Positions 1-64,000 of a stretch of 64,000 bases of DNA are shown here, in pieces; positions within the stretch are counted from its first letter, which is position 1; each line of letters starts with the position of its first letter. The DNA comes from an uncultured Actinomycetes bacterium (GTDB lineage Bacteria > Actinomycetota > Thermoleophilia > UBA2241). The position numbers and the translations under genes were made by a program. Below the pieces are notes generated by a model. The model was not told the DNA's origin. It made no database searches and saw only the letters and a list, made by a program, of their open reading frames with translations. Location: NCBI GenBank assembly GCA_963767005.1, contig CAVYCN010000018.1, positions 80,823-144,822 on the forward strand, given 5' to 3'.

Positions 1-620
1 GACGAGTAGCAGCCCGGCGGGTAGACGAGGCCGGTCGACAGACCGTAAGCGCCGGCGGCCATGCTCGCCGCCAACAGGTCCTTCATGACGGCGAGCTCGC
101 GCTCGCCGGCGGGGCGCTCGTCGAAGCCCATCACCGCCACGCGCAGCGCGCCGTGACCGACCAGCGCGGCGACGTTGATGCCGCAGCCGCCGGCCTCGAC
201 GCCGCCGAGATACTCGGCGAACGTGCGCCAGGTGATCGGCGGCACGTCGAAGTAGAACTCCCACATCTTCACGAGGTCGGCGACGTGGGCGTCGGCGACC
301 GGGGCCGCCGACATGCCGCAGTTGCCCATGACGTGGGTCGTCACGCCCTGGTAGAGCGCCGACTCGGCGCCGGGGTCGGTGAGCACCGTGAAGTCGGAAT
401 GCGTGTGCGGGTCGACAAAGCCCGGCGTGACGTAGCGGCCGCCGGCGTCGATCACGCGGGGCGCGGGCCGGCCGGCGCGCGGCAGCGCGCCGGCCGGCCC
501 CACCCGCGCCACCAGGCCGCCCTCGAGCAGCACGTCGGCCGCGACCCAGGGGTTGCCGGCGCCGTCGACCAGCCGACAGCCCGTGATCAGTACGCTGTCG
601 GGGCCGGCCGGGACGCTCAT
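1..620 (-). CDS. N-acyl-D-amino-acid deacylase (D-aminoacylase family amidohydrolase), 3' end outside window
   Basis: Manual translation from ATG at 620 (GGAGGAG RBS): MSVPAGPDSVLITGCRLVDGAGNPW...PGFVDPHTHSD...QGVTTHVMGNCG...GAYGLSTGLVYPPG, typical of the family; not in the ORF track because it runs off the window. Confidence 0.88.
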   Translation of the reverse strand, partial: MSVPAGPDSVLITGCRLVDGAGNPWVAADVLLEGGLVARVGPAGALPRAGRPAPRVIDAGGRYVTPGFVDPHTHSDFTVLTDPGAESALYQGVTTHVMGNCGMSAAPVADAHVADLVKMWEFYFDVPPITWRTFAEYLGGVEAGGCGINVAALVGHGALRVAVMGFDERPAGERELAVMKDLLAASMAAGAYGLSTGLVYPPGCYS

Positions 621-659
621 GGGCTCCTCCTGGTCGCGCGCGCGGGATCCCGCGCGCGC

Positions 660-1823
660 TCAGACGCCGTAGGCGGCGCGCACCAGTGCGAGATAGTCCT
701 CGTAGCCGGCGTCGCGCGCATTGTCGGGCGAGCATACATGCTCAGCCGACAGCCGCGCGACCTGCTCGGCCTCGGCGTCGGACAGCGGCTGCAGCTCGCG
801 CAGCGCCGGGATGCCGATCTCGCGCATGAGGGCCCGCACCCGCTCGACGCCCGCGGCCGCCGCCGCCGCGTCGTCGCGGCCGCCGACCTCGACGCCGAGC
901 GCCGCCGCGACACGCGCGTGCTTGACGGGATCGGCCGGCGCGTTGAACTCGAGCACGGCCGGCAGGAACACGGCGCAGGCCAGGCCGTGCGGCGTGTCGA
1001 ACACGCCGCCCAGGCTCTCGCCCAGGCAGTGCACCGCTCCGACATCGGCGTTGCCGAACGCCATGCCGGCCAGCAGGCTGCCGAGCAGCATGTCGCTGCG
1101 CGCCGCGCGGTCGGTGCCATCGGCGACGGCCCGCGGCAGGGCGCCGCCGACGAGGCCGATCGCGCGCAGTGCGAGGGCGTCGCTCACCGGGTTGGCGGCC
1201 TTGCAGGTGTAGGCCTCGACCGCGTGGATCAGCGCGTCCATGCCGGTCGAGGCGGTGAGCGCGAGCGGCAGCGACGCGGTGAGCTCGGGGTCGAGCACGG
1301 CGACGCGCGGCGCGATGCGCGGGTCGAGGAGCGTCATCTTGTAGTGATGCTCCTCGTCGGTGATCACGGCGACCCAGGTGACCTCGCTACCGGTACCAGC
1401 TGTGGTCGGCACGGCGAGCAGCGGGATGGGCGGCTTCTCGGGCACCTTGGGGTCTTCCCAATCCTTCACGCGGCCGCCGTTCGTCACCAGGGTGGCGGCC
1501 GCCTTGGCGACGTCGATCGCGCTGCCCCCGCCGAGGCCGACGATGGCCCCGGCGCCGGCCGCGAGGGCCGCGTCGGCCGCCGCCCGGCACTCGGCGTCGC
1601 GCGGGTTCGACGAGATCGCCGAGAACACGGTGCACTCGCGACCGGCTGCCTTCACGATGCCGGCGACGCGGTCGGCCAGGCCCGCCGCGACGAGGCCGGC
1701 GTCGGTGATCAGCAGGACGGCACCGTCCGACAGCGCCGCCGCTTCCTGGCCCACCTCGGCGACTCTGCCGGGTCCGAACACGATGCGGGTGGCAAGCTGG
1801 AAGCCGAAGGCGACATCGTCCAT
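660..1823 (-). CDS. Iron-containing alcohol dehydrogenase
   Basis: GLGGGSAIDVAK, VPTTAGTGSEVT, GMDALIHAVE and H...HG motifs; ATG at 1823 behind an AAAGGAG RBS. Confidence 0.93.
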   Translation of the reverse strand: MDDVAFGFQLATRIVFGPGRVAEVGQEAAALSDGAVLLITDAGLVAAGLADRVAGIVKAAGRECTVFSAISSNPRDAECRAAADAALAAGAGAIVGLGGGSAIDVAKAAATLVTNGGRVKDWEDPKVPEKPPIPLLAVPTTAGTGSEVTWVAVITDEEHHYKMTLLDPRIAPRVAVLDPELTASLPLALTASTGMDALIHAVEAYTCKAANPVSDALALRAIGLVGGALPRAVADGTDRAARSDMLLGSLLAGMAFGNADVGAVHCLGESLGGVFDTPHGLACAVFLPAVLEFNAPADPVKHARVAAALGVEVGGRDDAAAAAAGVERVRALMREIGIPALRELQPLSDAEAEQVARLSAEHVCSPDNARDAGYEDYLALVRAAYGV

Positions 1824-1922
1824 GACTGCTCCTTTGGGCGGACCCAACGTGGCACGGTAGCCGGATGGTATCGCCCGGGAAACGACGCTTGAACGGCCGG
1901 CCAGAAGGCCGTGCGCACGGCC

Positions 1923-1970
1923 GTGGCCGTCTGCACCCGGGGCCTCGCCGCCGGCGGTGCAACCGCACAC
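1923..1970. promoter_or_regulatory. Paired GTG-N8-CAC operator boxes upstream of the ADH gene (candidate PucR-family sites)
   Basis: GTGgccgtctgCAC (1923-1936) and GTGcaaccgcaCAC (1957-1970); a near-identical pair occurs at 8942-8988. Confidence 0.5.
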
Positions 1971-2046
1971 CGCAAGGCTACGCGCGCGGCGCCGATCGAC
2001 GGTCCGGCTCCGAACGCCCCGGGTGGCACGGGGTCGACCGGCGCCG

Positions 2047-3789
2047 TCAGCCTCGAGGCAGCTCGCGGGCGGCCAGCACGTCGGCGGCACGCAGGCCCAG
2101 GTAGACCTCGACCAGGCCACCGCTCGCCGCCAGGTCGACGCCGAGGAGCTGCTCGATCCGCGCCAGACGCTTGCGCAGGGTGTTGCGGTGCACGAAGAGC
2201 ACCTCGGCGGTCTCGCCGACCTGGCAGCCGTGCGCCAGATAGGCCTCGAGCGTGTCGAGCAGCCCGGTGCCGCGGCGCGCGTCGGTCGAGCGCAGGCGGT
2301 CGGCGACCGCCGCCCGCAGCTGGGTCAGCACCTCGGTCGAGAGCGCGTCGAGAGCCAGGTAGCGCGCCCCGAGCTCCTCGAACAGCGTGACCGTCGGCGC
2401 CGGCCGCGAGCGCGCCGTGGGCGGCGCCTGTCCCGGCCGCGCCCCGCCGGTCGACCGGTCGAGAGCCGCCGAAGCGCCGACGCCGTCGCCCGCGTCGCGG
2501 CCGTGGTACAGTGCGAGGCGCGCCTGGCCGGCGGCGCGCCGCACCTGCTCGACGCCGGTCGCCGCCGCCGACACGCCGACCGGCAGCGAGCCGAGGTCGG
2601 TGCGTACGCCCACCGTCTCGGCGACCTCGCCGAAGAACCGCGCCGCCGCCTCGCCGCCCGCACCGGCGACCGCCGCCGGGCAGAACGCGAACACCTCGGC
2701 GCCGAGGCGGTGCGACAGGAACGGCACGTCGCGCTCCTCGAGCAGGCCGTCGAGGGCCGCGTGCGCCGCGGCCGCCGGTGCGACGCCGACGCCGAGCACC
2801 GCCACCCGCCAGGGCTCGCCGGGCTCGATGCCCTGGTTGACGAGGCGCTCGGCGAGCTCACCCGGGCCGCCGCGCTCGTGCAGCAGCAGCTCGAGCAGGC
2901 CCGAGCGGGCGCGCCGCCGCGAGTCGGCCGTGACGTGGATCGTGCCGAGGCTCACCTCGAGCAGCCGCTGCGCGAACGACAGCGAGGCGTCGGCGAGCTC
3001 CGAGATCAGCCGGCCCGCAGGGTGGACGACGAGCAGCAGCCGCTCGAGGCGGCCACCGACCCGCACCTCGCGAAAGCCGACCCAGCGGTCGTCGAGCTCG
3101 AACACCGAGCGCGGCGCGCCCTGCCGGGTGAGGCGGTCGTACTCGCGCCAGGCACGCGCGACGAGCTCGCGCTCGTCGGCCGCCGGATTCGGCCCCGACG
3201 AGCTCGCCAGCACGCGCCCGGCGCGGTCGAACACGACCGCCTGGGCGCCGAGCAGCTCGCCCAGGCGCCCGACCAGGGCCTCGACGCTGTGCTCGTCGAG
3301 CAGCGCGTCGACGAGGCACTGCTGCATGGCGACGCTGCGCCGCAGGCGGTGCATGTCGCGCGAGGCGAGGGCGTTGAAGACGTAGCTCGTGATCAGCCGG
3401 AAGGGCGTCTCCTCGGGCACGCGCAGGATCGGCAGGCCCTCGTCGTCGCCGGCCCGCAGCATGGCGTCCGGGATCACGCGCACGTTGGGCTGGATGGCCA
3501 CGCCCACGCCCGCCATGCCGCTGCGCTTGAGCAGGCGCACGAGCCGCACGCCCGACTCGGGGTCGGCTTCGAGACGCGGTCCCGTAGTGAGCACGACGCT
3601 GCCCTGTACCATCCAGGGCGTCGGGTCGTCGAGGTCGCCGATGTACACGGCCTCGACGACCTTGGACAGGCCGGCGCGGCCGGCCACCACCTGCAGGTGC
3701 AGGTCGGGGGCCTTGACGAGCTCGGCGACCGTGAGGCCGCCCGGCGGCAGGCCGCCGTCGTCGACGGGGTTGAGGCGCTGCGGCTGCAC
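2047..3789 (-). CDS. PucR/CdaR family transcriptional regulator
   Basis: N-terminal PucR domain (DPTPW...VVLTTG) and C-terminal [23 protein letters not shown]. Confidence 0.93.
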
Positions 3790-3914
3790 GACGGTCAGCC
3801 TATACCGTCGCGCGGAGCGACGTCTCGCCGGCCGTGGCCGGCGCGGGCTTCTGGGGGGCAGAGAGCCCGCGCCGGCCGGACGCCGCGGCCGGCGTCAGCA
3901 GACCCGGCCGCGGC

Positions 3915-4850
3915 TCACCGCAAAAAGAGCGCGGCGACGGCCTTCTCGGTGTGCATGCGGTTCTCACCCTGGTCCCAGAAGGCGCAGTAGGGGCTCTCGA
4001 TGACCTCGTCGACCATGTCCTCGCCGCGGTAGCCCGGCAGGCAGTGCATGTAGATCACGTCAGGCTTGGCCATCTCGATCACGCGCATGTTGACCTGGTA
4101 GGGGGCGAAGTCCTTGAGGCGCTGCTCGCGGTTCTCGGTGGCCATCGAGTGCCAGGTGTTGCCGTAGATCACGTCGGCCTGGCCGGCGACCTCTTCGAGG
4201 TCGGGCGTATAGACGATCTTCGACCCCGAGAGGGCGGCCCACTTCTGGGCGATCGCGAGCTGCTCGGCGTTGGGCTGATAGCTCTCGTTGGGCTGGGCGG
4301 CGTAGAAGTCCATGCCGAGCATGGCGGAGCCCATCATGAGCGAGTGGCAGACGTTCCAGATGTCGCCCAGGTAGGCGACCTTGAGGCCCTTGTAGTGGCC
4401 CTTCTTCTCTTTGATCGTCATCAGGTCGCAGAGGCCTTGGCAGGGGTGGGTCTCGTTGGTCAGCGCGTTGATCACCGGGTTGAGCATGTAGCGGGCGAAC
4501 TCCTCGACGACCTCCTGGCCGAAGGTGCGGATGAAGAGGCCCTCGCAGTAGCGGTCGATGATGCGCGCCGTGTCTGAGATCGGCTCGCCGCGGCTGGTCT
4601 GCATCTGGTCGGGGCTCATGTAGAAGGTCTGGCCGCCGAGCTGGGCGATGCCCGCCTGAAAGCTCAGGCGGGTGCGCGTCGATGCCTTCTCGAAGATCAG
4701 GGCGACGGTCTTGCCGCGCAGCGGCTCGAAGAGCTCGCCGATCAGGCGCTTGCGCTTGAGCTCGATCGCCGTGTCGACGATGAAGCGCACCTCGTCGGGG
4801 GTGAAGTCGGCGAGCTTCAGGAAGTCTCTGCCCTGGAAGTGGTGCTGCAT
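3915..4850 (-). CDS. argF: Ornithine carbamoyltransferase-family transcarbamylase (atypical substrate loop)
   Basis: STRTR carbamoyl-phosphate motif, HPCQ and HCLP; NTWHSMA replaces the canonical DVWxSMG. Confidence 0.85.
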   Translation of the reverse strand: MQHHFQGRDFLKLADFTPDEVRFIVDTAIELKRKRLIGELFEPLRGKTVALIFEKASTRTRLSFQAGIAQLGGQTFYMSPDQMQTSRGEPISDTARIIDRYCEGLFIRTFGQEVVEEFARYMLNPVINALTNETHPCQGLCDLMTIKEKKGHYKGLKVAYLGDIWNVCHSLMMGSAMLGMDFYAAQPNESYQPNAEQLAIAQKWAALSGSKIVYTPDLEEVAGQADVIYGNTWHSMATENREQRLKDFAPYQVNMRVIEMAKPDVIYMHCLPGYRGEDMVDEVIESPYCAFWDQGENRMHTEKAVAALFLR

Positions 4851-4865
4851 GGTAGGGGGCTCCTC

Positions 4866-5510
4866 TCAGTCCGTCCAGCCGTAGGCTCTGATCGGCGAGC
4901 CGTCGCCGCCGGCCAGGCGCAGCGGCACGAAGGCGCAGTGTGCGGCCCGGCCGGCGGCCAGGCCCGCCAGCTCGGTCAGATTGGTCAGGTTCTCGACGAT
5001 CAGCACGTCGGCGCCCAGCAGGATCTCGTGGGCATGGGTCGTGTCCTGCAGCGAGCTGTCGACGTTGAAGGCGTCGGTGCCGACCAGGCCTACGCCGGCG
5101 GCCACGACGGCCCGGCAGGCCCCGGCGCCGAGCCAGGGGTGCTCGAACATGCCGGCGCCGCCCCAGTGACGATCCCAGCCGGTGGCCAGTAGCAGGGCGC
5201 CGCCGGCCGGCAGCCGCGCGAGCGCGGCGGCGAGCGCAGGCTCGCCGATCTCGTCGTCGGCGCCCGCCGTCACGCTCGCCACCACGGCCGGCAGCACGAA
5301 GCGCTCGAGCGGGTACTCGTCGATCGCGGAGCCGCCGCGCACGTAGTGGCCGGCGGCGTCGATGTGGGTGCCGCTGTGGCTGCCGAGCGCCAGGCGCGAG
5401 ACACGCCAGGGCTCGCCGACGGCGGCGTCGACGAGCTCGACGACCGGATCGCCGGGGTAGATCGGCATCCCGGTCGCGAGCTCGTGACTCAGATCGACGA
5501 AGTGCGTCAC
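4866..5510 (-). CDS. Cyclase family protein (kynurenine formamidase-like metal hydrolase)
   Basis: DLSH...PIYPGDP...HSGTHIDA...IVENL...DGSPIRA; the GTG start overlaps the permease stop (GTGA). Confidence 0.9.
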   Translation of the reverse strand: MTHFVDLSHELATGMPIYPGDPVVELVDAAVGEPWRVSRLALGSHSGTHIDAAGHYVRGGSAIDEYPLERFVLPAVVASVTAGADDEIGEPALAAALARLPAGGALLLATGWDRHWGGAGMFEHPWLGAGACRAVVAAGVGLVGTDAFNVDSSLQDTTHAHEILLGADVLIVENLTNLTELAGLAAGRAAHCAFVPLRLAGGDGSPIRAYGWTD

Positions 5511-6982
5511 GCGTTTGCTCCGGCGCGGTGCAGCTCCCTGTCGCTGGCCTCGATCGCGGCGTACTCGCTCGCCGGGTCGAAGTTGCGGGTCAGCAGGAAG
5601 TAGGCGGCGGCGGTGACGACCACGCCGACCATCCAGGCGATGTCGACGCTGTTCAGGTAGTGACCGGCGATCGGCCCCGTGAAGTAGCTCTTCAGACTGA
5701 CCAGGTTGAGCAGCACCATGAAGGGGACCTCGGCCGCGAAGCCGATCGCATAGGCCAGCATGCCGCGCGGCGACCAGACACCGTAGATGCCGTGCGGCTT
5801 GAAGATGTCGACGATCGAGTAATGGCCGCGACGCACGAAGAAGAAGTCGATCAGGTTGGTCGTGGTCCACGGCACGAGCAGGTAGAGCATGAGGGTCAGG
5901 GCGGTGTCGACGACGCCCACGGCGCTCGTCGAGATCGCCTTCGCGATCACGAACCAGATCACCGTCAGCACGAGGATCGTGACGATCCGCGCGCGCTTGG
6001 TGGGTGTCACCTTGCGGAACGAGTCGACGCCGGCCAGCGTGGTGAGCATGCCGCCGTAGGCGTTCATGCCCATCGTCGCGGCGAGCGCGCTGGCCGACAC
6101 GAACGCGGTGAGGCCGCCGAGGTGGCCGATCACATGGTTGCCGGCACTCTGCAGGCCGACGAGGCCGTCGGTCGCGCCCAGACGGACGGCGAGCCAGGCG
6201 CCCAGGGCGATCAGCCAGACCGATGGGATCGCCGCGCCGCTGAACACCCAGGCGATGGTCGAGCCCTTGGCGGTGCGGCGCGGCAGGTAGCGCGAGTAGT
6301 CGGACACATAGCCGGCGTAGGTCAGGTTGTAGGCGGCCGCCGCCGAGAGCTGCGCCATAAAGCCGGTCCAGTTGAAGCCGTAGGCCGTGTGGCTGGCGAC
6401 GTGGCCGGCGTGACCGGTGAGGATGCCGATCGAGATGATGCCGACGAGCGGCAGCGAGATGTAGAGCAGCCAGCGGAACATGCGGTGCAGCCAGTCGTAG
6501 CCGTAGATGGCCAGCAGCGCGGCGCCGGCCGTCGCAACGACGGCGATGACGTTCGCGTTCCAGCCGAAGGTGCCGTGCAGACCCTGAGCGAGCAGCACCT
6601 GGTCGGCCACGTTGAAGGCCATGTACGTGAAGAGCATGGCAAAGAGCGGCACGACCACGCCGCGAAAGCCGAACTGGGCGCGCGACTGGATCATCTGCGG
6701 CAGCCCGAGCACCGGCCCCTGGGTCGCGTGGAAGGCCATGAAGACCGTGCCGGCGACGATGCCGAGCAGGCCGGCCAGGATGGTCCAGTACAGCGACAGG
6801 CCGAAGGCCGGACCGATGAAGCCGATGGGGATCGTGAAGTACTGGAAGTTCCCCAGGAACCACAGCGGCCCCTGATGCCACACCTTGCCGTGTCGCTCGG
6901 AGTCGGGGATCCAGTCGATGGAGCGCACCTCGATCCCGCTGATGCCGCTCGGGGTGCGCGTCGGTGACTCAACCGTGGCCAT
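5507..6982 (-). CDS. NCS1 family purine/cytosine permease
   Basis: About 12 hydrophobic segments, GLPQMIQSRAQFG and SDYSRYLP motifs; ATG at 6982 with AGAGGAG RBS. Confidence 0.92.
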   Translation of the reverse strand: MATVESPTRTPSGISGIEVRSIDWIPDSERHGKVWHQGPLWFLGNFQYFTIPIGFIGPAFGLSLYWTILAGLLGIVAGTVFMAFHATQGPVLGLPQMIQSRAQFGFRGVVVPLFAMLFTYMAFNVADQVLLAQGLHGTFGWNANVIAVVATAGAALLAIYGYDWLHRMFRWLLYISLPLVGIISIGILTGHAGHVASHTAYGFNWTGFMAQLSAAAAYNLTYAGYVSDYSRYLPRRTAKGSTIAWVFSGAAIPSVWLIALGAWLAVRLGATDGLVGLQSAGNHVIGHLGGLTAFVSASALAATMGMNAYGGMLTTLAGVDSFRKVTPTKRARIVTILVLTVIWFVIAKAISTSAVGVVDTALTLMLYLLVPWTTTNLIDFFFVRRGHYSIVDIFKPHGIYGVWSPRGMLAYAIGFAAEVPFMVLLNLVSLKSYFTGPIAGHYLNSVDIAWMVGVVVTAAAYFLLTRNFDPASEYAAIEASDRELHRAGANA

Positions 6983-7105
6983 GGCAAGCTCTCCTCTCGC
7001 CTGACGTCGTTGGGGCTGGCCGGTGGGCTGCTGCTGATCGTGCACGATCCACGGCGACCGCCACAGGCGTCGCCGGACAGAGGGACAAAAGCAGGCGCGG
7101 ACGGC

Positions 7106-8005
7106 TCACGACCGTCCCGCCTGACGGGGCGCGCCGGCGCGGGCGGCGGCCGGCATGCCGGCCGCCGCCCGCGCCGGCGCGCTCACCGCGGCGTAGAGCT
7201 CGGGGCGCCGGTCGCGCAGCTGCGAGCCGTAGCCCGCGCGCGCCTGCCGGGTGTGTTCCAGGTCGACGGCGCCGGCGAGCAGAGCGTCCTCGCCGTCGTC
7301 GAGCGCGGCGACCTGGTGCCCGAAGCAATCGACGATGCGCGAGTGGCCCGAGAACGACGCCGGCCCGTCGGGTCCGGTGCGGTTGACCGCGACGTGCGGC
7401 ACGACGTTGTCGTAGGCGCGGGCCGCGACCGCGAGCTCCCAGTCGGCGACGTAGGGGTCCTCCCAGGCGCCGATCGTGACGAGCAGCTCGGCGCCGGCCA
7501 GCGCGTGCGTGCGGGCGACCTCGGGAAAGGCCGCGTCCCAGCAGATCATGAGACCGAGCTCGCCGAGCGATGTGGCGACGATCGGCAGCTCGTCGCCGTC
7601 GGCGAAGTGGCGGAGCTCGGTCTTGAGGCAGTGCGTCTTGCGGTACGAGACCACGGGGCGGCCGTTGCGCTCGAAGACGGCGGCCGCGTCGTAGATCAGG
7701 CCGGGCGCGCCGCCCGCCTCGGCGTAGCCCGCGATCAGCACCACGTCGAGCTCGGCGGCGAGGGCGGCAAGGGCCCGCAGGCTGGCGCCGTCGGGCCAGG
7801 GTTCGGCCAGCGCGGCGAACCGCTCGCCGGCCGAGTAGCCGGTGACGGCGAGCTCGGGCGCGACCAGCAGCGCGAGCTCGGGTTGCGCCGCCTTGAGCTC
7901 GCGCCCGAGCGCGGCCATACGGGCCACGTTGGCCGCAGGGTCGCCGGTCGTAGGCCGCAGCTGGATGCCGCCGGCGACGATCACGGACGCACGCGGGCGG
8001 GCCAT
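7106..8005 (-). CDS. Carbon-nitrogen hydrolase (nitrilase superfamily amidase)
   Basis: Catalytic triad contexts PELAVTGY, YRKTH and ICWD; C-terminal RDRRPELY. Confidence 0.92.
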   Translation of the reverse strand: MARPRASVIVAGGIQLRPTTGDPAANVARMAALGRELKAAQPELALLVAPELAVTGYSAGERFAALAEPWPDGASLRALAALAAELDVVLIAGYAEAGGAPGLIYDAAAVFERNGRPVVSYRKTHCLKTELRHFADGDELPIVATSLGELGLMICWDAAFPEVARTHALAGAELLVTIGAWEDPYVADWELAVAARAYDNVVPHVAVNRTGPDGPASFSGHSRIVDCFGHQVAALDDGEDALLAGAVDLEHTRQARAGYGSQLRDRRPELYAAVSAPARAAAGMPAAARAGAPRQAGRS

Positions 8006-8015
8006 CGGGCTCCTC

Positions 8016-8873
8016 TCAGACGTCCCGCAGGAGCGGGAACGTCATGCAGTGCGGTCCGCCGCCGCCCTTCAAGATCTCGCTGATCTCGGGGGCGATGACC
8101 TCGAGGCCGAGGGCGCGCAGCTTCGCGTTGACGTCGCGATTGCCGGCGAAGGTCAGCACGCGGCCGTCGCCGAGCGCCTGGATGTTGCAGTGGTGGGCGA
8201 GCACGCCGGCGCTGCTCACCTCGATCAGCTCGAAGCGGCGCTTGGCCAGGGCGCGCAGGAAGAACTCGGGCATCTGCTCGACGGCGCACACAGCGACGCC
8301 CGGCGCCACGATGTTGAAGGCCATGTCGAGGTGCAGGTTGCGCGAGGGAAGCTGCACGCCGCGCACGGTGTAGCCGAGCGGCTCGAGGATCTCCTGGGCG
8401 TTGCGCAGCCCCTCCCAGTCGGTGCGCGCCACCACGCCGTGGGCCACCGTGGCCTCGTCTATGAGCCAGAAATCGCCGCCCTCCAAGGAGCCGCGGCAGA
8501 CCTTGCCGATGATGGGCACGCCGAGCTCTCGCAGCCTGGCCTCGTAGAGCAGCTCCTCGCCCTGGCGCACCGGCTCGCGGAAGCTGCCGATCAGCGCACC
8601 CTCGGCCAGACAGGCGCCGAAGTCGCGCGCGTAGACCATGTAGGGCAGCTCGGGATCGGGCTCAATGAGCTCGACCGCGACGCCGGCCTCGCGGTAGGCC
8701 GCCACGAGCTCTGAGTGCTCGCGGGAAAAGGCCGCAAGGTCGGGCTGCTCGCCGCGGGCCAGCACGCCGCGGGTGATCTCGTTGATGGGCTGGAAGCTGA
8801 AGTGGTCGGGGGGGCACAGCAGGACCTTGCGGAGCCTGCCCGTCGCGTTCGACACAAACAGCTGCTCGGTCAT
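8016..8873 (-). CDS. Dimethylarginine dimethylaminohydrolase / amidinotransferase (pentein) family protein
   Basis: Motifs YARD, LEGGD, HLD and GGGGPHCMT (catalytic Cys); ATG at 8873 with GAGGAG RBS. Confidence 0.9.
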   Translation of the reverse strand: MTEQLFVSNATGRLRKVLLCPPDHFSFQPINEITRGVLARGEQPDLAAFSREHSELVAAYREAGVAVELIEPDPELPYMVYARDFGACLAEGALIGSFREPVRQGEELLYEARLRELGVPIIGKVCRGSLEGGDFWLIDEATVAHGVVARTDWEGLRNAQEILEPLGYTVRGVQLPSRNLHLDMAFNIVAPGVAVCAVEQMPEFFLRALAKRRFELIEVSSAGVLAHHCNIQALGDGRVLTFAGNRDVNAKLRALGLEVIAPEISEILKGGGGPHCMTFPLLRDV

Positions 8874-8941
8874 CTGGGGCAACTCCTCTCCACCTGACGC
8901 TGTCGCGAGCGGAACGTATCCGGCGCGGACGAGAGCGACAA

Positions 8942-8988
8942 GTGGACCTCTGCACCCGAAATGATGGATGGAAGGTGCCCTTGTACAC
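8942..8988. promoter_or_regulatory. Paired GTG-N8-CAC operator boxes upstream of the DDAH operon
   Basis: GTGgacctctgCAC (8942-8955) and GTGcccttgtaCAC (8975-8988); same architecture as 1923-1970. Confidence 0.5.
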
Positions 8989-9020
8989 CTGGTTTGATGC
9001 CGACGGCTGGCGGTGGTCGA

Positions 9021-9671
9021 ATGGGACCCGTGCAACGTCCCGTCATCATGTTCGACAACGACGGCGTGCTGGTCGATTCGTTCGACGCCTTCCTCGCGGC
9101 GTTCGGCGCGGCCTGCCGCCGCCACGGCCACCCCGAGGTCGGCACCCGCGAGCGGTTCCTGGGCCTGTTCGAGGGCAACTTCTACGACGCCATGGCGGCG
9201 CGCGGCGTAGCCGGCGACGCGCTGCGCGCGATCGTCGCCGACACGACGGCCGCGCTCGACGCCTCACCGGAGCTGCAGCATCCCTTCCCCGGCGTGCCGG
9301 AGCTGCTGGGCGGCCTCGCCGCCCGCTTCGACGTTGTGGTGATCACCTCGAACGCGGCCGCCGTGGTGCGCGACTTCCTGGAGCGCGAGGGGCTCGCCGG
9401 CCTCGTGACCGACGTGCTCGGCGTCGAGACCGATCCGAGCAAGGTGCGCAAGATCGCCACGGTCACCGCGCGCTACCCCGGCCAGGCGCCGTACTACTAC
9501 GTGGGCGACACGAGCGGCGACATGATCGAAGGCGCCGCGGCCGGAGTGACCCCGCTCGGCGCCGGCTGGGGCTGGCACGGGCCGGCGGCGCTCGCGACGG
9601 CCGGCGCAGCCTACGTCGCGTCCACGCCGGCCGACCTGCTCGCGTTCGTGACGGACGGCGCCGGCTCGTAG
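9021..9671 (+). CDS. HAD family hydrolase (phosphoglycolate phosphatase-like)
   Basis: FDNDGVLVDS motif I, ITSN motif II, VGDTSGD motif IV; ends in TAG. Confidence 0.88.
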   Translation: MGPVQRPVIMFDNDGVLVDSFDAFLAAFGAACRRHGHPEVGTRERFLGLFEGNFYDAMAARGVAGDALRAIVADTTAALDASPELQHPFPGVPELLGGLAARFDVVVITSNAAAVVRDFLEREGLAGLVTDVLGVETDPSKVRKIATVTARYPGQAPYYYVGDTSGDMIEGAAAGVTPLGAGWGWHGPAALATAGAAYVASTPADLLAFVTDGAGS

Positions 9672-9686
9672 CGCGGCGCCGCCGCC

Positions 9687-10406
9687 TCAGAACGAGGCGA
9701 CGAAGTTCTCGACGAGCCGCCGGCAGAGCTCCCGCGAGCCCTCTACGATCGTCGGCACGCTCTCGACGAGCCCCGCGTAGAGGGCGGGGTCGCGGCGCGC
9801 CACTCCCTTGTTGTCGCGCCGCAGCCAGAACCGCAGGATGCTCTCGTCGACCTCGACGTGGAACTGCAGCCCCCAGGCGCGACGGCCCACCCGGAACGCC
9901 TGCACGCCGGGATCGCCGGCGCGCCGGGCGAGCACCTCGGCGTCGGTCGGCACGGTGAACGACTGGGCGTGCCACTCGAGGGCGTGGAACGGTGAGGCGA
10001 GGCCCCGCAGCAGACCATCGCCGCGCACCACCTCGACCGGCAGCCAACCGACCTCGGGCTCGCCGCGCGCATACACGCGCCCACCGATCGCGGCGGCGAG
10101 CTGCTGCCCGCCCAGGCAGATGCCCAGGAGCGGCATGCCGAGCTCGACGGCCGCGGCAAGCAGACGCCGTTCAGGGTCGATGAACGGGAACTCGGCCGCC
10201 TGGTCGGTGTTCATCGAGCCGCCGAGCACCACGAGCCCGCCCATCCGTCCGAGCTCCTCGACGCGCGGCACCGTGGCCCCGGCGTGGAGCTGGCGTACGT
10301 CGACCGTCAGGCCGGCGTTGACGAGCGCCTCGTAGAGCGTGCCCGCGTGACCGGCAGCCTCGTGCTGCAGGACCACGACCGGCTCGTCGGTGGGCGGATG
10401 GATCAT
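9687..10406 (-). CDS. Type 1 glutamine amidotransferase-like protein
   Basis: LGGSM, GICLGGQ (nucleophile Cys) and QFHVE. Confidence 0.9.
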   Translation of the reverse strand: MIHPPTDEPVVVLQHEAAGHAGTLYEALVNAGLTVDVRQLHAGATVPRVEELGRMGGLVVLGGSMNTDQAAEFPFIDPERRLLAAAVELGMPLLGICLGGQQLAAAIGGRVYARGEPEVGWLPVEVVRGDGLLRGLASPFHALEWHAQSFTVPTDAEVLARRAGDPGVQAFRVGRRAWGLQFHVEVDESILRFWLRRDNKGVARRDPALYAGLVESVPTIVEGSRELCRRLVENFVASF

Positions 10407-10586
10407 GGTCGAAAGCGTACCCTGCCGGGCCCTACGCACGAAACATAAGTTGTGACGGGCGTTTGCCGATACACCACCCTGCCGGGAGAGAGACGCTCGG
10501 CGTCCGCGCGCCGTGGCCCGAGAGGGCTCCTCCGGCGACGGCGGGCGCCCGGTGCTCTCCGGGGTTGGCGGAGAAAAGGGTCACGT

Positions 10587-14381
<3,795 letters not shown>

Positions 14382-14484
14382 AGCCTCGGCGGGCCGCCGC
14401 CTCCGGGTCCCGGCAACGGCGGGCCGACGGCGCCGCAGCGGGCACACTAGCGCCACGGCCACCACGTCCACGAGGGCAGGGCAG

Positions 14485-15456
14485 ATGACAGACCGAGTCG
14501 GGCAGATCCTCTCCTGGTACCGCTCCGAGAATCCAGGGGTCCAGGCCAACCTCTACCGCCTGCTCATGAGCGGCCGCCTGGCGGGCACCGGCAAGCTCGT
14601 CATCCTGCCGGTCGACCAGGGCTTCGAGCACGGTCCGGCGCGCAGCTTCGCGCCCAACCCGGCGGGCTACGACCCGCGCTACCACTTCCAGCTCGCGATC
14701 GACGCCGGCTGCAACGCCTACGCGGCACCGCTCGGCTTCATCGAGGCCGGCGCGGCGGAGTTCGCCGGCCGTATACCGCTCATCCTCAAGGCCAACAACC
14801 ACGACCTGCTCTACACGAACGTCGAGGGGCCGCTGCCGGCGGTGACGGCGGGCGTCGAGGACGCCCTGCGCCTGGGCTGTGTCGCGATCGGCTTCACGAT
14901 CTACCCGGGCTCGGCCGCCCGCACCGAGATGTACGAGGAGCTACGCGAGCTGGCCCTCGAAGCCAAGGCCGCCGGCCTGGTCGTCGTCGTCTGGTCGTAC
15001 CCGCGCGGCGGCGAGCTCACCAAGGAGGCCGAGACGGCGGTCGACGTGTCGGCCTACGCCGCGCAGATCGCCGCCCAGCTCGGCGCCCACGTCGTCAAGG
15101 TCAAGCCGCCGACCTACGGCCCCTGGGACGCCAAGTCGAAGGAGGCGCTCGAGAAGGCCGGAGTGCCGCTCGAGACGCTGACCGACCGGGCGCGCTTCGT
15201 CGTGCAGGGCGCCTTCGCCGGCCGTCGCATCGTGATCTTCTCGGGCGGCGAGGCCAAAGGCACCGCGGCCGTGCTGCAGGAGAACCGCGATCTGGCCGCG
15301 GCCGGCTCGTTCGGCACGATCATGGGACGCAACTCGTTCCAGCGCCCCCACGACGAGGCCGTCAAGCTCCTCCAGGATGTCATGGAGATCCACCGCGTGG
15401 GCGCCGCGCCCGGCGCCGTGCGCGAGCCGGCGCGCGACGAGGTCACGTCAGCCTGA
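14485..15456 (+). CDS. fbaB: Class I fructose-bisphosphate aldolase (DhnA/FbaB type)
   Basis: GTGKLVILPVDQGFEHGP, WSYPRG, VVKVK (Schiff-base Lys) and MGRNSFQRP. Confidence 0.92.
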   Translation: MTDRVGQILSWYRSENPGVQANLYRLLMSGRLAGTGKLVILPVDQGFEHGPARSFAPNPAGYDPRYHFQLAIDAGCNAYAAPLGFIEAGAAEFAGRIPLILKANNHDLLYTNVEGPLPAVTAGVEDALRLGCVAIGFTIYPGSAARTEMYEELRELALEAKAAGLVVVVWSYPRGGELTKEAETAVDVSAYAAQIAAQLGAHVVKVKPPTYGPWDAKSKEALEKAGVPLETLTDRARFVVQGAFAGRRIVIFSGGEAKGTAAVLQENRDLAAAGSFGTIMGRNSFQRPHDEAVKLLQDVMEIHRVGAAPGAVREPARDEVTSA

Positions 15457-15488
15457 GCGGCGGCGACGTCGCTTGCTGACCGCCGCGA

Positions 15489-16892
15489 CTAGCGAATGAC
15501 CGGACGGCGACCGGCGAGCCCCGCCCGGAATCGCTCGACGGCCGGCAGGTGCAGGTCGAGCAGGTCGGCGATGTGCGCCTTGGCCTCGAGCGGGCTCGGG
15601 TCGTCGTAGTAGCTCGCCTCGGTCTCGAAGATGCGTCCGAGGCGCAGCTCACCGCGCAGCTCGTGCATGGCGGCGTTGTCGGACAGGTCGCGCGGCGCGA
15701 CCCCGAGCCGGTCGGCCACGTAGCGTTTGGCCTGCGTGATCCTCATGCCCTTCGCCATCTGCATCCGCGCCACCAGATCTCCGGCGGCGCGCAGTCCGTT
15801 CATGCCGGAGGCGCACGAGTGGGCGACGTCCATACCGAACGAGTCGCCCGTGCCCACCTACAAGCCGTCCAGGCGGAGCACGTCGACGCAGGCGCGCGAC
15901 ACCCGCGAGACGGCGTCGACCGGCGCGAAGGCGGTCATCGGCACGCCGCCCACGCCCATGCCGACGTTCATGTGCACGGGTATCTCGGCGGCGGCCATGC
16001 AGGGCTTCACGAAGGTGAGGGCGCGAGCCACGTTCCAGGGCGTCGACCTGCTCGTGTTGGTGTTCACCGCCGGTCCGAACACCGTCGCGCCGGCCTGCTG
16101 CACCACCGCGAGCTGACCCGCTGGCTTGAGCCCCGCCAGGCGCGTGCCGCGATACTCGAGCCGGCCGTGGGTGCCGAGCACGATCTCGGCCGCCATGCCG
16201 ACCATGATGCCCAGGTCGGGGTGCCGCTCCCGCAAGATCTCGACGGTGCGCAGGGTGGCCAGCAGGTCGGCGTCGCCGGCGGCGCCGGCGGTGTCGAAGT
16301 TCACACCGTCGGCGCCGGCGTCCCACATGGCCTCGGCCACGTAGACCATGTCGGCCACGGCAAGCTCGACCGCCTCTTCCTGGGCGGCGCGCGCCTCGTC
16401 GATGCGCACCTCGGGCAGGAGCTGCGCCCAGTTGCCGCAGGGTCCGTCGGGTTCCGAGTACCGGCCCAGGTCGGGCTGGGCGCCGTAGTGCACCGGCACC
16501 GTCAGCCGCTCCTGGGCCTCCTTCATGTACTGCTGCTCGAAGGGGACAACGGGCTTGACCGCCTTGTAGGAGTAGTCGATGTGGAACAGCTCGACGCTGT
16601 CGTGGGCGAGCACCTGCTCGTAGGCGTACAGGGCGTCGACCCTGCTGCCGAGCTGCGGCGTGCCGGTGCCATCCTTTGAGAGCACGACCTCGTCGCCCAC
16701 ATCGACCGCCGTGAAGCGCGCCTGCGACGCGAAGATGTCGAGCAGATGGTCGAGCTCACTGTCGTCGAGCGACGCCAGCTTGCCGCGGGTGGCGGCGGCC
16801 TGCGTGCCCGCGTCGAGCTCGACGCGGATGGCGCTCCGGGTCGCCTCGACGAGCGACCCGTCGCCCATCCGCATCGGGACCTGCCGTTCCAT
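15489..16892 (-). CDS. mtbB: Pyrrolysine-containing dimethylamine:corrinoid methyltransferase (MtbB family), paralog 1
   Basis: ORFs 15858..16901 and 15489..15857 are contiguous in one frame, joined by TAG at 15858-15860 (codon 345; LRLDGL*VGTGD). MtbB motifs [39 protein letters not shown] at 16892 after GGAGGTG; terminal stop is TAG. Confidence 0.92.
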
Positions 16893-16980
16893 CAACGTCA
16901 CCTCCGCGGCGCCGTCGCCCCCCTGGCGTCGGTCCCGGGGATGCTATCGCAGTCGCAGGCAAAGCGGCAACGCGCCTTCA

Positions 16981-17037
16981 GGCAAGAAGCGAGGCGGGGG
17001 CGGCGCCTTCGGCGCCGCCCCCGCCTCGCTTCTTGCC
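16981..17037. terminator. 27-bp perfect inverted repeat downstream of mtbB paralog 2
   Basis: ggcaagaagcgaggcgggggcggcgcc-ttc-ggcgccgcccccgcctcgcttcttgcc. Confidence 0.75.
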
Positions 17038-17068
17038 GTCGCCGGTCTGACCGCCGCGCCGCGGCCTT

Positions 17069-18454
17069 TTACAACCCGACGCGCTGCTTGAAGCGCTCGA
17101 CGCTGTTGATCGTGATGTCGAGCGCCTTGGCGATGTTGAACTTGGCCTCGATCATGCCGGCGTCGCCGGGACGCACCGCGGAGGTGTGAGGCAGGCACCC
17201 CAGCCCCTTCTCGATGCGGATCTGCTCCATGGCGATCGGGTCGGACAGGTCGCGTACGCCGCAGCCGAGCTTGTCGGCGACGTAGGCCTTGGCTTCACTC
17301 AGGCGCATCCTTCGGGTCATCTGCATGCGTGCCACGAGATCTCCCGCGGTCCGCATTCCGCCCATGCCCGAAGCCTGCGAATGGGCAGACTCCATGCCCA
17401 TGGCATCGCCCGTGCCCACCTAGTAGCCGTCGATCTTGAGGATCTCGACGAAGGCCTTGGAGGCACGCGACGTGGCATCGGCCGGCGGATAGACGCAGGT
17501 CGGCACGCCGCCCACACCCATGCCCACGTTGACGTGCACCGGGATCTCGGCGATCTCGGCGGCCGGCTTGATGAAGGTCATCGCCCGGGCGATGTTCCAG
17601 GCGGTCGACTTGCCTGTGTTGATGTTGACGGCGGGGCCGTAGATCGAGGCGCCCGCGGCCTGCACCATGCGCACCTGGTCCTTGGGCCACATGCCGGCCA
17701 GACGCTCGCCGTCGAACTCGAGCTGGCCGTGCATGCCGAGCACGAACTCGCTCGCCATGCCGATCTCGATGCCGAGCCACGGGTATCTGTCGCGTAGCAT
17801 GCGGCAAGCGGTGAGGCCGGCGAGAAAGTCGGCGTCGCCGGCCGCGCCGGTCGTGTCCATGTCGATGCCGTCGGCGCCGGCTTCGATCATGTGGTCGGCG
17901 ACGAAGTTGATGTCGTTGACCAGCATGTCGCAGGCCTCGAGCTGCGCGGCGCGGGCCTCGTCGACCTTCATGAGCGGCAGCAGCTCGGACCAGTTGTCGA
18001 TCGGCCCGTCGGGCTTCGAGTAGCGGCCGAGGTCGGGCATCGCCCCGTACTGCACCGGGTTCGTGCAGAGCATCTGGGCGATCTTCATCGACTGGCCCTC
18101 GTGGGCCACGTTGGTCTTGACCGCCTTGTACGAGTAGTCGATCTGCCAGAGCTCGATCATGTCGATGCCGACGACCTGCTCGTAGGTCTGCAGGTCCTGC
18201 ACCCGGTTACCGATGTGCTTGGTGCCGGTGCCGTCGTTGCTCATGACGACCTCGTCGCCGATGTCGACGGCGGTGAAGCGGGCCGACGAGGCATAGATGT
18301 CGAGCAGGTGGTCGAGCTCGTCCTGATTGAGCGGGTCGACCTTGGCCCGTTTGGCGGCCTGTTGCGTGCCGTCCTCGAGGTCGGCCTTGATCTCGGAGCG
18401 CGTCATATCGACGAGCGCGCCGTCTCCCATGCGCGTTGCGATCTTGGGTTCCAA
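17069..18454 (-). CDS. mtbB: Pyrrolysine-containing dimethylamine:corrinoid methyltransferase (MtbB family), paralog 2
   Basis: In-frame TAG at 17420-17422 (codon 345 from TTG 18454; LKIDGY*VGTGD) joins ORFs 17420..18469 and 17069..17419; GGAGG RBS 8 nt upstream of the TTG; terminal TAA. Confidence 0.93.
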
Positions 18455-18750
18455 GCGCATCACCTCCACGTGCGCACGTTCGCGGGGACCGGCCGCCGGT
18501 AGCGACCGGGACCGGATCGGACTCGGATGTGCCCCGGGTCTGGGTCACGAAGGGCCACACCGGGAGCCGTCGGCCCATGGTATATCGGCCCTCCCACCGT
18601 CCGCCACCCGGGGCACCCAGGGGCCCGAGCGCGGCACGCCGAGACCGGGACGCTCGCTCTCACCCCGAGTCGCGCCGCATCACCCCCCCTCGCGGCGGTA
18701 CGACCAGGGGCGCGGCATCACCCCACGGCGCGCCGGCGTCTCGCGCATGC

Positions 18751-19152
18751 TCAAAGCCCCTCGAGATCGAACCGTTCGTCGATGGCGAGGCAGTGGCCGA
18801 CCCCCAGCCGCCGTGCGACCAGGAAGGTCGCGCAGTCCACGAGCGACGGCTGCCGTTCGGCGCCTGCCGTGTTCAGCTCACCGATCAGTCGCTCGACGGC
18901 GAGCTCGTGCTCGACGGGTCGGACCCACTCGACATCGAACGCCGGGAGAAGATCGCGCAGGAACGTCGTCACCGCTGCCACGCCCAGACGGCGTCTGAGC
19001 ACATCGACGGTCTCGAGCGCGACGTAGTTGGTGACGATGAGCCGGTCGGCCGCATCGAGCTCGTAGGCGAACATGTGCCGCGTCAGCTCGTGCTCAGGAT
19101 GGCGACCGTCCAGGAGCGCGACGAGCGCCGTCGTGTCGATCAGAGTCGCCAC
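18751..19152 (-). CDS. vapC: PIN-domain toxin (VapC family)
   Basis: LIDTTALVAL, TNYVALET, SLVDCATF and IDERF, the conserved acidic PIN residues. Confidence 0.88.
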   Translation of the reverse strand: MATLIDTTALVALLDGRHPEHELTRHMFAYELDAADRLIVTNYVALETVDVLRRRLGVAAVTTFLRDLLPAFDVEWVRPVEHELAVERLIGELNTAGAERQPSLVDCATFLVARRLGVGHCLAIDERFDLEGL

Positions 19153-19153
19153 G

Positions 19154-19537
19154 TCACTCGTCGTCGCGCGGGTTGTCGAGCCAGTACCGAGGCGCTCTCC
19201 GCTCGCCGGGATCACTGCCGCGCTGCGCATTGTTCCCAGGCGCCGGACCGGCCGCCGTGTCGAACCCGGCACCGGCCGCCATGTCGAACCCTGCACCGGC
19301 CGCCATGTCGAACGCTGGGTCGGGTGCGGGGCCGGGCGTCGTGCCCGGACCAGGCTCGACGTCATCGACGACGGCCAGCGCGCGCCGCCGGACGAGACGG
19401 ACGAGCGACTCAGACCGCGCTACCTGGATGTCGAGAGCGTGCCGCACGTAGCCCGCCAGGGAGAGACCATCGAGCCTCGCCCGTTCCCGGACGGCGTCGA
19501 ACTGCTCTTCATAGAGCTGCACGGTCACGCGGATCAA
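19154..19537 (-). CDS. Ribbon-helix-helix antitoxin (VapB/CopG-like) with internal repeat expansion
   Basis: MIRVTVQLYEEQFDAVRERARLDGLSLAGYVRHALD matches the RHH pattern; directly upstream of vapC; 24-bp repeats encode FDMAAGAG. Confidence 0.75.
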   Translation of the reverse strand: MIRVTVQLYEEQFDAVRERARLDGLSLAGYVRHALDIQVARSESLVRLVRRRALAVVDDVEPGPGTTPGPAPDPAFDMAAGAGFDMAAGAGFDTAAGPAPGNNAQRGSDPGERRAPRYWLDNPRDDE

Positions 19538-19627
19538 AGGCTGACCTCGCAGGTCGCGGAGAGACCGCGGTGCCGTGCCGATGCGCGAGGCCAGCCCGTC
19601 GCGCACGGGAGGTACGGGAGTGTGGGT

Positions 19628-19680
19628 GTGTGTGGTGCCATCATGCCATCACTTTCTGCTGGCATGATGGCACCACACAC
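19628..19680. promoter_or_regulatory. 21-bp perfect inverted repeat upstream of vapBC (candidate autoregulatory operator)
   Basis: gtgtgtggtgccatcatgcca-N11-tggcatgatggcaccacacac. Confidence 0.6.
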
Positions 19681-19784
19681 CCTCGGGGTCCCGCGGCTCG
19701 AGTGGGCCACGGGCTCACATTTGACGCGGGAACGAGGTCACGGAGCGCAGCTGGAGCGGTTGACGAAGGAGTGGGTGCGGTCAC

Positions 19785-19922
19785 GGCGACGCGATCCTCG
19801 GGCGACGCGATCCTCGGGCGGCGCGGTTCTCGGGCGGCGCGGTCCTCGGGCGGCGCGGTCGTCAGGCGGCGCGGTCCTCGGGCGGCGCGGTCGTCAGGCG
19901 GCGCGGTCGTCAGGCGGCGCGG
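19785..19922. repeat. 16-bp tandem repeat, about 8.6 copies (VNTR)
   Basis: Unit ggcggcgcggtc(c/g)tc(g/a) repeated head-to-tail. Confidence 0.9.
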
Positions 19923-20941
19923 CGGGCGGTCGCGTCGGCGGCGTCGGGCGCTATGCGGATCTCGTTGACGAGTGGGCGACCGGCCTCGAAGTCGGCGGCG
20001 TTCGCGAGCGTCGTCGTCGCGATCTGCTCGAGCGCCTCGCTCGTGAAGTAACCCTGGTGCGCCGTGATCACCACGTTGGGGAACGTGAGCAGGCGACTGA
20101 AGACGTCGTCCTGGATGATCTGACCCGACAGGTCGCGCGAGAAGAGCTCCGTCTCCTCTTCGTAGACGTCGAGACCGAGCGCGCCGATGTGGCCCGACTT
20201 CAGCCCCGCGATCACGGCGCGCGAGTCGACGAGGCCGCCGCGGCTCGTGTTGACGAGCATGACGCCGCGCTTCATCAGCGCGATGGCGTCGCGGTCGATC
20301 AGGTGGGTGGTCTCCGGCAGCAGCGGGCAGTGCAGCGTGACGATGTCAGAGGCGGCGAGCAGCTCGGCCAGCGACACGTAGGTGACGCCCATCTCGCGGG
20401 CGCGCTCGCTCGGGAACGGGTCGTAGCCCAGCAGGACGCAGCCGAAGCCGCGCAGGATGCCGGCCGTCGTGGCACCGATGATGCCCGTGCCGACGATGCC
20501 GACGGTGCGACCGTTGAGGTCGAAGCCCAGCAGGCCGTCGAGCGAGAAGTTGCCGTCGCGGACGCGCTGGTAGGCGCGATGGATCTTGCGGTTCAGCGCG
20601 AGGATGAGCGTGACGGTGTGCTCCGCTACGGCGTGCGGCGAGTAGGCCGGCACGCGCACGACGCGCAGGCCCAGGGCGGACGCGGCCGCGAGGTCGACGT
20701 TGTTGAAGCCCGCCGAACGCAGGGCGACGAGCGTCGTTCCGCCCGCGGCGAGCGTCGCGAGCGTCTCGCCGCCGAGCTCGTCGTTGACGAAGACGGACAC
20801 GCCGGGGAACCCGGCCGCAAGCGGAGCCGTGTCGGCGGTGAGCCGCGCCTCGAAGAACACGAGCTCATGAGCGAAGCTCGCGTTGGCCGCGGTCAGGAAC
20901 TCACGGTCGTACCGCCTGGCGGAGAAGACTGCGATGCGCGT
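19910..20941 (-). CDS. ldhA: D-lactate dehydrogenase / D-isomer 2-hydroxyacid dehydrogenase
   Basis: [47 protein letters not shown] and TAHQG; the expected start position is ACG (20941), so the start is uncertain. Confidence 0.85.
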
Positions 20942-21066
20942 GGCGTCCTCGCTGGAGTCGGGCTTGCGTCCGACCCCACGGTTCCCCGCCAGGAGCAGGA
21001 CAAACGCAATCGTCGCGGCGAGGCGCGATCGTCGCGACGAGGCGCGCCGCGATAGGGCGATGAGGT

Positions 21067-21108
21067 CGGCGGTGGGCGGGCGCCCATACGGGCGCCCGCC
21101 CACCGCCG
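21067..21108. terminator. 19-bp perfect hairpin immediately after mtbB paralog 3
   Basis: cggcggtgggcgggcgccc-atac-gggcgcccgcccaccgccg; no clear U-tract. Confidence 0.65.
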
Positions 21109-21111
21109 CGA

Positions 21112-22518
21112 TCAGCGTCCGACGGGGTGCTTGCGGCCGGCCATCTCGCGGAAGCGCTCCACGCAGTTGACCGGCACGTCGAGCACGGCCGCGATGTTGA
21201 ACTTGGCCTCGATCCCCATGGGGTCGCCGACGTCGGTGATCTCGCCCGACTCGAGGATGCCGCCGAGGCCGTGCTCCTTGCGCACGTCGAGCATGACCGT
21301 CGGGTCGGAGAGGTCGATCGTCGAGACGCCCAGCCGGTCGGCCACGTACCGCTTGGCCTCGACGAGCCGCATCCCTCGGGTGATCTGCATCCGGGCCACC
21401 AGATCTCCAGCAGTCCGGATCCCGCCCATCCCCGAGGCGACGCCGTGGCTCACAGCCTGGCCGTACACGTCGCCCGCGCCCACCTACAAGCCATCCAGGC
21501 GCAGGATGTCGACCGCGGCGCGCGAGGCCCGGCAGGTGGCGTCGCCGGCCGGGGTGACGTGCATCGGCACGCCGCCCACCCCCATGCCGCCGTTCAGGTG
21601 CACCGGCACGGTCGCCTCGTCGCAGCACGGCTTGGCGATGGTCAGCGTGCGCGCCACGTTCCAGGCGATCGACCTGCCGGTGTTCACGTTGATCGCCGGG
21701 CCGAAGATGGTGACGCCGGCCTTGGCGGCCACCTTCATCTGCTCGCGCGGCCACAGGCCGGCGAGGCGCACGCCGTCGTACTCGAGCTCGCCGTGCATGC
21801 CGAGCACGAACTCGCCGGCCATGCCGATCTGGATGCCCACCGTCGGGTGCGCGGCGCGGATGCGCTCGACCGCCTTGAGCGTGGCGAGGAAGTCGGCGTC
21901 GCCGGCCGCGCCGGCCGTGTCGAGGTCGATGAACTCGGCGCCGGCTTCGATCAGCTCGTCGGCCACGAAGCAGATGTCGTCGACCGCGAGCTCGACCGCC
22001 TGTTCCTGGGCCGCGCGAGCTTCGTCGATGCGACCGAGCGGCAGAAGCTGCGACCAGTTCGGCACCGGACCGTCGGGCACGGTGTAGAGGCCGAGGTCGG
22101 GCATGGCGCCGTAGCCGAGCGGCGCCGTGGTCACGAACTGCGCCTGGCGCATCATGACCTGCTCGAAGGCCGTGACCCCCTTCGCCGGCTTGTAGGAGTA
22201 GTCGTGGTGGTAGAGCTCGAGCGAGTCGGCGCAGAGGTACTGCTCGTAGTACTGCAGGTCGTTGATGCGCGTGCCGAGGTCCTGGCTGCCGCAGCCGTCG
22301 AAGGACAGCACGACCTCGTCGCCGATGTCGACGCCGGTGAACCGGCTGTTCGAGCAGAAGATGTCGGCGAGGTGGGCGAGCTCGTCGGCGCCCAGCTCGG
22401 GACTCTTGCTGCGCTTGGCGCCGGCCTGCGTGCCGGCCTCGAGGTCGGCGCGGATCTGCGACGGCGTCATCTCGACGAGCGCGCCGTCGCCCATGCGCGT
22501 GCGGATCGTGGGTTCCAT
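21112..22518 (-). CDS. mtbB: Pyrrolysine-containing dimethylamine:corrinoid methyltransferase (MtbB family), paralog 3
   Basis: In-frame TAG at 21484-21486 (codon 345; LRLDGL*VGAGD) joins ORFs 21484..22518 and 21112..21483; GAGGTG RBS; terminal TGA. Confidence 0.93.
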
Positions 22519-22790
22519 CGCTCACCTCATGGTCGGATGCGCCGTGAAGCCGAAAAGACCGAGAACTGAGCCGGGCAAGCCTCCTGCGTGAGCCCGGCGA
22601 GTCGAGCCTACTCCCCGGTCGCCGGACCTGCTACGGAAGGCGCGAAGAACGCACAAGTTCGCGAGCCGGGCCCGTCACCACCGTCGACGGGACGGCAGCC
22701 GGTCGCCGCGGAGCGGTGACCCGGCGGTCCAAGCTCCGTCCACCCCCAGGCCGCGACGGACCGGCGCCGTCTCTACTAAGCAGATAAGAG

Positions 22791-22819
22791 TTGCCTGAGC
22801 GTAGAAGTGATGCAACAAT
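22791..22819 (+). promoter_or_regulatory. Candidate sigma70-type promoter for the APC permease
   Basis: TTGCCT-17 bp-AACAAT with a TG extension. Confidence 0.4.
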
Positions 22820-22948
22820 CCGACGTGATTTTCCGAGCCCCGCTGCTACGGCCTTCATGGGTGGTCGCCTGCGGGGTGACCACGCCCGGCGCACGCTGTA
22901 CCTGGGGAGCGCCGGACGGTCTGTGAAACGGAGCAAGGGGAGGTCTGC

Positions 22949-24457
22949 ATGCCTGAAATCCAAATGGCGACCGAGAAAGCCAAACTCACCAAGACCCTAC
23001 GTCGGTGGGACATGGCGCTGTTCACCGCCTGCGCCATCATCGGGTTCGACTCGCTCGCCTACACCACCTCGGTCGGGCTGGGCCAGGCCATCACCTGGCT
23101 GATCATCACCTTCTTCATCTTCCTCATCCCGTTCGGCCTGCTCACCGCCGAGGTCAGCACCGCCTTCCCGGCCGAGGGTGGCGTCTACGCCTGGTGCCGC
23201 ATGGCGTTCGGCAAGCTCTTCGGCGAGCTCGCCACCATGATGTACTGGCTGTCGAACGCGATCTGGCTGGGCGGCACGCTGACCGCCGTCACGATCGGTG
23301 TCATCGATGTCTTCTTCACGCCCAAACACCTGCTCGGCACCGCCGCGTCGATCGTCGTCGGCCTCGTTTTCACCTGGGTGACCATCTTCTTGTCGGTGAT
23401 CAACCTCAAGTACGGCAAGTGGACGGGCAACCTGGGCACCTTCTTCAAGGCCATCATCATGGTGGTGATGGCGGTACTCGGCATCCTCTTCCTGGTTCGC
23501 CACGGCATCCCCAAGGGGATCGCCCCGGCGAGCTCGTACACGCCCAGCATCACAGGCTTCCTCGCCGTCATCGGCGTCATCGTCTTCCTGTGGGTCGGCT
23601 TCGAGCTCCAGGGCTCGGCCAGCGAGGAGATGGTCAATCCGCAGAAGGACGTGCCGCGCTCGATTCTCAGCTCCGGCGCCATCACGACCGCCATGTACGT
23701 CGTTGTCATGCTCTGCATGCTCCTCGTGCTGAAGGAGAAGGACCTCACCGCAGCGTCCGGCATCCCCGCCGCGGTGCAGGCCGTCATGGCCGACGCGGTG
23801 GGTAGCGGCACGGCCAAGGCGATCGGCTATTTCCTCGGCGTCATCTTCATCCTGCAGTACCTGAGCTCGGCGTCGGTGTGGACCCTGGGTTCGGCCCGCG
23901 TGCAGGCAGTGGCCTCGCTCGACGGCTCGGCCCCGCGCATGCTCGGCAAGTTCTCCAAGCAGGGCACCCCGCTCGCGATGTGCGTCCTCATGGGCATCGT
24001 CGGCTCGATCATGTGCTTCATCGTGTTCCTCGTGACGAGCGGCAGCCTGCACAGCTTCATCGTCGTGATGATCGCCCTCGACACCTCGCTCACGGTGGTC
24101 GTCTACGTCTTCCTGATCCCGGCGATGGTGCGTCTGCGCACCACGCACGCGCACGTCCATCGGCCGTTCATCGTGCCGGGCGGCGCGGTCGGCCTGTGGG
24201 CCTGCGCGGCCATCACTTGGATCCTCTCCGTCATCACCTGCATCACCCTGCTGTGGCCGGGCCTCATCAACAACATGCTCGGCCAGAGCTTCTCGATCAC
24301 GGACTACGAGGGCATGTCCCGGCTGCGGTTCGAGCTCATGGACCTCGGCACGTTCGTCGTCCTCATGATCATTGGCGTGGGCTTCTGGGCCTACGGTCGT
24401 ACACAGGGCACGGTCTCCGAAGACGCCGTCATCGAGGGCGTCGTCGAGGAGTCCTGA
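22949..24457 (+). CDS. APC family amino acid/polyamine permease
   Basis: About 12 TM segments, FPAEGGVYAW and GFE...SEEMVNPQKDVPR motifs; GGAGG RBS. Confidence 0.92.
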   Translation: MPEIQMATEKAKLTKTLRRWDMALFTACAIIGFDSLAYTTSVGLGQAITWLIITFFIFLIPFGLLTAEVSTAFPAEGGVYAWCRMAFGKLFGELATMMYWLSNAIWLGGTLTAVTIGVIDVFFTPKHLLGTAASIVVGLVFTWVTIFLSVINLKYGKWTGNLGTFFKAIIMVVMAVLGILFLVRHGIPKGIAPASSYTPSITGFLAVIGVIVFLWVGFELQGSASEEMVNPQKDVPRSILSSGAITTAMYVVVMLCMLLVLKEKDLTAASGIPAAVQAVMADAVGSGTAKAIGYFLGVIFILQYLSSASVWTLGSARVQAVASLDGSAPRMLGKFSKQGTPLAMCVLMGIVGSIMCFIVFLVTSGSLHSFIVVMIALDTSLTVVVYVFLIPAMVRLRTTHAHVHRPFIVPGGAVGLWACAAITWILSVITCITLLWPGLINNMLGQSFSITDYEGMSRLRFELMDLGTFVVLMIIGVGFWAYGRTQGTVSEDAVIEGVVEES

Positions 24458-24507
24458 CGATCCTCACCTGCGATCCCACCGTCTGAGGTCGATCGCCTCT
24501 GACGGCC

Positions 24508-24558
24508 GGGACCGGGGCGGGGCGAGCCTTGCGGCTCGCCCCGCCCCGGTCCCTTTTT
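24508..24558 (+). terminator. Intrinsic terminator after the APC permease
   Basis: gggaccggggcggggcgagcc-ttgc-ggctcgccccgccccggtccc followed by ttttt. Confidence 0.85.
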
Positions 24559-24684
24559 CGTGAGGCCGCATTGACGGCGGCCGTACCGATGCCGGAGCAT
24601 TGTCGGCAGACGGCCCCGCATCGCGCGGTTCGACTCGCGAGGGCCTGGCGGCGACCGGCGGCGGCCGGCATACGAGGGGGCATC

Positions 24685-25575
24685 ATGAGCGATCAGTCGG
24701 CGTCCCGCGTCTCGGGCGACACCATCATCCGCGCCTACGAAGCCTCCGACTTCGACGCGCTCGTCGGCCTCATCGGCGCGGCCTTCGGCGGCGAGACGCC
24801 CGACAGCGTGCGGTTCGCGGCATCGGCGGCGAACACCGTCACCTTCATCGCGCAGCGCGCCGACGACGTGGTCGGCGTCGCGATGGCGATCGTGTTCGGC
24901 GCCACGGCCTGGATCGGCAACGTGGTCGTCGCCGCCGAGTGCCGGCGGGGCGGCCTGGGGACGGCGCTGACCGAGGCGGCGGTCGCCGCGGCCCGCGAGC
25001 GGGCCGGCACCGTGCTGCTGCTGGCGCTGGGCGACGCCCAGCGCATCTACACGCGTCTCGGCTTCGAGCCCGACGGCCTCTACGGCACATGGCAGGCGAC
25101 CAACGCGACGCCGGGGCTGGTCGCGGCCGGGCGCGCCGGCGACCCCGGCCCGCGGCTGGTCCCGGCCGCCGACACGCCCGGCCTCTTCGAGCAGGGCATC
25201 GCCCTCGACCGCTGGGCGACCGGCGAGGACCGGCGCGCGTACCTCGAGCTGTTCGGCCCCTCCATGAAGGTCGCTCTGCGCCGCGACGCCTTAGGCGTCG
25301 AGACGGTCGCCGCCTACCGCACGCGCAAGGCCTGGGGCACCGGCGCCGTCGTCGCGCGCGACGCCGGCGCGGCTCGCGCCGTCCTGTGCGACCTGCTGCG
25401 CGAGGCTCCCGGCACGCGTCTCGAGTTCCCCGACGCGAACGAGTCGGGCGTGCGGCTCGCCGCCGAGCTCGGCCTCGAGCGCTTCAAGGAGAACCTGCGC
25501 ATGCGCCTCGGTCCGCCGGTCGCCGGCTTCAGGCCGCAGGCCGTCTTCAAGGCGCTCTCACCCGCGGTCGGCTAG
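24685..25575 (+). CDS. GNAT family N-acetyltransferase (two-domain, YitH-like)
   Basis: WIGNVVV...RRGGLGTAL acetyl-CoA motif A; DRWATGEDR second domain. Confidence 0.82.
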   Translation: MSDQSASRVSGDTIIRAYEASDFDALVGLIGAAFGGETPDSVRFAASAANTVTFIAQRADDVVGVAMAIVFGATAWIGNVVVAAECRRGGLGTALTEAAVAAARERAGTVLLLALGDAQRIYTRLGFEPDGLYGTWQATNATPGLVAAGRAGDPGPRLVPAADTPGLFEQGIALDRWATGEDRRAYLELFGPSMKVALRRDALGVETVAAYRTRKAWGTGAVVARDAGAARAVLCDLLREAPGTRLEFPDANESGVRLAAELGLERFKENLRMRLGPPVAGFRPQAVFKALSPAVG

Positions 25576-25639
25576 CGGCCGGCGCCGAAGCGGCCGCTGC
25601 CGAGGCCGCGGGGCTCAGATGCCGCGGAAGTCGTGAGGC

Positions 25640-26698
25640 TCAGGCCGTGGCGAACTCGAGCCGCAGGGTCTCGGCGATCTGTTCGGGCGTCACGAAGATG
25701 AGCTCGCCGCCGAGCTGCTTCTGCAGGAAGTAGTCGTCGGTGCGGTAGTCCTGCCGGAAGGCCGTGCGCGCCACGACGTGGAGCTGCACGGCGTAGGTGT
25801 CGATCGAGCCGCCGAGCGGCCCGCCCGAGAGCGTGAAGTTGAAAGCCGACAGGCCCTCGCGCTCGTACCAGGCGAGCACCCGCGAGAGCCCGAAGGCGGC
25901 CTCGCTCACCTGCTCGTCGTCGAGCGCCGCCACTCGCGCGACGCCGGGCAGCAGGCCCACGACCTCGCGCCCGCCGGTCGGCGCGAAGGGGGCCAGCCAG
26001 GTCCAGCCGGCGCGGCTGCCGATGAAGCGCTCGCCGTGTGACTGCTCCTCGTCGGCGAGCGCGCGCCAGTACGACACGCCGTGCTCGCCGCGGAAGGCCG
26101 CAGCCCGCTCCCACTGCAGACGCACGAGCCACGGCGCCCCGGTACCCCCGAAGACCTGGAAGTGAGGGTGCACCATGCTCGCCCCGGCCGGCAGCATGTT
26201 GTTACAGCACACCTCGAGGTGCTCGAGGCCGGCGACGGCGCCCTCGGCGAGCCCGGCGAACTCGACCGCCGCGCCGAGGCCCTCGTGCAGCAGGCCGGGC
26301 GCGAAGTCGGAGGGCCGCAGGAAGTGGCGCTTGGGATAGGTCACGACGGCGTGCAGCGCGGCGAGCGGGAAAAGGTTCGGAAAGACGAGGGCGCGACCGT
26401 GCTCGAGCCGGCCGCCGGGGACGATCTCGTCGGGATACCTCGGCGTGACCTCGAGCACCCTGTCGGGACAGAAGAAGCAGCCCTCGCGCGAGCTCCTGGC
26501 AAGCTGCTCCGCGTACTCCCAGTCGGTGCTCCCGTAGAACATCGCCTCTTTCGAGGCAAGCTCCGCCGACGCCACCGCCGTCGCCCCCGTGAGCGGGTCG
26601 CGCCGCACCTCGATGGGCTGCTCGGTGTGCGCCATGCCGAGCAGCGGGCTGAAGAAGGCTGCCGTCTCGGTGGTGCGCTCGAAGCTGATCAGTGCCAT
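25640..26698 (-). CDS. Galactose-1-phosphate uridylyltransferase (GalT/HIT) family protein
   Basis: EVRRDPLTG, CFFC, PNLFP and GASMVHPHFQ (HxHxQ) motifs. Confidence 0.8.
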   Translation of the reverse strand: MALISFERTTETAAFFSPLLGMAHTEQPIEVRRDPLTGATAVASAELASKEAMFYGSTDWEYAEQLARSSREGCFFCPDRVLEVTPRYPDEIVPGGRLEHGRALVFPNLFPLAALHAVVTYPKRHFLRPSDFAPGLLHEGLGAAVEFAGLAEGAVAGLEHLEVCCNNMLPAGASMVHPHFQVFGGTGAPWLVRLQWERAAAFRGEHGVSYWRALADEEQSHGERFIGSRAGWTWLAPFAPTGGREVVGLLPGVARVAALDDEQVSEAAFGLSRVLAWYEREGLSAFNFTLSGGPLGGSIDTYAVQLHVVARTAFRQDYRTDDYFLQKQLGGELIFVTPEQIAETLRLEFATA

Positions 26699-26797
26699 GG
26701 GGGACCCCCTCGCCGGGTGTCGGTTCGCTGCCGGCCCCGATGATACGGGTGCGGACGGGCGCCGGGCAACGACGGCGCCCGTCCGCCTGCCTCTCCC

Positions 26798-28963
26798 CTA
26801 CGCGGCCTGCGTCTGCGAGCGGGCGGCGTCGGCCAGCGTGCCGAGCAAGCCGCCGACCGACTCGCGCACCGCCTCGCTGCGTCCTCCGTCACGCACGCAG
26901 CTCCACACCAGATGAGTGTCGCCTGCCCCGTCGCCGCGCGCCGGTCCCATGACGTCGCGGATCTGGCGCTGCGCCTCGCGCAGATGGCCTTCGTCGCACG
27001 ACGCGCCCATCACCGCGAGCGGCTTGCCGGCGAGGGCCTCGCGACCGTCCTGCGAGTCCGCCGCCCAGGCGAAGGCGTTGCGCAGCGCCGCGCGCACGTC
27101 GCCCTCGTACTGCGGCGTCGCCACGAGCACGGCGCCCGCCCGGCGCAGCGCGGCGCGCAGATGCTCGACCTGCACCGGCTCGGCCGTCTCGGTGGCCGCG
27201 CCGTCGCCTGGGTAGTCGGGTAGCGAGGCGACGTCGAACTCGTCGATCGTCATGCCCTCGGGCGCCTGACGCTGGGCCGCGCGGAACAGGCTGCGATGGT
27301 ACGAGCGCCGGCCGCCGGCGGACGCGCTGGCCGCGACCAGGCCGAGCACCTGCACGGGGCGCGACTGCACGGCGACGGGCGCCGCGGCCCGCGCGGGACC
27401 GGCGGCGGCGGCCGGCACGGCCGCCGCCGCCTCGGCCGCCACCTTCGCCTTCGACTCGATGAGGGCGGCCGCGAGCGCGGCCGCCCCGGCGAGCACGCCG
27501 GCCAGCACCCAGAAGCCCACCCGGAAGCCGTGCGTGGCGGCCGCGACCGGAGCCAGCGCGCCCAGGCCGGCGTGAGTCCGCAGGTAGCTCGTCGTCGCGG
27601 TCGTGGCGACCGTCGTGATCACCGCGAGACCCACCGCGCCGCCGATCTGCTGGCTCGTGTTGATCAGGCCCGACGCCGCGCCCGCCTCGTCGCCGCGAGC
27701 GCCGGTCAGCGACGAGATCGTGTCGGGTACGAAGGCCAGACCCAGGCCGGCGCCCGTGAGCAGGAACCCGGGCAGCAGGTCGGCGACGTAGCTGCCGTGC
27801 ACCGGCAGGCGCGTGTAGAGCAGCACGGCGACGGCGGCCAGGGCGAGCCCGACGGGCAGCACCACGCGCGAGCCGAACCGGTTGACGAGCGACTGGGCTA
27901 CCACCGCCGAGACCACGACGAGGAACGTGGTCGCGATGTAGGCCACGCCCGTCTTGAGGGCCGAGTAGCCCAGGATCTGCTGCATGTACAGGGACAGCAG
28001 GAAGAACTGCGAGAACAGGCCCGCCCCGATCAGAAAGCCGACTACGTTCGCCGCCCGGGGCGTGCGCAGGCCGAGGATGCGGAGCGGCAGCACGGCGTTG
28101 CGCGAGCGCACCTCGATGACGACGAAGGCGGTGAGCAGACCGGCGGCGGCGATCAGCAGACCGATCGTCTCGGCCGCGCCCCAGCCGACCTGCGTCGCCC
28201 GGGTGAGGGCGTAGACGAGGACCATGAGGCCGCCGGTCACGGTCACGGCGCCGGGCAGGTCGAAGCTGCGCCGGGCGCCCTCGAGACGGCTCGCCGGCAG
28301 CAGGAACGGGCACAGCGCGATCAGCGCCGCGCCGATCGGCACGTTGATGTAGAAGATCCACTGCCAGCCCAGGCCGCTCGTCAGCACGCCGCCCAGCAGG
28401 GTGCCGGCCGCCGCCCCGCTGCCGGCGATGCCGCCCCAGATACCGAGCGCCAGGTTGCGCTCGCGGCCCTCGGCGAACGTCGCGACCAGGATCGACAGGG
28501 CCGCCGGCGACAGCAGCGCGCCGCCCAGCCCCTGGATGCAGCGGAAGGTGATGAGCGACGCCTCGGACCACGACAGCCCGCAGGCGAGCGAGGCGCCGGC
28601 GAACAGAATGAGCCCGATCATGAACAGGCGCCGGCGGCCCAGCACATCGGCGAGGCGGCCGCCCAGCAGCAGGAACCCGCCGAAGAAGATGGCGTAGGCC
28701 GACAGCACCCACTGCAGGCTCTCGACCGAGAAGTGCAGGTCGCTGCGGATCGAGGGCAGCGCGACGTTCACCACCGCGACGTCGAGCACGACCATGAACT
28801 GGGCCACGCAGATCGCGGCGAGGATGTACCACTTGCGGCGATCCCAGGCCGAGCGGCCCGGGCTCGGCGCGTCTGCGCCGCGCTCGCCGCCCGGGCCCGA
28901 GCGGCCCGCGCCCGGTCCGGCTGCGCCGAAGGCGGGTGACGGAGATGTCTGAGGGTCGGCCAT
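26798..28963 (-). CDS. DHA2-family MFS transporter fused to a C-terminal NAD(P)H-dependent FMN reductase-like domain
   Basis: 14-TM MFS (LDVAVVNVALPSI, GGRLADVLGRRR) followed by ATPQYEG...LRNAFAW...LAGKPLAVMGAS. Confidence 0.85.
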   Translation of the reverse strand: MADPQTSPSPAFGAAGPGAGRSGPGGERGADAPSPGRSAWDRRKWYILAAICVAQFMVVLDVAVVNVALPSIRSDLHFSVESLQWVLSAYAIFFGGFLLLGGRLADVLGRRRLFMIGLILFAGASLACGLSWSEASLITFRCIQGLGGALLSPAALSILVATFAEGRERNLALGIWGGIAGSGAAAGTLLGGVLTSGLGWQWIFYINVPIGAALIALCPFLLPASRLEGARRSFDLPGAVTVTGGLMVLVYALTRATQVGWGAAETIGLLIAAAGLLTAFVVIEVRSRNAVLPLRILGLRTPRAANVVGFLIGAGLFSQFFLLSLYMQQILGYSALKTGVAYIATTFLVVVSAVVAQSLVNRFGSRVVLPVGLALAAVAVLLYTRLPVHGSYVADLLPGFLLTGAGLGLAFVPDTISSLTGARGDEAGAASGLINTSQQIGGAVGLAVITTVATTATTSYLRTHAGLGALAPVAAATHGFRVGFWVLAGVLAGAAALAAALIESKAKVAAEAAAAVPAAAAGPARAAAPVAVQSRPVQVLGLVAASASAGGRRSYHRSLFRAAQRQAPEGMTIDEFDVASLPDYPGDGAATETAEPVQVEHLRAALRRAGAVLVATPQYEGDVRAALRNAFAWAADSQDGREALAGKPLAVMGASCDEGHLREAQRQIRDVMGPARGDGAGDTHLVWSCVRDGGRSEAVRESVGGLLGTLADAARSQTQAA

Positions 28964-29286
28964 CGTCCTCTCCCTGGCCTCGTGGCTCGGCGGCGCACCG
29001 TTCCGGCGACGCGCCGCCCCGCGGTCTTGCCTGTCGACTTCGGCGGCGCGGACCGGTGGTCTTCTGGACGTCACGACCACGCGGCAGGGCCCGCCCCGGC
29101 CAATCGTTTCGCCGTGCTTTCCCCGACTTTTGAGCGCCCAACCCATCAGATCGCCACGGGTGAGCAACGGCTCCGAGGACTAAGGCGACCACACGCCGGG
29201 GTATCCCGAGGCCGACGCGGCGCCGGGGTCGCAGGCCGGCCGCCGCCGTCCCGAGGGATGCAGGCTCGAACGAGAGGGACAGCTGC

Positions 29287-30393
29287 GTGACCGACATCGT
29301 CGCCGCACGGATGGACGGCCGGGCCCCGGCGACCGGCCACACGAGATTCGACGGCGCGGCCGCTGGCGGCGGCGGCGCGCGCCGCGATCCGGTCGTCTAC
29401 CTCGATCACGTGCCGGACGCGCTGCTGGCCGAGCTGCCCGCGCGCTACAGCAGCCCCTTCAGCACCGCCGAGTACTTCGCCATCTACGACCGGCCCGCGC
29501 ACCTGCAGGCGGTCGAGCTGGGCACGCCGCGCCACGTGCTGGTCTTCACCTCGCGCGGCGCCACCGCCGACGTCCTGAACAAGGTGATCGACATCGAGCC
29601 GAGCGCCCTGCGCGACGCCGCCGATGCCATCTTTCGCGCGCGGCCGGACGTCAGGCGCATACGAGCCGAGGTGAAGTTCCCGCCAAGCCGGCTCGAAGGC
29701 CCCCAACGGGAGGTCTGCTTCAGCGACGACAACGTGGTCGAGCTGCCGGGCAACCTGGATGAGTATGAGGCGTCACTGGGGTCGTCGACCCGCCGGAACC
29801 TGCGTCGCGCCCGCAATCGCCTGCTGCGCGCGCATCCGGACTTCACGGTGCACACGGTGGAGGGCAGCGACATCACCTACGACCTCGTACGTCAGGCGTT
29901 CGCCTGGAGCGAGGAGCGTATCCGCGCGAAGGGGCAGGTGTGGGGCTACGCCGGCCAGCCCGTCGCCGCCCATCAGGTCTGGCGCCTGCTGACCGCGCAC
30001 GGCGTGGCGCTGTGCGGCTTCATCGGCGATCGCCTCGTGGCCGTCAGCCTCTGTCTGTTCGTCGGTCGCGACTCATGGGCCCACACGGCGGGCTACGATC
30101 CCGCCTTCCTCGACCTGCGCCTGGGCGCGCTCATGGTCTCGTTCGTGATCGCCGAGAGCATCAGCCGGGACTGCGGACGCTGTCATCTGTTGTGGGGCAC
30201 GCCGACGTACAAGTGCGACCTCGGCGCCCGGCCGGTCCGCGCCTGGCGCGTCTCGATCTACCGCTCACGACTCGAGCAGGCGCTGTACGCGCCGGAGCGC
30301 TGGCCGGTGCTCTGGCGCCAGCGCAACGACCACTACTGGCGCCTGCGCGGCGCCGCGAAGCGGCGGCTGCTGGGGACGATCGCCCGGGCCTGA
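29287..30393 (+). CDS. GNAT family (Acetyltransf_6 / CelD-BcsL-like) protein
   Basis: LDEYEASLGSSTRRNLRR and GYDPAF...LLWGTPTYK patterns. Confidence 0.75.
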   Translation: MTDIVAARMDGRAPATGHTRFDGAAAGGGGARRDPVVYLDHVPDALLAELPARYSSPFSTAEYFAIYDRPAHLQAVELGTPRHVLVFTSRGATADVLNKVIDIEPSALRDAADAIFRARPDVRRIRAEVKFPPSRLEGPQREVCFSDDNVVELPGNLDEYEASLGSSTRRNLRRARNRLLRAHPDFTVHTVEGSDITYDLVRQAFAWSEERIRAKGQVWGYAGQPVAAHQVWRLLTAHGVALCGFIGDRLVAVSLCLFVGRDSWAHTAGYDPAFLDLRLGALMVSFVIAESISRDCGRCHLLWGTPTYKCDLGARPVRAWRVSIYRSRLEQALYAPERWPVLWRQRNDHYWRLRGAAKRRLLGTIARA

Positions 30394-30442
30394 CGCGAGC
30401 GCGCCGAGCAACCCGGGAACGCCACGTTTGATAGGCAACATG

Positions 30443-30518
30443 TGGAGCCGGCGGGGGGAATCGAACCCTCGACCTGCTGTTTACAAGACAGCTGCTCTGC
30501 CAACTGAGCTACGCCGGC
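30443..30518 (-). tRNA. tRNA-Thr(TGT)
   Basis: GCCGGCGTAGCTCAGTTGGCAGAGC...CTTGTAA...GGTTCGATTCC...CCA cloverleaf. Confidence 0.97.
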
Positions 30519-30743
30519 CCGCGCCTAGTCTACCGCCCGGCCGGCGGCGCGCGGAACGACCGCACGCGCCGGCGTGTGCCCCACCCCTGGGGTTGCGCCT
30601 CGACGCCGTGGTTCTGCAGCGCATCGCGCGCGGCGATTGAATCCCGGACGACTCGAGCCTACAGTGGGGACAGCCACCCGGTCGGTAGCAGCGCGACTCC
30701 GCACGCCGGTCCCGGCCGCCCACTGAACGAAAGGGATGCAGCG

Positions 30744-30971
30744 ATGACACCGACGGTAGCCGTGGACCTCAACCCTGTCACCATGGTCATCATCTTCGCG
30801 ATCGTCGTGCTGCTGTTCGGCGCATCGCGGATACCCGGCCTCGGCAAGTCGGTCGGCCAGAGCATCCGCGGCTTCAAGTCAGGGCTCGAGGGCGACGACG
30901 AGATGGAGCCCAAGAAGCTCGACGGCGGAGCCGGCGCGCAGACGCCCGACAAGAAGCCGCCGCACGACTGA
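30744..30971 (+). CDS. tatA: Twin-arginine translocase subunit TatA/E
   Basis: TM segment followed by LLFGASRIPGLGKSVGQSIRGFK. Confidence 0.9.
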   Translation: MTPTVAVDLNPVTMVIIFAIVVLLFGASRIPGLGKSVGQSIRGFKSGLEGDDEMEPKKLDGGAGAQTPDKKPPHD

Positions 30972-31024
30972 CCGCCACGGACGCCTCATCGGCCGGGGCG
31001 GCCGACGGCGCCAGCCGACCCCAG

Positions 31025-31095
31025 AAATGCGACGGACCCCGCGGGGGGCGGGGTCCGTCACCAGGGCTTGGGGGTCGCCCTTGAGGGGGGTCGAA
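31025..31095 (-). ncRNA. 6C-like small RNA (two hairpins with C-rich loops)
   Basis: Minus strand reads agggc-gacccccaa-gccct then gacggaccccgc-ccccc-gcggggtccgtc; CATACT -10 box upstream; resembles the actinobacterial 6C motif. Confidence 0.7.
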
Positions 31096-31099
31096 CGGA

Positions 31100-31174
31100 A
31101 GTATGTCCGAGCCGGATTAAGCCGGTGTTAACCAGGGCTTAAGCGAGGTTAATGGGGCTGAGACGAAGCTGAGA
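31100..31174 (-). promoter_or_regulatory. sRNA promoter with helically phased direct-repeat array
   Basis: -10 CATACT (31100-31105); TTAA at 31117, 31128, 31139, 31149 and CTGAGA at 31158, 31169. Confidence 0.6.
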
Positions 31175-31177
31175 GTC

Positions 31178-34021
<2,844 letters not shown>

Positions 34022-34025
<4 letters not shown>

Positions 34026-34870
34026 AGCGAAGCCTCGGCGTCGCGATCGTGGCCGGCGCGACCGCCCGCCTGGGCGGAACCGCTCGCGCCATCGCGCGCC
34101 GCCGCCACAGCCTCGCCGAGCCGCCAGCCCTCGAGCATCTCGAAGGCCCGCGGGTCGACCAGGTCGAAGTGCAGCGGCGTGATCGACAGGTAGCCGGCCG
34201 CGAGCGCGGCGAAATCGGTGCCGTCCTCGCTGGCGCAGTCGCGCTCGTCGCTTGCGATCGTGTACTGACGCACCGGGCCCTCACCGGTCTCGAGCACGAT
34301 GCGCTCGTGCACGCTCGCGCAGCCGAGGCGCGTTATGCGCACGCCGCGGACCTCGGCGGCGGGCGTGTCGGGCAGGTTGACGTTGAGCACGAGCCCGTGC
34401 GGCAGGCCGTCGGTCAGCACGCGCGCCACGATGGGCGCGGCGAGGTGGGCCGCGGCGGCGAAGTGGCGCGGCGCGGCGCCCTGCACCGACACGGCCACCG
34501 CCGGCAGCCCCAGCAGGGCGCCCTCGAGCGCGGCGGCCACGGTGCCGGAGTAGGCCACGTCGTCGCCCAGGTTGGCGCCCCGGTTGATGCCGGCGACTAC
34601 GATCTCGGGGCGGTCGCCGAAGAACCCCATCGCTCCGGCGCGCACGCAGTCGGCGGGCGTGCCGTCGAGCGAGAACCCGTCGAAGCCGTCGCCGAACCGA
34701 GTCTCGCGGGCACGCAGCGGCCGGTCGATCGTGATGCTGCGCGCGATCGCGCTGCGGTTGACGTCGGGCGCCAGCGTGACCACCGTACCGAGCGGGTCGA
34801 GCGCGCGCCGCAGGGCCGCCAGGCCGGGCGCGTCGATACCGTCGTCGTTGGTCAGCAGGATGTGCTTCAT
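34022..34870 (-). CDS. surE: 5'/3'-nucleotidase SurE
   Basis: ILLTNDDG, GTPADCV and GINRGANLG...YSGTVAAA. Confidence 0.96.
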
Positions 34871-35077
34871 CGCTCGCGTCGGATTCTAGCGCACGGCCCG
34901 GCCGGACCGTGCCGCCCGTCGCCGCCGGCGACCGCCGGTCGCCGGCCCGCTCCGGCGTCGCCAGCTCTGGCAACGTCCGGCAGGAGCCCGGCAGCGGACG
35001 TCGTAGCAGTCTGAAACCGGCGCGAAAGCGAGTGTGGCAGCACGAGCACTCTCCATCCCGACCTGACCGAGCGGCAT

Positions 35078-35935
<858 letters not shown>

Positions 35936-35950
35936 CAGACGGCGGCGGAG

Positions 35951-36016
35951 CCCTCAGGCCCGAGGGCAGCTTGGCCGGCCGCGGGCCCTCAGGCCGAGGG
36001 CAGCTTGGCCGGCCGC
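35951..36016. repeat. Tandem duplication (~32 bp) of the 3' end of the EAL gene
   Basis: ccctcaggcc(c)gagggcagcttggccggccgc at 35951 and 35986. Confidence 0.8.
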
Positions 36017-37353
36017 ACCTTGGGCAGGCGTGTGTCGGGCCGCGCGAAGACCTCGCCGCTCATGAGCTCGACCCCCACGCGGCGCAGCGCCTTCAACTGG
36101 CGCACGCCGCCGACCTCGGGGGCGATCAGGCGGGCCTCGATGCGGGCCGCGAAGCGCAGCAGGAGCTGGACGATGTCCATGCAGGTCGGGTCGTCGGTCG
36201 CGCCGACGCTGATGACGGGGTCGATCGCCAGGTAGTCGGGCCGCGCCCTCGTGATCAGGTCGAAGGCGGTGAGGTGGCCACCGACCCCGGCGATGCAGAC
36301 CGGGAAGCCCATCTCACGCACCGGGCCGAGCACGCGCAGGGCCGATGCCGCGTTGCCGGCCACGTCGGCCATCTGCAGCTCGAACACGACGTGCTGGGGC
36401 ACGAGCGCCTGGTTCAACGAATAGAACTCGCTCAGCGCGTAGACCGCCGCCGCGGGCAGCTCGACCGACTCGCACGACAGCACGAGGAGGGCCTCGGGCC
36501 CGAGGCCGACCGCCTTGGTGACGGCGAGCTCGCGCGTCTCGATGCCGTAGCTCGACAGCAGGGCGGAGCGGCGCGCGACCTCGTCGAGCACGTCGGGCAG
36601 GCGCAGCGGCGAATAGAAGGGTCCGCGGATCGCCGTGTGATAGCCGATCACGCGGCGCTCGGCCACGTCGCAGATGGGCTCGAAGAGCGGCTCGAGGCTG
36701 TGGTTGGCGACGGCGTCGGCCAGGGTGCGCTCGAGATCCTCCTCGTAGAGCAGCCACTCGCGCTCGGCGGCCTGCATGGCCGCCGCCACGCCGCTCTGCA
36801 GCGACTGCTCGAAGGTGAGCTCGGCGTCGGCCTGCAGCACCGCCACCGTCACGAAGGGATGGACGCGGTCGAAGACGCCCGGCGCGAGGTCGTTCAGCAG
36901 CATGGACTGCAGGCGCTCGTACACGCGCCGGCTGATCGCGTTCAGGTCGTCGCGCACGATCTCCTTGGCGCGCCGCGGCGGCGAGAGCACGACGATGAAG
37001 GCGTTGTCGGACAGCGTGAAGTCGGCCAGCACGTCGAGCTTGCGCAGCGACGTGCCCACCATCTCCTGGAGGATGCTCGAGCAGGCGTCGAGCACGTCTG
37101 AGGTGATCTGCCAGCCGAAGACGCGCTCGAGGCGGCCGTAGCGCTTGAGCCCGACGTAGAGGATGGCGACCTCGCCGTGACGTTCGAGCTCGAGCCTGAT
37201 GTCGTCGGCGATGACGCTGAGCGAGGGCAGGGTCTTGGAGTCGTCGCTCACCAGGTTGCGCAGGTTGGTGCGCGCCTGGCGCGCAAAGCGCTCACTCGGC
37301 TCCTGGTCGATCAGGGTCCGCTCCGCTGCGAGCTCGTCGTCTGGCGCTGCCAT
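35989..37353 (-). CDS. Degenerate GGDEF-EAL domain protein
   Basis: FEPI...GYHTAIRG, VVFEL, PDYLAID and IAPEVG...GEVFARP trace an EAL fold; the N-terminal GGDEF-like region lacks GG(D/E)EF. Confidence 0.8.
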   Translation of the reverse strand: MAAPDDELAAERTLIDQEPSERFARQARTNLRNLVSDDSKTLPSLSVIADDIRLELERHGEVAILYVGLKRYGRLERVFGWQITSDVLDACSSILQEMVGTSLRKLDVLADFTLSDNAFIVVLSPPRRAKEIVRDDLNAISRRVYERLQSMLLNDLAPGVFDRVHPFVTVAVLQADAELTFEQSLQSGVAAAMQAAEREWLLYEEDLERTLADAVANHSLEPLFEPICDVAERRVIGYHTAIRGPFYSPLRLPDVLDEVARRSALLSSYGIETRELAVTKAVGLGPEALLVLSCESVELPAAAVYALSEFYSLNQALVPQHVVFELQMADVAGNAASALRVLGPVREMGFPVCIAGVGGHLTAFDLITRARPDYLAIDPVISVGATDDPTCMDIVQLLLRFAARIEARLIAPEVGGVRQLKALRRVGVELMSGEVFARPDTRLPKVRPAKLPSA

Positions 37354-37373
37354 GACCCCCCCTGCCGGTCGGC

Positions 37374-37763
37374 CTACCCGCCCTTGCCGGCCGACGACCT
37401 GGCGGCCGCGCCGCCCGCGCCGTCGCCCTGCGCCGCGCCGCCGCCCGCCTTGCCGCCGTCGGCTTTGCCGTCGCCCGCCTTGCCGCCGTCGGCCTTGCCG
37501 TCGCCCGAGGCCTTCGTGGCGCCGCCCTCGGAGGCGTCGCCGTCGCGCGACTTGCCGGCCTCGCCGGCGGGGCGCTTGCTGGAGCCGCGCCCGTAGTCGG
37601 TCGTGTAGAAGCCCGAGCCCTTGAAGTGGATGGCGACGGGGTGCAGGACTTTCGTCAGGTGCCCCCCGCAGACCTCGCAGGCCTCGAGGGGCTCGTCTGC
37701 GAACTTCTGGAAGGCTTCGACGGTGTGGCCGCACGCGTCACAGCGGTACTCGTAGATCGGCAA
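37374..37763 (-). CDS. FmdB family zinc-ribbon protein
   Basis: MPIYEYRCDACG...CEVCGG...FKGSGFYTTD with a low-complexity tail. Confidence 0.92.
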   Translation of the reverse strand: MPIYEYRCDACGHTVEAFQKFADEPLEACEVCGGHLTKVLHPVAIHFKGSGFYTTDYGRGSSKRPAGEAGKSRDGDASEGGATKASGDGKADGGKAGDGKADGGKAGGGAAQGDGAGGAAARSSAGKGG

Positions 37764-37895
37764 GAACCTGCTCCTGGCGTCGCTTCGAGCTCGGCTTTTC
37801 AGTCTAGCACAGGGCCGGGCGGCCCGACCGCCGCACCGCCGCGGCCGGTCCGACCGGCCCGGCGGCCGTGCGCGCTTGCGCGCCGGCCGCGTCGC

Positions 37896-38606
37896 TCAGG
37901 CGCCGGGACGGAAGGGCGGTACGTGCCCGGGAATGAGCAGGCTCGCTCCCCACGAGGCGATCGCCCTCCACGAGGCGGCGAGGACCGGATCGGCTCCCTC
38001 GTCGACACCGGCCGCCACGCGCTCGTACTCGTCGCGCGTCGGACCGATGGTGTCGCCGGCGAGCACGACGAGACCGTCGTCGGTCGCGACGCGGTAGCAC
38101 ACGCCGCCCGCGGTGTGGCCCGGCGTGCGAACCCAGGTGATGCCGGCGGCAAGCTCGCCCTCGTCGCCGCGCAGCAGCCGCAGCCGCTCGCGCGGCAGGA
38201 TGCCGGCCACCATGGGTCGGTCGGGGTCGTCGAGCTCGAGCTCGTGAACGACGACCGGCCCCGGCACGTCGGCGCACGCGCCGGCGTGGTCGAAATGGGC
38301 GTGGGTGAGCGCGATCAGGTCGAGGTCGTCGACGCCGAGGTCGCGGGCTTCGAGTGCCCTGATGACGGGTTCGTTCTGCAGGTGCATGCCAGGGTCGACG
38401 AGGATCGTCTGCGGACCGCGCAGCAGCACGGTGTTGGGGTACGTCGTCATGCCGACCACCGTGCGTGCCGCGGCGAGCTCCTGGTAGAGCGCCCAGGTCT
38501 CGGGCGAGCGGTGCTCGGGCAGCACCTCGACGCGCTCGCCGTCGGTCCAGAAGGCGAAGCGGACCGTCGGCAGCAGCAGCTCGACGCTGTAGACGGCCGT
38601 GGCCAT
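37896..38606 (-). CDS. Metallo-beta-lactamase fold hydrolase
   Basis: THAHFDHAG, TPGHT, AGD and IPGH motifs. Confidence 0.9.
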   Translation of the reverse strand: MATAVYSVELLLPTVRFAFWTDGERVEVLPEHRSPETWALYQELAAARTVVGMTTYPNTVLLRGPQTILVDPGMHLQNEPVIRALEARDLGVDDLDLIALTHAHFDHAGACADVPGPVVVHELELDDPDRPMVAGILPRERLRLLRGDEGELAAGITWVRTPGHTAGGVCYRVATDDGLVVLAGDTIGPTRDEYERVAAGVDEGADPVLAASWRAIASWGASLLIPGHVPPFRPGA

Positions 38607-39007
38607 CAGCCGGCCACGGGGCCGGCCGGGGCAGCCGGCGCGGCGCCGCTGTCGGTCTGCGCGTCGCGCGCGTAGATCGCGTCGACCCGCGCCAGGTTGA
38701 CGACCACGAACGGCGCGCTCTCGAGCAGCTCGCCGGTGGCGTGCCGGTAGATGCTCGCCCGCGAGAGCGTGAGGCGGCCATCGGAGATGTGGTGCAGGTG
38801 GTCGGAGGCGCGCCGCGAGGTGGCGCGGCCGCCGGTCCCGAAGTGCGCGTAGCCGACGATCTTGAGGTCGCCGCTGTAGGCGACCACCTCGAGCTCGAGG
38901 AACCCGATCTCGACCTTGAACTCATGCTCGGTGTCGCCGGCACGCACCATCACCGGCTCGTCGCCCTCTACCTTCTTGCCGTCGAACACGTAGAAGTCCA
39001 CGCTCAC
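38606..39007 (-). CDS. Conserved hypothetical protein
   Basis: High-GC codon usage, AAGGAG RBS, stop overlaps the MBL start codon. Confidence 0.65.
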   Translation of the reverse strand: MSVDFYVFDGKKVEGDEPVMVRAGDTEHEFKVEIGFLELEVVAYSGDLKIVGYAHFGTGGRATSRRASDHLHHISDGRLTLSRASIYRHATGELLESAPFVVVNLARVDAIYARDAQTDSGAAPAAPAGPVAG

Positions 39008-39075
39008 TCCTTGCCTTCGGAGCCCGCCGGGGGTCTCCCGCCGTGTGGCAGGAGGACGCCGGGCCGCCCGTCCGA

Positions 39076-39273
39076 TCAGTGCCCTTCGGTCTCTGTTTCG
39101 CCCGCGCGACAGGATTCTTGAGTACAGGGCGGCCCCGCAAAGGCGGAGAGCGTGCGTCCGCGACGCGCCGCGACCAGGCGCCGGTAGTGCAGACCGAGCA
39201 GCCGCGGCGTGAGGACGGCGCTCAGTGCGCCGCCGAGGATCGTGCCGACGAACACGGTGCGCAGGCGGGCCAT
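39076..39273 (-). CDS. Small membrane-anchored hypothetical protein (YtxH-like N-terminus)
   Basis: VFVGTILGGALSAVLTP hydrophobic motif; CATAAT -10 just upstream suggests a leaderless transcript. Confidence 0.5.
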   Translation of the reverse strand: MARLRTVFVGTILGGALSAVLTPRLLGLHYRRLVAARRGRTLSAFAGPPCTQESCRAGETETEGH

Positions 39274-39309
39274 GCGGCCATTATGACGGCGGCGCCGGGC
39301 CCGGACAAT

Positions 39310-39482
39310 GTCCCGCGATCGACTTCGTCGTCACGGCTCAGGCGTGCGTGACTACGTCGCGCGCCTAGTCCCGCGATCGCCTTCGTCGTCACGGCTCAGG
39401 CGTGCGTGACTACGTCGCGCGCCTAGTCCCGCGATCGACTTCGTCGTCACGGCTCAGGCGTGCGTGACTACGTCGCGCGCCT
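39310..39482. repeat. 58-bp palindromic tandem repeat, 3 copies
   Basis: Unit gtcccgcgatcgacttcgtcgtcacggctcaggcgtgcgtgactacgtcgcgcgccta at 39310, 39368 and 39426. Confidence 0.92.
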
Positions 39483-39486
39483 CGCG

Positions 39487-41919
39487 TCAGGCCTTGGCGA
39501 AGGCGAGCGCGCCGTCGGGGCCGGCGTCGACCGTGATCGTGTCGCCCTCGCTGAAGCGGCCGCGCAGCAGCTCGCTCGACAGCGGGTTCTCGACCAGGCG
39601 CTGGATCGCGCGCCGCAGCGGGCGCGCGCCGTAGGCCGTGTCGTAGCCCTCGTCCAAGATCCTGGCCTTGGCCGCCTCGGTCACCTCCAGGTGCATGCCC
39701 TGGCCTTCGACCAGGTCGCGCACGTGGGTGAGCAGCAGGTCGACGATGTGCTCGAGCTGGCCGCGGTCGAGCGGGTCGAACACGATGATCTCGTCGATGC
39801 GGTTGAGAAACTCGGGCCGGAACGTCTTGCGCAGCTCGTCGAGCAGGCGCTTCTCGAAGTCCTCGTGGCTCGGCGGCCCGCCGTCGCCGGGCGCGAAGCC
39901 GAGCGTGTTCTGGCGGATCAGGCTGCCGCCGACGTTGCTCGTCATGATGACGACCGTGTTCTTGAAGTCGACGGTGCGGCCCTTGTTGTCGGTCAGGCGG
40001 CCGTCGTCCAGGATCTGCAGCAGCGTGTTGAAGACGTCGGGGTGGGCCTTCTCGATCTCGTCGAAGAGCACCACGCTGTACGGCCTGCGGCGCACCGCCT
40101 CGGTGAGCTGGCCGCCCTCGTCGAAGCCCACGTAGCCGGGCGGCGAGCCGAACAGGCGCGACGTCGAGAACTTCTCGGTGTACTCGCTCATGTCGAGCCT
40201 GATCAGGGCGCTCTCGTCGTCGAACAGGAACTCGGCGAGCGCCCGCGCGAGCTCGGTCTTGCCCACGCCCGTCGGCCCCAGGAAGATGAACGAGCCGATC
40301 GGCCGCTTCGGGTCCTTCAAGCCGGCGCGCGCCCGGCGCACCGCCTCGGCGACCGCGACGACCGCCTGGTCCTGGCCGACCACGCGCTCGTGCAGGTGGC
40401 CCTCCATCTCGAGCAGCTTGTCGGCCTCTTCCTGCAGCATGCGCTGCACGGGGATGCCGGTCCACGAGCTCACGATCTCGGCGATGTCGTCGGCGTCGAC
40501 CGTGGCGTCGGCGATGCCCTTGGCGGCCAGCCAGACGTTCTTGGCCTCGACGAAGGTCTGCTGGATCTTGTCGGTCTGCTCCTTGAGCTGGGCCGCCTTC
40601 TCGTAGTCCTGGGCCTGGACGGCGGCGGCGCCCTCGCGCGACAGCTCGTTCATGCGCAGCTCCATGTCGCGCAGGTCGGGCGGCAGCATCGTCGACTCGA
40701 TGCGCAGCTTGCTGGCCGCCTCGTCGAGGAGGTCGATCGCCTTGTCGGGCAGGAACCGGTCGCTGATGTAGCGGTCGGACAGCCGGGCCGCCTCGGCCAG
40801 CGCCTCGTCGGTGATGCTCACCTTGTGGTGAGCCTCGTACTTGTCGCGCAGGCCGTGGAGGATAGCGATCGTCTGCTCGACGGTCGGCTCGCCCACGAGG
40901 ATCGGCTGGAAGCGGCGCTCGAGGGCCGAGTCCTTCTCGATGTGCTCGCGGTACTCGTCGAGCGTGGTCGCCCCGACGCACTGCAGCTCGCCGCGGGCCA
41001 GCATCGGCTTCATCAGGTTCGAGGCGTCGATCGCGCCCTCGGCCGCGCCGGCGCCGACCACGTTGTGCAGCTCGTCGATGAACAGCACGACGTCCTTGGC
41101 GCGCTGCACCTCGTCGAGCGCGCCCTTCAGGCGCTCCTCGAACTCGCCGCGATACTTGGCGCCGGCGACCATGGCGCCGAGGTCGAGGCCGAGCACGCGC
41201 CTGTCGCGCAGGATCTCGGGCACGTCGCCGGCCACGATCTTCTGAGCCAGACCCTCGGCGATCGCCGTCTTGCCCACGCCCGGCTCGCCGATCAGCGCCG
41301 GATTGTTCTTGGTGCGCCGCGACAGCACCTGGATGACGCGCTTGATCTCGTCGTCGCGGCCGATCACCGGGTCGAGCTTGTCCTCGCGCGCCGCCTGCGT
41401 GAGGTCGCGGGTGTACTTCTTGAGCATGCTCTCGCCGGTCGCGCTGCCCTCGTAGTCGACGCCGCTGCTGCGCACCTGGGCCAGGGCCTGGCGCAGGCGC
41501 TCCTCGGTCATGCCGAGGTCCTTGAGGATGGCGCTACCGGGTCCCTCGCCCTCGAGGAAGATGCCGAGCAGCAGGTGCTCGGTGCCGACGAACTCGTCGC
41601 CCAGCTTCTGCGCCTCCTGCACGGCGATGTCGAGCGCCGCCTTGGCGCGCGGCGTCATGTAGAGCATGCCCTCGGGCACGGCGCCGGGCGGGCCCGAGCC
41701 GACCGGCTGGTTCTGGGCGAACTGGTTGGCGCGCGTCATCGCCGCGCCCTTCTCGACGCCGAGCGCGTTCAGGACCTGCTCGACGACGCCGCCGGGCAGG
41801 CTGAGCACGCCGATCAGGAGGTGCTCCGTACCCAGCATGTTGCCGGGGCCGCGGCGCACCACGCCCTGCGCGGTCTCGAGCGCCTCGCGCGCCCGCTCTG
41901 AGAACTTGCTCACGTCCAT
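39487..41919 (-). CDS. clpC: ATP-dependent Clp protease ATP-binding subunit, ClpC type
   Basis: Clp N-domain, two AAA+ modules ([16 protein letters not shown]), short middle coiled coil and an LGF ClpP-docking loop. Confidence 0.88.
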
Positions 41920-41992
41920 GTCGTCGTCCTTCGCTTGTGATGCCTGTGATGGGAGCCGGCCACCCGCGCCGCCGGCCGTCCGGCCGGCCGCC

Positions 41993-42406
41993 TCACGGCT
42001 GCCGGCGGCGCTTGCCGACGCGCACGATGGCCATGCGGCTCACCGGCACGAGGTCGCGGCGCGCCGCGCGCTCGGCGCTGCGCAGCTGCGCGCGCAGGTC
42101 GTCGGCGGCGTGCAGCAGCGCGGCCTCGAGCTCCGCGACCCGCTCGTGCATGGCAGCCACCTGCTCTTCGAGGGCCAGCACGCGCTCGACCCCGGCCAGG
42201 TTCAGGCCCAGGTCGGTCAGCTCCTGGATGCGCTGCAGCCGGGCCACGTCGGCCTGCGAGTAGAGTCGCGTGTTCTTGGCCGAGCGGCGCGGCTGCAGGA
42301 GCCCGCGCCGCTCGTACAGGCGCAGGGTCTGCGGATGCATCGCGGCCAGCTCGGCCGCGATCGAGATCATGAAGAGCGGTCGCGTGGGGTCGTCACGTTG
42401 CGGCAT
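41993..42406 (-). CDS. hspR: Heat-shock repressor HspR (MerR family)
   Basis: FMISIAAELAAMHPQTLRLYERRGLLQP...RLYS...GLNLAGV; located in the dnaK operon. Confidence 0.93.
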   Translation of the reverse strand: MPQRDDPTRPLFMISIAAELAAMHPQTLRLYERRGLLQPRRSAKNTRLYSQADVARLQRIQELTDLGLNLAGVERVLALEEQVAAMHERVAELEAALLHAADDLRAQLRSAERAARRDLVPVSRMAIVRVGKRRRQP

Positions 42407-42436
42407 CGCGCCTCACCTGCGTTTCCGTCCTCTTGG

Positions 42437-43573
42437 TCACACCATCCCGAAGCGCGCCTCGCGCGGGTCGGCCTCGGTCCGGCCGAGCTCCTCGGCCAGA
42501 CGCTTCTGTTCCTTGCTCAGCTTGGCCGGCACCACCAGGTGCACGCGCGCCAGCAGGTCGCCGTTGCCGCCGCCCCGCAGGCGCGGCGCGCCCTTGCCCC
42601 GCACACGGAGCGTGCGGCCGTCGGCGCTGCCCGGCGGCACCTTGAGCGACACCCTGCCGCCACCCGGCGTCGGGATGCGCGCGGTCACACCCAGCATGGC
42701 CTCGGACACGGTCACTGGCACCTCGATCACGAGGTCGTCGCCGCGGCGCTCGAAGAGCTCCGAGTCCTCGACGTGCACGACCACGTACAGGTCACCGGAC
42801 GGTCCGCCGGCGGCGCCGGCCTCGCCCTTGCCCTTGAGCCGGATCTTCGTGCCCTCTTTGGCGCCGGCAGGGATCTTCACGGCGTAGCGCCGCGTCTGGC
42901 GCGTGATGCCGCTGCCGTGGCAGGTCGGACAGGGCGTGTCGATCACGGTGCCGTTGCCGTGACAGCGCGGGCAGGGCACCGAGATCGCAAAGGGGCCCTG
43001 GTTCTGGGCGAGCACGCCGCGCCCCTGGCACTCGGGGCAGATCTTGGCCGTCGTGCCGGGCGCCGCGCCCGAGCCGTGACAGGTCGGGCAGGGGCCGTTG
43101 GTGTCGACCGGCACGCGCACCTGCGCGCCCTGCAGCGAATCGTCGAACGAGATCGTGACTGCGGCCTGCAGGTCGGCGCCGCGCTGTGCCCCGCCGCGCC
43201 CGCCGCCGCGACGGCCGCCCTGGCCCATGCCGCCGCCGAACAGGTTCGAGAGGATGTCGCCGAAGTCGCCCATCTGGAAGGTCTGGGCGCCGCCGAACAT
43301 GCTGGGGTCGAAGCCCTGGAAACCGCCTTGACCCGGCCGCCCGGTGCGCGGGTCGAAGGCCCCGAGGCGCAGCATCTCGTCGTAGTGCTTGCGCTTGTCG
43401 GGGTCGGAGAGCGTCTCGTAGGCCTCGCCTACCTCCTTGAACTTCTCCTCGGCGCCCTTGTCGCCCGCGTTCGCGTCGGGGTGGTACTTGCGTGCCAGCT
43501 TGCGGAACGCCTTGCGAACGTCGTCCTGCGAGGCGCCGCGCGGCACGCCGAGCGTCTGATAGAAGTCGGCCAT
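42437..43573 (-). CDS. dnaJ: Chaperone DnaJ
   Basis: J-domain HPD, G/F-rich region and four CxxCxGxG repeats. Confidence 0.96.
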
Positions 43574-43574
43574 C

Positions 43575-44192
43575 CTACCTCGCCACGATCACTCTGGCCG
43601 GCCGCAGCAGGCGGCCGTGCAGCAGATACCCCGCCTCGAGCACGGCCACGATCGCACCCTCCGAGTACTCGTCGGACTCCTGGGCGACGACCGCCTCGTG
43701 GACGTTGGGGTCGAACGGCAGGCCGGGGGCGGCCGGCACCTCATCGAGGCCGTGACCCTCGAGCACCGAGCGCAACTGCCCGGAGACGATCTCCACGCCC
43801 TTGATCAGTTGCCCTTCCTCGTGCTGCTCCGCCGCCTCGAGCGTGCGCGCCATGTTGTCGAGCACCGGCAGCAGCGACTCGATCACGCCCTCGCCGGCGC
43901 GCAGCACCAGGGCCTCGTTGTCGCGCTGCACGCGCTTGCGATAGTTCTCGAACTCGGCCTTGAGGCGCTGCAGGTGGTCGAGGTACTGGTCGCGCTCCGC
44001 GGTGGCGCGCGCGAGCTCGACGGCCGACGGCGCGGCGCCGGCTTCGGTCGGGACCGCGGCCGCCGCGGCGGCTTCGGCGCCGGCGCTCGCGGGCGCGGCT
44101 GCCGCCGGGTCGGGCGCCCCCGGGCGAGCGCCGGCGTCGTCGCCGCGCTTCGCCTGGGTGCGCCGATCCTTCTTGTCGTGCGGAGTCGTCAT
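43575..44192 (-). CDS. grpE: Nucleotide exchange factor GrpE
   Basis: [25 protein letters not shown] and GY...RLLRPARV; ends in TAG. Confidence 0.95.
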
Positions 44193-44343
44193 CGTCTGGT
44201 CGCCCTTTGTCGTCGTCGCCTGGTTGTCGTCTGCCTCGTCGGCTTGCTCCCGTTCGCCGAGTCCCGGTGGGGCGCCGGCGAGGTACGCGGCCCGGCGGGC
44301 GTCGCCCGCCGGGCCGCGCGTGGCGCCGGCGCCGCGTGCGTGA

Positions 44344-44808
44344 TCAGTCCGCCGCCGAGGCCGTGGTCGCCTCGACCGTGGGGCGCACCGACCTGACCTC
44401 GATGCGCTTCGGCTTCTGCTCGTCGGTCTTGGGCACCGTCACCTGCAGGACGCCGTCCTCGTAGGTGGCCTGGATATCGTCGGCCTTGACGCCCTGTGGC
44501 AGGGCGAGGCTCCGCTGGAACGAGCCGTAGCGCCGCTCCACGCGGTAGTAGCGCTCCTGGTCGACCTTCTCCTCGAAGCTGCGCTCGCCCTTGATGGTGA
44601 GCACGTTGTCGTCGACTTCGATCTGGATGTCGTCGATCTTCATGCCGGGCAGCTCGGCCTTGAGCACGACGGCGTCTTTTGCGTCGAACACGTCGACCGC
44701 CGGTACCCAGCTCTCCTTCTGCCCCGACCACAGCGAGTCGGCCAGCCGGTTCACCTGGTTCTGCAGCGTGGTCATCTCACGGAAGGGGTCCCACCTGATG
44801 ATCGCCAT
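44344..44808 (-). CDS. Small heat-shock protein Hsp20/alpha-crystallin family
   Basis: MAIIRWDPFRE...AELPG...LTIKGER...ERRYGSFQRSL...YEDGVLQVTVPK. Confidence 0.95.
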   Translation of the reverse strand: MAIIRWDPFREMTTLQNQVNRLADSLWSGQKESWVPAVDVFDAKDAVVLKAELPGMKIDDIQIEVDDNVLTIKGERSFEEKVDQERYYRVERRYGSFQRSLALPQGVKADDIQATYEDGVLQVTVPKTDEQKPKRIEVRSVRPTVEATTASAAD

Positions 44809-44935
44809 TGTGCCGTCGCTCCTTCCTGGTCTCGTCCACCGGCTCCCGTGACCCGGCGGCACTCGACCTTCGTCTGGTGCCTTCCGGCGCTTCGTGACGC
44901 GCGTCGCCGGGGCGCACGCGACCGTGTCGCCGGCC

Positions 44936-46837
44936 TTACTTCTGGTCGTCGTCGATGACCTCGTAGTCGCCCTCTTCGACGTTCTCGTCGCCGGTCGGGC
45001 CGGTGGCCCCGCCGTCGCCCGTGGGCGGCGTCTGCTGCTGGGCCTGCTGGTAGATCGCCTCGGCCAGCTTGTGTGATGCCTGCATGAGGGCGTCGGTCTT
45101 GGCTTTGATGTCGTCGACGTTGTCGGAGTCGAGCGCCGTGCGCACGGCCGCCGCCGCCGATTCGATCTCGGTGCGTGTGGCCTGATCGACACGGTCGCCC
45201 ATCTCGCGCAGCGACTTCTCGGTCGAGTACACGAGGTTCTCGGCGTTGTTCTTGACCTCGGCCACGTCGCGCAGCCTGCGGTCTTCCTCGGCGTGCGACT
45301 CGGCGTCTTTCATCATGCCTTCGATGTCCTGCTCGGACAGGCCGCTCGACGCCGTGATCGTGATCTTCTGCTCGTTGCCGGTGCCGAGGTCCTTGGCGCT
45401 CACGTGCACGATGCCGTTGGCGTCGATGTCGAAGGCGACCTCGACCTGTGGGATGCCCCGCGGCGCCGGCGGGATGCCGACGAGCTGGAACTTGCCGAGC
45501 GTCTTGTTGTAGCGCGCCATGTCGCGCTCGCCCTGCAGGACGTGGATCTCGACGCTCGTCTGGTTGTCCTCGGCGGTCGAGAAGATCTCGCTCTTCTTGG
45601 TCGGGATCGTCGTGTTGCGCTCGATCAGGCGCGTGAACACGCCGCCCTTGGTCTCGATGCCCAGCGACAGCGGCGTGACGTCGAGCAGCAGCACGTCCTT
45701 GACCTCGCCGGCCAGCACGCCGCCCTGGATGCCGGCGCCCACGGCCACGACCTCGTCGGGATTGACGCCTTTGTGGGGATCCTTGCCGATCAGGTCGCGC
45801 ACCTTGTCCTGCACCGCCGGCACACGCGTCATGCCGCCGACCAGGATCACGTGGTCGATCTTGTCGGGCGACAGGTTGGCGTCGGAGAGTGCCTGCTTGA
45901 CGGGGCCGACCACGCGGTCGACCAGGGTCGCCGTGAGCTCGTTGAACTTGGCCCGCGTGAGGTTCAGGTCGAGGTGCTTGGGGCCGTTCTCGTCGGCGCT
46001 GATGAACGGCAGATTGACGTTGCTGCTCATCGTGGTCGAGAGCTCGATCTTGGCCTTCTCGGCGGCCTCGTAGAGGCGCTGCAGGGCCATCTTGTCCTTG
46101 CTCAGGTCGATGCCGTTGTCGCGCTTGAACTCGGCCACCATCCAGTCGACGACCGCCTTGTCGAAGTTGTCGCCGCCGAGGTGGGTGTCGCCGTTGGTCG
46201 ACTTGACCTCGAAGACCCCGTCGCCGAGGTCGAGGATCGAGACGTCGAAGGTGCCGCCGCCCAGGTCGAACACGAGGATGGTCTGGTCGTGCTCCTTGTC
46301 GAGGCCATAGGCGAGCGCGGCCGCGGTGGGCTCGTTGATGATGCGCTTGATCTCGATGCCGGCGATCTTGCCGGCATCCTTGGTGGCCTGGCGCTGCGAG
46401 TCGTTGAAGTAGGCCGGGACGGTGACGACCGCCTCGTTCACCTTCTCGCCGAGATACTCCTCGGCGTCGCGGCGCAGCTTCTGCAGGATCATCGCCGAGA
46501 TCTCGGGCGGCGAGTAGAGCTTGCCCTGGATGTCGACCGACGCGTCGCCGTTGGGGGCGGCCACCACCTTGTAGGGCACGATCTTCATCTCTTCGGAGAC
46601 GTCGCCGTACTTGCGGCCCATGAAGCGCTTGATCGAGAAGACGGTGTTCTCGGGGTTGGTGACCGCCTGGCGGCGGGCGACCGTGCCCACGAGGCGCTCC
46701 CCGCTCTTGGAGAAGGCCACCACCGACGGTGTGGTGCGACCGCCTTCGGAGTTCGGGATGACCGTGGGTTCACCACCCTCGAGGACGCTCACGCAACTGA
46801 ACGTCGTCCCCAGGTCGATACCGATCACTTTGGCCAT
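44936..46837 (-). CDS. dnaK: Chaperone DnaK
   Basis: [30 protein letters not shown] and VNPDEVVA. Confidence 0.98.
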
Positions 46838-46870
46838 TCGTCTGCCTCCTTGGCGTTCTTCCAATCGTAG

Positions 46871-46913
46871 TGGAGTCCAGAGGGATAATAAAATGTGAGT
46901 GTATGCTTGTCAA
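46871..46913 (-). promoter_or_regulatory. dnaK promoter with overlapping HAIR-like HspR operators
   Basis: -35 TTGACA (46908-46913), 17 bp, -10 TATTAT (46885-46890); TTGACA-N7-ACTCAC and a second N7-ACTCCA resemble the HAIR consensus CTTGAGT-N7-ACTCAAG. Confidence 0.8.
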
Positions 46914-47056
46914 CTTTGTACCCGTTGCCACCGACCACAAACCCGGGTCGTGAGCGCCCCCGAGCGCCGGCAACGAGGCTCCGGTCGGGCCGTGCCGCGC
47001 TGCGCCGACCGAGCAAGTGAGAGGTCTTGAGCCCCTCTCGATAGAATGTGTCCGGC

Positions 47057-48289
47057 ATGAGCGACGACGACGCCTCGAGGGCGGACCACGACGACACGGC
47101 GGCGACCGGCGGCGACCGGGTGGCGAGCGCGTGCGACAGCGGCGCGGCGGCGAGCGGCGCGACCGCGGCCGGCGCCGCGGCGCCGGCCGCGCGCGGCCTC
47201 GTGGTGCCGCGCTGGGTGCAGCTCGCCGTGCTGCCGGTGCTGCTCATCATCGGCTGGCTGCTGCTCACGCGCATCGGCGAAGCGGTCTTCATCTTCGTCG
47301 TCGCGACCCTCCTCGCGCTGGCCCTCAACCCCTTCGTCCGCGCGCTGCAGCGCCTGAAGTTGCCGCGGCCGCTCGCCGTGGCCATCGTCTACCTCGTGGC
47401 GATCGGCGTGCTGGCCGGCGCCCTCGCGCTCGTCATCCCGCCGCTCGTGCACCAGCTCCGCGCCCTGCTGAACGCGCTCCCCGGCATGGCCCAGCAGGCG
47501 CGCGCCGGCATGCAGTCGCTGCAGCGCCTGGCCGATCGCTTCCACCTGCACATCAACGTCTCGCAGGAGCTGCAGAGAGCCGCCACGTCGGTCGCGACCT
47601 ACCTGCTCGGCGCCTCGCGCAGCCTGCTCGGCATCGGCGTGTCGGTCGCCCGCACGGTCACTGTGACGGGCATCATCGTGGTCATCTCGATCTACATGCT
47701 GCTCGACACCAGGCGGATCGGGCGCTTCATCGTCGACCACTTCCCCACCGGCTCGCGGGCCGACGGCTACGAGTACCTCACCATCACCCAGAGCGCCGTG
47801 GTCCGCTACCTGCAGGCCCAGATCCTGCTGTCGGCGGCGATCGGCACCGGCACCGGGCTCACGATGTGGGTGCTGGGGTTCACCGGCGTGTTCCCGTCGG
47901 GCTCCAAGTACGCCGTCGCCTTCGGCGCCTGGGCCGGTGTCACCGAGGTCATCCCCTACCTGGGACCGGTGCTCGGCGCGGTGCCGCCGGTCATCGTCGC
48001 CCTGCTGCACGCGCCGCTCACCGCCGTCTGGGTGGTGCTGGCATACGTCGGCATCCAGGAGATCGAGGGCCACATCGCGGCGCCGCTCATCATGGGCACG
48101 CGCTTTCGCGTGCACCCGCTCGTCGTGATCTTCGCCCTGCTGGTCGGCAACCAGCTCCACGGCATCATCGGCATGCTCATCGCCGTGCCCCTCATCCCCC
48201 TCGTGCGCGAGAGCTGGGTCTTCTTCCGCGGCCGCGTGCGACTCGAAGGCTGGAAGAAGGCCGCGCTCGACCTCCTCGACGACGACTAG
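47057..48289 (+). CDS. AI-2E family transporter
   Basis: Multiple TM segments, IPYLGP, QEIEGH...PLIMG and VHPLVV motifs. Confidence 0.9.
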   Translation: MSDDDASRADHDDTAATGGDRVASACDSGAAASGATAAGAAAPAARGLVVPRWVQLAVLPVLLIIGWLLLTRIGEAVFIFVVATLLALALNPFVRALQRLKLPRPLAVAIVYLVAIGVLAGALALVIPPLVHQLRALLNALPGMAQQARAGMQSLQRLADRFHLHINVSQELQRAATSVATYLLGASRSLLGIGVSVARTVTVTGIIVVISIYMLLDTRRIGRFIVDHFPTGSRADGYEYLTITQSAVVRYLQAQILLSAAIGTGTGLTMWVLGFTGVFPSGSKYAVAFGAWAGVTEVIPYLGPVLGAVPPVIVALLHAPLTAVWVVLAYVGIQEIEGHIAAPLIMGTRFRVHPLVVIFALLVGNQLHGIIGMLIAVPLIPLVRESWVFFRGRVRLEGWKKAALDLLDDD

Positions 48290-48708
48290 ACGTAGTCGCT
48301 CGCCGGTCTGATCGAGCAGGCCGCTCGCGGGGCGGCGGCGACCGCAGCTTTCGGTTGCCACCTCGCGGTGCACTTGCCGAATCGGCTGCCGAAACGGCAG
48401 ATTTGCTGCCGCAACCGACGCATCATCGACGAAGTGCTGTACACTGGCCGCGCCAGCCGAACGTCGATGCTCCGGCAGTGGGGGGAGCAGGTCCCGGCGG
48501 CCGGGGTACTGCGCCCCGGCGACGTCAGTCGACAGGCTGCGAGGTGATCCGCGGCTGGTCAGTGGTGGTTCGTGGCTTCTTCTTCATTTTCGTGCGCGGT
48601 CGCACGACCGCGTTCAGCGGCGCCTGACGTAGCCTCACTACGAGGCGCCCAGGACGGGTAGACCCCCAGGGAGCAGGATCTCCCCGCGACGCAAGGAGTG
48701 TGCTGAGA

Positions 48709-50097
48709 ATGGCTTCAACCGCACCGGTCCAGATCGATCGCAAGCGCATCGCGGAGCTCACCGACAAGGAGGAGCAGCGACTCGAGGCCTCGACGCCCAA
48801 GTCGTTCGAGCTCTACAAGCGCGCCGTCACGCACATGCCGATGGGCGTCGCCTCCACCTACCACGCCCGCGACCCGTACCCGGTGTACTTCACCCACGGC
48901 AAGGGTCCCAAGATCTACACGGTCGACGGTCAGGAGATCAGCGACTTCCACAACGGCTACGGCTGCATGGTGCAGGGCCACGCCCACCCCGTCATCGTCG
49001 AGGCCATCCAGAAGCGCGCGCCCTTCGGCACGCAGTTCGGTCTGCCCACCGAGGACGGCATCATCATGGCCGAGCACCTCGCCAGCGCCTTCAAGCTGCC
49101 GAAGTGGCGTTTCGTGAACTCGGGCTCCGAGGCCACGATGGACGCCATCCGCGTGGCCCGCGGCTTCACCGGGCGTGAGCCGATCGTCAAGATGTTCGGC
49201 TCCTATCACGGTCACCACGACTATGTGATGGTCTCGATCGGCGTGAAGGACTTCGGCGACGTCGGTCCGCGCGACAACTACAAGTCGGTCTCGTACGGCG
49301 CCGGCATCCCGCAGTCGTCGATCGACCTGACGATCCCCGTGCCCTTCAACGACCCCGAGAACATGAACAAGCGCATCGAGCGCATGGTCGCCGAGGGCAA
49401 CACGCCGGCCGCCCTCATCATGGAGCCCGCCATGATGAACCTCGGCGTCGTGCTGCCCGAGCCCGGCTTCCTCGAGGCGGTACGCGCCATCACCAAGAAG
49501 CACGGCATCGTCCTCATTTTCGACGAGGTCAAGACCGGCATCTGCACCGCTCGCGGTGGCGCCGTCGAGCGCTGGGGCGTCGTGCCCGACATGATTTGCC
49601 TCGGCAAGGCGATCGCCGGCGGCACGCCGTGCGGCGCGATCGGCGGCACCGACGAGGTCATGGACGTCATCCACGAGGGCACCGTCTTCCAGGTCGGCAC
49701 TTACTCCGGCAACCCGCTCTCCATGGCGGCCGCCCGGGCCAGCTTCGAGCAGGTCATGACCGACGAGGCCTATGCCCACCTGAACTACCTGAACGACCGC
49801 CTCGTCAAGGAGTGCGACGCGATCTGCGCCAAGTACGACTTCCCGGGCTACACGGTCGGCATCTCGTCCAAGGGCTGCGTCAACTTCGCCGCGGGGCGTA
49901 TCACCGACTACGAGTCGTTCATCAAGTACCAGGACCACGAGCTCGTCGCCCTGGCCTGGCTCTACAACTTCAACCGCGGCGTGATCATCGCTCCCGGGCG
50001 CGAAGAGGAGTGGACCCTGTCGATCACGCACACCGACGAGGACATCGACCGCTACGTCACCGCCTTCGACGAGCTGGTGCGCGACGTGACCGCCTGA
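48709..50097 (+). CDS. Class III PLP-dependent aminotransferase (glutamate-1-semialdehyde aminomutase-like)
   Basis: VNSGSEAT, SYHG, LIFDEVKTG, LGKAIAGG (PLP Lys) and GTYSGNP; substrate not assignable. Confidence 0.9.
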   Translation: MASTAPVQIDRKRIAELTDKEEQRLEASTPKSFELYKRAVTHMPMGVASTYHARDPYPVYFTHGKGPKIYTVDGQEISDFHNGYGCMVQGHAHPVIVEAIQKRAPFGTQFGLPTEDGIIMAEHLASAFKLPKWRFVNSGSEATMDAIRVARGFTGREPIVKMFGSYHGHHDYVMVSIGVKDFGDVGPRDNYKSVSYGAGIPQSSIDLTIPVPFNDPENMNKRIERMVAEGNTPAALIMEPAMMNLGVVLPEPGFLEAVRAITKKHGIVLIFDEVKTGICTARGGAVERWGVVPDMICLGKAIAGGTPCGAIGGTDEVMDVIHEGTVFQVGTYSGNPLSMAAARASFEQVMTDEAYAHLNYLNDRLVKECDAICAKYDFPGYTVGISSKGCVNFAAGRITDYESFIKYQDHELVALAWLYNFNRGVIIAPGREEEWTLSITHTDEDIDRYVTAFDELVRDVTA

Positions 50098-50115
50098 CGT
50101 CCGACAGGCACGCGT

Positions 50116-50166
50116 AAAGCGGGGGCGCCCGCCGGCCGGCCGGCCGGCGGGCGCCCCCGCTTTTTT
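50116..50166 (+). terminator. Intrinsic terminator after the aminotransferase
   Basis: gcgggggcgcccgccggcc...ggccggcgggcgcccccgc followed by tttttt. Confidence 0.88.
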
Positions 50167-50202
50167 GTCGTCTGCGGCCGCCGACGCCGCGCCCGCGAGC
50201 GG

Positions 50203-51186
50203 CTACCAGGACCAGGTGCGCGGGTCCTCGTAGCCGGCATCGTCGTCGGGGCCGGTCGCCGGTGACGCGCCCTCGGAGCCGGCCGTGTCACCGGCCGGCG
50301 CGGGCGTGTCGCTCAACGCGTCGAACACCAGGTCGAGGCCGCTACCGTCCTCGCCCAGGTCGAGCGCCGGTCCGGGCGACGGCTGCGGCTGCGCCTCGCC
50401 GGCTAGACGGGCGATCTCGCCGGCCACGCTGTCGCGGTGGGCGTCGAGGTCGGTGGTCGGCGCCTGCGGCCGGTCGCCGGCGGTGAGCAGCACGCGCGCG
50501 TGGCAGAACTTGCCGAGGATCGAGATGACCGTGACCTCTTCGAGATGGCTGGCCGCCGCGACCTCGCTCACGGTGCGGCGGTCGTCGACCAGACCGAGCA
50601 CGTGGAACTCGTCGCGGCCCATGGGGATGGCGTGGTGCGGCAGGGTCTCGTAGTCGCGATTGCGGATGAGGATCGTGCTGGCGGCGCCCAGGACGTCGAA
50701 GGCCGCCACGTAGTCGGCCCCCACCGACGAGACCTCGATCAGCACGCTCTGCGTGTCGATCGTGATGTAGTCGACCGGCACCGCCGTGTCGTCCATCACG
50801 AACATGAACGTGCCGTTCTGGCCGGTCGTCTTGACCGCGAGGAAGGTGTTGGCCACCTGGCGCGACAGCACCTCGCGCACGTCATCCTCGGCGACGTAGC
50901 CGCGCTCGACCAGGATGGTGCCGAGCGGCCGCGGGTCGCTCTCCTGCTCGCGCAACGATCGGTCGAGCTGCTCCTGGCTCACGAGCGAGCGCTTGGTGAG
51001 CAGGCTGCCGAGGACGGTGTCGGCGTAGACGCGGGTGGAGTCGCGGGTCTCGGCGATGCGGCCGCGCACGAAGTGGACGTCGATCTGCCGCTCGGCGCAT
51101 TCGATGTGAAGGGTACCCGACCGCCGCACCCTGCCGAGCATCTGCAGCACTTCGACGACGCTGAAGGTGTCAAGCGTGCCGTGCAT
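50203..51186 (-). CDS. DUF4388 (PATAN-like) domain protein
   Basis: GTLDTFSVVEVLQML...SGTL...FVRGRI followed by LGSLL...LGTILVERG (MshEN-like motif). Confidence 0.78.
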   Translation of the reverse strand: MHGTLDTFSVVEVLQMLGRVRRSGTLHIECAERQIDVHFVRGRIAETRDSTRVYADTVLGSLLTKRSLVSQEQLDRSLREQESDPRPLGTILVERGYVAEDDVREVLSRQVANTFLAVKTTGQNGTFMFVMDDTAVPVDYITIDTQSVLIEVSSVGADYVAAFDVLGAASTILIRNRDYETLPHHAIPMGRDEFHVLGLVDDRRTVSEVAAASHLEEVTVISILGKFCHARVLLTAGDRPQAPTTDLDAHRDSVAGEIARLAGEAQPQPSPGPALDLGEDGSGLDLVFDALSDTPAPAGDTAGSEGASPATGPDDDAGYEDPRTWSW

Positions 51187-51194
51187 GGGTGGCC

Positions 51195-51208
51195 CGAGTG
51201 TATACTCG
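51195..51208. promoter_or_regulatory. Overlapping bidirectional -10 elements
   Basis: cgagtgtatactcg gives TATACT on + (8 nt before ATG 51215) and TACACT on - (10 nt before ATG 51186). Confidence 0.55.
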
Positions 51209-51214
51209 CCTCTG

Positions 51215-51880
51215 ATGAGAGTCGACCTGCACGTCCACACGTACCCCGCCTCGACGTGCTCCTCAATCGCCTACCGCGACCTCATCGCCCACTGCCGCGA
51301 CCACGGGGTCGGAGCCATCGCCCTCACCAACCACGGCGACGTCGACGACAACCGCCGCCTCGCGGCGCCGCTCGCCGAGGTCGGCACCGTCCTCGTGCAC
51401 GGCGTCGAGATCTCGACGCTGTACGGCGACTTCGTCGTGTACTCGCCCGAACTCGACTTTCTCGCCGGCTTCGCGAAGCTGCAGGCCGTGCCCGAGGCCG
51501 GCGCGCTGCCCGCCGACGCCGCCGTCGTATGGGCCCACCCGGTGGCCGGCGGCGGCCTGAGCGGCTCGCCCTACTACCCGGGCCTCGCCCACCGTGTCGC
51601 CGGCCTGATCGACGCCGTCGAGGTGTGCAACGGCAACTGGCTCGAGCCGCGTTACACCGAGGCGGCCGCCGCGCTCTGCGCCGAGCTCGATCTGCCGGCC
51701 GTCGCCGGCAGCGACGCGCACGTCGCCGCGCGCCTCGAGGCCTGCGTCACCGAGATCGACGGCGACGTGCGCTCGACCGCCGACGTCGTCGCGGCGATCA
51801 AGTCGGGGGCGGTCTCCCCCATCGCGCCCCGCAACGCCGGCCGTGGAGTCGGCGCGCTGCTCGACCTGTTCAGACGCTAG
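51215..51880 (+). CDS. PHP domain phosphoesterase
   Basis: DLHVHT, ALTNH, GVEIS, WAHP and GSDAH motifs. Confidence 0.9.
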   Translation: MRVDLHVHTYPASTCSSIAYRDLIAHCRDHGVGAIALTNHGDVDDNRRLAAPLAEVGTVLVHGVEISTLYGDFVVYSPELDFLAGFAKLQAVPEAGALPADAAVVWAHPVAGGGLSGSPYYPGLAHRVAGLIDAVEVCNGNWLEPRYTEAAAALCAELDLPAVAGSDAHVAARLEACVTEIDGDVRSTADVVAAIKSGAVSPIAPRNAGRGVGALLDLFRR

Positions 51881-51898
51881 CCCACGAAAGGACGCGAC

Positions 51899-52303
51899 GT
51901 GATCTCACTTTCGCTCGAGACCGGCGAGCGCATGACGCTGGTCGACGTCACCGCGCTCGTCGAGCAGGCGCTCGCCGCGAGCGGCCTGCATGAGGGCGCC
52001 GTGCTGGTGTTCTGTCCACACACGACGGCCGGCCTGACGGTGAACGAAGACGCCGACCCGTCGGTGCGCCGCGACATCGTGATGGCGCTCGAACGCCTCG
52101 TGCCGGTCGACCTGCCGTTCGCCCACCTCGAGGGCAACTCCGACGCCCACGTGAAGGCGGCGCTCATGGGCTGCAGCGTGACCGTGCCGGTCGAGGACGG
52201 CCGCCTGGCGCTGGGCACCTGGCAGGGGATCTACTTCGCCGAGTTCGACGGGCCGCGCCGCCGGCGGCTGCTGGTGCAGCCGCTCGCGACCTGGCGACCC
52301 TAG
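51899..52303 (+). CDS. yjbQ: YjbQ/UPF0047 family protein
   Basis: HTTAGLTVNE, H...GNSDAHVK and LGTWQGIYFAEFDGPR. Confidence 0.93.
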   Translation: MISLSLETGERMTLVDVTALVEQALAASGLHEGAVLVFCPHTTAGLTVNEDADPSVRRDIVMALERLVPVDLPFAHLEGNSDAHVKAALMGCSVTVPVEDGRLALGTWQGIYFAEFDGPRRRRLLVQPLATWRP

Positions 52304-53802
52304 CGCCCGAGCGCCCGCTCGAGATGCAGCTCGAGCGGCCGCGTGTCGAGACGTCCGCCGCCGTTCTTGAGCAGGAGCTGGTCGGCCGAGTAATGCTGGC
52401 CGTGGGCCCACAGGCCCCTGAGCCACTCGCCGGCCGCCGGCTCGCGGAACCACTCCATGCCGAAGTTATCCTGCAGCAGCATGCGCAGCGCCCCTTCGAG
52501 CATCCAGGCGCGCAGGTAGTTCGAGGCGTAGAAGCCGTCGTCGATGTCGACCAGGTAGTTCGCGCCGGGCACGTCGATCTGGACGGCCTGCGAGAGGAGC
52601 GCCTGGTAGCGCCCGGCCATGTCGTCGAGCGGCCCGGTCTGCTTGTGGAACTCGGTCTCGTAGGCGAGCTTGCCGGCGTAGCGCCGCAAGAAGTAGAGCT
52701 CGACGAGATAGGCGAAGGTGAGGTACTCCTGCGATTCGCTGAAGTCGAGGTAGGTCTCGAGCCAGTGCGGGTTGAGCGTGAGGTGGTCGAAGATGAAGGC
52801 GAAGCCTTCGGTCACCGCGTTGTCGCCGAGAAAGCGGAACTCGAACGGCAGCGCGGGGTCGGTGTGGGCGAAGTGCTCGGTGTGGCCGCCTTCGTGGAGG
52901 AGCGCCTGGTAGTCGTCTTGGCCGCCCTTGGGCATGACGACCAGGTAGATCTCGTCGGGGATGCGCACCGGCGCGCAGAAGGCGCGTGGCGACTTGAGCT
53001 CGCGGGGCTCGGCGTCGAGATGCACGTTGGACTGCGTAGCGAGGTCGACGCCGAGGCCGCGCAGGGTGTGCTCGAACGTCGGCAGCAGCCGGTCGCTCGT
53101 GAAGATGTGGTCGTATTCGGGGGCGCGCACCAGGTAGGGCAGGTCGGACTGCCAGAGCTCGCTGCGTGACAGGCCGAGCTTGGCGCGCGCCACCTTGTCG
53201 AGGGTGCGCTGGTACAGACCCTCGGTGACCTGCAGGAACCGTTGCGTGGCGCCCCGCAGCATGCCGAAGTCGACGGCCCGGATCTCGGAGAAGAGCTCGG
53301 CGTAGGTGGGGTAGCCGAGCTCGGCCACGAGCTCGTGCTGGCGCCGCCAGCGGACGTCGTAGAGCGGGTTGAGGACGGACTCGGTGAGCTCGAGGCGGGC
53401 GTCGTGGATGCGGCGCCGGCGCTCGCGGTCGGGCTCGTTGGCCTGGACCACGCTGGAGTAGCGAAAGCCGATCTGCTCGCCGTCGACCGTGATCTTGGCG
53501 CGCGACTCGGTGTTGGCGATCTCGTCGGACAGTTCTTTGGTCTCGTTGCCCAGAAAGCCTTCGATGCCGAGGTTGAGCAGGAACGACAGGCAGCGGCGCT
53601 CGTCGTCGCCGGTCGCGGCGTCGTAGTGCTCGCGCAGCGTGCGCACAGCCGGCAGGGTGAAGAGGTCGGGATAGCGGTCGTAGACCGCGGTGAAGTCGCA
53701 GTCGGCCTTGAGGCCGGCGTAGTGACGGTAGGCTTCGAGGTCGAGAGCCCCGGTGAATTCTTCGGCCTGGCGCCGGTAGTCGGCGAGATCGAACGATGCC
53801 AC
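52300..53802 (-). CDS. M3/M32-like zinc metallopeptidase
   Basis: KSPRAFCAP and LLHEGGH (HExxH), with a downstream Glu in NAVTEG. Confidence 0.7.
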   Translation of the reverse strand: MASFDLADYRRQAEEFTGALDLEAYRHYAGLKADCDFTAVYDRYPDLFTLPAVRTLREHYDAATGDDERRCLSFLLNLGIEGFLGNETKELSDEIANTESRAKITVDGEQIGFRYSSVVQANEPDRERRRRIHDARLELTESVLNPLYDVRWRRQHELVAELGYPTYAELFSEIRAVDFGMLRGATQRFLQVTEGLYQRTLDKVARAKLGLSRSELWQSDLPYLVRAPEYDHIFTSDRLLPTFEHTLRGLGVDLATQSNVHLDAEPRELKSPRAFCAPVRIPDEIYLVVMPKGGQDDYQALLHEGGHTEHFAHTDPALPFEFRFLGDNAVTEGFAFIFDHLTLNPHWLETYLDFSESQEYLTFAYLVELYFLRRYAGKLAYETEFHKQTGPLDDMAGRYQALLSQAVQIDVPGANYLVDIDDGFYASNYLRAWMLEGALRMLLQDNFGMEWFREPAAGEWLRGLWAHGQHYSADQLLLKNGGGRLDTRPLELHLERALGR

Positions 53803-54016
53803 GCGCGTCTCCTAGCATGAGAGGTCGCCGGGGGGCACAGCCCGGCCCGCTCAGACATTCTGCCCGTGTCGCGGCCAGGCAGGCCACGAAGTCACGCCCG
53901 CCTGAGCGGCGACGACGGAGTCTATCGTCGGCACTCTAGCAGACCGTAGGTACGAAGTCGCAGCGAGGGTGGCCTTCCCCGGTGGACAATTGCCCGGCTG
54001 CGGTAGACTGGCCGTC

Positions 54017-55453
54017 ATGCCACCCCAGACGGGCGACATCCTGGAGCTCAGCGTCGACACCCTGGCCTACGGCGGTCAGGGCATCGGCCGCACCGACGGC
54101 TTCGTCGTGTTCGTGCGCGGCGCCCTGCCGGGCGACCTCGTGCGCGTCGAGGTGACGCGCCGCCGTCCAGGCTACGCCGAGGCTCGCCTGCTCGAGCTCG
54201 TGCAGCCCTCGCCGCGGCGCGTCGCGTTTCGCTGCGACCACCCGGCCGACGTGGGCGGCTGCGAGTGGCAGACGCTCGACTACGGCGCCCAGGTGGAGTT
54301 CAAGCGCCGTCAGGTCTGCGAGGCCCTGGCGCACATCGGCGGCCTCGAGCACGCCGAGGTCACGCCCGTCCTCGCCATGGACGACCCCTGGCGCTACCGC
54401 AACAAGATGGAGTACTCGTTCGCGAGCGCCGGCGGCGAGACGGTCCTCGGCATGCACCGTCGGGGCTCGTGGCGCGACGTCGCCGACGTGCCCGACTGCC
54501 GCCTCGCGCCGCTCGAGATGTCGAGGGCGCGGCAGGCGGTCCTGACCGCCTGCCGCGCCCTCGACCTGCCGCCCTACTCCTCGGCGACCCACAGCGGCCT
54601 GCTGCGCCACCTCGTCGTGCGTCGCGGGCGGGTCGGCGGCGAGCTCCTGCTCAACCTCTTCGTGACCGAGCGCTTCCGCGCTGAGCCCGAGCTCGCCGCG
54701 CGCGTCGCCGCCGAGCAGCCCTTCACCTCGTTCGCGGTCACGGTGAACGAGTCGCGCGCCGACGCCGCCGTCGGCGTCGGGCCTTTCATGGTCGAGGGGC
54801 CGCCGTACTTCCACGAAGAGCTCGCCGGCGTGCGCCTGCGCGTGCCGGCGCTCGCCTTCCTGCAGACGAACTCCGAGATGTGCGGCGTGCTCTACGAGAC
54901 GGCGCTGCGGGCCGCCCGGCCGCAGGCCGGGCGGCCCGCCTACGACCTCTACTGCGGCATCGGCGGCCTGAGCCTGCTGCTCGCCGGCCACGGCGCGCTC
55001 GTGCACGGCATCGAGCTCCAGGACGAGGCGGTCGCCGCGGCGGCCGAGAACGCCCGCCTGACCGCGGCGACCGGGGTGACCTTCACGGCCGGCGACGTGC
55101 GCACGCTGCTGCTCGACCCGCCCACCGGGCGCGACCCCGACGTGGCCCGCCTCGTGCTGGCCGACGGCAAGCCCCACCACTCCCTGCGCACGCCCGCCAG
55201 CCGGCCCTTCGTGCCGCCGGCGGTCGTCATGACCGACCCGCCGCGGGCCGGCATGGCGCGCAAGGCCGTCGAGCGCATGGCGCTGCTCGGCGCCGACCGC
55301 ATCGTCTATGTGTCGTGCAACCCGACCACGCTGGCCGGCAACGCCGCCCAGCTCGCCACCATCGGCTACCGCCTGGAGACCGTGACGCCGGTCGACATGT
55401 TCCCCCACACCCACCACATCGAGGCGGTCGCCACCTTCGTCAAGGACGTCTGA
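54017..55453 (+). CDS. rlmD: 23S rRNA (uracil-1939-C5)-methyltransferase
   Basis: TRAM domain, YRNKMEY, FLQTN, DLYCGIG, DPPRAG, YVSCNPTT and DMFPHT; TAGACT -10 lies 7 nt upstream. Confidence 0.93.
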   Translation: MPPQTGDILELSVDTLAYGGQGIGRTDGFVVFVRGALPGDLVRVEVTRRRPGYAEARLLELVQPSPRRVAFRCDHPADVGGCEWQTLDYGAQVEFKRRQVCEALAHIGGLEHAEVTPVLAMDDPWRYRNKMEYSFASAGGETVLGMHRRGSWRDVADVPDCRLAPLEMSRARQAVLTACRALDLPPYSSATHSGLLRHLVVRRGRVGGELLLNLFVTERFRAEPELAARVAAEQPFTSFAVTVNESRADAAVGVGPFMVEGPPYFHEELAGVRLRVPALAFLQTNSEMCGVLYETALRAARPQAGRPAYDLYCGIGGLSLLLAGHGALVHGIELQDEAVAAAAENARLTAATGVTFTAGDVRTLLLDPPTGRDPDVARLVLADGKPHHSLRTPASRPFVPPAVVMTDPPRAGMARKAVERMALLGADRIVYVSCNPTTLAGNAAQLATIGYRLETVTPVDMFPHTHHIEAVATFVKDV

Positions 55454-55504
55454 GCCGGCGTCGGGACGCCACCGGCGCGGCCCCCGCGGCCGCGCGCCCG
55501 CGGC

Positions 55505-56260
55505 TCAGGGGGCGGTCGGCGCGCCGTCGGCCGGCGGCCGGCCACCCTTGAAGAGGAGGTCGGCGTTGACGGCCAGGAACGCGGCCGACAGGAGCGGCAG
55601 GGCGGGCAGGGCGCGCGACCACACGGCGAGCGCCACCGTGCCCACGAACGAGGCCACCATGGCGACCAGGGTGAGCCGCACCCGCAGACCGTAGCCGAGC
55701 GCCGCCGCGAGGTAGAGCGTGAAGAACAGCACGTCGGTCGTGCCCAGCGCCGAGTAGGCGTCACGCACCGTGTAGCCGATCGTCGGGAAGGCCACCACGA
55801 AGTACGAGATGGTCTGCGGCGCCTTGGTCAGGAGCAGGTTCGTCGGTCCCTGGGGCAGGAAGACGCTGGCCGTGTCGAGGACGCCGACCAGCACGGCGAG
55901 CACCGTGATGACGCGCAGGTCGGCGGCGAGCTGCGACAGGCTCGTGCCCAGCCAGTAGCCCAGGCCGGCGCCGAGGCCGATCTTGCCGAGGTCGGCGAGC
56001 GGCACGACGTCGAGGAGCGAGCCGGCGACCGCACAGGCCAGGCCGGCGCCGGCCAGCATCAGCATCGTGCGCGGCGCCGGGCGCCCGACGACGACCGCGC
56101 CGATCATGACGCCGACGAGCGCGACCCCGCCCGCCATCGAGACGATCACGTCGGGCTTGAACGAGAAGACCGGCAGGTGGCCGCTCACCAGGATGAAGCC
56201 GACGAAGACGGCGGCGGCGGCGACCAGCGCGACCGCCCGGGACCGGCTCACGGGGCTCAA
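55505..56260 (-). CDS. Polytopic membrane protein with presenilin/SPP-like motifs
   Basis: 8-9 hydrophobic segments with membrane Asp in GVLD and LGTTD and a C-terminal LPALP; TTG overlaps the upstream TGA. Confidence 0.65.
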   Translation of the reverse strand: MSPVSRSRAVALVAAAAVFVGFILVSGHLPVFSFKPDVIVSMAGGVALVGVMIGAVVVGRPAPRTMLMLAGAGLACAVAGSLLDVVPLADLGKIGLGAGLGYWLGTSLSQLAADLRVITVLAVLVGVLDTASVFLPQGPTNLLLTKAPQTISYFVVAFPTIGYTVRDAYSALGTTDVLFFTLYLAAALGYGLRVRLTLVAMVASFVGTVALAVWSRALPALPLLSAAFLAVNADLLFKGGRPPADGAPTAP

Positions 56261-56862
56261 TACGGCGGGATCGCCTCGTACCACTCGCCGAGGCGACGGA
56301 AGGCACGCCAGAAGGCCGCCTTGAGGCGCTGCTCGTCGAGCGACGCGTCGATGTCGGGCGTGACGAGCACCTCGGTGCCGGGCGTGAGCTCGACGATCTC
56401 GCCGACCGTGAAGGCGAGCGGCTGCGCCGTCGGCAGCGCCAGCCGGTCGAGCGCCGCGACGACGTCCTCGCCCATGGCGACGATCAGCTTGGGCTCGACA
56501 ATCGCGATCTCGCGGCGCAGGAACTCGAGGCAGCGGTCCTCGGCGCGGTCGTCGTCGCGCACGCTGCCGCACTTGAGCACGTTCGTGCCGTAGAGCTGGA
56601 GCGGGTCGATCGCCAGGCGCTGGCAGCTCTTCATGACGGCCGTGCCGGCCCGCCCGAAGAAGGCCACGCCTTCGTGCACCTCGCTGGGCTGGGCGCGGAA
56701 CTTGAGCAGCATGATGTCGGCCAGCGGATGGCCCGAACCGATCACCGGCATCGACCTGCTGTGCGAGCACAGACGGCAGCGCAGGACCTCCCCGGTCAGA
56801 TCGTTGATCTCGGAGATGGCGCGCGTGAGGTACTTGTCGTAGATCTCGTTCGGCTGTCCCAC
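56257..56862 (-). CDS. Uracil-DNA glycosylase superfamily protein (family 4-like, divergent)
   Basis: CRLC, FFGRAG, TNVLKC, C...LRREI...PKLIVAMG; canonical GEAPG and HP motifs absent. Confidence 0.72.
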   Translation of the reverse strand: MGQPNEIYDKYLTRAISEINDLTGEVLRCRLCSHSRSMPVIGSGHPLADIMLLKFRAQPSEVHEGVAFFGRAGTAVMKSCQRLAIDPLQLYGTNVLKCGSVRDDDRAEDRCLEFLRREIAIVEPKLIVAMGEDVVAALDRLALPTAQPLAFTVGEIVELTPGTEVLVTPDIDASLDEQRLKAAFWRAFRRLGEWYEAIPPY

Positions 56863-56957
56863 GGGTCCGCCTTGGGGTCGTCTGACCCTTCTATTTTGCG
56901 CCGCCGGAGGAATTCCTGCGCTCCCGTGCGCCGCGGACGGGCGGCTGCCGCGCGCGC

Positions 56958-58823
56958 TCATCGCGTGACCTTGCGCGCGGCGCCGTTCTCGTGCGGCGCC
57001 TGCAGGAGCTTGAGCGACTGCAGGTAGAGCAGGCTTTTCGGGCGCCGCACGATGTGGCTGGCCGACAGCGCCTCGACGAAGTCGTCGGGCCCTGTGAACT
57101 CGCCCATGCCGGTGAGGGCGGTACCCAGGCCGGGTAGCACGTGCGCGTCGCTGCCGGCCGCGGCCGGCACCCGGTGGCGCGCCGCGAACCGCACGGCGCG
57201 CTCGTTGAAACCGGGGTAGGCGATGCGCGAGTTGAAGACCTCGATCACGTCGATATCGGTGAGGTTGGCCTTGAGCAGCGTGCTGCCGGGCACCGAGTGG
57301 AGGCGGTCGAAGGGGTGCGGCACGTAGACGACGCCGCCCTGCTCCTTGATGCGGGCGATCGTCTCGGCGAACGTGAGGCCGGGCGGGATGCGCTCGGTGA
57401 GGAACAGGCCGATCACCTCGCCCTCGATCGTCTTGACCTCTTCGCCGACGATCACGCGCACGCCGTAGCGCTCGGCCACGGCCTGGGCCTCGAGACCGCC
57501 GGCGATCTCGTTGTGGTCGGTCACGGCGATGACGTCGAGCCCCACCTCGGCGGCCCGCTCGAGGATCTCCTCGACGCCCATCGCGCAGTCCTTGGAGTGA
57601 TGGGTGTGCACGTGGAAGTCGGCGAACAGCTCGGGCTCGGCGTGGCGCCGCGGCGCCGAGCGGCGCCGCAGGCGGCCCTTGATCACGTCCTGGTAGAGCT
57701 GCATGACCTCGGCCGAGACGATGTCCCAGCTGTAGCGCTGCACGGTCTCGAGGCCGCGCGCCGCACAGGCCTCGCGCAGGGCGTCGTCGCGCAGCAGGCG
57801 CCCGAGCCCGGCGGCGAGGGCACGGGCCTTGCGCGGCGGCACGAGCAGCCCCTCGGCGCCGTCGCGCACGACGTCGCGGTAGCCGTCGATGTCCGAGGCA
57901 AGGACGGCGGTGTGAGTCGCCATGGCTTCGAGCAGGACGATGCCGAACGACTCGTTGCCGAGCGACGGCGCGCAGAACACGTCGGCGCCCTGATAGAGCT
58001 CGGGCAGGTCGTCGTGGGCGACACGGCCGCGAAAGCGCACGTGGCCGACGAAGCGTTCGGGCACGAGGTGTCCGTAGGCGGCGGCGTGGTCGTCGCTGCC
58101 GCAGACGTCGAGCTCGAACTCGAGGTCGCGGGGCAGGTAGCGCAGGGCGCGCAGCAGCACGGCGAGGCCCTTGCGACGCGACTCGCCGCCCACGAACAGC
58201 ACGCGCGCCGGCCCCGGCCGGCGCGCCGCCGGCGGGCGGAAGCGCGTGAGGTCGATGCCGTTGGGGATCACGCGGAACTGACCGGCGAAGTAGCGGGCCG
58301 CCGTGTCGCGGGCCGCCGGCGACACGGCGACGACGCCGTCGAACACCGGGAACACGCGCTTCAGGATGGGCTTGCCGAGCCAGTACCAGAAGAAGCGCTC
58401 CGAGTTGGCGTGGAAGGTGGCCACGATGGGGCACTCGGCGTGGTTCATGGCCGTCCAGCCCAGGCTCGGCACGAAGGGTTCGTGGATGTGCAGCACGTCG
58501 AACTCCTCGTTCTCGAGCACGACGTCGACGTTGGAGAGCAGGTCGATCGGCGGCGAGAGATAGCTCACCGAGCGGTTGTGCCGCACCGAGAAGGTGCCGC
58601 CGGCGAAGAAGTGACGCGGGTAGGGCTCGTCGGGCGCGAAGAGGCTGTCGCGCTCGCCGAGCAGCACCTCGCGCACGCGCTCGCGGGCCGCCTTGACCGC
58701 CAGGCGGTCGTCGCTCGGCGCGATGATCGTCACCCGGTGGCCCTGGGTGGTGAAACGCTCGGCGAGCGCCGCGATATGGTTGTTCACGCCGCCGGGCACC
58801 GTCCAGGCATACGGCGTGAGCAT
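56958..58823 (-). CDS. GT4 glycosyltransferase (PimA-like) fused to a PHP domain
   Basis: PGGVNNH, HIHEP, PNGID, RKG, ESFGIVLLEAM, then DFHVHT, TDHNE and GSDAH; the true start may be a few codons upstream. Confidence 0.87.
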   Translation of the reverse strand: MLTPYAWTVPGGVNNHIAALAERFTTQGHRVTIIAPSDDRLAVKAARERVREVLLGERDSLFAPDEPYPRHFFAGGTFSVRHNRSVSYLSPPIDLLSNVDVVLENEEFDVLHIHEPFVPSLGWTAMNHAECPIVATFHANSERFFWYWLGKPILKRVFPVFDGVVAVSPAARDTAARYFAGQFRVIPNGIDLTRFRPPAARRPGPARVLFVGGESRRKGLAVLLRALRYLPRDLEFELDVCGSDDHAAAYGHLVPERFVGHVRFRGRVAHDDLPELYQGADVFCAPSLGNESFGIVLLEAMATHTAVLASDIDGYRDVVRDGAEGLLVPPRKARALAAGLGRLLRDDALREACAARGLETVQRYSWDIVSAEVMQLYQDVIKGRLRRRSAPRRHAEPELFADFHVHTHHSKDCAMGVEEILERAAEVGLDVIAVTDHNEIAGGLEAQAVAERYGVRVIVGEEVKTIEGEVIGLFLTERIPPGLTFAETIARIKEQGGVVYVPHPFDRLHSVPGSTLLKANLTDIDVIEVFNSRIAYPGFNERAVRFAARHRVPAAAGSDAHVLPGLGTALTGMGEFTGPDDFVEALSASHIVRRPKSLLYLQSLKLLQAPHENGAARKVTR

Positions 58824-58992
58824 GGCGATCCTGTACCCCGAAGCGTCCAGCGAAGCGTCCCCCGCCGATCGTCGCCGGGCGCCGCTCCCCGTCGCACGGG
58901 ACGGCGACCGACCGTCCTCGCCCGCTCCCTGCGGAGCGGCCCTGGTTTCCGGTCCGCCGCGCCGCCGGTCGCGGCCGGGCGGACCGCCCGCG

Positions 58993-60096
58993 TCAGCCCT
59001 GGCAGACCGCCGTGGCGCCCCGGCCCTCGCCGCAGATGAACTGCTCGGTGAGCTCGCGGCACTCGTCGTCGGGGTGCTGCACCGGCGGCGACTTCATGAA
59101 GTACGAGCTCGGCGCCTCGAGGCTGCCGGCCAGGCCGCGATCGAGACCGATCTTGGCGCAGCGCACCGCGTCGATCACGATGCCAGCCGAGTTGGGCGAG
59201 TCGACGACCTCGAGCTTGAGCTCGATGTTCAGGGGCACGTCACCGAAGGTGCGGCCCTCCATGCGGATGTAGGCCCACTTGCGGTCGTCGAGCCACTTGA
59301 CGTAGTCGCTCGGGCCGATGTGCACGTTGTCGGCCCCCATGTCGTAGTCGAGCTGGCTGGTGACCGAGTTCGTCTTGGAGATCTTCTTCGACTCGAGGCG
59401 CTCGCGCTCGAGCATGTTGAGGAAGTCGGTGTTGCCGCCCACGTTCAACTGGCTCGTGCGCTCGAGCTTGACGCCGCGCTCGCGCATGAGCCGCGTGAGC
59501 ACCCGGTGCACGATGGTCGCCCCGACCTGGCTTTTGATGTCGTCGCCGATGATCGGCACGCCGGCTTCGACGAAGCGCTTCTGCCAGTACGCCTCGCGGG
59601 CGATGAAGACCGGGATGCAGTTCACCATGGCACAGCCGGCCGTGAGGATCTGCTCGGTGTACCACTTGGTGGCCTCTTCGCTGCCCACGGGCAGGTAGTT
59701 GACGACCACGTCGGCCTGGGTCTCCTTGAGGATGCCGACGATGTCGGCGGTCGGTCCCGACGCCTTGGTGATGATCTGCGACAGGTACTTGCCGAGGCCG
59801 TCGTGGGTCATGCCGCGCGCCACCGTGACGCCCTTGGCCGGCACGTCGGCGAACTTCACGGTGTTGTTGGGCGTCACGAAGATGGCTTCGGAGAGATCCT
59901 TGCCGACCTTGTTCTTGTCGATGTCGATCGCCGCGACGAACTCGATGTCGCGCACGTGGTAGCCGCCCACGACGGGGTGCATGAGGCCGGGCACGAAGTC
60001 GGTCTTCTTGGCGTTCTTGTAGAACTCGACGCCCTGCACGAACGACGACGCGCAGTTGCCGACACCGACGATGGCTACGCGAACCGGGTTACTCAA
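58993..60096 (-). CDS. ino1: myo-inositol-1-phosphate synthase
   Basis: [30 protein letters not shown] and DSPNSAG; TTG start with a strong RBS. Confidence 0.95.
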
Positions 60097-60265
60097 GGTA
60101 TGTCTCCCCTCCACTTCGCGGCCGGCATCGCCGGACCGACGATATCGCGAGCACGGCCGCGCGAAGCGGCCCACGAAAAGTGCGGTGAACGAGTGCGGAG
60201 TATATCACAGCGCCTCGAGCGGCCCGGCCCTGCGGCGGGCGCCCGGCCGAGCCTTGCGGGGGCCC

Positions 60266-60880
60266 TCAGACGGTCGCCCCGGGGCCCTCGTCGACGAGCT
60301 GCCGGCGCACGTGCAGGATGCGCTGCACGACCGTGTAGGTGGTGAGTGCGGCGATCACCCAGATCATCGCCGGCAGCACGTCGTACCGGGCCGCGAAGAG
60401 GCCGATCGCGAGCAGCACGATGCGCTCGGGACGCGAGGCCACGCCCACCTTGCACTCGAGGCCGAGCGCCTCGGCCCGGGCCCGCGTGTAGGAGACGAGG
60501 AACGACATGACGAGCGCGATGAACACCCCGACGAGGTCCCAGATGCCGCCGTGATGGGCGAAGCGCACGCCGATGGCGAGCAGCACGACGCCCTCGGACA
60601 GGCGGTCGCTCGTCGAGTCGAGGAAGGCGCCGAAGGGCGTGACCTGGGCCGACAGGCGGGCCACGGCGCCGTCGAGCATGTCGCAGCAGCCGGCCAGCAG
60701 CAGGACCACGGCGCCCAGCACGAAGTGGCCGGTCACGAGGAACGGCACGGTCGCCACGTTGAGCACGAGGCCGGCCACGGTCAGGGCGTTCGGCGTGATG
60801 TGCGAGCGGCTCACGATGCGCCCGGCGATCGGCACGACCGCCTGGCGGACGCCGTCGGTATAGGTGTCCTTGAAGCTCAC
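60266..60880 (-). CDS. pgsA: CDP-alcohol phosphatidyltransferase (phosphatidylinositol-phosphate synthase-like)
   Basis: TPNALT, DMLDGAVAR...GAFLDSTSD and VSYTRARAE. Confidence 0.88.
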   Translation of the reverse strand: MSFKDTYTDGVRQAVVPIAGRIVSRSHITPNALTVAGLVLNVATVPFLVTGHFVLGAVVLLLAGCCDMLDGAVARLSAQVTPFGAFLDSTSDRLSEGVVLLAIGVRFAHHGGIWDLVGVFIALVMSFLVSYTRARAEALGLECKVGVASRPERIVLLAIGLFAARYDVLPAMIWVIAALTTYTVVQRILHVRRQLVDEGPGATV

Positions 60881-61701
60881 GCGCCCGAGCGCCGCTCGTC
60901 GTCGCGCACGCGCACGGCGACGGCTTCGGGCGCGGCCGCAGGCGCGAAGCCGTAGTTGGCGGCGAAGGCCACGCCGAGCACGATCACACCGCCGACCACG
61001 TCGATCAGATAGTGGTTGCCGGTGATGATGACGGCCGCCAGCACGACCAGCGGGTAGACGACCGCCACGACACGCGCCAGGCGGTTGCTCGTCAGCAGGT
61101 AGATCCCGAGCGACACGAAGAGCGCGTAGCCGATGTGCAGGCTGGGCATGGCCGCGTACTGGTCGGTCACGAAGGACAGGATGCCCGAGTGGTAGTTGCT
61201 CGAGGAGAACAGGTACATCGTGTCGACGACGCCCGAGGTCGGCACGAGGCGCGGCGGCGCCACCGGCCACAGCGCGAAGGCCGTCATCGCCAGGACGTTC
61301 ATGGTGAGGAAGACGTTGCGCAGGAAGGCGAACGCCTCGTTGCGGTAGAGGTAGATCCAGACGAGCATGAGGACCGTCGCCGGCAGGTGTACGTTGCCGT
61401 AGAACCAGTCCATGAACAGGACCAGCGCGTGGACGTGGTTCGCCATCGTCTGCACGAAGGGCTCGACGTAGAGGTGCAGGGCCTTCTCGGCGTTGATGAT
61501 GGCCTGGGCGTTGGCCATGGCCGCGCCCTGACGGCCGCGCACGGCGATGCGCGCGATGTCGTAGGCGCCGTAGCAGATCGCGAGGAGCGCGAGCTGGCGC
61601 AGCGCGTCGCGCCCGCCGGCCGGCAGGGCTCCCCGCCACGAGCGGGTGAGCTCGATCCCGGAATCACGCAGCCCGAGCTTGCGGTTCATGCGGTCTTTCA
61701 C
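60877..61701 (-). CDS. PAP2_3 / Aur1-Ipt1-like inositol phosphotransferase
   Basis: PVAPPR, YAAMPSLH and NHYLID motifs with multiple TM segments; start uncertain (61701 or 61689). Confidence 0.83.
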   Translation of the reverse strand: MKDRMNRKLGLRDSGIELTRSWRGALPAGGRDALRQLALLAICYGAYDIARIAVRGRQGAAMANAQAIINAEKALHLYVEPFVQTMANHVHALVLFMDWFYGNVHLPATVLMLVWIYLYRNEAFAFLRNVFLTMNVLAMTAFALWPVAPPRLVPTSGVVDTMYLFSSSNYHSGILSFVTDQYAAMPSLHIGYALFVSLGIYLLTSNRLARVVAVVYPLVVLAAVIITGNHYLIDVVGGVIVLGVAFAANYGFAPAAAPEAVAVRVRDDERRSGA

Positions 61702-61902
61702 GTTCGTTCGCTTCTCGGTCTTCGAATCTGGCACACGGACGCCCTCGTCGCATCGACGCCTAGCGCAGTCTAGCTTCCTGCCCCTTCTTCTTCCAGCTTC
61801 GGCGTAAGGCGACACTCCCCGTGATGCCGACGAAACGAGGCGCGGCGGGGATCTTTCGCCCAGGACGGACTGCCGTCATGATGGGGCGGTGAGGGGCATG
61901 CG

Positions 61903-62373
61903 ATGACCGACGGGCCCGCGACGAGCGAGCGCTTGCCGGCGCTCATCAGCGGCGGCGAGGGGCAGCGCGTCGAGTTCAAGCGCTCGCTCAGGCAGCTGAG
62001 CAGAGCCCTGAAAGCGTTGTGCGGCATGCTCAACGCCAACGGCGGCGAGGCCCTCGTCGTGTTCGGCATCGGACCCGACGGGCAGGTGGTGGGGATCGAC
62101 CCGGCCAACCTCGAGTCGGCCCGGCGCAGCCTCTCGCAAGCGGTCCGGAACAACATCCGGCCGGCGCTGCGTCCCCGCCTCGAGGTCGCGCACCTCGACG
62201 GCAGGACGCTGGTCGCGCTGTCGGCCACGAGACCGCGCGACGTGCCGGTCTACGAGTGCGACGGGCGGGCGTACATCAGGGTCGGCTCCCAGACGCTGCG
62301 CATGAGCCCCTTCGAGCGCCTGGCGCTCACGGCGCTTCGCGGCCCGGGTGGAGGAGGTCCTGGTGGGCCGTGA
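61903..62373 (+). CDS. AlbA_2 (Schlafen-like) domain protein
   Basis: GEGQRVEFKRS, LCGMLNANGG...VFGI and YIRVGSQT; the end overlaps the tRNA-Lys 3' end. Confidence 0.82.
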   Translation: MTDGPATSERLPALISGGEGQRVEFKRSLRQLSRALKALCGMLNANGGEALVVFGIGPDGQVVGIDPANLESARRSLSQAVRNNIRPALRPRLEVAHLDGRTLVALSATRPRDVPVYECDGRAYIRVGSQTLRMSPFERLALTALRGPGGGGPGGP

Positions 62374-62436
62374 AGGATTCGAACCTTCGACCTTGGGATT
62401 AAGAGTCCCCTGCTCTACCAACTAAGCTAACGGCCC
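62361..62436 (-). tRNA. tRNA-Lys(CTT)
   Basis: GGGCCGTTAGCTTAGTTGGTAGAGC...CTCTTAA...GGTTCGAATCC...ACCA. Confidence 0.97.
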
Positions 62437-62508
62437 AGGACACGGTCGCATATGGTACCAGCCCGCCGCGCCGCGCACCACCCCGCCGCCGTGGGCGCCG
62501 GCCCCGTC

Positions 62509-62643
62509 CTAGACGGCGAACTCGTGTTCGCCGGCCACGGCGTAGCCCTCGTCTTCGATCGCGGCCTTCACGGCGCCCAGGTCGGCGTCCGGCTCGAGGT
62601 AGACGGTGCAGCTCTTGCTGTCGACGTCGACCTCGACCGAGTC
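62509..62643 (-). pseudogene. copZ: 3' half of a heavy-metal-associated (CopZ-like) chaperone gene
   Basis: Manual translation DSVEVDVDSKSCTVYLEPDADLGAVKAAIEDEGYAVAGEHEFAV*; the upstream in-frame sequence lacks MxCxxC. Confidence 0.7.
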
Positions 62644-62847
62644 CCTGAAGGCGTTATCCGGGGTCGCGCTCGGCCTGTCCGAGTCTCGGAACTTCCCTGC
62701 ACCTGGCCACTTTCGGTTATCCGACGTTCCGCTACTAAGGGCCTCGGAAAACGAAGTCCCGTGGTCAAACCGTGGTCACTCAGACAGGCCGGGCCGATGA
62801 GCGTCGTCGGCGCCGCCATACAGCACTACCAACGAACGGAGGGAGTC

Positions 62848-63321
62848 ATGAACACGCCAGTGAGCATCAGGCCGGGCCGTAAGCGGCCCTACAAGACGGG
62901 CGAGGTCGCTGCGATCCTCGGCGTCTCACCTGCCAAGGCACGCCGCATGTGCGACGCCGACATCTTCCACGCCATCCCCAACCAGGCCGGCCAGCGTTGC
63001 GTGCCAGTTGCCGTCTTCCACCAGTACCTGGCGCCGGGTGATGCAGAGATACCGAAAAGCCGGCTTGTCGACGACGAAGACGACGCCGTTGGCCGTTTCG
63101 CTGGAAGCGGGGTCGAGGTCGATCGCCCCCATGACGGCCACGGCCGCTTCGATGTACTCGGCGGGCGTGTACCATTCGTTGTCGCCGGAGTTGCGAGCGA
63201 CGTGAGGCTTGCTCTCCGTCTCATCGTTCTCGTCGTCGGGAAAGCTCGGGTCGCCGGCCGCGCAGGGGAGCGGCAGGGCGGCAGCGGCCTGCGGGCCGGC
63301 GACCTGAGCTTCGGGCGGTGA
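62848..63321 (+). CDS. Excisionase-like helix-turn-helix protein (only the first ~65 aa look genuine)
   Basis: GGAGGGAG RBS; [22 protein letters not shown]...GQRCVP; the remainder is antisense to the MTase fragment. Confidence 0.6.
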
Positions 63322-63400
63322 AGATTCACCGATACCCGTGTCGTCTAGAGCGTCGGTGACGGGCTCGGGTGGTGAATCTTCACCGGCAAGAGCCCTCTGA
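63088..63400 (-). pseudogene. N-terminal fragment of a phage Dam-like DNA N6-adenine methyltransferase
   Basis: [21 protein letters not shown]...[14 protein letters not shown], ending before the NPPY motif. Confidence 0.68.
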
Positions 63401-63559
63401 TCGGGGTGGATGCCGCCACGGTCAATCGCGATCTCGGCGTTGCAAACGCAACGGACGAGCCAGACGACTACCCTCAAGATGATGAGTCCTGTGTTGCAGA
63501 TACAACGCCCCCCGAATCTCAGGCCTCCGGCCCGCAGGCCGCTGCCGCCCTGCTTCATC

Positions 63560-63697
63560 GATGGGCGCCTCCACTTCTCCGGCATGACCGCCGGAGCGCC
63601 CTTCCCCTCCGCCGCCGTGTACCTCGGCGAGAACGTCGCCCGGTTTCACGAGGCGTTCGCAGACATGGGCGACGTCTGGGTCAGGTGGAAGCCATGA
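63560..63697 (+). pseudogene. C-terminal fragment of a phage Dam-like DNA methyltransferase
   Basis: GRLHF...[25 protein letters not shown], typical of this family's C-terminus. Confidence 0.6.
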
Positions 63698-64000
63698 CTG
63701 ACCACCTCAGCCGCGCTGGGTTCGACCTTGACCTGCGTTTCGGCCAAGCGAAAGAAAAGACCTCGAGGCCATCCTGCGCTCGGGTGGCGTAGAGACCATC
63801 GAGTGCAAGTCGGCGGCCGGGCCGAGCGGAGTCTGCGACCCGGCCCGGCCGCCGGCTGGTGGGGCAGGAAGACACCGAGACCCGCCCCGGCGACCGAGAG
63901 CAATCCCGTACTCTCAGCCACACTTCTTCAGCCGCGCAGGGCGGCCGGGATCTGCCCTTCGCCGAGCGGCTCGTCGACCGGGCGGAGGGGGGCCGGCATC

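Follow-up and report, generated by a model that had tools for sequence, protein, structure and literature searches.

The closest described relatives of the genes analysed here are the MtbB dimethylamine methyltransferases of the Methanosarcinaceae (PF09505, TIGR02368), in which pyrrolysine (Pyl) occupies position 356. Among bacteria, the delta-1 symbiont of Olavius algarvensis is reported to combine a split PylSn/PylSc with Pyl in six MtbB and two MttB proteins; its authors reportedly sought a bacterial PYLIS and found no common structure (PMC1976440). The source paper of the PYLIS models reports, in its section 17, no common structure for mttB and none common between the enzyme families (PMC3639795). 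In Actinobacteriota, Ellenbogen et al. count Bog-752 as one of the genera most active in methylotrophy (PMC10805028, section 9), and the supplement to that paper lists several mtbB per MAG, with three on one contig. As to how a UAG is selected for Pyl, a 2025 paper states that no mechanism of targeted insertion is known in any such organism, and models amber ambiguity in M. acetivorans as supply and demand, without a sequence signal (PMC12626013).

The window, by which we mean the whole stretch of 64,000 nucleotides, holds three minus-strand mtbB genes with one in-frame internal TAG each (Table 1). The first-pass annotation had reported these, and they are confirmed: the contexts are DGL-TAG-VGTGD, DGY-TAG-VGTGD and DGL-TAG-VGAGD (paralogs 1, 2 and 3), and 122, 116 and 123 codons follow. 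Its placing of the TAG at codon 345 stands for genes 1 and 3, which start with ATG. In gene 2 it stands only if translation starts at the TTG at 18454, located 8 nt downstream of a GGAGG; counted from an ATG two codons further upstream, the TAG is codon 347. The terminal stop of gene 1 is also TAG, a point missed earlier. Read through, the proteins span positions 4-461/462 of the 463 in PF09505 (542-559 bits in Pfam), pass the curated equivalog cut-off of TIGR02368 (403-427 versus 369.1 bits) and share about 58% pairwise identity. A promoter scan found no promoter.

Table 1. Features of the mtbB triplet and its flank, in positions of the window
Feature	Position	Strand	Details
mtbB paralog 1	15489..16892	-	467 aa read-through; internal TAG (15858-15860) is codon 345; own stop TAG 15489-15491
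Predicted hairpin, paralog 1	15763..15794	-	+64..+95 after TAG; loop AGAU 15777-15780; fold z -3.5, 0/200 shuffles as stable
TTG (Leu344) and in-frame TAG (inferred Pyl345), paralog 1	15858..15863	-	RF02509 starts here, 73.3 bits
mtbB paralog 2	17069..18454	-	461 aa from TTG start; internal TAG 17420-17422 after TAC (Tyr); TAA end
Predicted hairpin, paralog 2	17325..17356	-	loop AGAU; fold z -3.4
mtbB paralog 3	21112..22518	-	468 aa; internal TAG 21484-21486 after TTG; TGA end
Residue 345, paralog 3			in last strand of predicted TIM barrel
Predicted hairpin, paralog 3	21389..21420	-	loop AGAU; fold z -2.0, 11/200 shuffles as stable
APC-family amino acid/amine permease, divergent	22949..24457	+	Pfam PF13520; conserved triplet flank

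The same column holds TAG in all 126 unique full-length mtbB homologs (142 matches before removal of exact-sequence duplicates), never TGA or TAA, and 12 ortholog pairs give a dN/dS of 0.10-0.34 for the part downstream of the TAG; the internal TAG is thus neither chance nor error. One may still suppose decay into pseudogenes, errors of assembly, or synthesis of the 344-residue N-terminal portion only, with an activity that needs no Pyl; the truncated form stands in databases, and some related assemblies contain frameshifted copies. Together, these readings are extremely improbable: the interrupting stop is invariably TAG, though TGA terminates 63% and TAG 32% of the 3037 called genes of this genome, selection has kept dN/dS low beyond it, the pyl system is complete, and truncation would remove the last strand of the predicted barrel. 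The AlphaFold model of paralog 3 (pLDDT 94) is a TIM barrel with the TAG site within strand 343-346; sequence search returned no solved MtbB structure, and Foldseek matched generic TIM barrels only. None of the 120 best database matches listed for gene 3 extends over more than 74% of it, which is what gene calls stopping at TAG would give. Taken jointly, intact methyltransferases of the MtbB family, Pyl decoding and a hairpin that probably biases it make up an explanation that we hold with good confidence.

The first-pass annotation had also proposed a genetic code expanded with pyrrolysine. Residue 344 stands opposite residue 355, the last of the TAG-truncated Methanohalophilus MtbB, so that TAG aligns with the methanogen Pyl356 column, and pylT, pylSn, pylSc and pylBCD are all in the genome; both results support the proposal. 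The tRNA-Pyl(CUA) lies at G000:C3:242986-243058, and PylSc, PylSn, PylB, PylC and PylD all exceed their NCBIfam cut-offs. Given this alignment and this complete system, the internal TAGs are very likely decoded as Pyl by the genome's own pylT/pylSn/pylSc/pylBCD. Sixteen methyltransferases of the genome contain such a TAG (8 mtbB, 7 mttB and 1 mtmB) and are the only genes recognised as read-through; a coding-potential scan behind all stops and a hairpin scan gave no Pyl proteins beyond them. High coding scores behind other TAGs came from adjacent genes with their own starts. The pylC gene ends at an in-frame TAG six codons upstream of pylD, and a read-through PylC-PylD fusion was considered.

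Genetic code 34, in which every TAG is Pyl, was rejected because TAG terminates nearly a third of the genes, including grpE in the window; sense and stop TAGs therefore need telling apart. The TAG share of stops is 22-32% in four relatives without a PylSc match (small samples of 53-86 genes each), and a figure of 50% at Pyl-positive loci was set aside, as it counts internal TAGs too. Pseudouridylation of UAG by TruD was discarded, as no TruD was found. A scan for EF-type motifs returned two elongation or initiation factor-like proteins, which we take to be one SelB-like and one IF2-like, and no second paralog; the scan also missed EF-Tu, which indicates gaps in the assembly.

Beyond each internal mtbB TAG the mRNA can form a hairpin whose AGAY loop, 78 nt downstream, is supplied by a rare GGA codon. 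The glycine at +26 is encoded by GGA in 126/126 mtbB (4% elsewhere), with no change on the tree, where the 14 remaining invariant glycines show 14-47, and the leucine at -1 by TTG or TTA in 99/99 (7% elsewhere), a rule that breaks in the Tyr clade to which paralog 2 belongs. Terminal TAGs of mtbB have neither feature (0/36 for each). The stem is 89% paired, with 100 double-change cells versus 31 in shuffled sets and none of 500 shuffles reaching it, counts whose significance is overstated by the related sequences in the covariation set. Its third positions covary as C-G, U-G and G-C with about six changes per side on the tree; paralog 2 has a compensatory G-C at +75:+84, a pair that is C-G or U-G in most copies. 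The whole 108-nt regions are no more stable than their shuffles (z -0.3 to -1.6). The screening rule for the hairpin came from the 16 methyltransferase genes themselves, which makes its 16/16 an in-sample result, and it also matches 10 other TAG-ended genes of 941. An internal ribosome-binding site (GGAG) was rejected as the main explanation, for the next Val is GTG in only 97/126 and the mttB loop has no GGAG; a DNA operator was ruled out by the fixed G-U pairs.

Hairpins with an AGGN loop occur in Pyl-mttB at +72 and in mtmB at +114, and covariation was found in these too. In Pyl-mttB, GCA (38/39) and TTG (35/39) form GUUGGC-AGGN-GCCAAC, whereas non-Pyl mttB have GCA for 0/32 Ala and TTG for 0/42 Leu at the same sites. 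The UUG rule at -1 breaks in 13/39 mttB and in all 33 Bacillota mttB, of which 16 have the hairpin and 17 lack it; an mtmB stem of at least four pairs is present in 3/6 Thermoleophilia and 6/9 Bacillota. Independent sets of mtbB, with GGA backgrounds of 23-25%, gave GGA in 26/29 from Bacillota and, among the matches listed, in 95/98 metagenome copies of the DG(L/F) type, while silent-site constraint was weak in methanogen-type copies (7/14 among the matches listed). The metagenome mtbB comprise at least 122 stretches; a strict pattern left out 4 Bacillota and 24 metagenome rows, and a looser recount gave 29 and 112 rows.

Conservation at silent sites could also arise without any RNA function, from gene conversion between paralogs, common descent or codon-pair bias. 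Many of the sequences are closely related, and conserved amino acids fix part of the stem (3/14 pairs never vary). Such an origin would nevertheless have to account for a GGA that precedes Asp in just 80/4986 Gly-Asp pairs of this genome, for GCC GGA GAT CTG being retained in Bacillota genes with GC3 as low as 0.26, for TTG/GCC swapped to TTA/GCT in Chloroflexota and Bacillota mttB, for the third-position covariation, and for G-U pairs that indicate sense-strand RNA; we consider it very improbable. The comparative data argue instead that the hairpin is, with high probability, a real RNA element under selection. The background of 71% GC exposes selection at silent sites and gives specific silent mutations to test.

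What the hairpin does is less clear-cut, and on sequence evidence we are evenly divided over whether it acts on UAG decoding at all. In the mechanism that we propose, the AGAY-loop hairpin and the UUG codon just upstream probably bias mtbB UAGs towards read-through. Plain amber suppression set by the supply of Pyl-tRNA, perhaps dependent on methylamine, is a serious possibility, although we would put it somewhat below even; the hairpin would then be real and have another job, such as mRNA stability, a block to Rho after ribosome drop-off at the UAG, or binding of a regulator. It lies 72-114 nt from the UAG, far from the ribosome and at a distance that differs by enzyme family, and it is patchy in Bacillota mttB. 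The supply-and-demand model for M. acetivorans points the same way (PMC12626013, in part), as does one bacterium whose Pyl system is off without methylamines, as cited in bioRxiv 2024.09.30.615893. The reported finding that PYLIS is not essential in methanogens (PMC2933860, in part) counts against a role of the hairpin in decoding. Yet supply alone would leave unexplained why the element accompanies the Pyl codon in three unrelated enzyme families, is absent from non-Pyl mttB homologs and terminal mtbB TAGs, and comes with a constraint on the codon immediately 5' of the UAG; strong constraint in DG(L/F)-type mtbB and weak constraint in methanogen-type copies also fits a need to separate sense from stop.

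One may tentatively speculate further, with somewhat less than even confidence, that bacteria combining Pyl with UAG as a common stop mark their sense UAGs site by site. The mark would combine a P-site UUG or UUA with a distal hairpin whose tetraloop reads A-G-purine-N; mtbB, mttB and mtmB would have evolved it in parallel, and a putative factor (free PylSn being one candidate) would read it. Pyrrolysine would then have its equivalent of SECIS, one that methanogens could largely do without. If such a signal works, it would help to direct amber suppression to chosen sites in bacteria.

The triplet makes up only 3 of the 8 mtbB of the genome, and its proteins are about 47-64% identical to the other paralogs. 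Each of the eight groups with orthologs of other genomes in a separate, supported clade (FastTree, SH-like support only). Differences fixed by clade lie in loops 74-84, 319-325, 351-361 and 420-432, and these clade-specific loop sequences fit the substrate diversification that had been suggested for the triplet. The eight could, on the other hand, all be isozymes for dimethylamine, redundant in substrate and retained for the sake of dosage or regulation, as might be argued from the three mtbB isozyme genes of M. barkeri (PMC2933860, in part) and from core strand residues that are common to all MtbB clades. The level of divergence, the fixed loops and the separate clades speak against redundancy, which we regard as possible but rather doubtful; the paralogs are old lineages, each conserved separately, and likely differ in substrate or regulation. 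An APC-family permease adjoins the triplet at 7/8 related triplet loci and would serve as its substrate importer.

Judging from family membership, dimethylamine or another N-methylamine related to it would be activated by Pyl in the barrel. Its methyl group would go to a corrinoid protein, one of the 14 of MtxC type that the genome encodes elsewhere, and a RACo-type activase would keep that protein active. From the corrinoid the methyl group would be moved to tetrahydrofolate by an AcsE-like methyltransferase, and methyl-THF would be oxidised via Fhs and a formate dehydrogenase-like enzyme. The genome has 16 matches to the corrinoid model TIGR02370 (4 above cut-off), none of them beside the triplet or elsewhere in the window, a methyl-THF:corrinoid methyltransferase above cut-off (NF005719), Fhs (PF01268) and a corrinoid activase (PF14574). 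The anticipated Wood-Ljungdahl link fails here, although the methyl-THF methyltransferase and Fhs are present: acetyl-CoA synthase (AcsB/CdhC) had no match in this genome, whose assembly may have gaps, and was found in 38/60 other genomes of the family. In view of this negative result, the bacterium would fall outside the classical acetogens.

The host is a member of the class Thermoleophilia, likely of family UBA2241, in line with the initial guess of a high-GC actinobacterium, as its relatives are named Thermoleophilia. Among the sequencing runs listed as containing it, none was of RNA and its shares were small. PylSc was detected in 54/58 other genomes of the family, in 7/47 of one other family and in 0/195 of the rest of the class; Pyl is a family-wide trait here. 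The description of the trait as rare in Actinomycetota was overstated, since expression of Pyl-mttB and mtbB in Actinobacteriota MAGs has been published (PMC10805028, in part), and the enzymes belong to a familiar type already reported from this lineage. With up to about ten mtbB paralogs per genome, cut at residue 344 by standard gene calls, bacteria of this family may be overlooked methylamine consumers alongside methanogens.

Compared with MtbB of the Methanosarcinaceae, the window proteins agree in full-length homology, in the Pyl column and in the motif after it; over the 348 N-terminal columns aligned with MtbB of Methanohalophilus halophilus, identity is 44%. They differ by an 11-residue gap near residue 70-85, which places Pyl at 345, and by their setting: eight paralogs in the genome, no adjoining corrinoid gene, TAG as a frequent stop and a silent-site constraint that is weak in methanogen-type copies. 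Peatland Bog-752 (UBA2241) is of the same class and likely the same family, and the triplet recurs, at 82-91% identity, in a record that bears the name bog_752. Expression of Pyl-mtbB has been reported for Actinobacteriota MAGs; the pyl machinery, paralog clades, TAG stop usage and mRNA signal are not described in the accessible parts of PMC10805028. The Olavius symbiont, similar in its split synthetase, is reported to have eight Pyl proteins as against 16 here (PMC1976440, in part).

Among the Rfam models, PYLIS_2 (RF02509) begins at each window TAG, gapless in the alignment shown, and scores 73.3, 54.8 and 50.6 bits (paralogs 1-3, gathering 36), scores that partly reflect coding homology. 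The second stem of the model corresponds to the inner 7 bp of the mtbB hairpin, and this distal stem-loop is now backed by covariation; at its proximal stem, single sequences fold variously, and the consensus of ungapped mtbB rows is the distal stem only. The structure of PYLIS_3 (RF02510) lacks the AGGN hairpin of mttB, PYLIS_1 (RF01982) stops short of the mtmB hairpin at +114, and the models contain neither the common A-G-purine loop nor the -1 codon nor the bacterial-type bias. The bacterial SECIS sits directly after its UGA and is read by SelB (PMC1976440, in part), whereas the loops described here lie at +78, +72 and +114 (mtbB, mttB and mtmB), and the motif scan, which also missed EF-Tu, gave no dedicated factor. 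The element resembles the bacterial SECIS in that both are hairpins located 3' of a recoded stop, within the coding region, and preserved at silent sites.

All three mtbB genes of the window carry one internal in-frame TAG, and their read-through proteins match Pfam PF09505 end to end and pass the TIGR02368 cut-off, which bears out the first-pass annotation in this respect. Its placing of the TAG at codon 345 in every gene does not hold for gene 2 unless counting begins at the TTG start of that gene. The three proteins share about 58% mutual identity. In an alignment with the TAG-truncated MtbB of Methanohalophilus halophilus, residue 344 of gene 3 is matched to the final residue, 355, and an Rfam RF02509 match begins at each of the three TAGs; these therefore fall in the pyrrolysine (Pyl) column of methanogen MtbB, Pyl356. 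In an AlphaFold model of gene 3 MtbB, a TIM barrel (pLDDT 94, pTM 0.93), the Pyl-site residue lies within strand 343-346; a sequence search of a PDB copy found no MtbB structure.

Locations of features in the window and elsewhere in the genome assembly
Feature	Location	Strand	Read-through length (residues)
mtbB gene 1	window 15489-16892	minus	467
mtbB gene 2	window 17069-18454	minus	461
mtbB gene 3	window 21112-22518	minus	468
PIN-domain gene and small upstream ORF	window 18751-19606	minus	
D-2-hydroxyacid dehydrogenase	window 19910-21103	minus	
Amidinotransferase cluster	window 660-8873	minus	
pylC and pylD	L001:13103-15241 (G000:C3:243102-245240)	minus	
Radical SAM protein	L001:9186-10064	plus	
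MttB-family match with internal TGA	G000:C10:37067-38566	plus	
Fae homolog	L176:6600-7100 (G000:C4:351597-352100)	minus	
L001 and L176 are loci, and C3, C4 and C10 contigs, of the genome assembly of the window (G000).

The genome assembly (3.44 Mb, 19 contigs, about 71% GC) was scored 100% complete with 4.87% contamination. On contig C3, tRNA-Pyl(CUA) is encoded with pylB, pylC, pylD, pylSn and pylSc, each exceeding its NCBIfam cut-off, so that the full set of pyl genes named for a search in the first-pass annotation is present; a corrinoid protein is encoded in between. With the Pyl356 site also matched, the claimed recoding is supported, and the pyrrolysine reading of the window TAGs is almost certainly correct. 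The trait is not as rare as was claimed, since Pyl decoding is known in this lineage and passages of PMC10805028 report expression of Pyl-mttB and mtbB in Actinobacteriota. One TAG is present in each of 8 mtbB matches, and TAG also occurs in 7 of 41 MttB matches (fragments included) and in 1 of 4 MtmB matches, giving 16 predicted Pyl proteins.

Several further observations concern the assembly. pylC stops at a TAG that shares the reading frame of pylD, which starts six codons further on, and read-through would thus yield a PylC-PylD fusion; TAG is likewise the stop of pylSc and pylSn, and such stops could be chance, given 32% TAG usage. The radical SAM protein adjoining pylSn has 292 aa, and in short pylSc loci of relatives radical SAM homologs occur in 11/30 and a corrinoid protein in 15/30. 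The internal TGA of the MttB-family match on C10 could encode selenocysteine, result from an error or be the genuine stop of a gene ending close to the C-terminus. Near-identical duplicate matches across contigs (C6:241889 and C15:5192; C6:26890 and C9:20392) are consistent with the 4.87% contamination or with strain mixing. EF-Tu was not found by a short motif scan of the whole assembly in six frames, which indicates gaps and a lower completeness than the score suggests, making absences provisional.

Among 3037 called genes, stop codons are TGA in 63%, TAG in 32% and TAA in 4%. Four relatives without a PylSc match use TAG at 22-32% (samples of 53-86 genes), and the TAG stop is therefore not depleted here. 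TAG is even the gene's own stop in 36 of 126 mtbB genes, window gene 1 included, so that sense and stop UAG stand on one mRNA.

The internal TAG occupies one column in all 126 mtbB, with dN/dS of 0.10-0.34 downstream of it. Counted from this TAG, the Gly codon at +26 is GGA in 126/126 (4% elsewhere), the Asp after it uses GAT in 92 genes (11% elsewhere), and of 99 Leu codons at -1, 93 are TTG and 6 TTA. On the tree, the count of changes is 0 at the +26 Gly codon against 14-47 at the other 14 invariant glycines. The A of GGA opens an AGAY loop (+78..81) on a 14-pair stem in which third codon positions face each other. In 119 distinct rows 89.1% of stem cells are paired, compared to 81.2% when shuffled and 30-42% with slid partners, and 100 cells are changed on both sides versus 31 shuffled (0/500). 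Hairpin fold z-scores in the three window genes are -3.5, -3.4 and -2.0, with whole 108-nt regions unremarkable. At the 36 terminal TAGs the signal was found in none.

A comparable structure is seen in the other Pyl methyltransferases. In 39 Pyl-mttB, a stem of 6 pairs built from the codons GCG TTG GCA GGN GCC AAC is capped by an AGGN loop at +72; GCA is used in 38/39 and TTG in 35/39 (backgrounds below 4%), while the same columns of 72 non-Pyl mttB hold GCA in 0/32 Ala and TTG in 0/42 Leu. This hairpin covaries (16 double changes versus 5.6; 59 distinct rows). Pyl-mtmB has an AGGN loop at +114, its A supplied by GCA, GTA, ATA or CTA in 5/6 genes of the family UBA2241, with TTG/TTA at -1 in 15/15 and 7 double changes versus 2.9 (14 distinct rows). 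A screen rule built from the Pyl genes of this assembly marks all 16 of them, an in-sample result, and elsewhere 10/925 other TAG-ended frames, 13/1835 TGA-ended frames and 3/2091 random coding windows.

Bacillota mtbB carry GGA in 26/29 (background 23%) and TTG/TTA at -1 in 28/29, and retain the same GC-rich codons at a GC3 of 0.26. Metagenome mtbB were collected with a pattern leaving the GGA and -1 positions free. Among the matches listed, DG(L/F)-TAG genes have GGA in 95/98, TTG at -1 in 89 and 12.1 mean pairs, versus GGA in 7/14 and 9.1 pairs for DG(I/V)-TAG genes. A single DGI record could be assigned to Methanosarcinaceae; the remaining DG(I/V) rows appear to be archaeal and the DG(L/F) rows, a few of which resemble Thermoleophilia, bacterial. 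Chloroflexota mttB show the hairpin in 2/2, with a compensatory pair. Against a signal, however, speak Bacillota Pyl-mttB, with the hairpin in only 16/33 and Leu at -1 in 0/33, and mtmB, in which a clean stem is missing in 3/9 Bacillota and 3/6 family genes.

From known Pyl biology, PylSn/PylSc most likely charge tRNA-Pyl, and UAG decoding is then a competition between this tRNA and release factor 1; UUG/UUA in the P-site and the distal hairpin may tip methyltransferase UAGs toward insertion. That the -1 codon and hairpin favour Pyl insertion, or that the hairpin instead serves mRNA stability or regulation, we consider about equally probable. Because the hairpin lies well outside the ribosome, it would probably act via a bound protein; a motif scan of the assembly for a decoding factor found none, only a single SelB-like protein without a further paralog.

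Related loci come mostly from Thermoleophilia or Actinomycetota records, including UBA2241 and bog_752, and the supplement of PMC10805028 places genus Bog-752 in family UBA2241. Presence of mtbB was seen in 23/24 other family genomes searched versus 1/16 from other families, and of PylSc in 54/58 family genomes, 7/47 in one other family and 0/195 elsewhere in the class. The triplet occurs in the same order in 8/20 regions, themselves chosen for mtbB matches (seven genomes of the same genus, one of another), usually flanked by permease and aldolase. When 126 proteins were placed on a tree with FastTree, the eight paralogs of this genome went to different clades, each joined there by orthologs of other genomes; two are of canonical type and group apart. 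Loop sequences are constant within a clade and differ from one clade to another.

Between paralogs 2 and 3, the PIN-domain gene (PF01850, 24 bits) and its small ORF are likely an inserted toxin-antitoxin pair; a PIN gene holds this position in 3/8 related triplet loci. The dehydrogenase directly after paralog 3 is retained in 5/8. True dimethylargininase releases dimethylamine; the dimethylargininase-like amidinotransferase match in the window falls far below the family cut-off, and is clustered with a nitrilase-family amidase, NCS1 transporter, cyclase, ornithine carbamoyltransferase, PucR regulator and Fe-alcohol dehydrogenase.

Amine methyl groups would pass to corrinoid protein, then tetrahydrofolate, then oxidation, with putative substrates and electron sink. 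The assembly holds 16 corrinoid-protein matches, one RACo activase, and tRNA-Sec with a molybdopterin enzyme containing an in-frame TGA, presumably a Sec formate dehydrogenase. The search for methyl-THF/Wood-Ljungdahl genes proposed in the first-pass annotation was answered in part: an AcsE-like methyl-THF methyltransferase and Fhs are present, and AcsB/CdhC, found in 38/60 other family genomes, was not found in this assembly, provisionally in view of its gaps. About 30 non-Pyl MttB-family and 3 non-Pyl MtmB-like genes, served by the one activase and one methyl-THF methyltransferase, give the genome a very large set of genes for scavenging methyl groups, apparently with no acetyl-CoA synthase. 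The Fae (formaldehyde-activating enzyme) homolog lies near an mttB/corrinoid cluster.

Relevant passages of PMC3639795 predict a structure for mtbB and report none for mttB, and those of PMC1976440 report that none common to bacteria was found. The parts of bioRxiv 2024.09.30.615893, PMC12626013 and PMC2933860 on this subject state that a targeted mechanism has yet to be validated and that PYLIS is dispensable in methanogens. No publication on the shared tetraloop was found among the open-access papers and preprint texts searched. What the analysis adds is a silent-site signal near the Pyl codon, shared across enzyme families and with a putative function, partly catalogued before: Rfam PYLIS_3 and PYLIS_1 are without the mttB and mtmB hairpins described here, whereas PYLIS_2 includes the inner stem of the mtbB hairpin.
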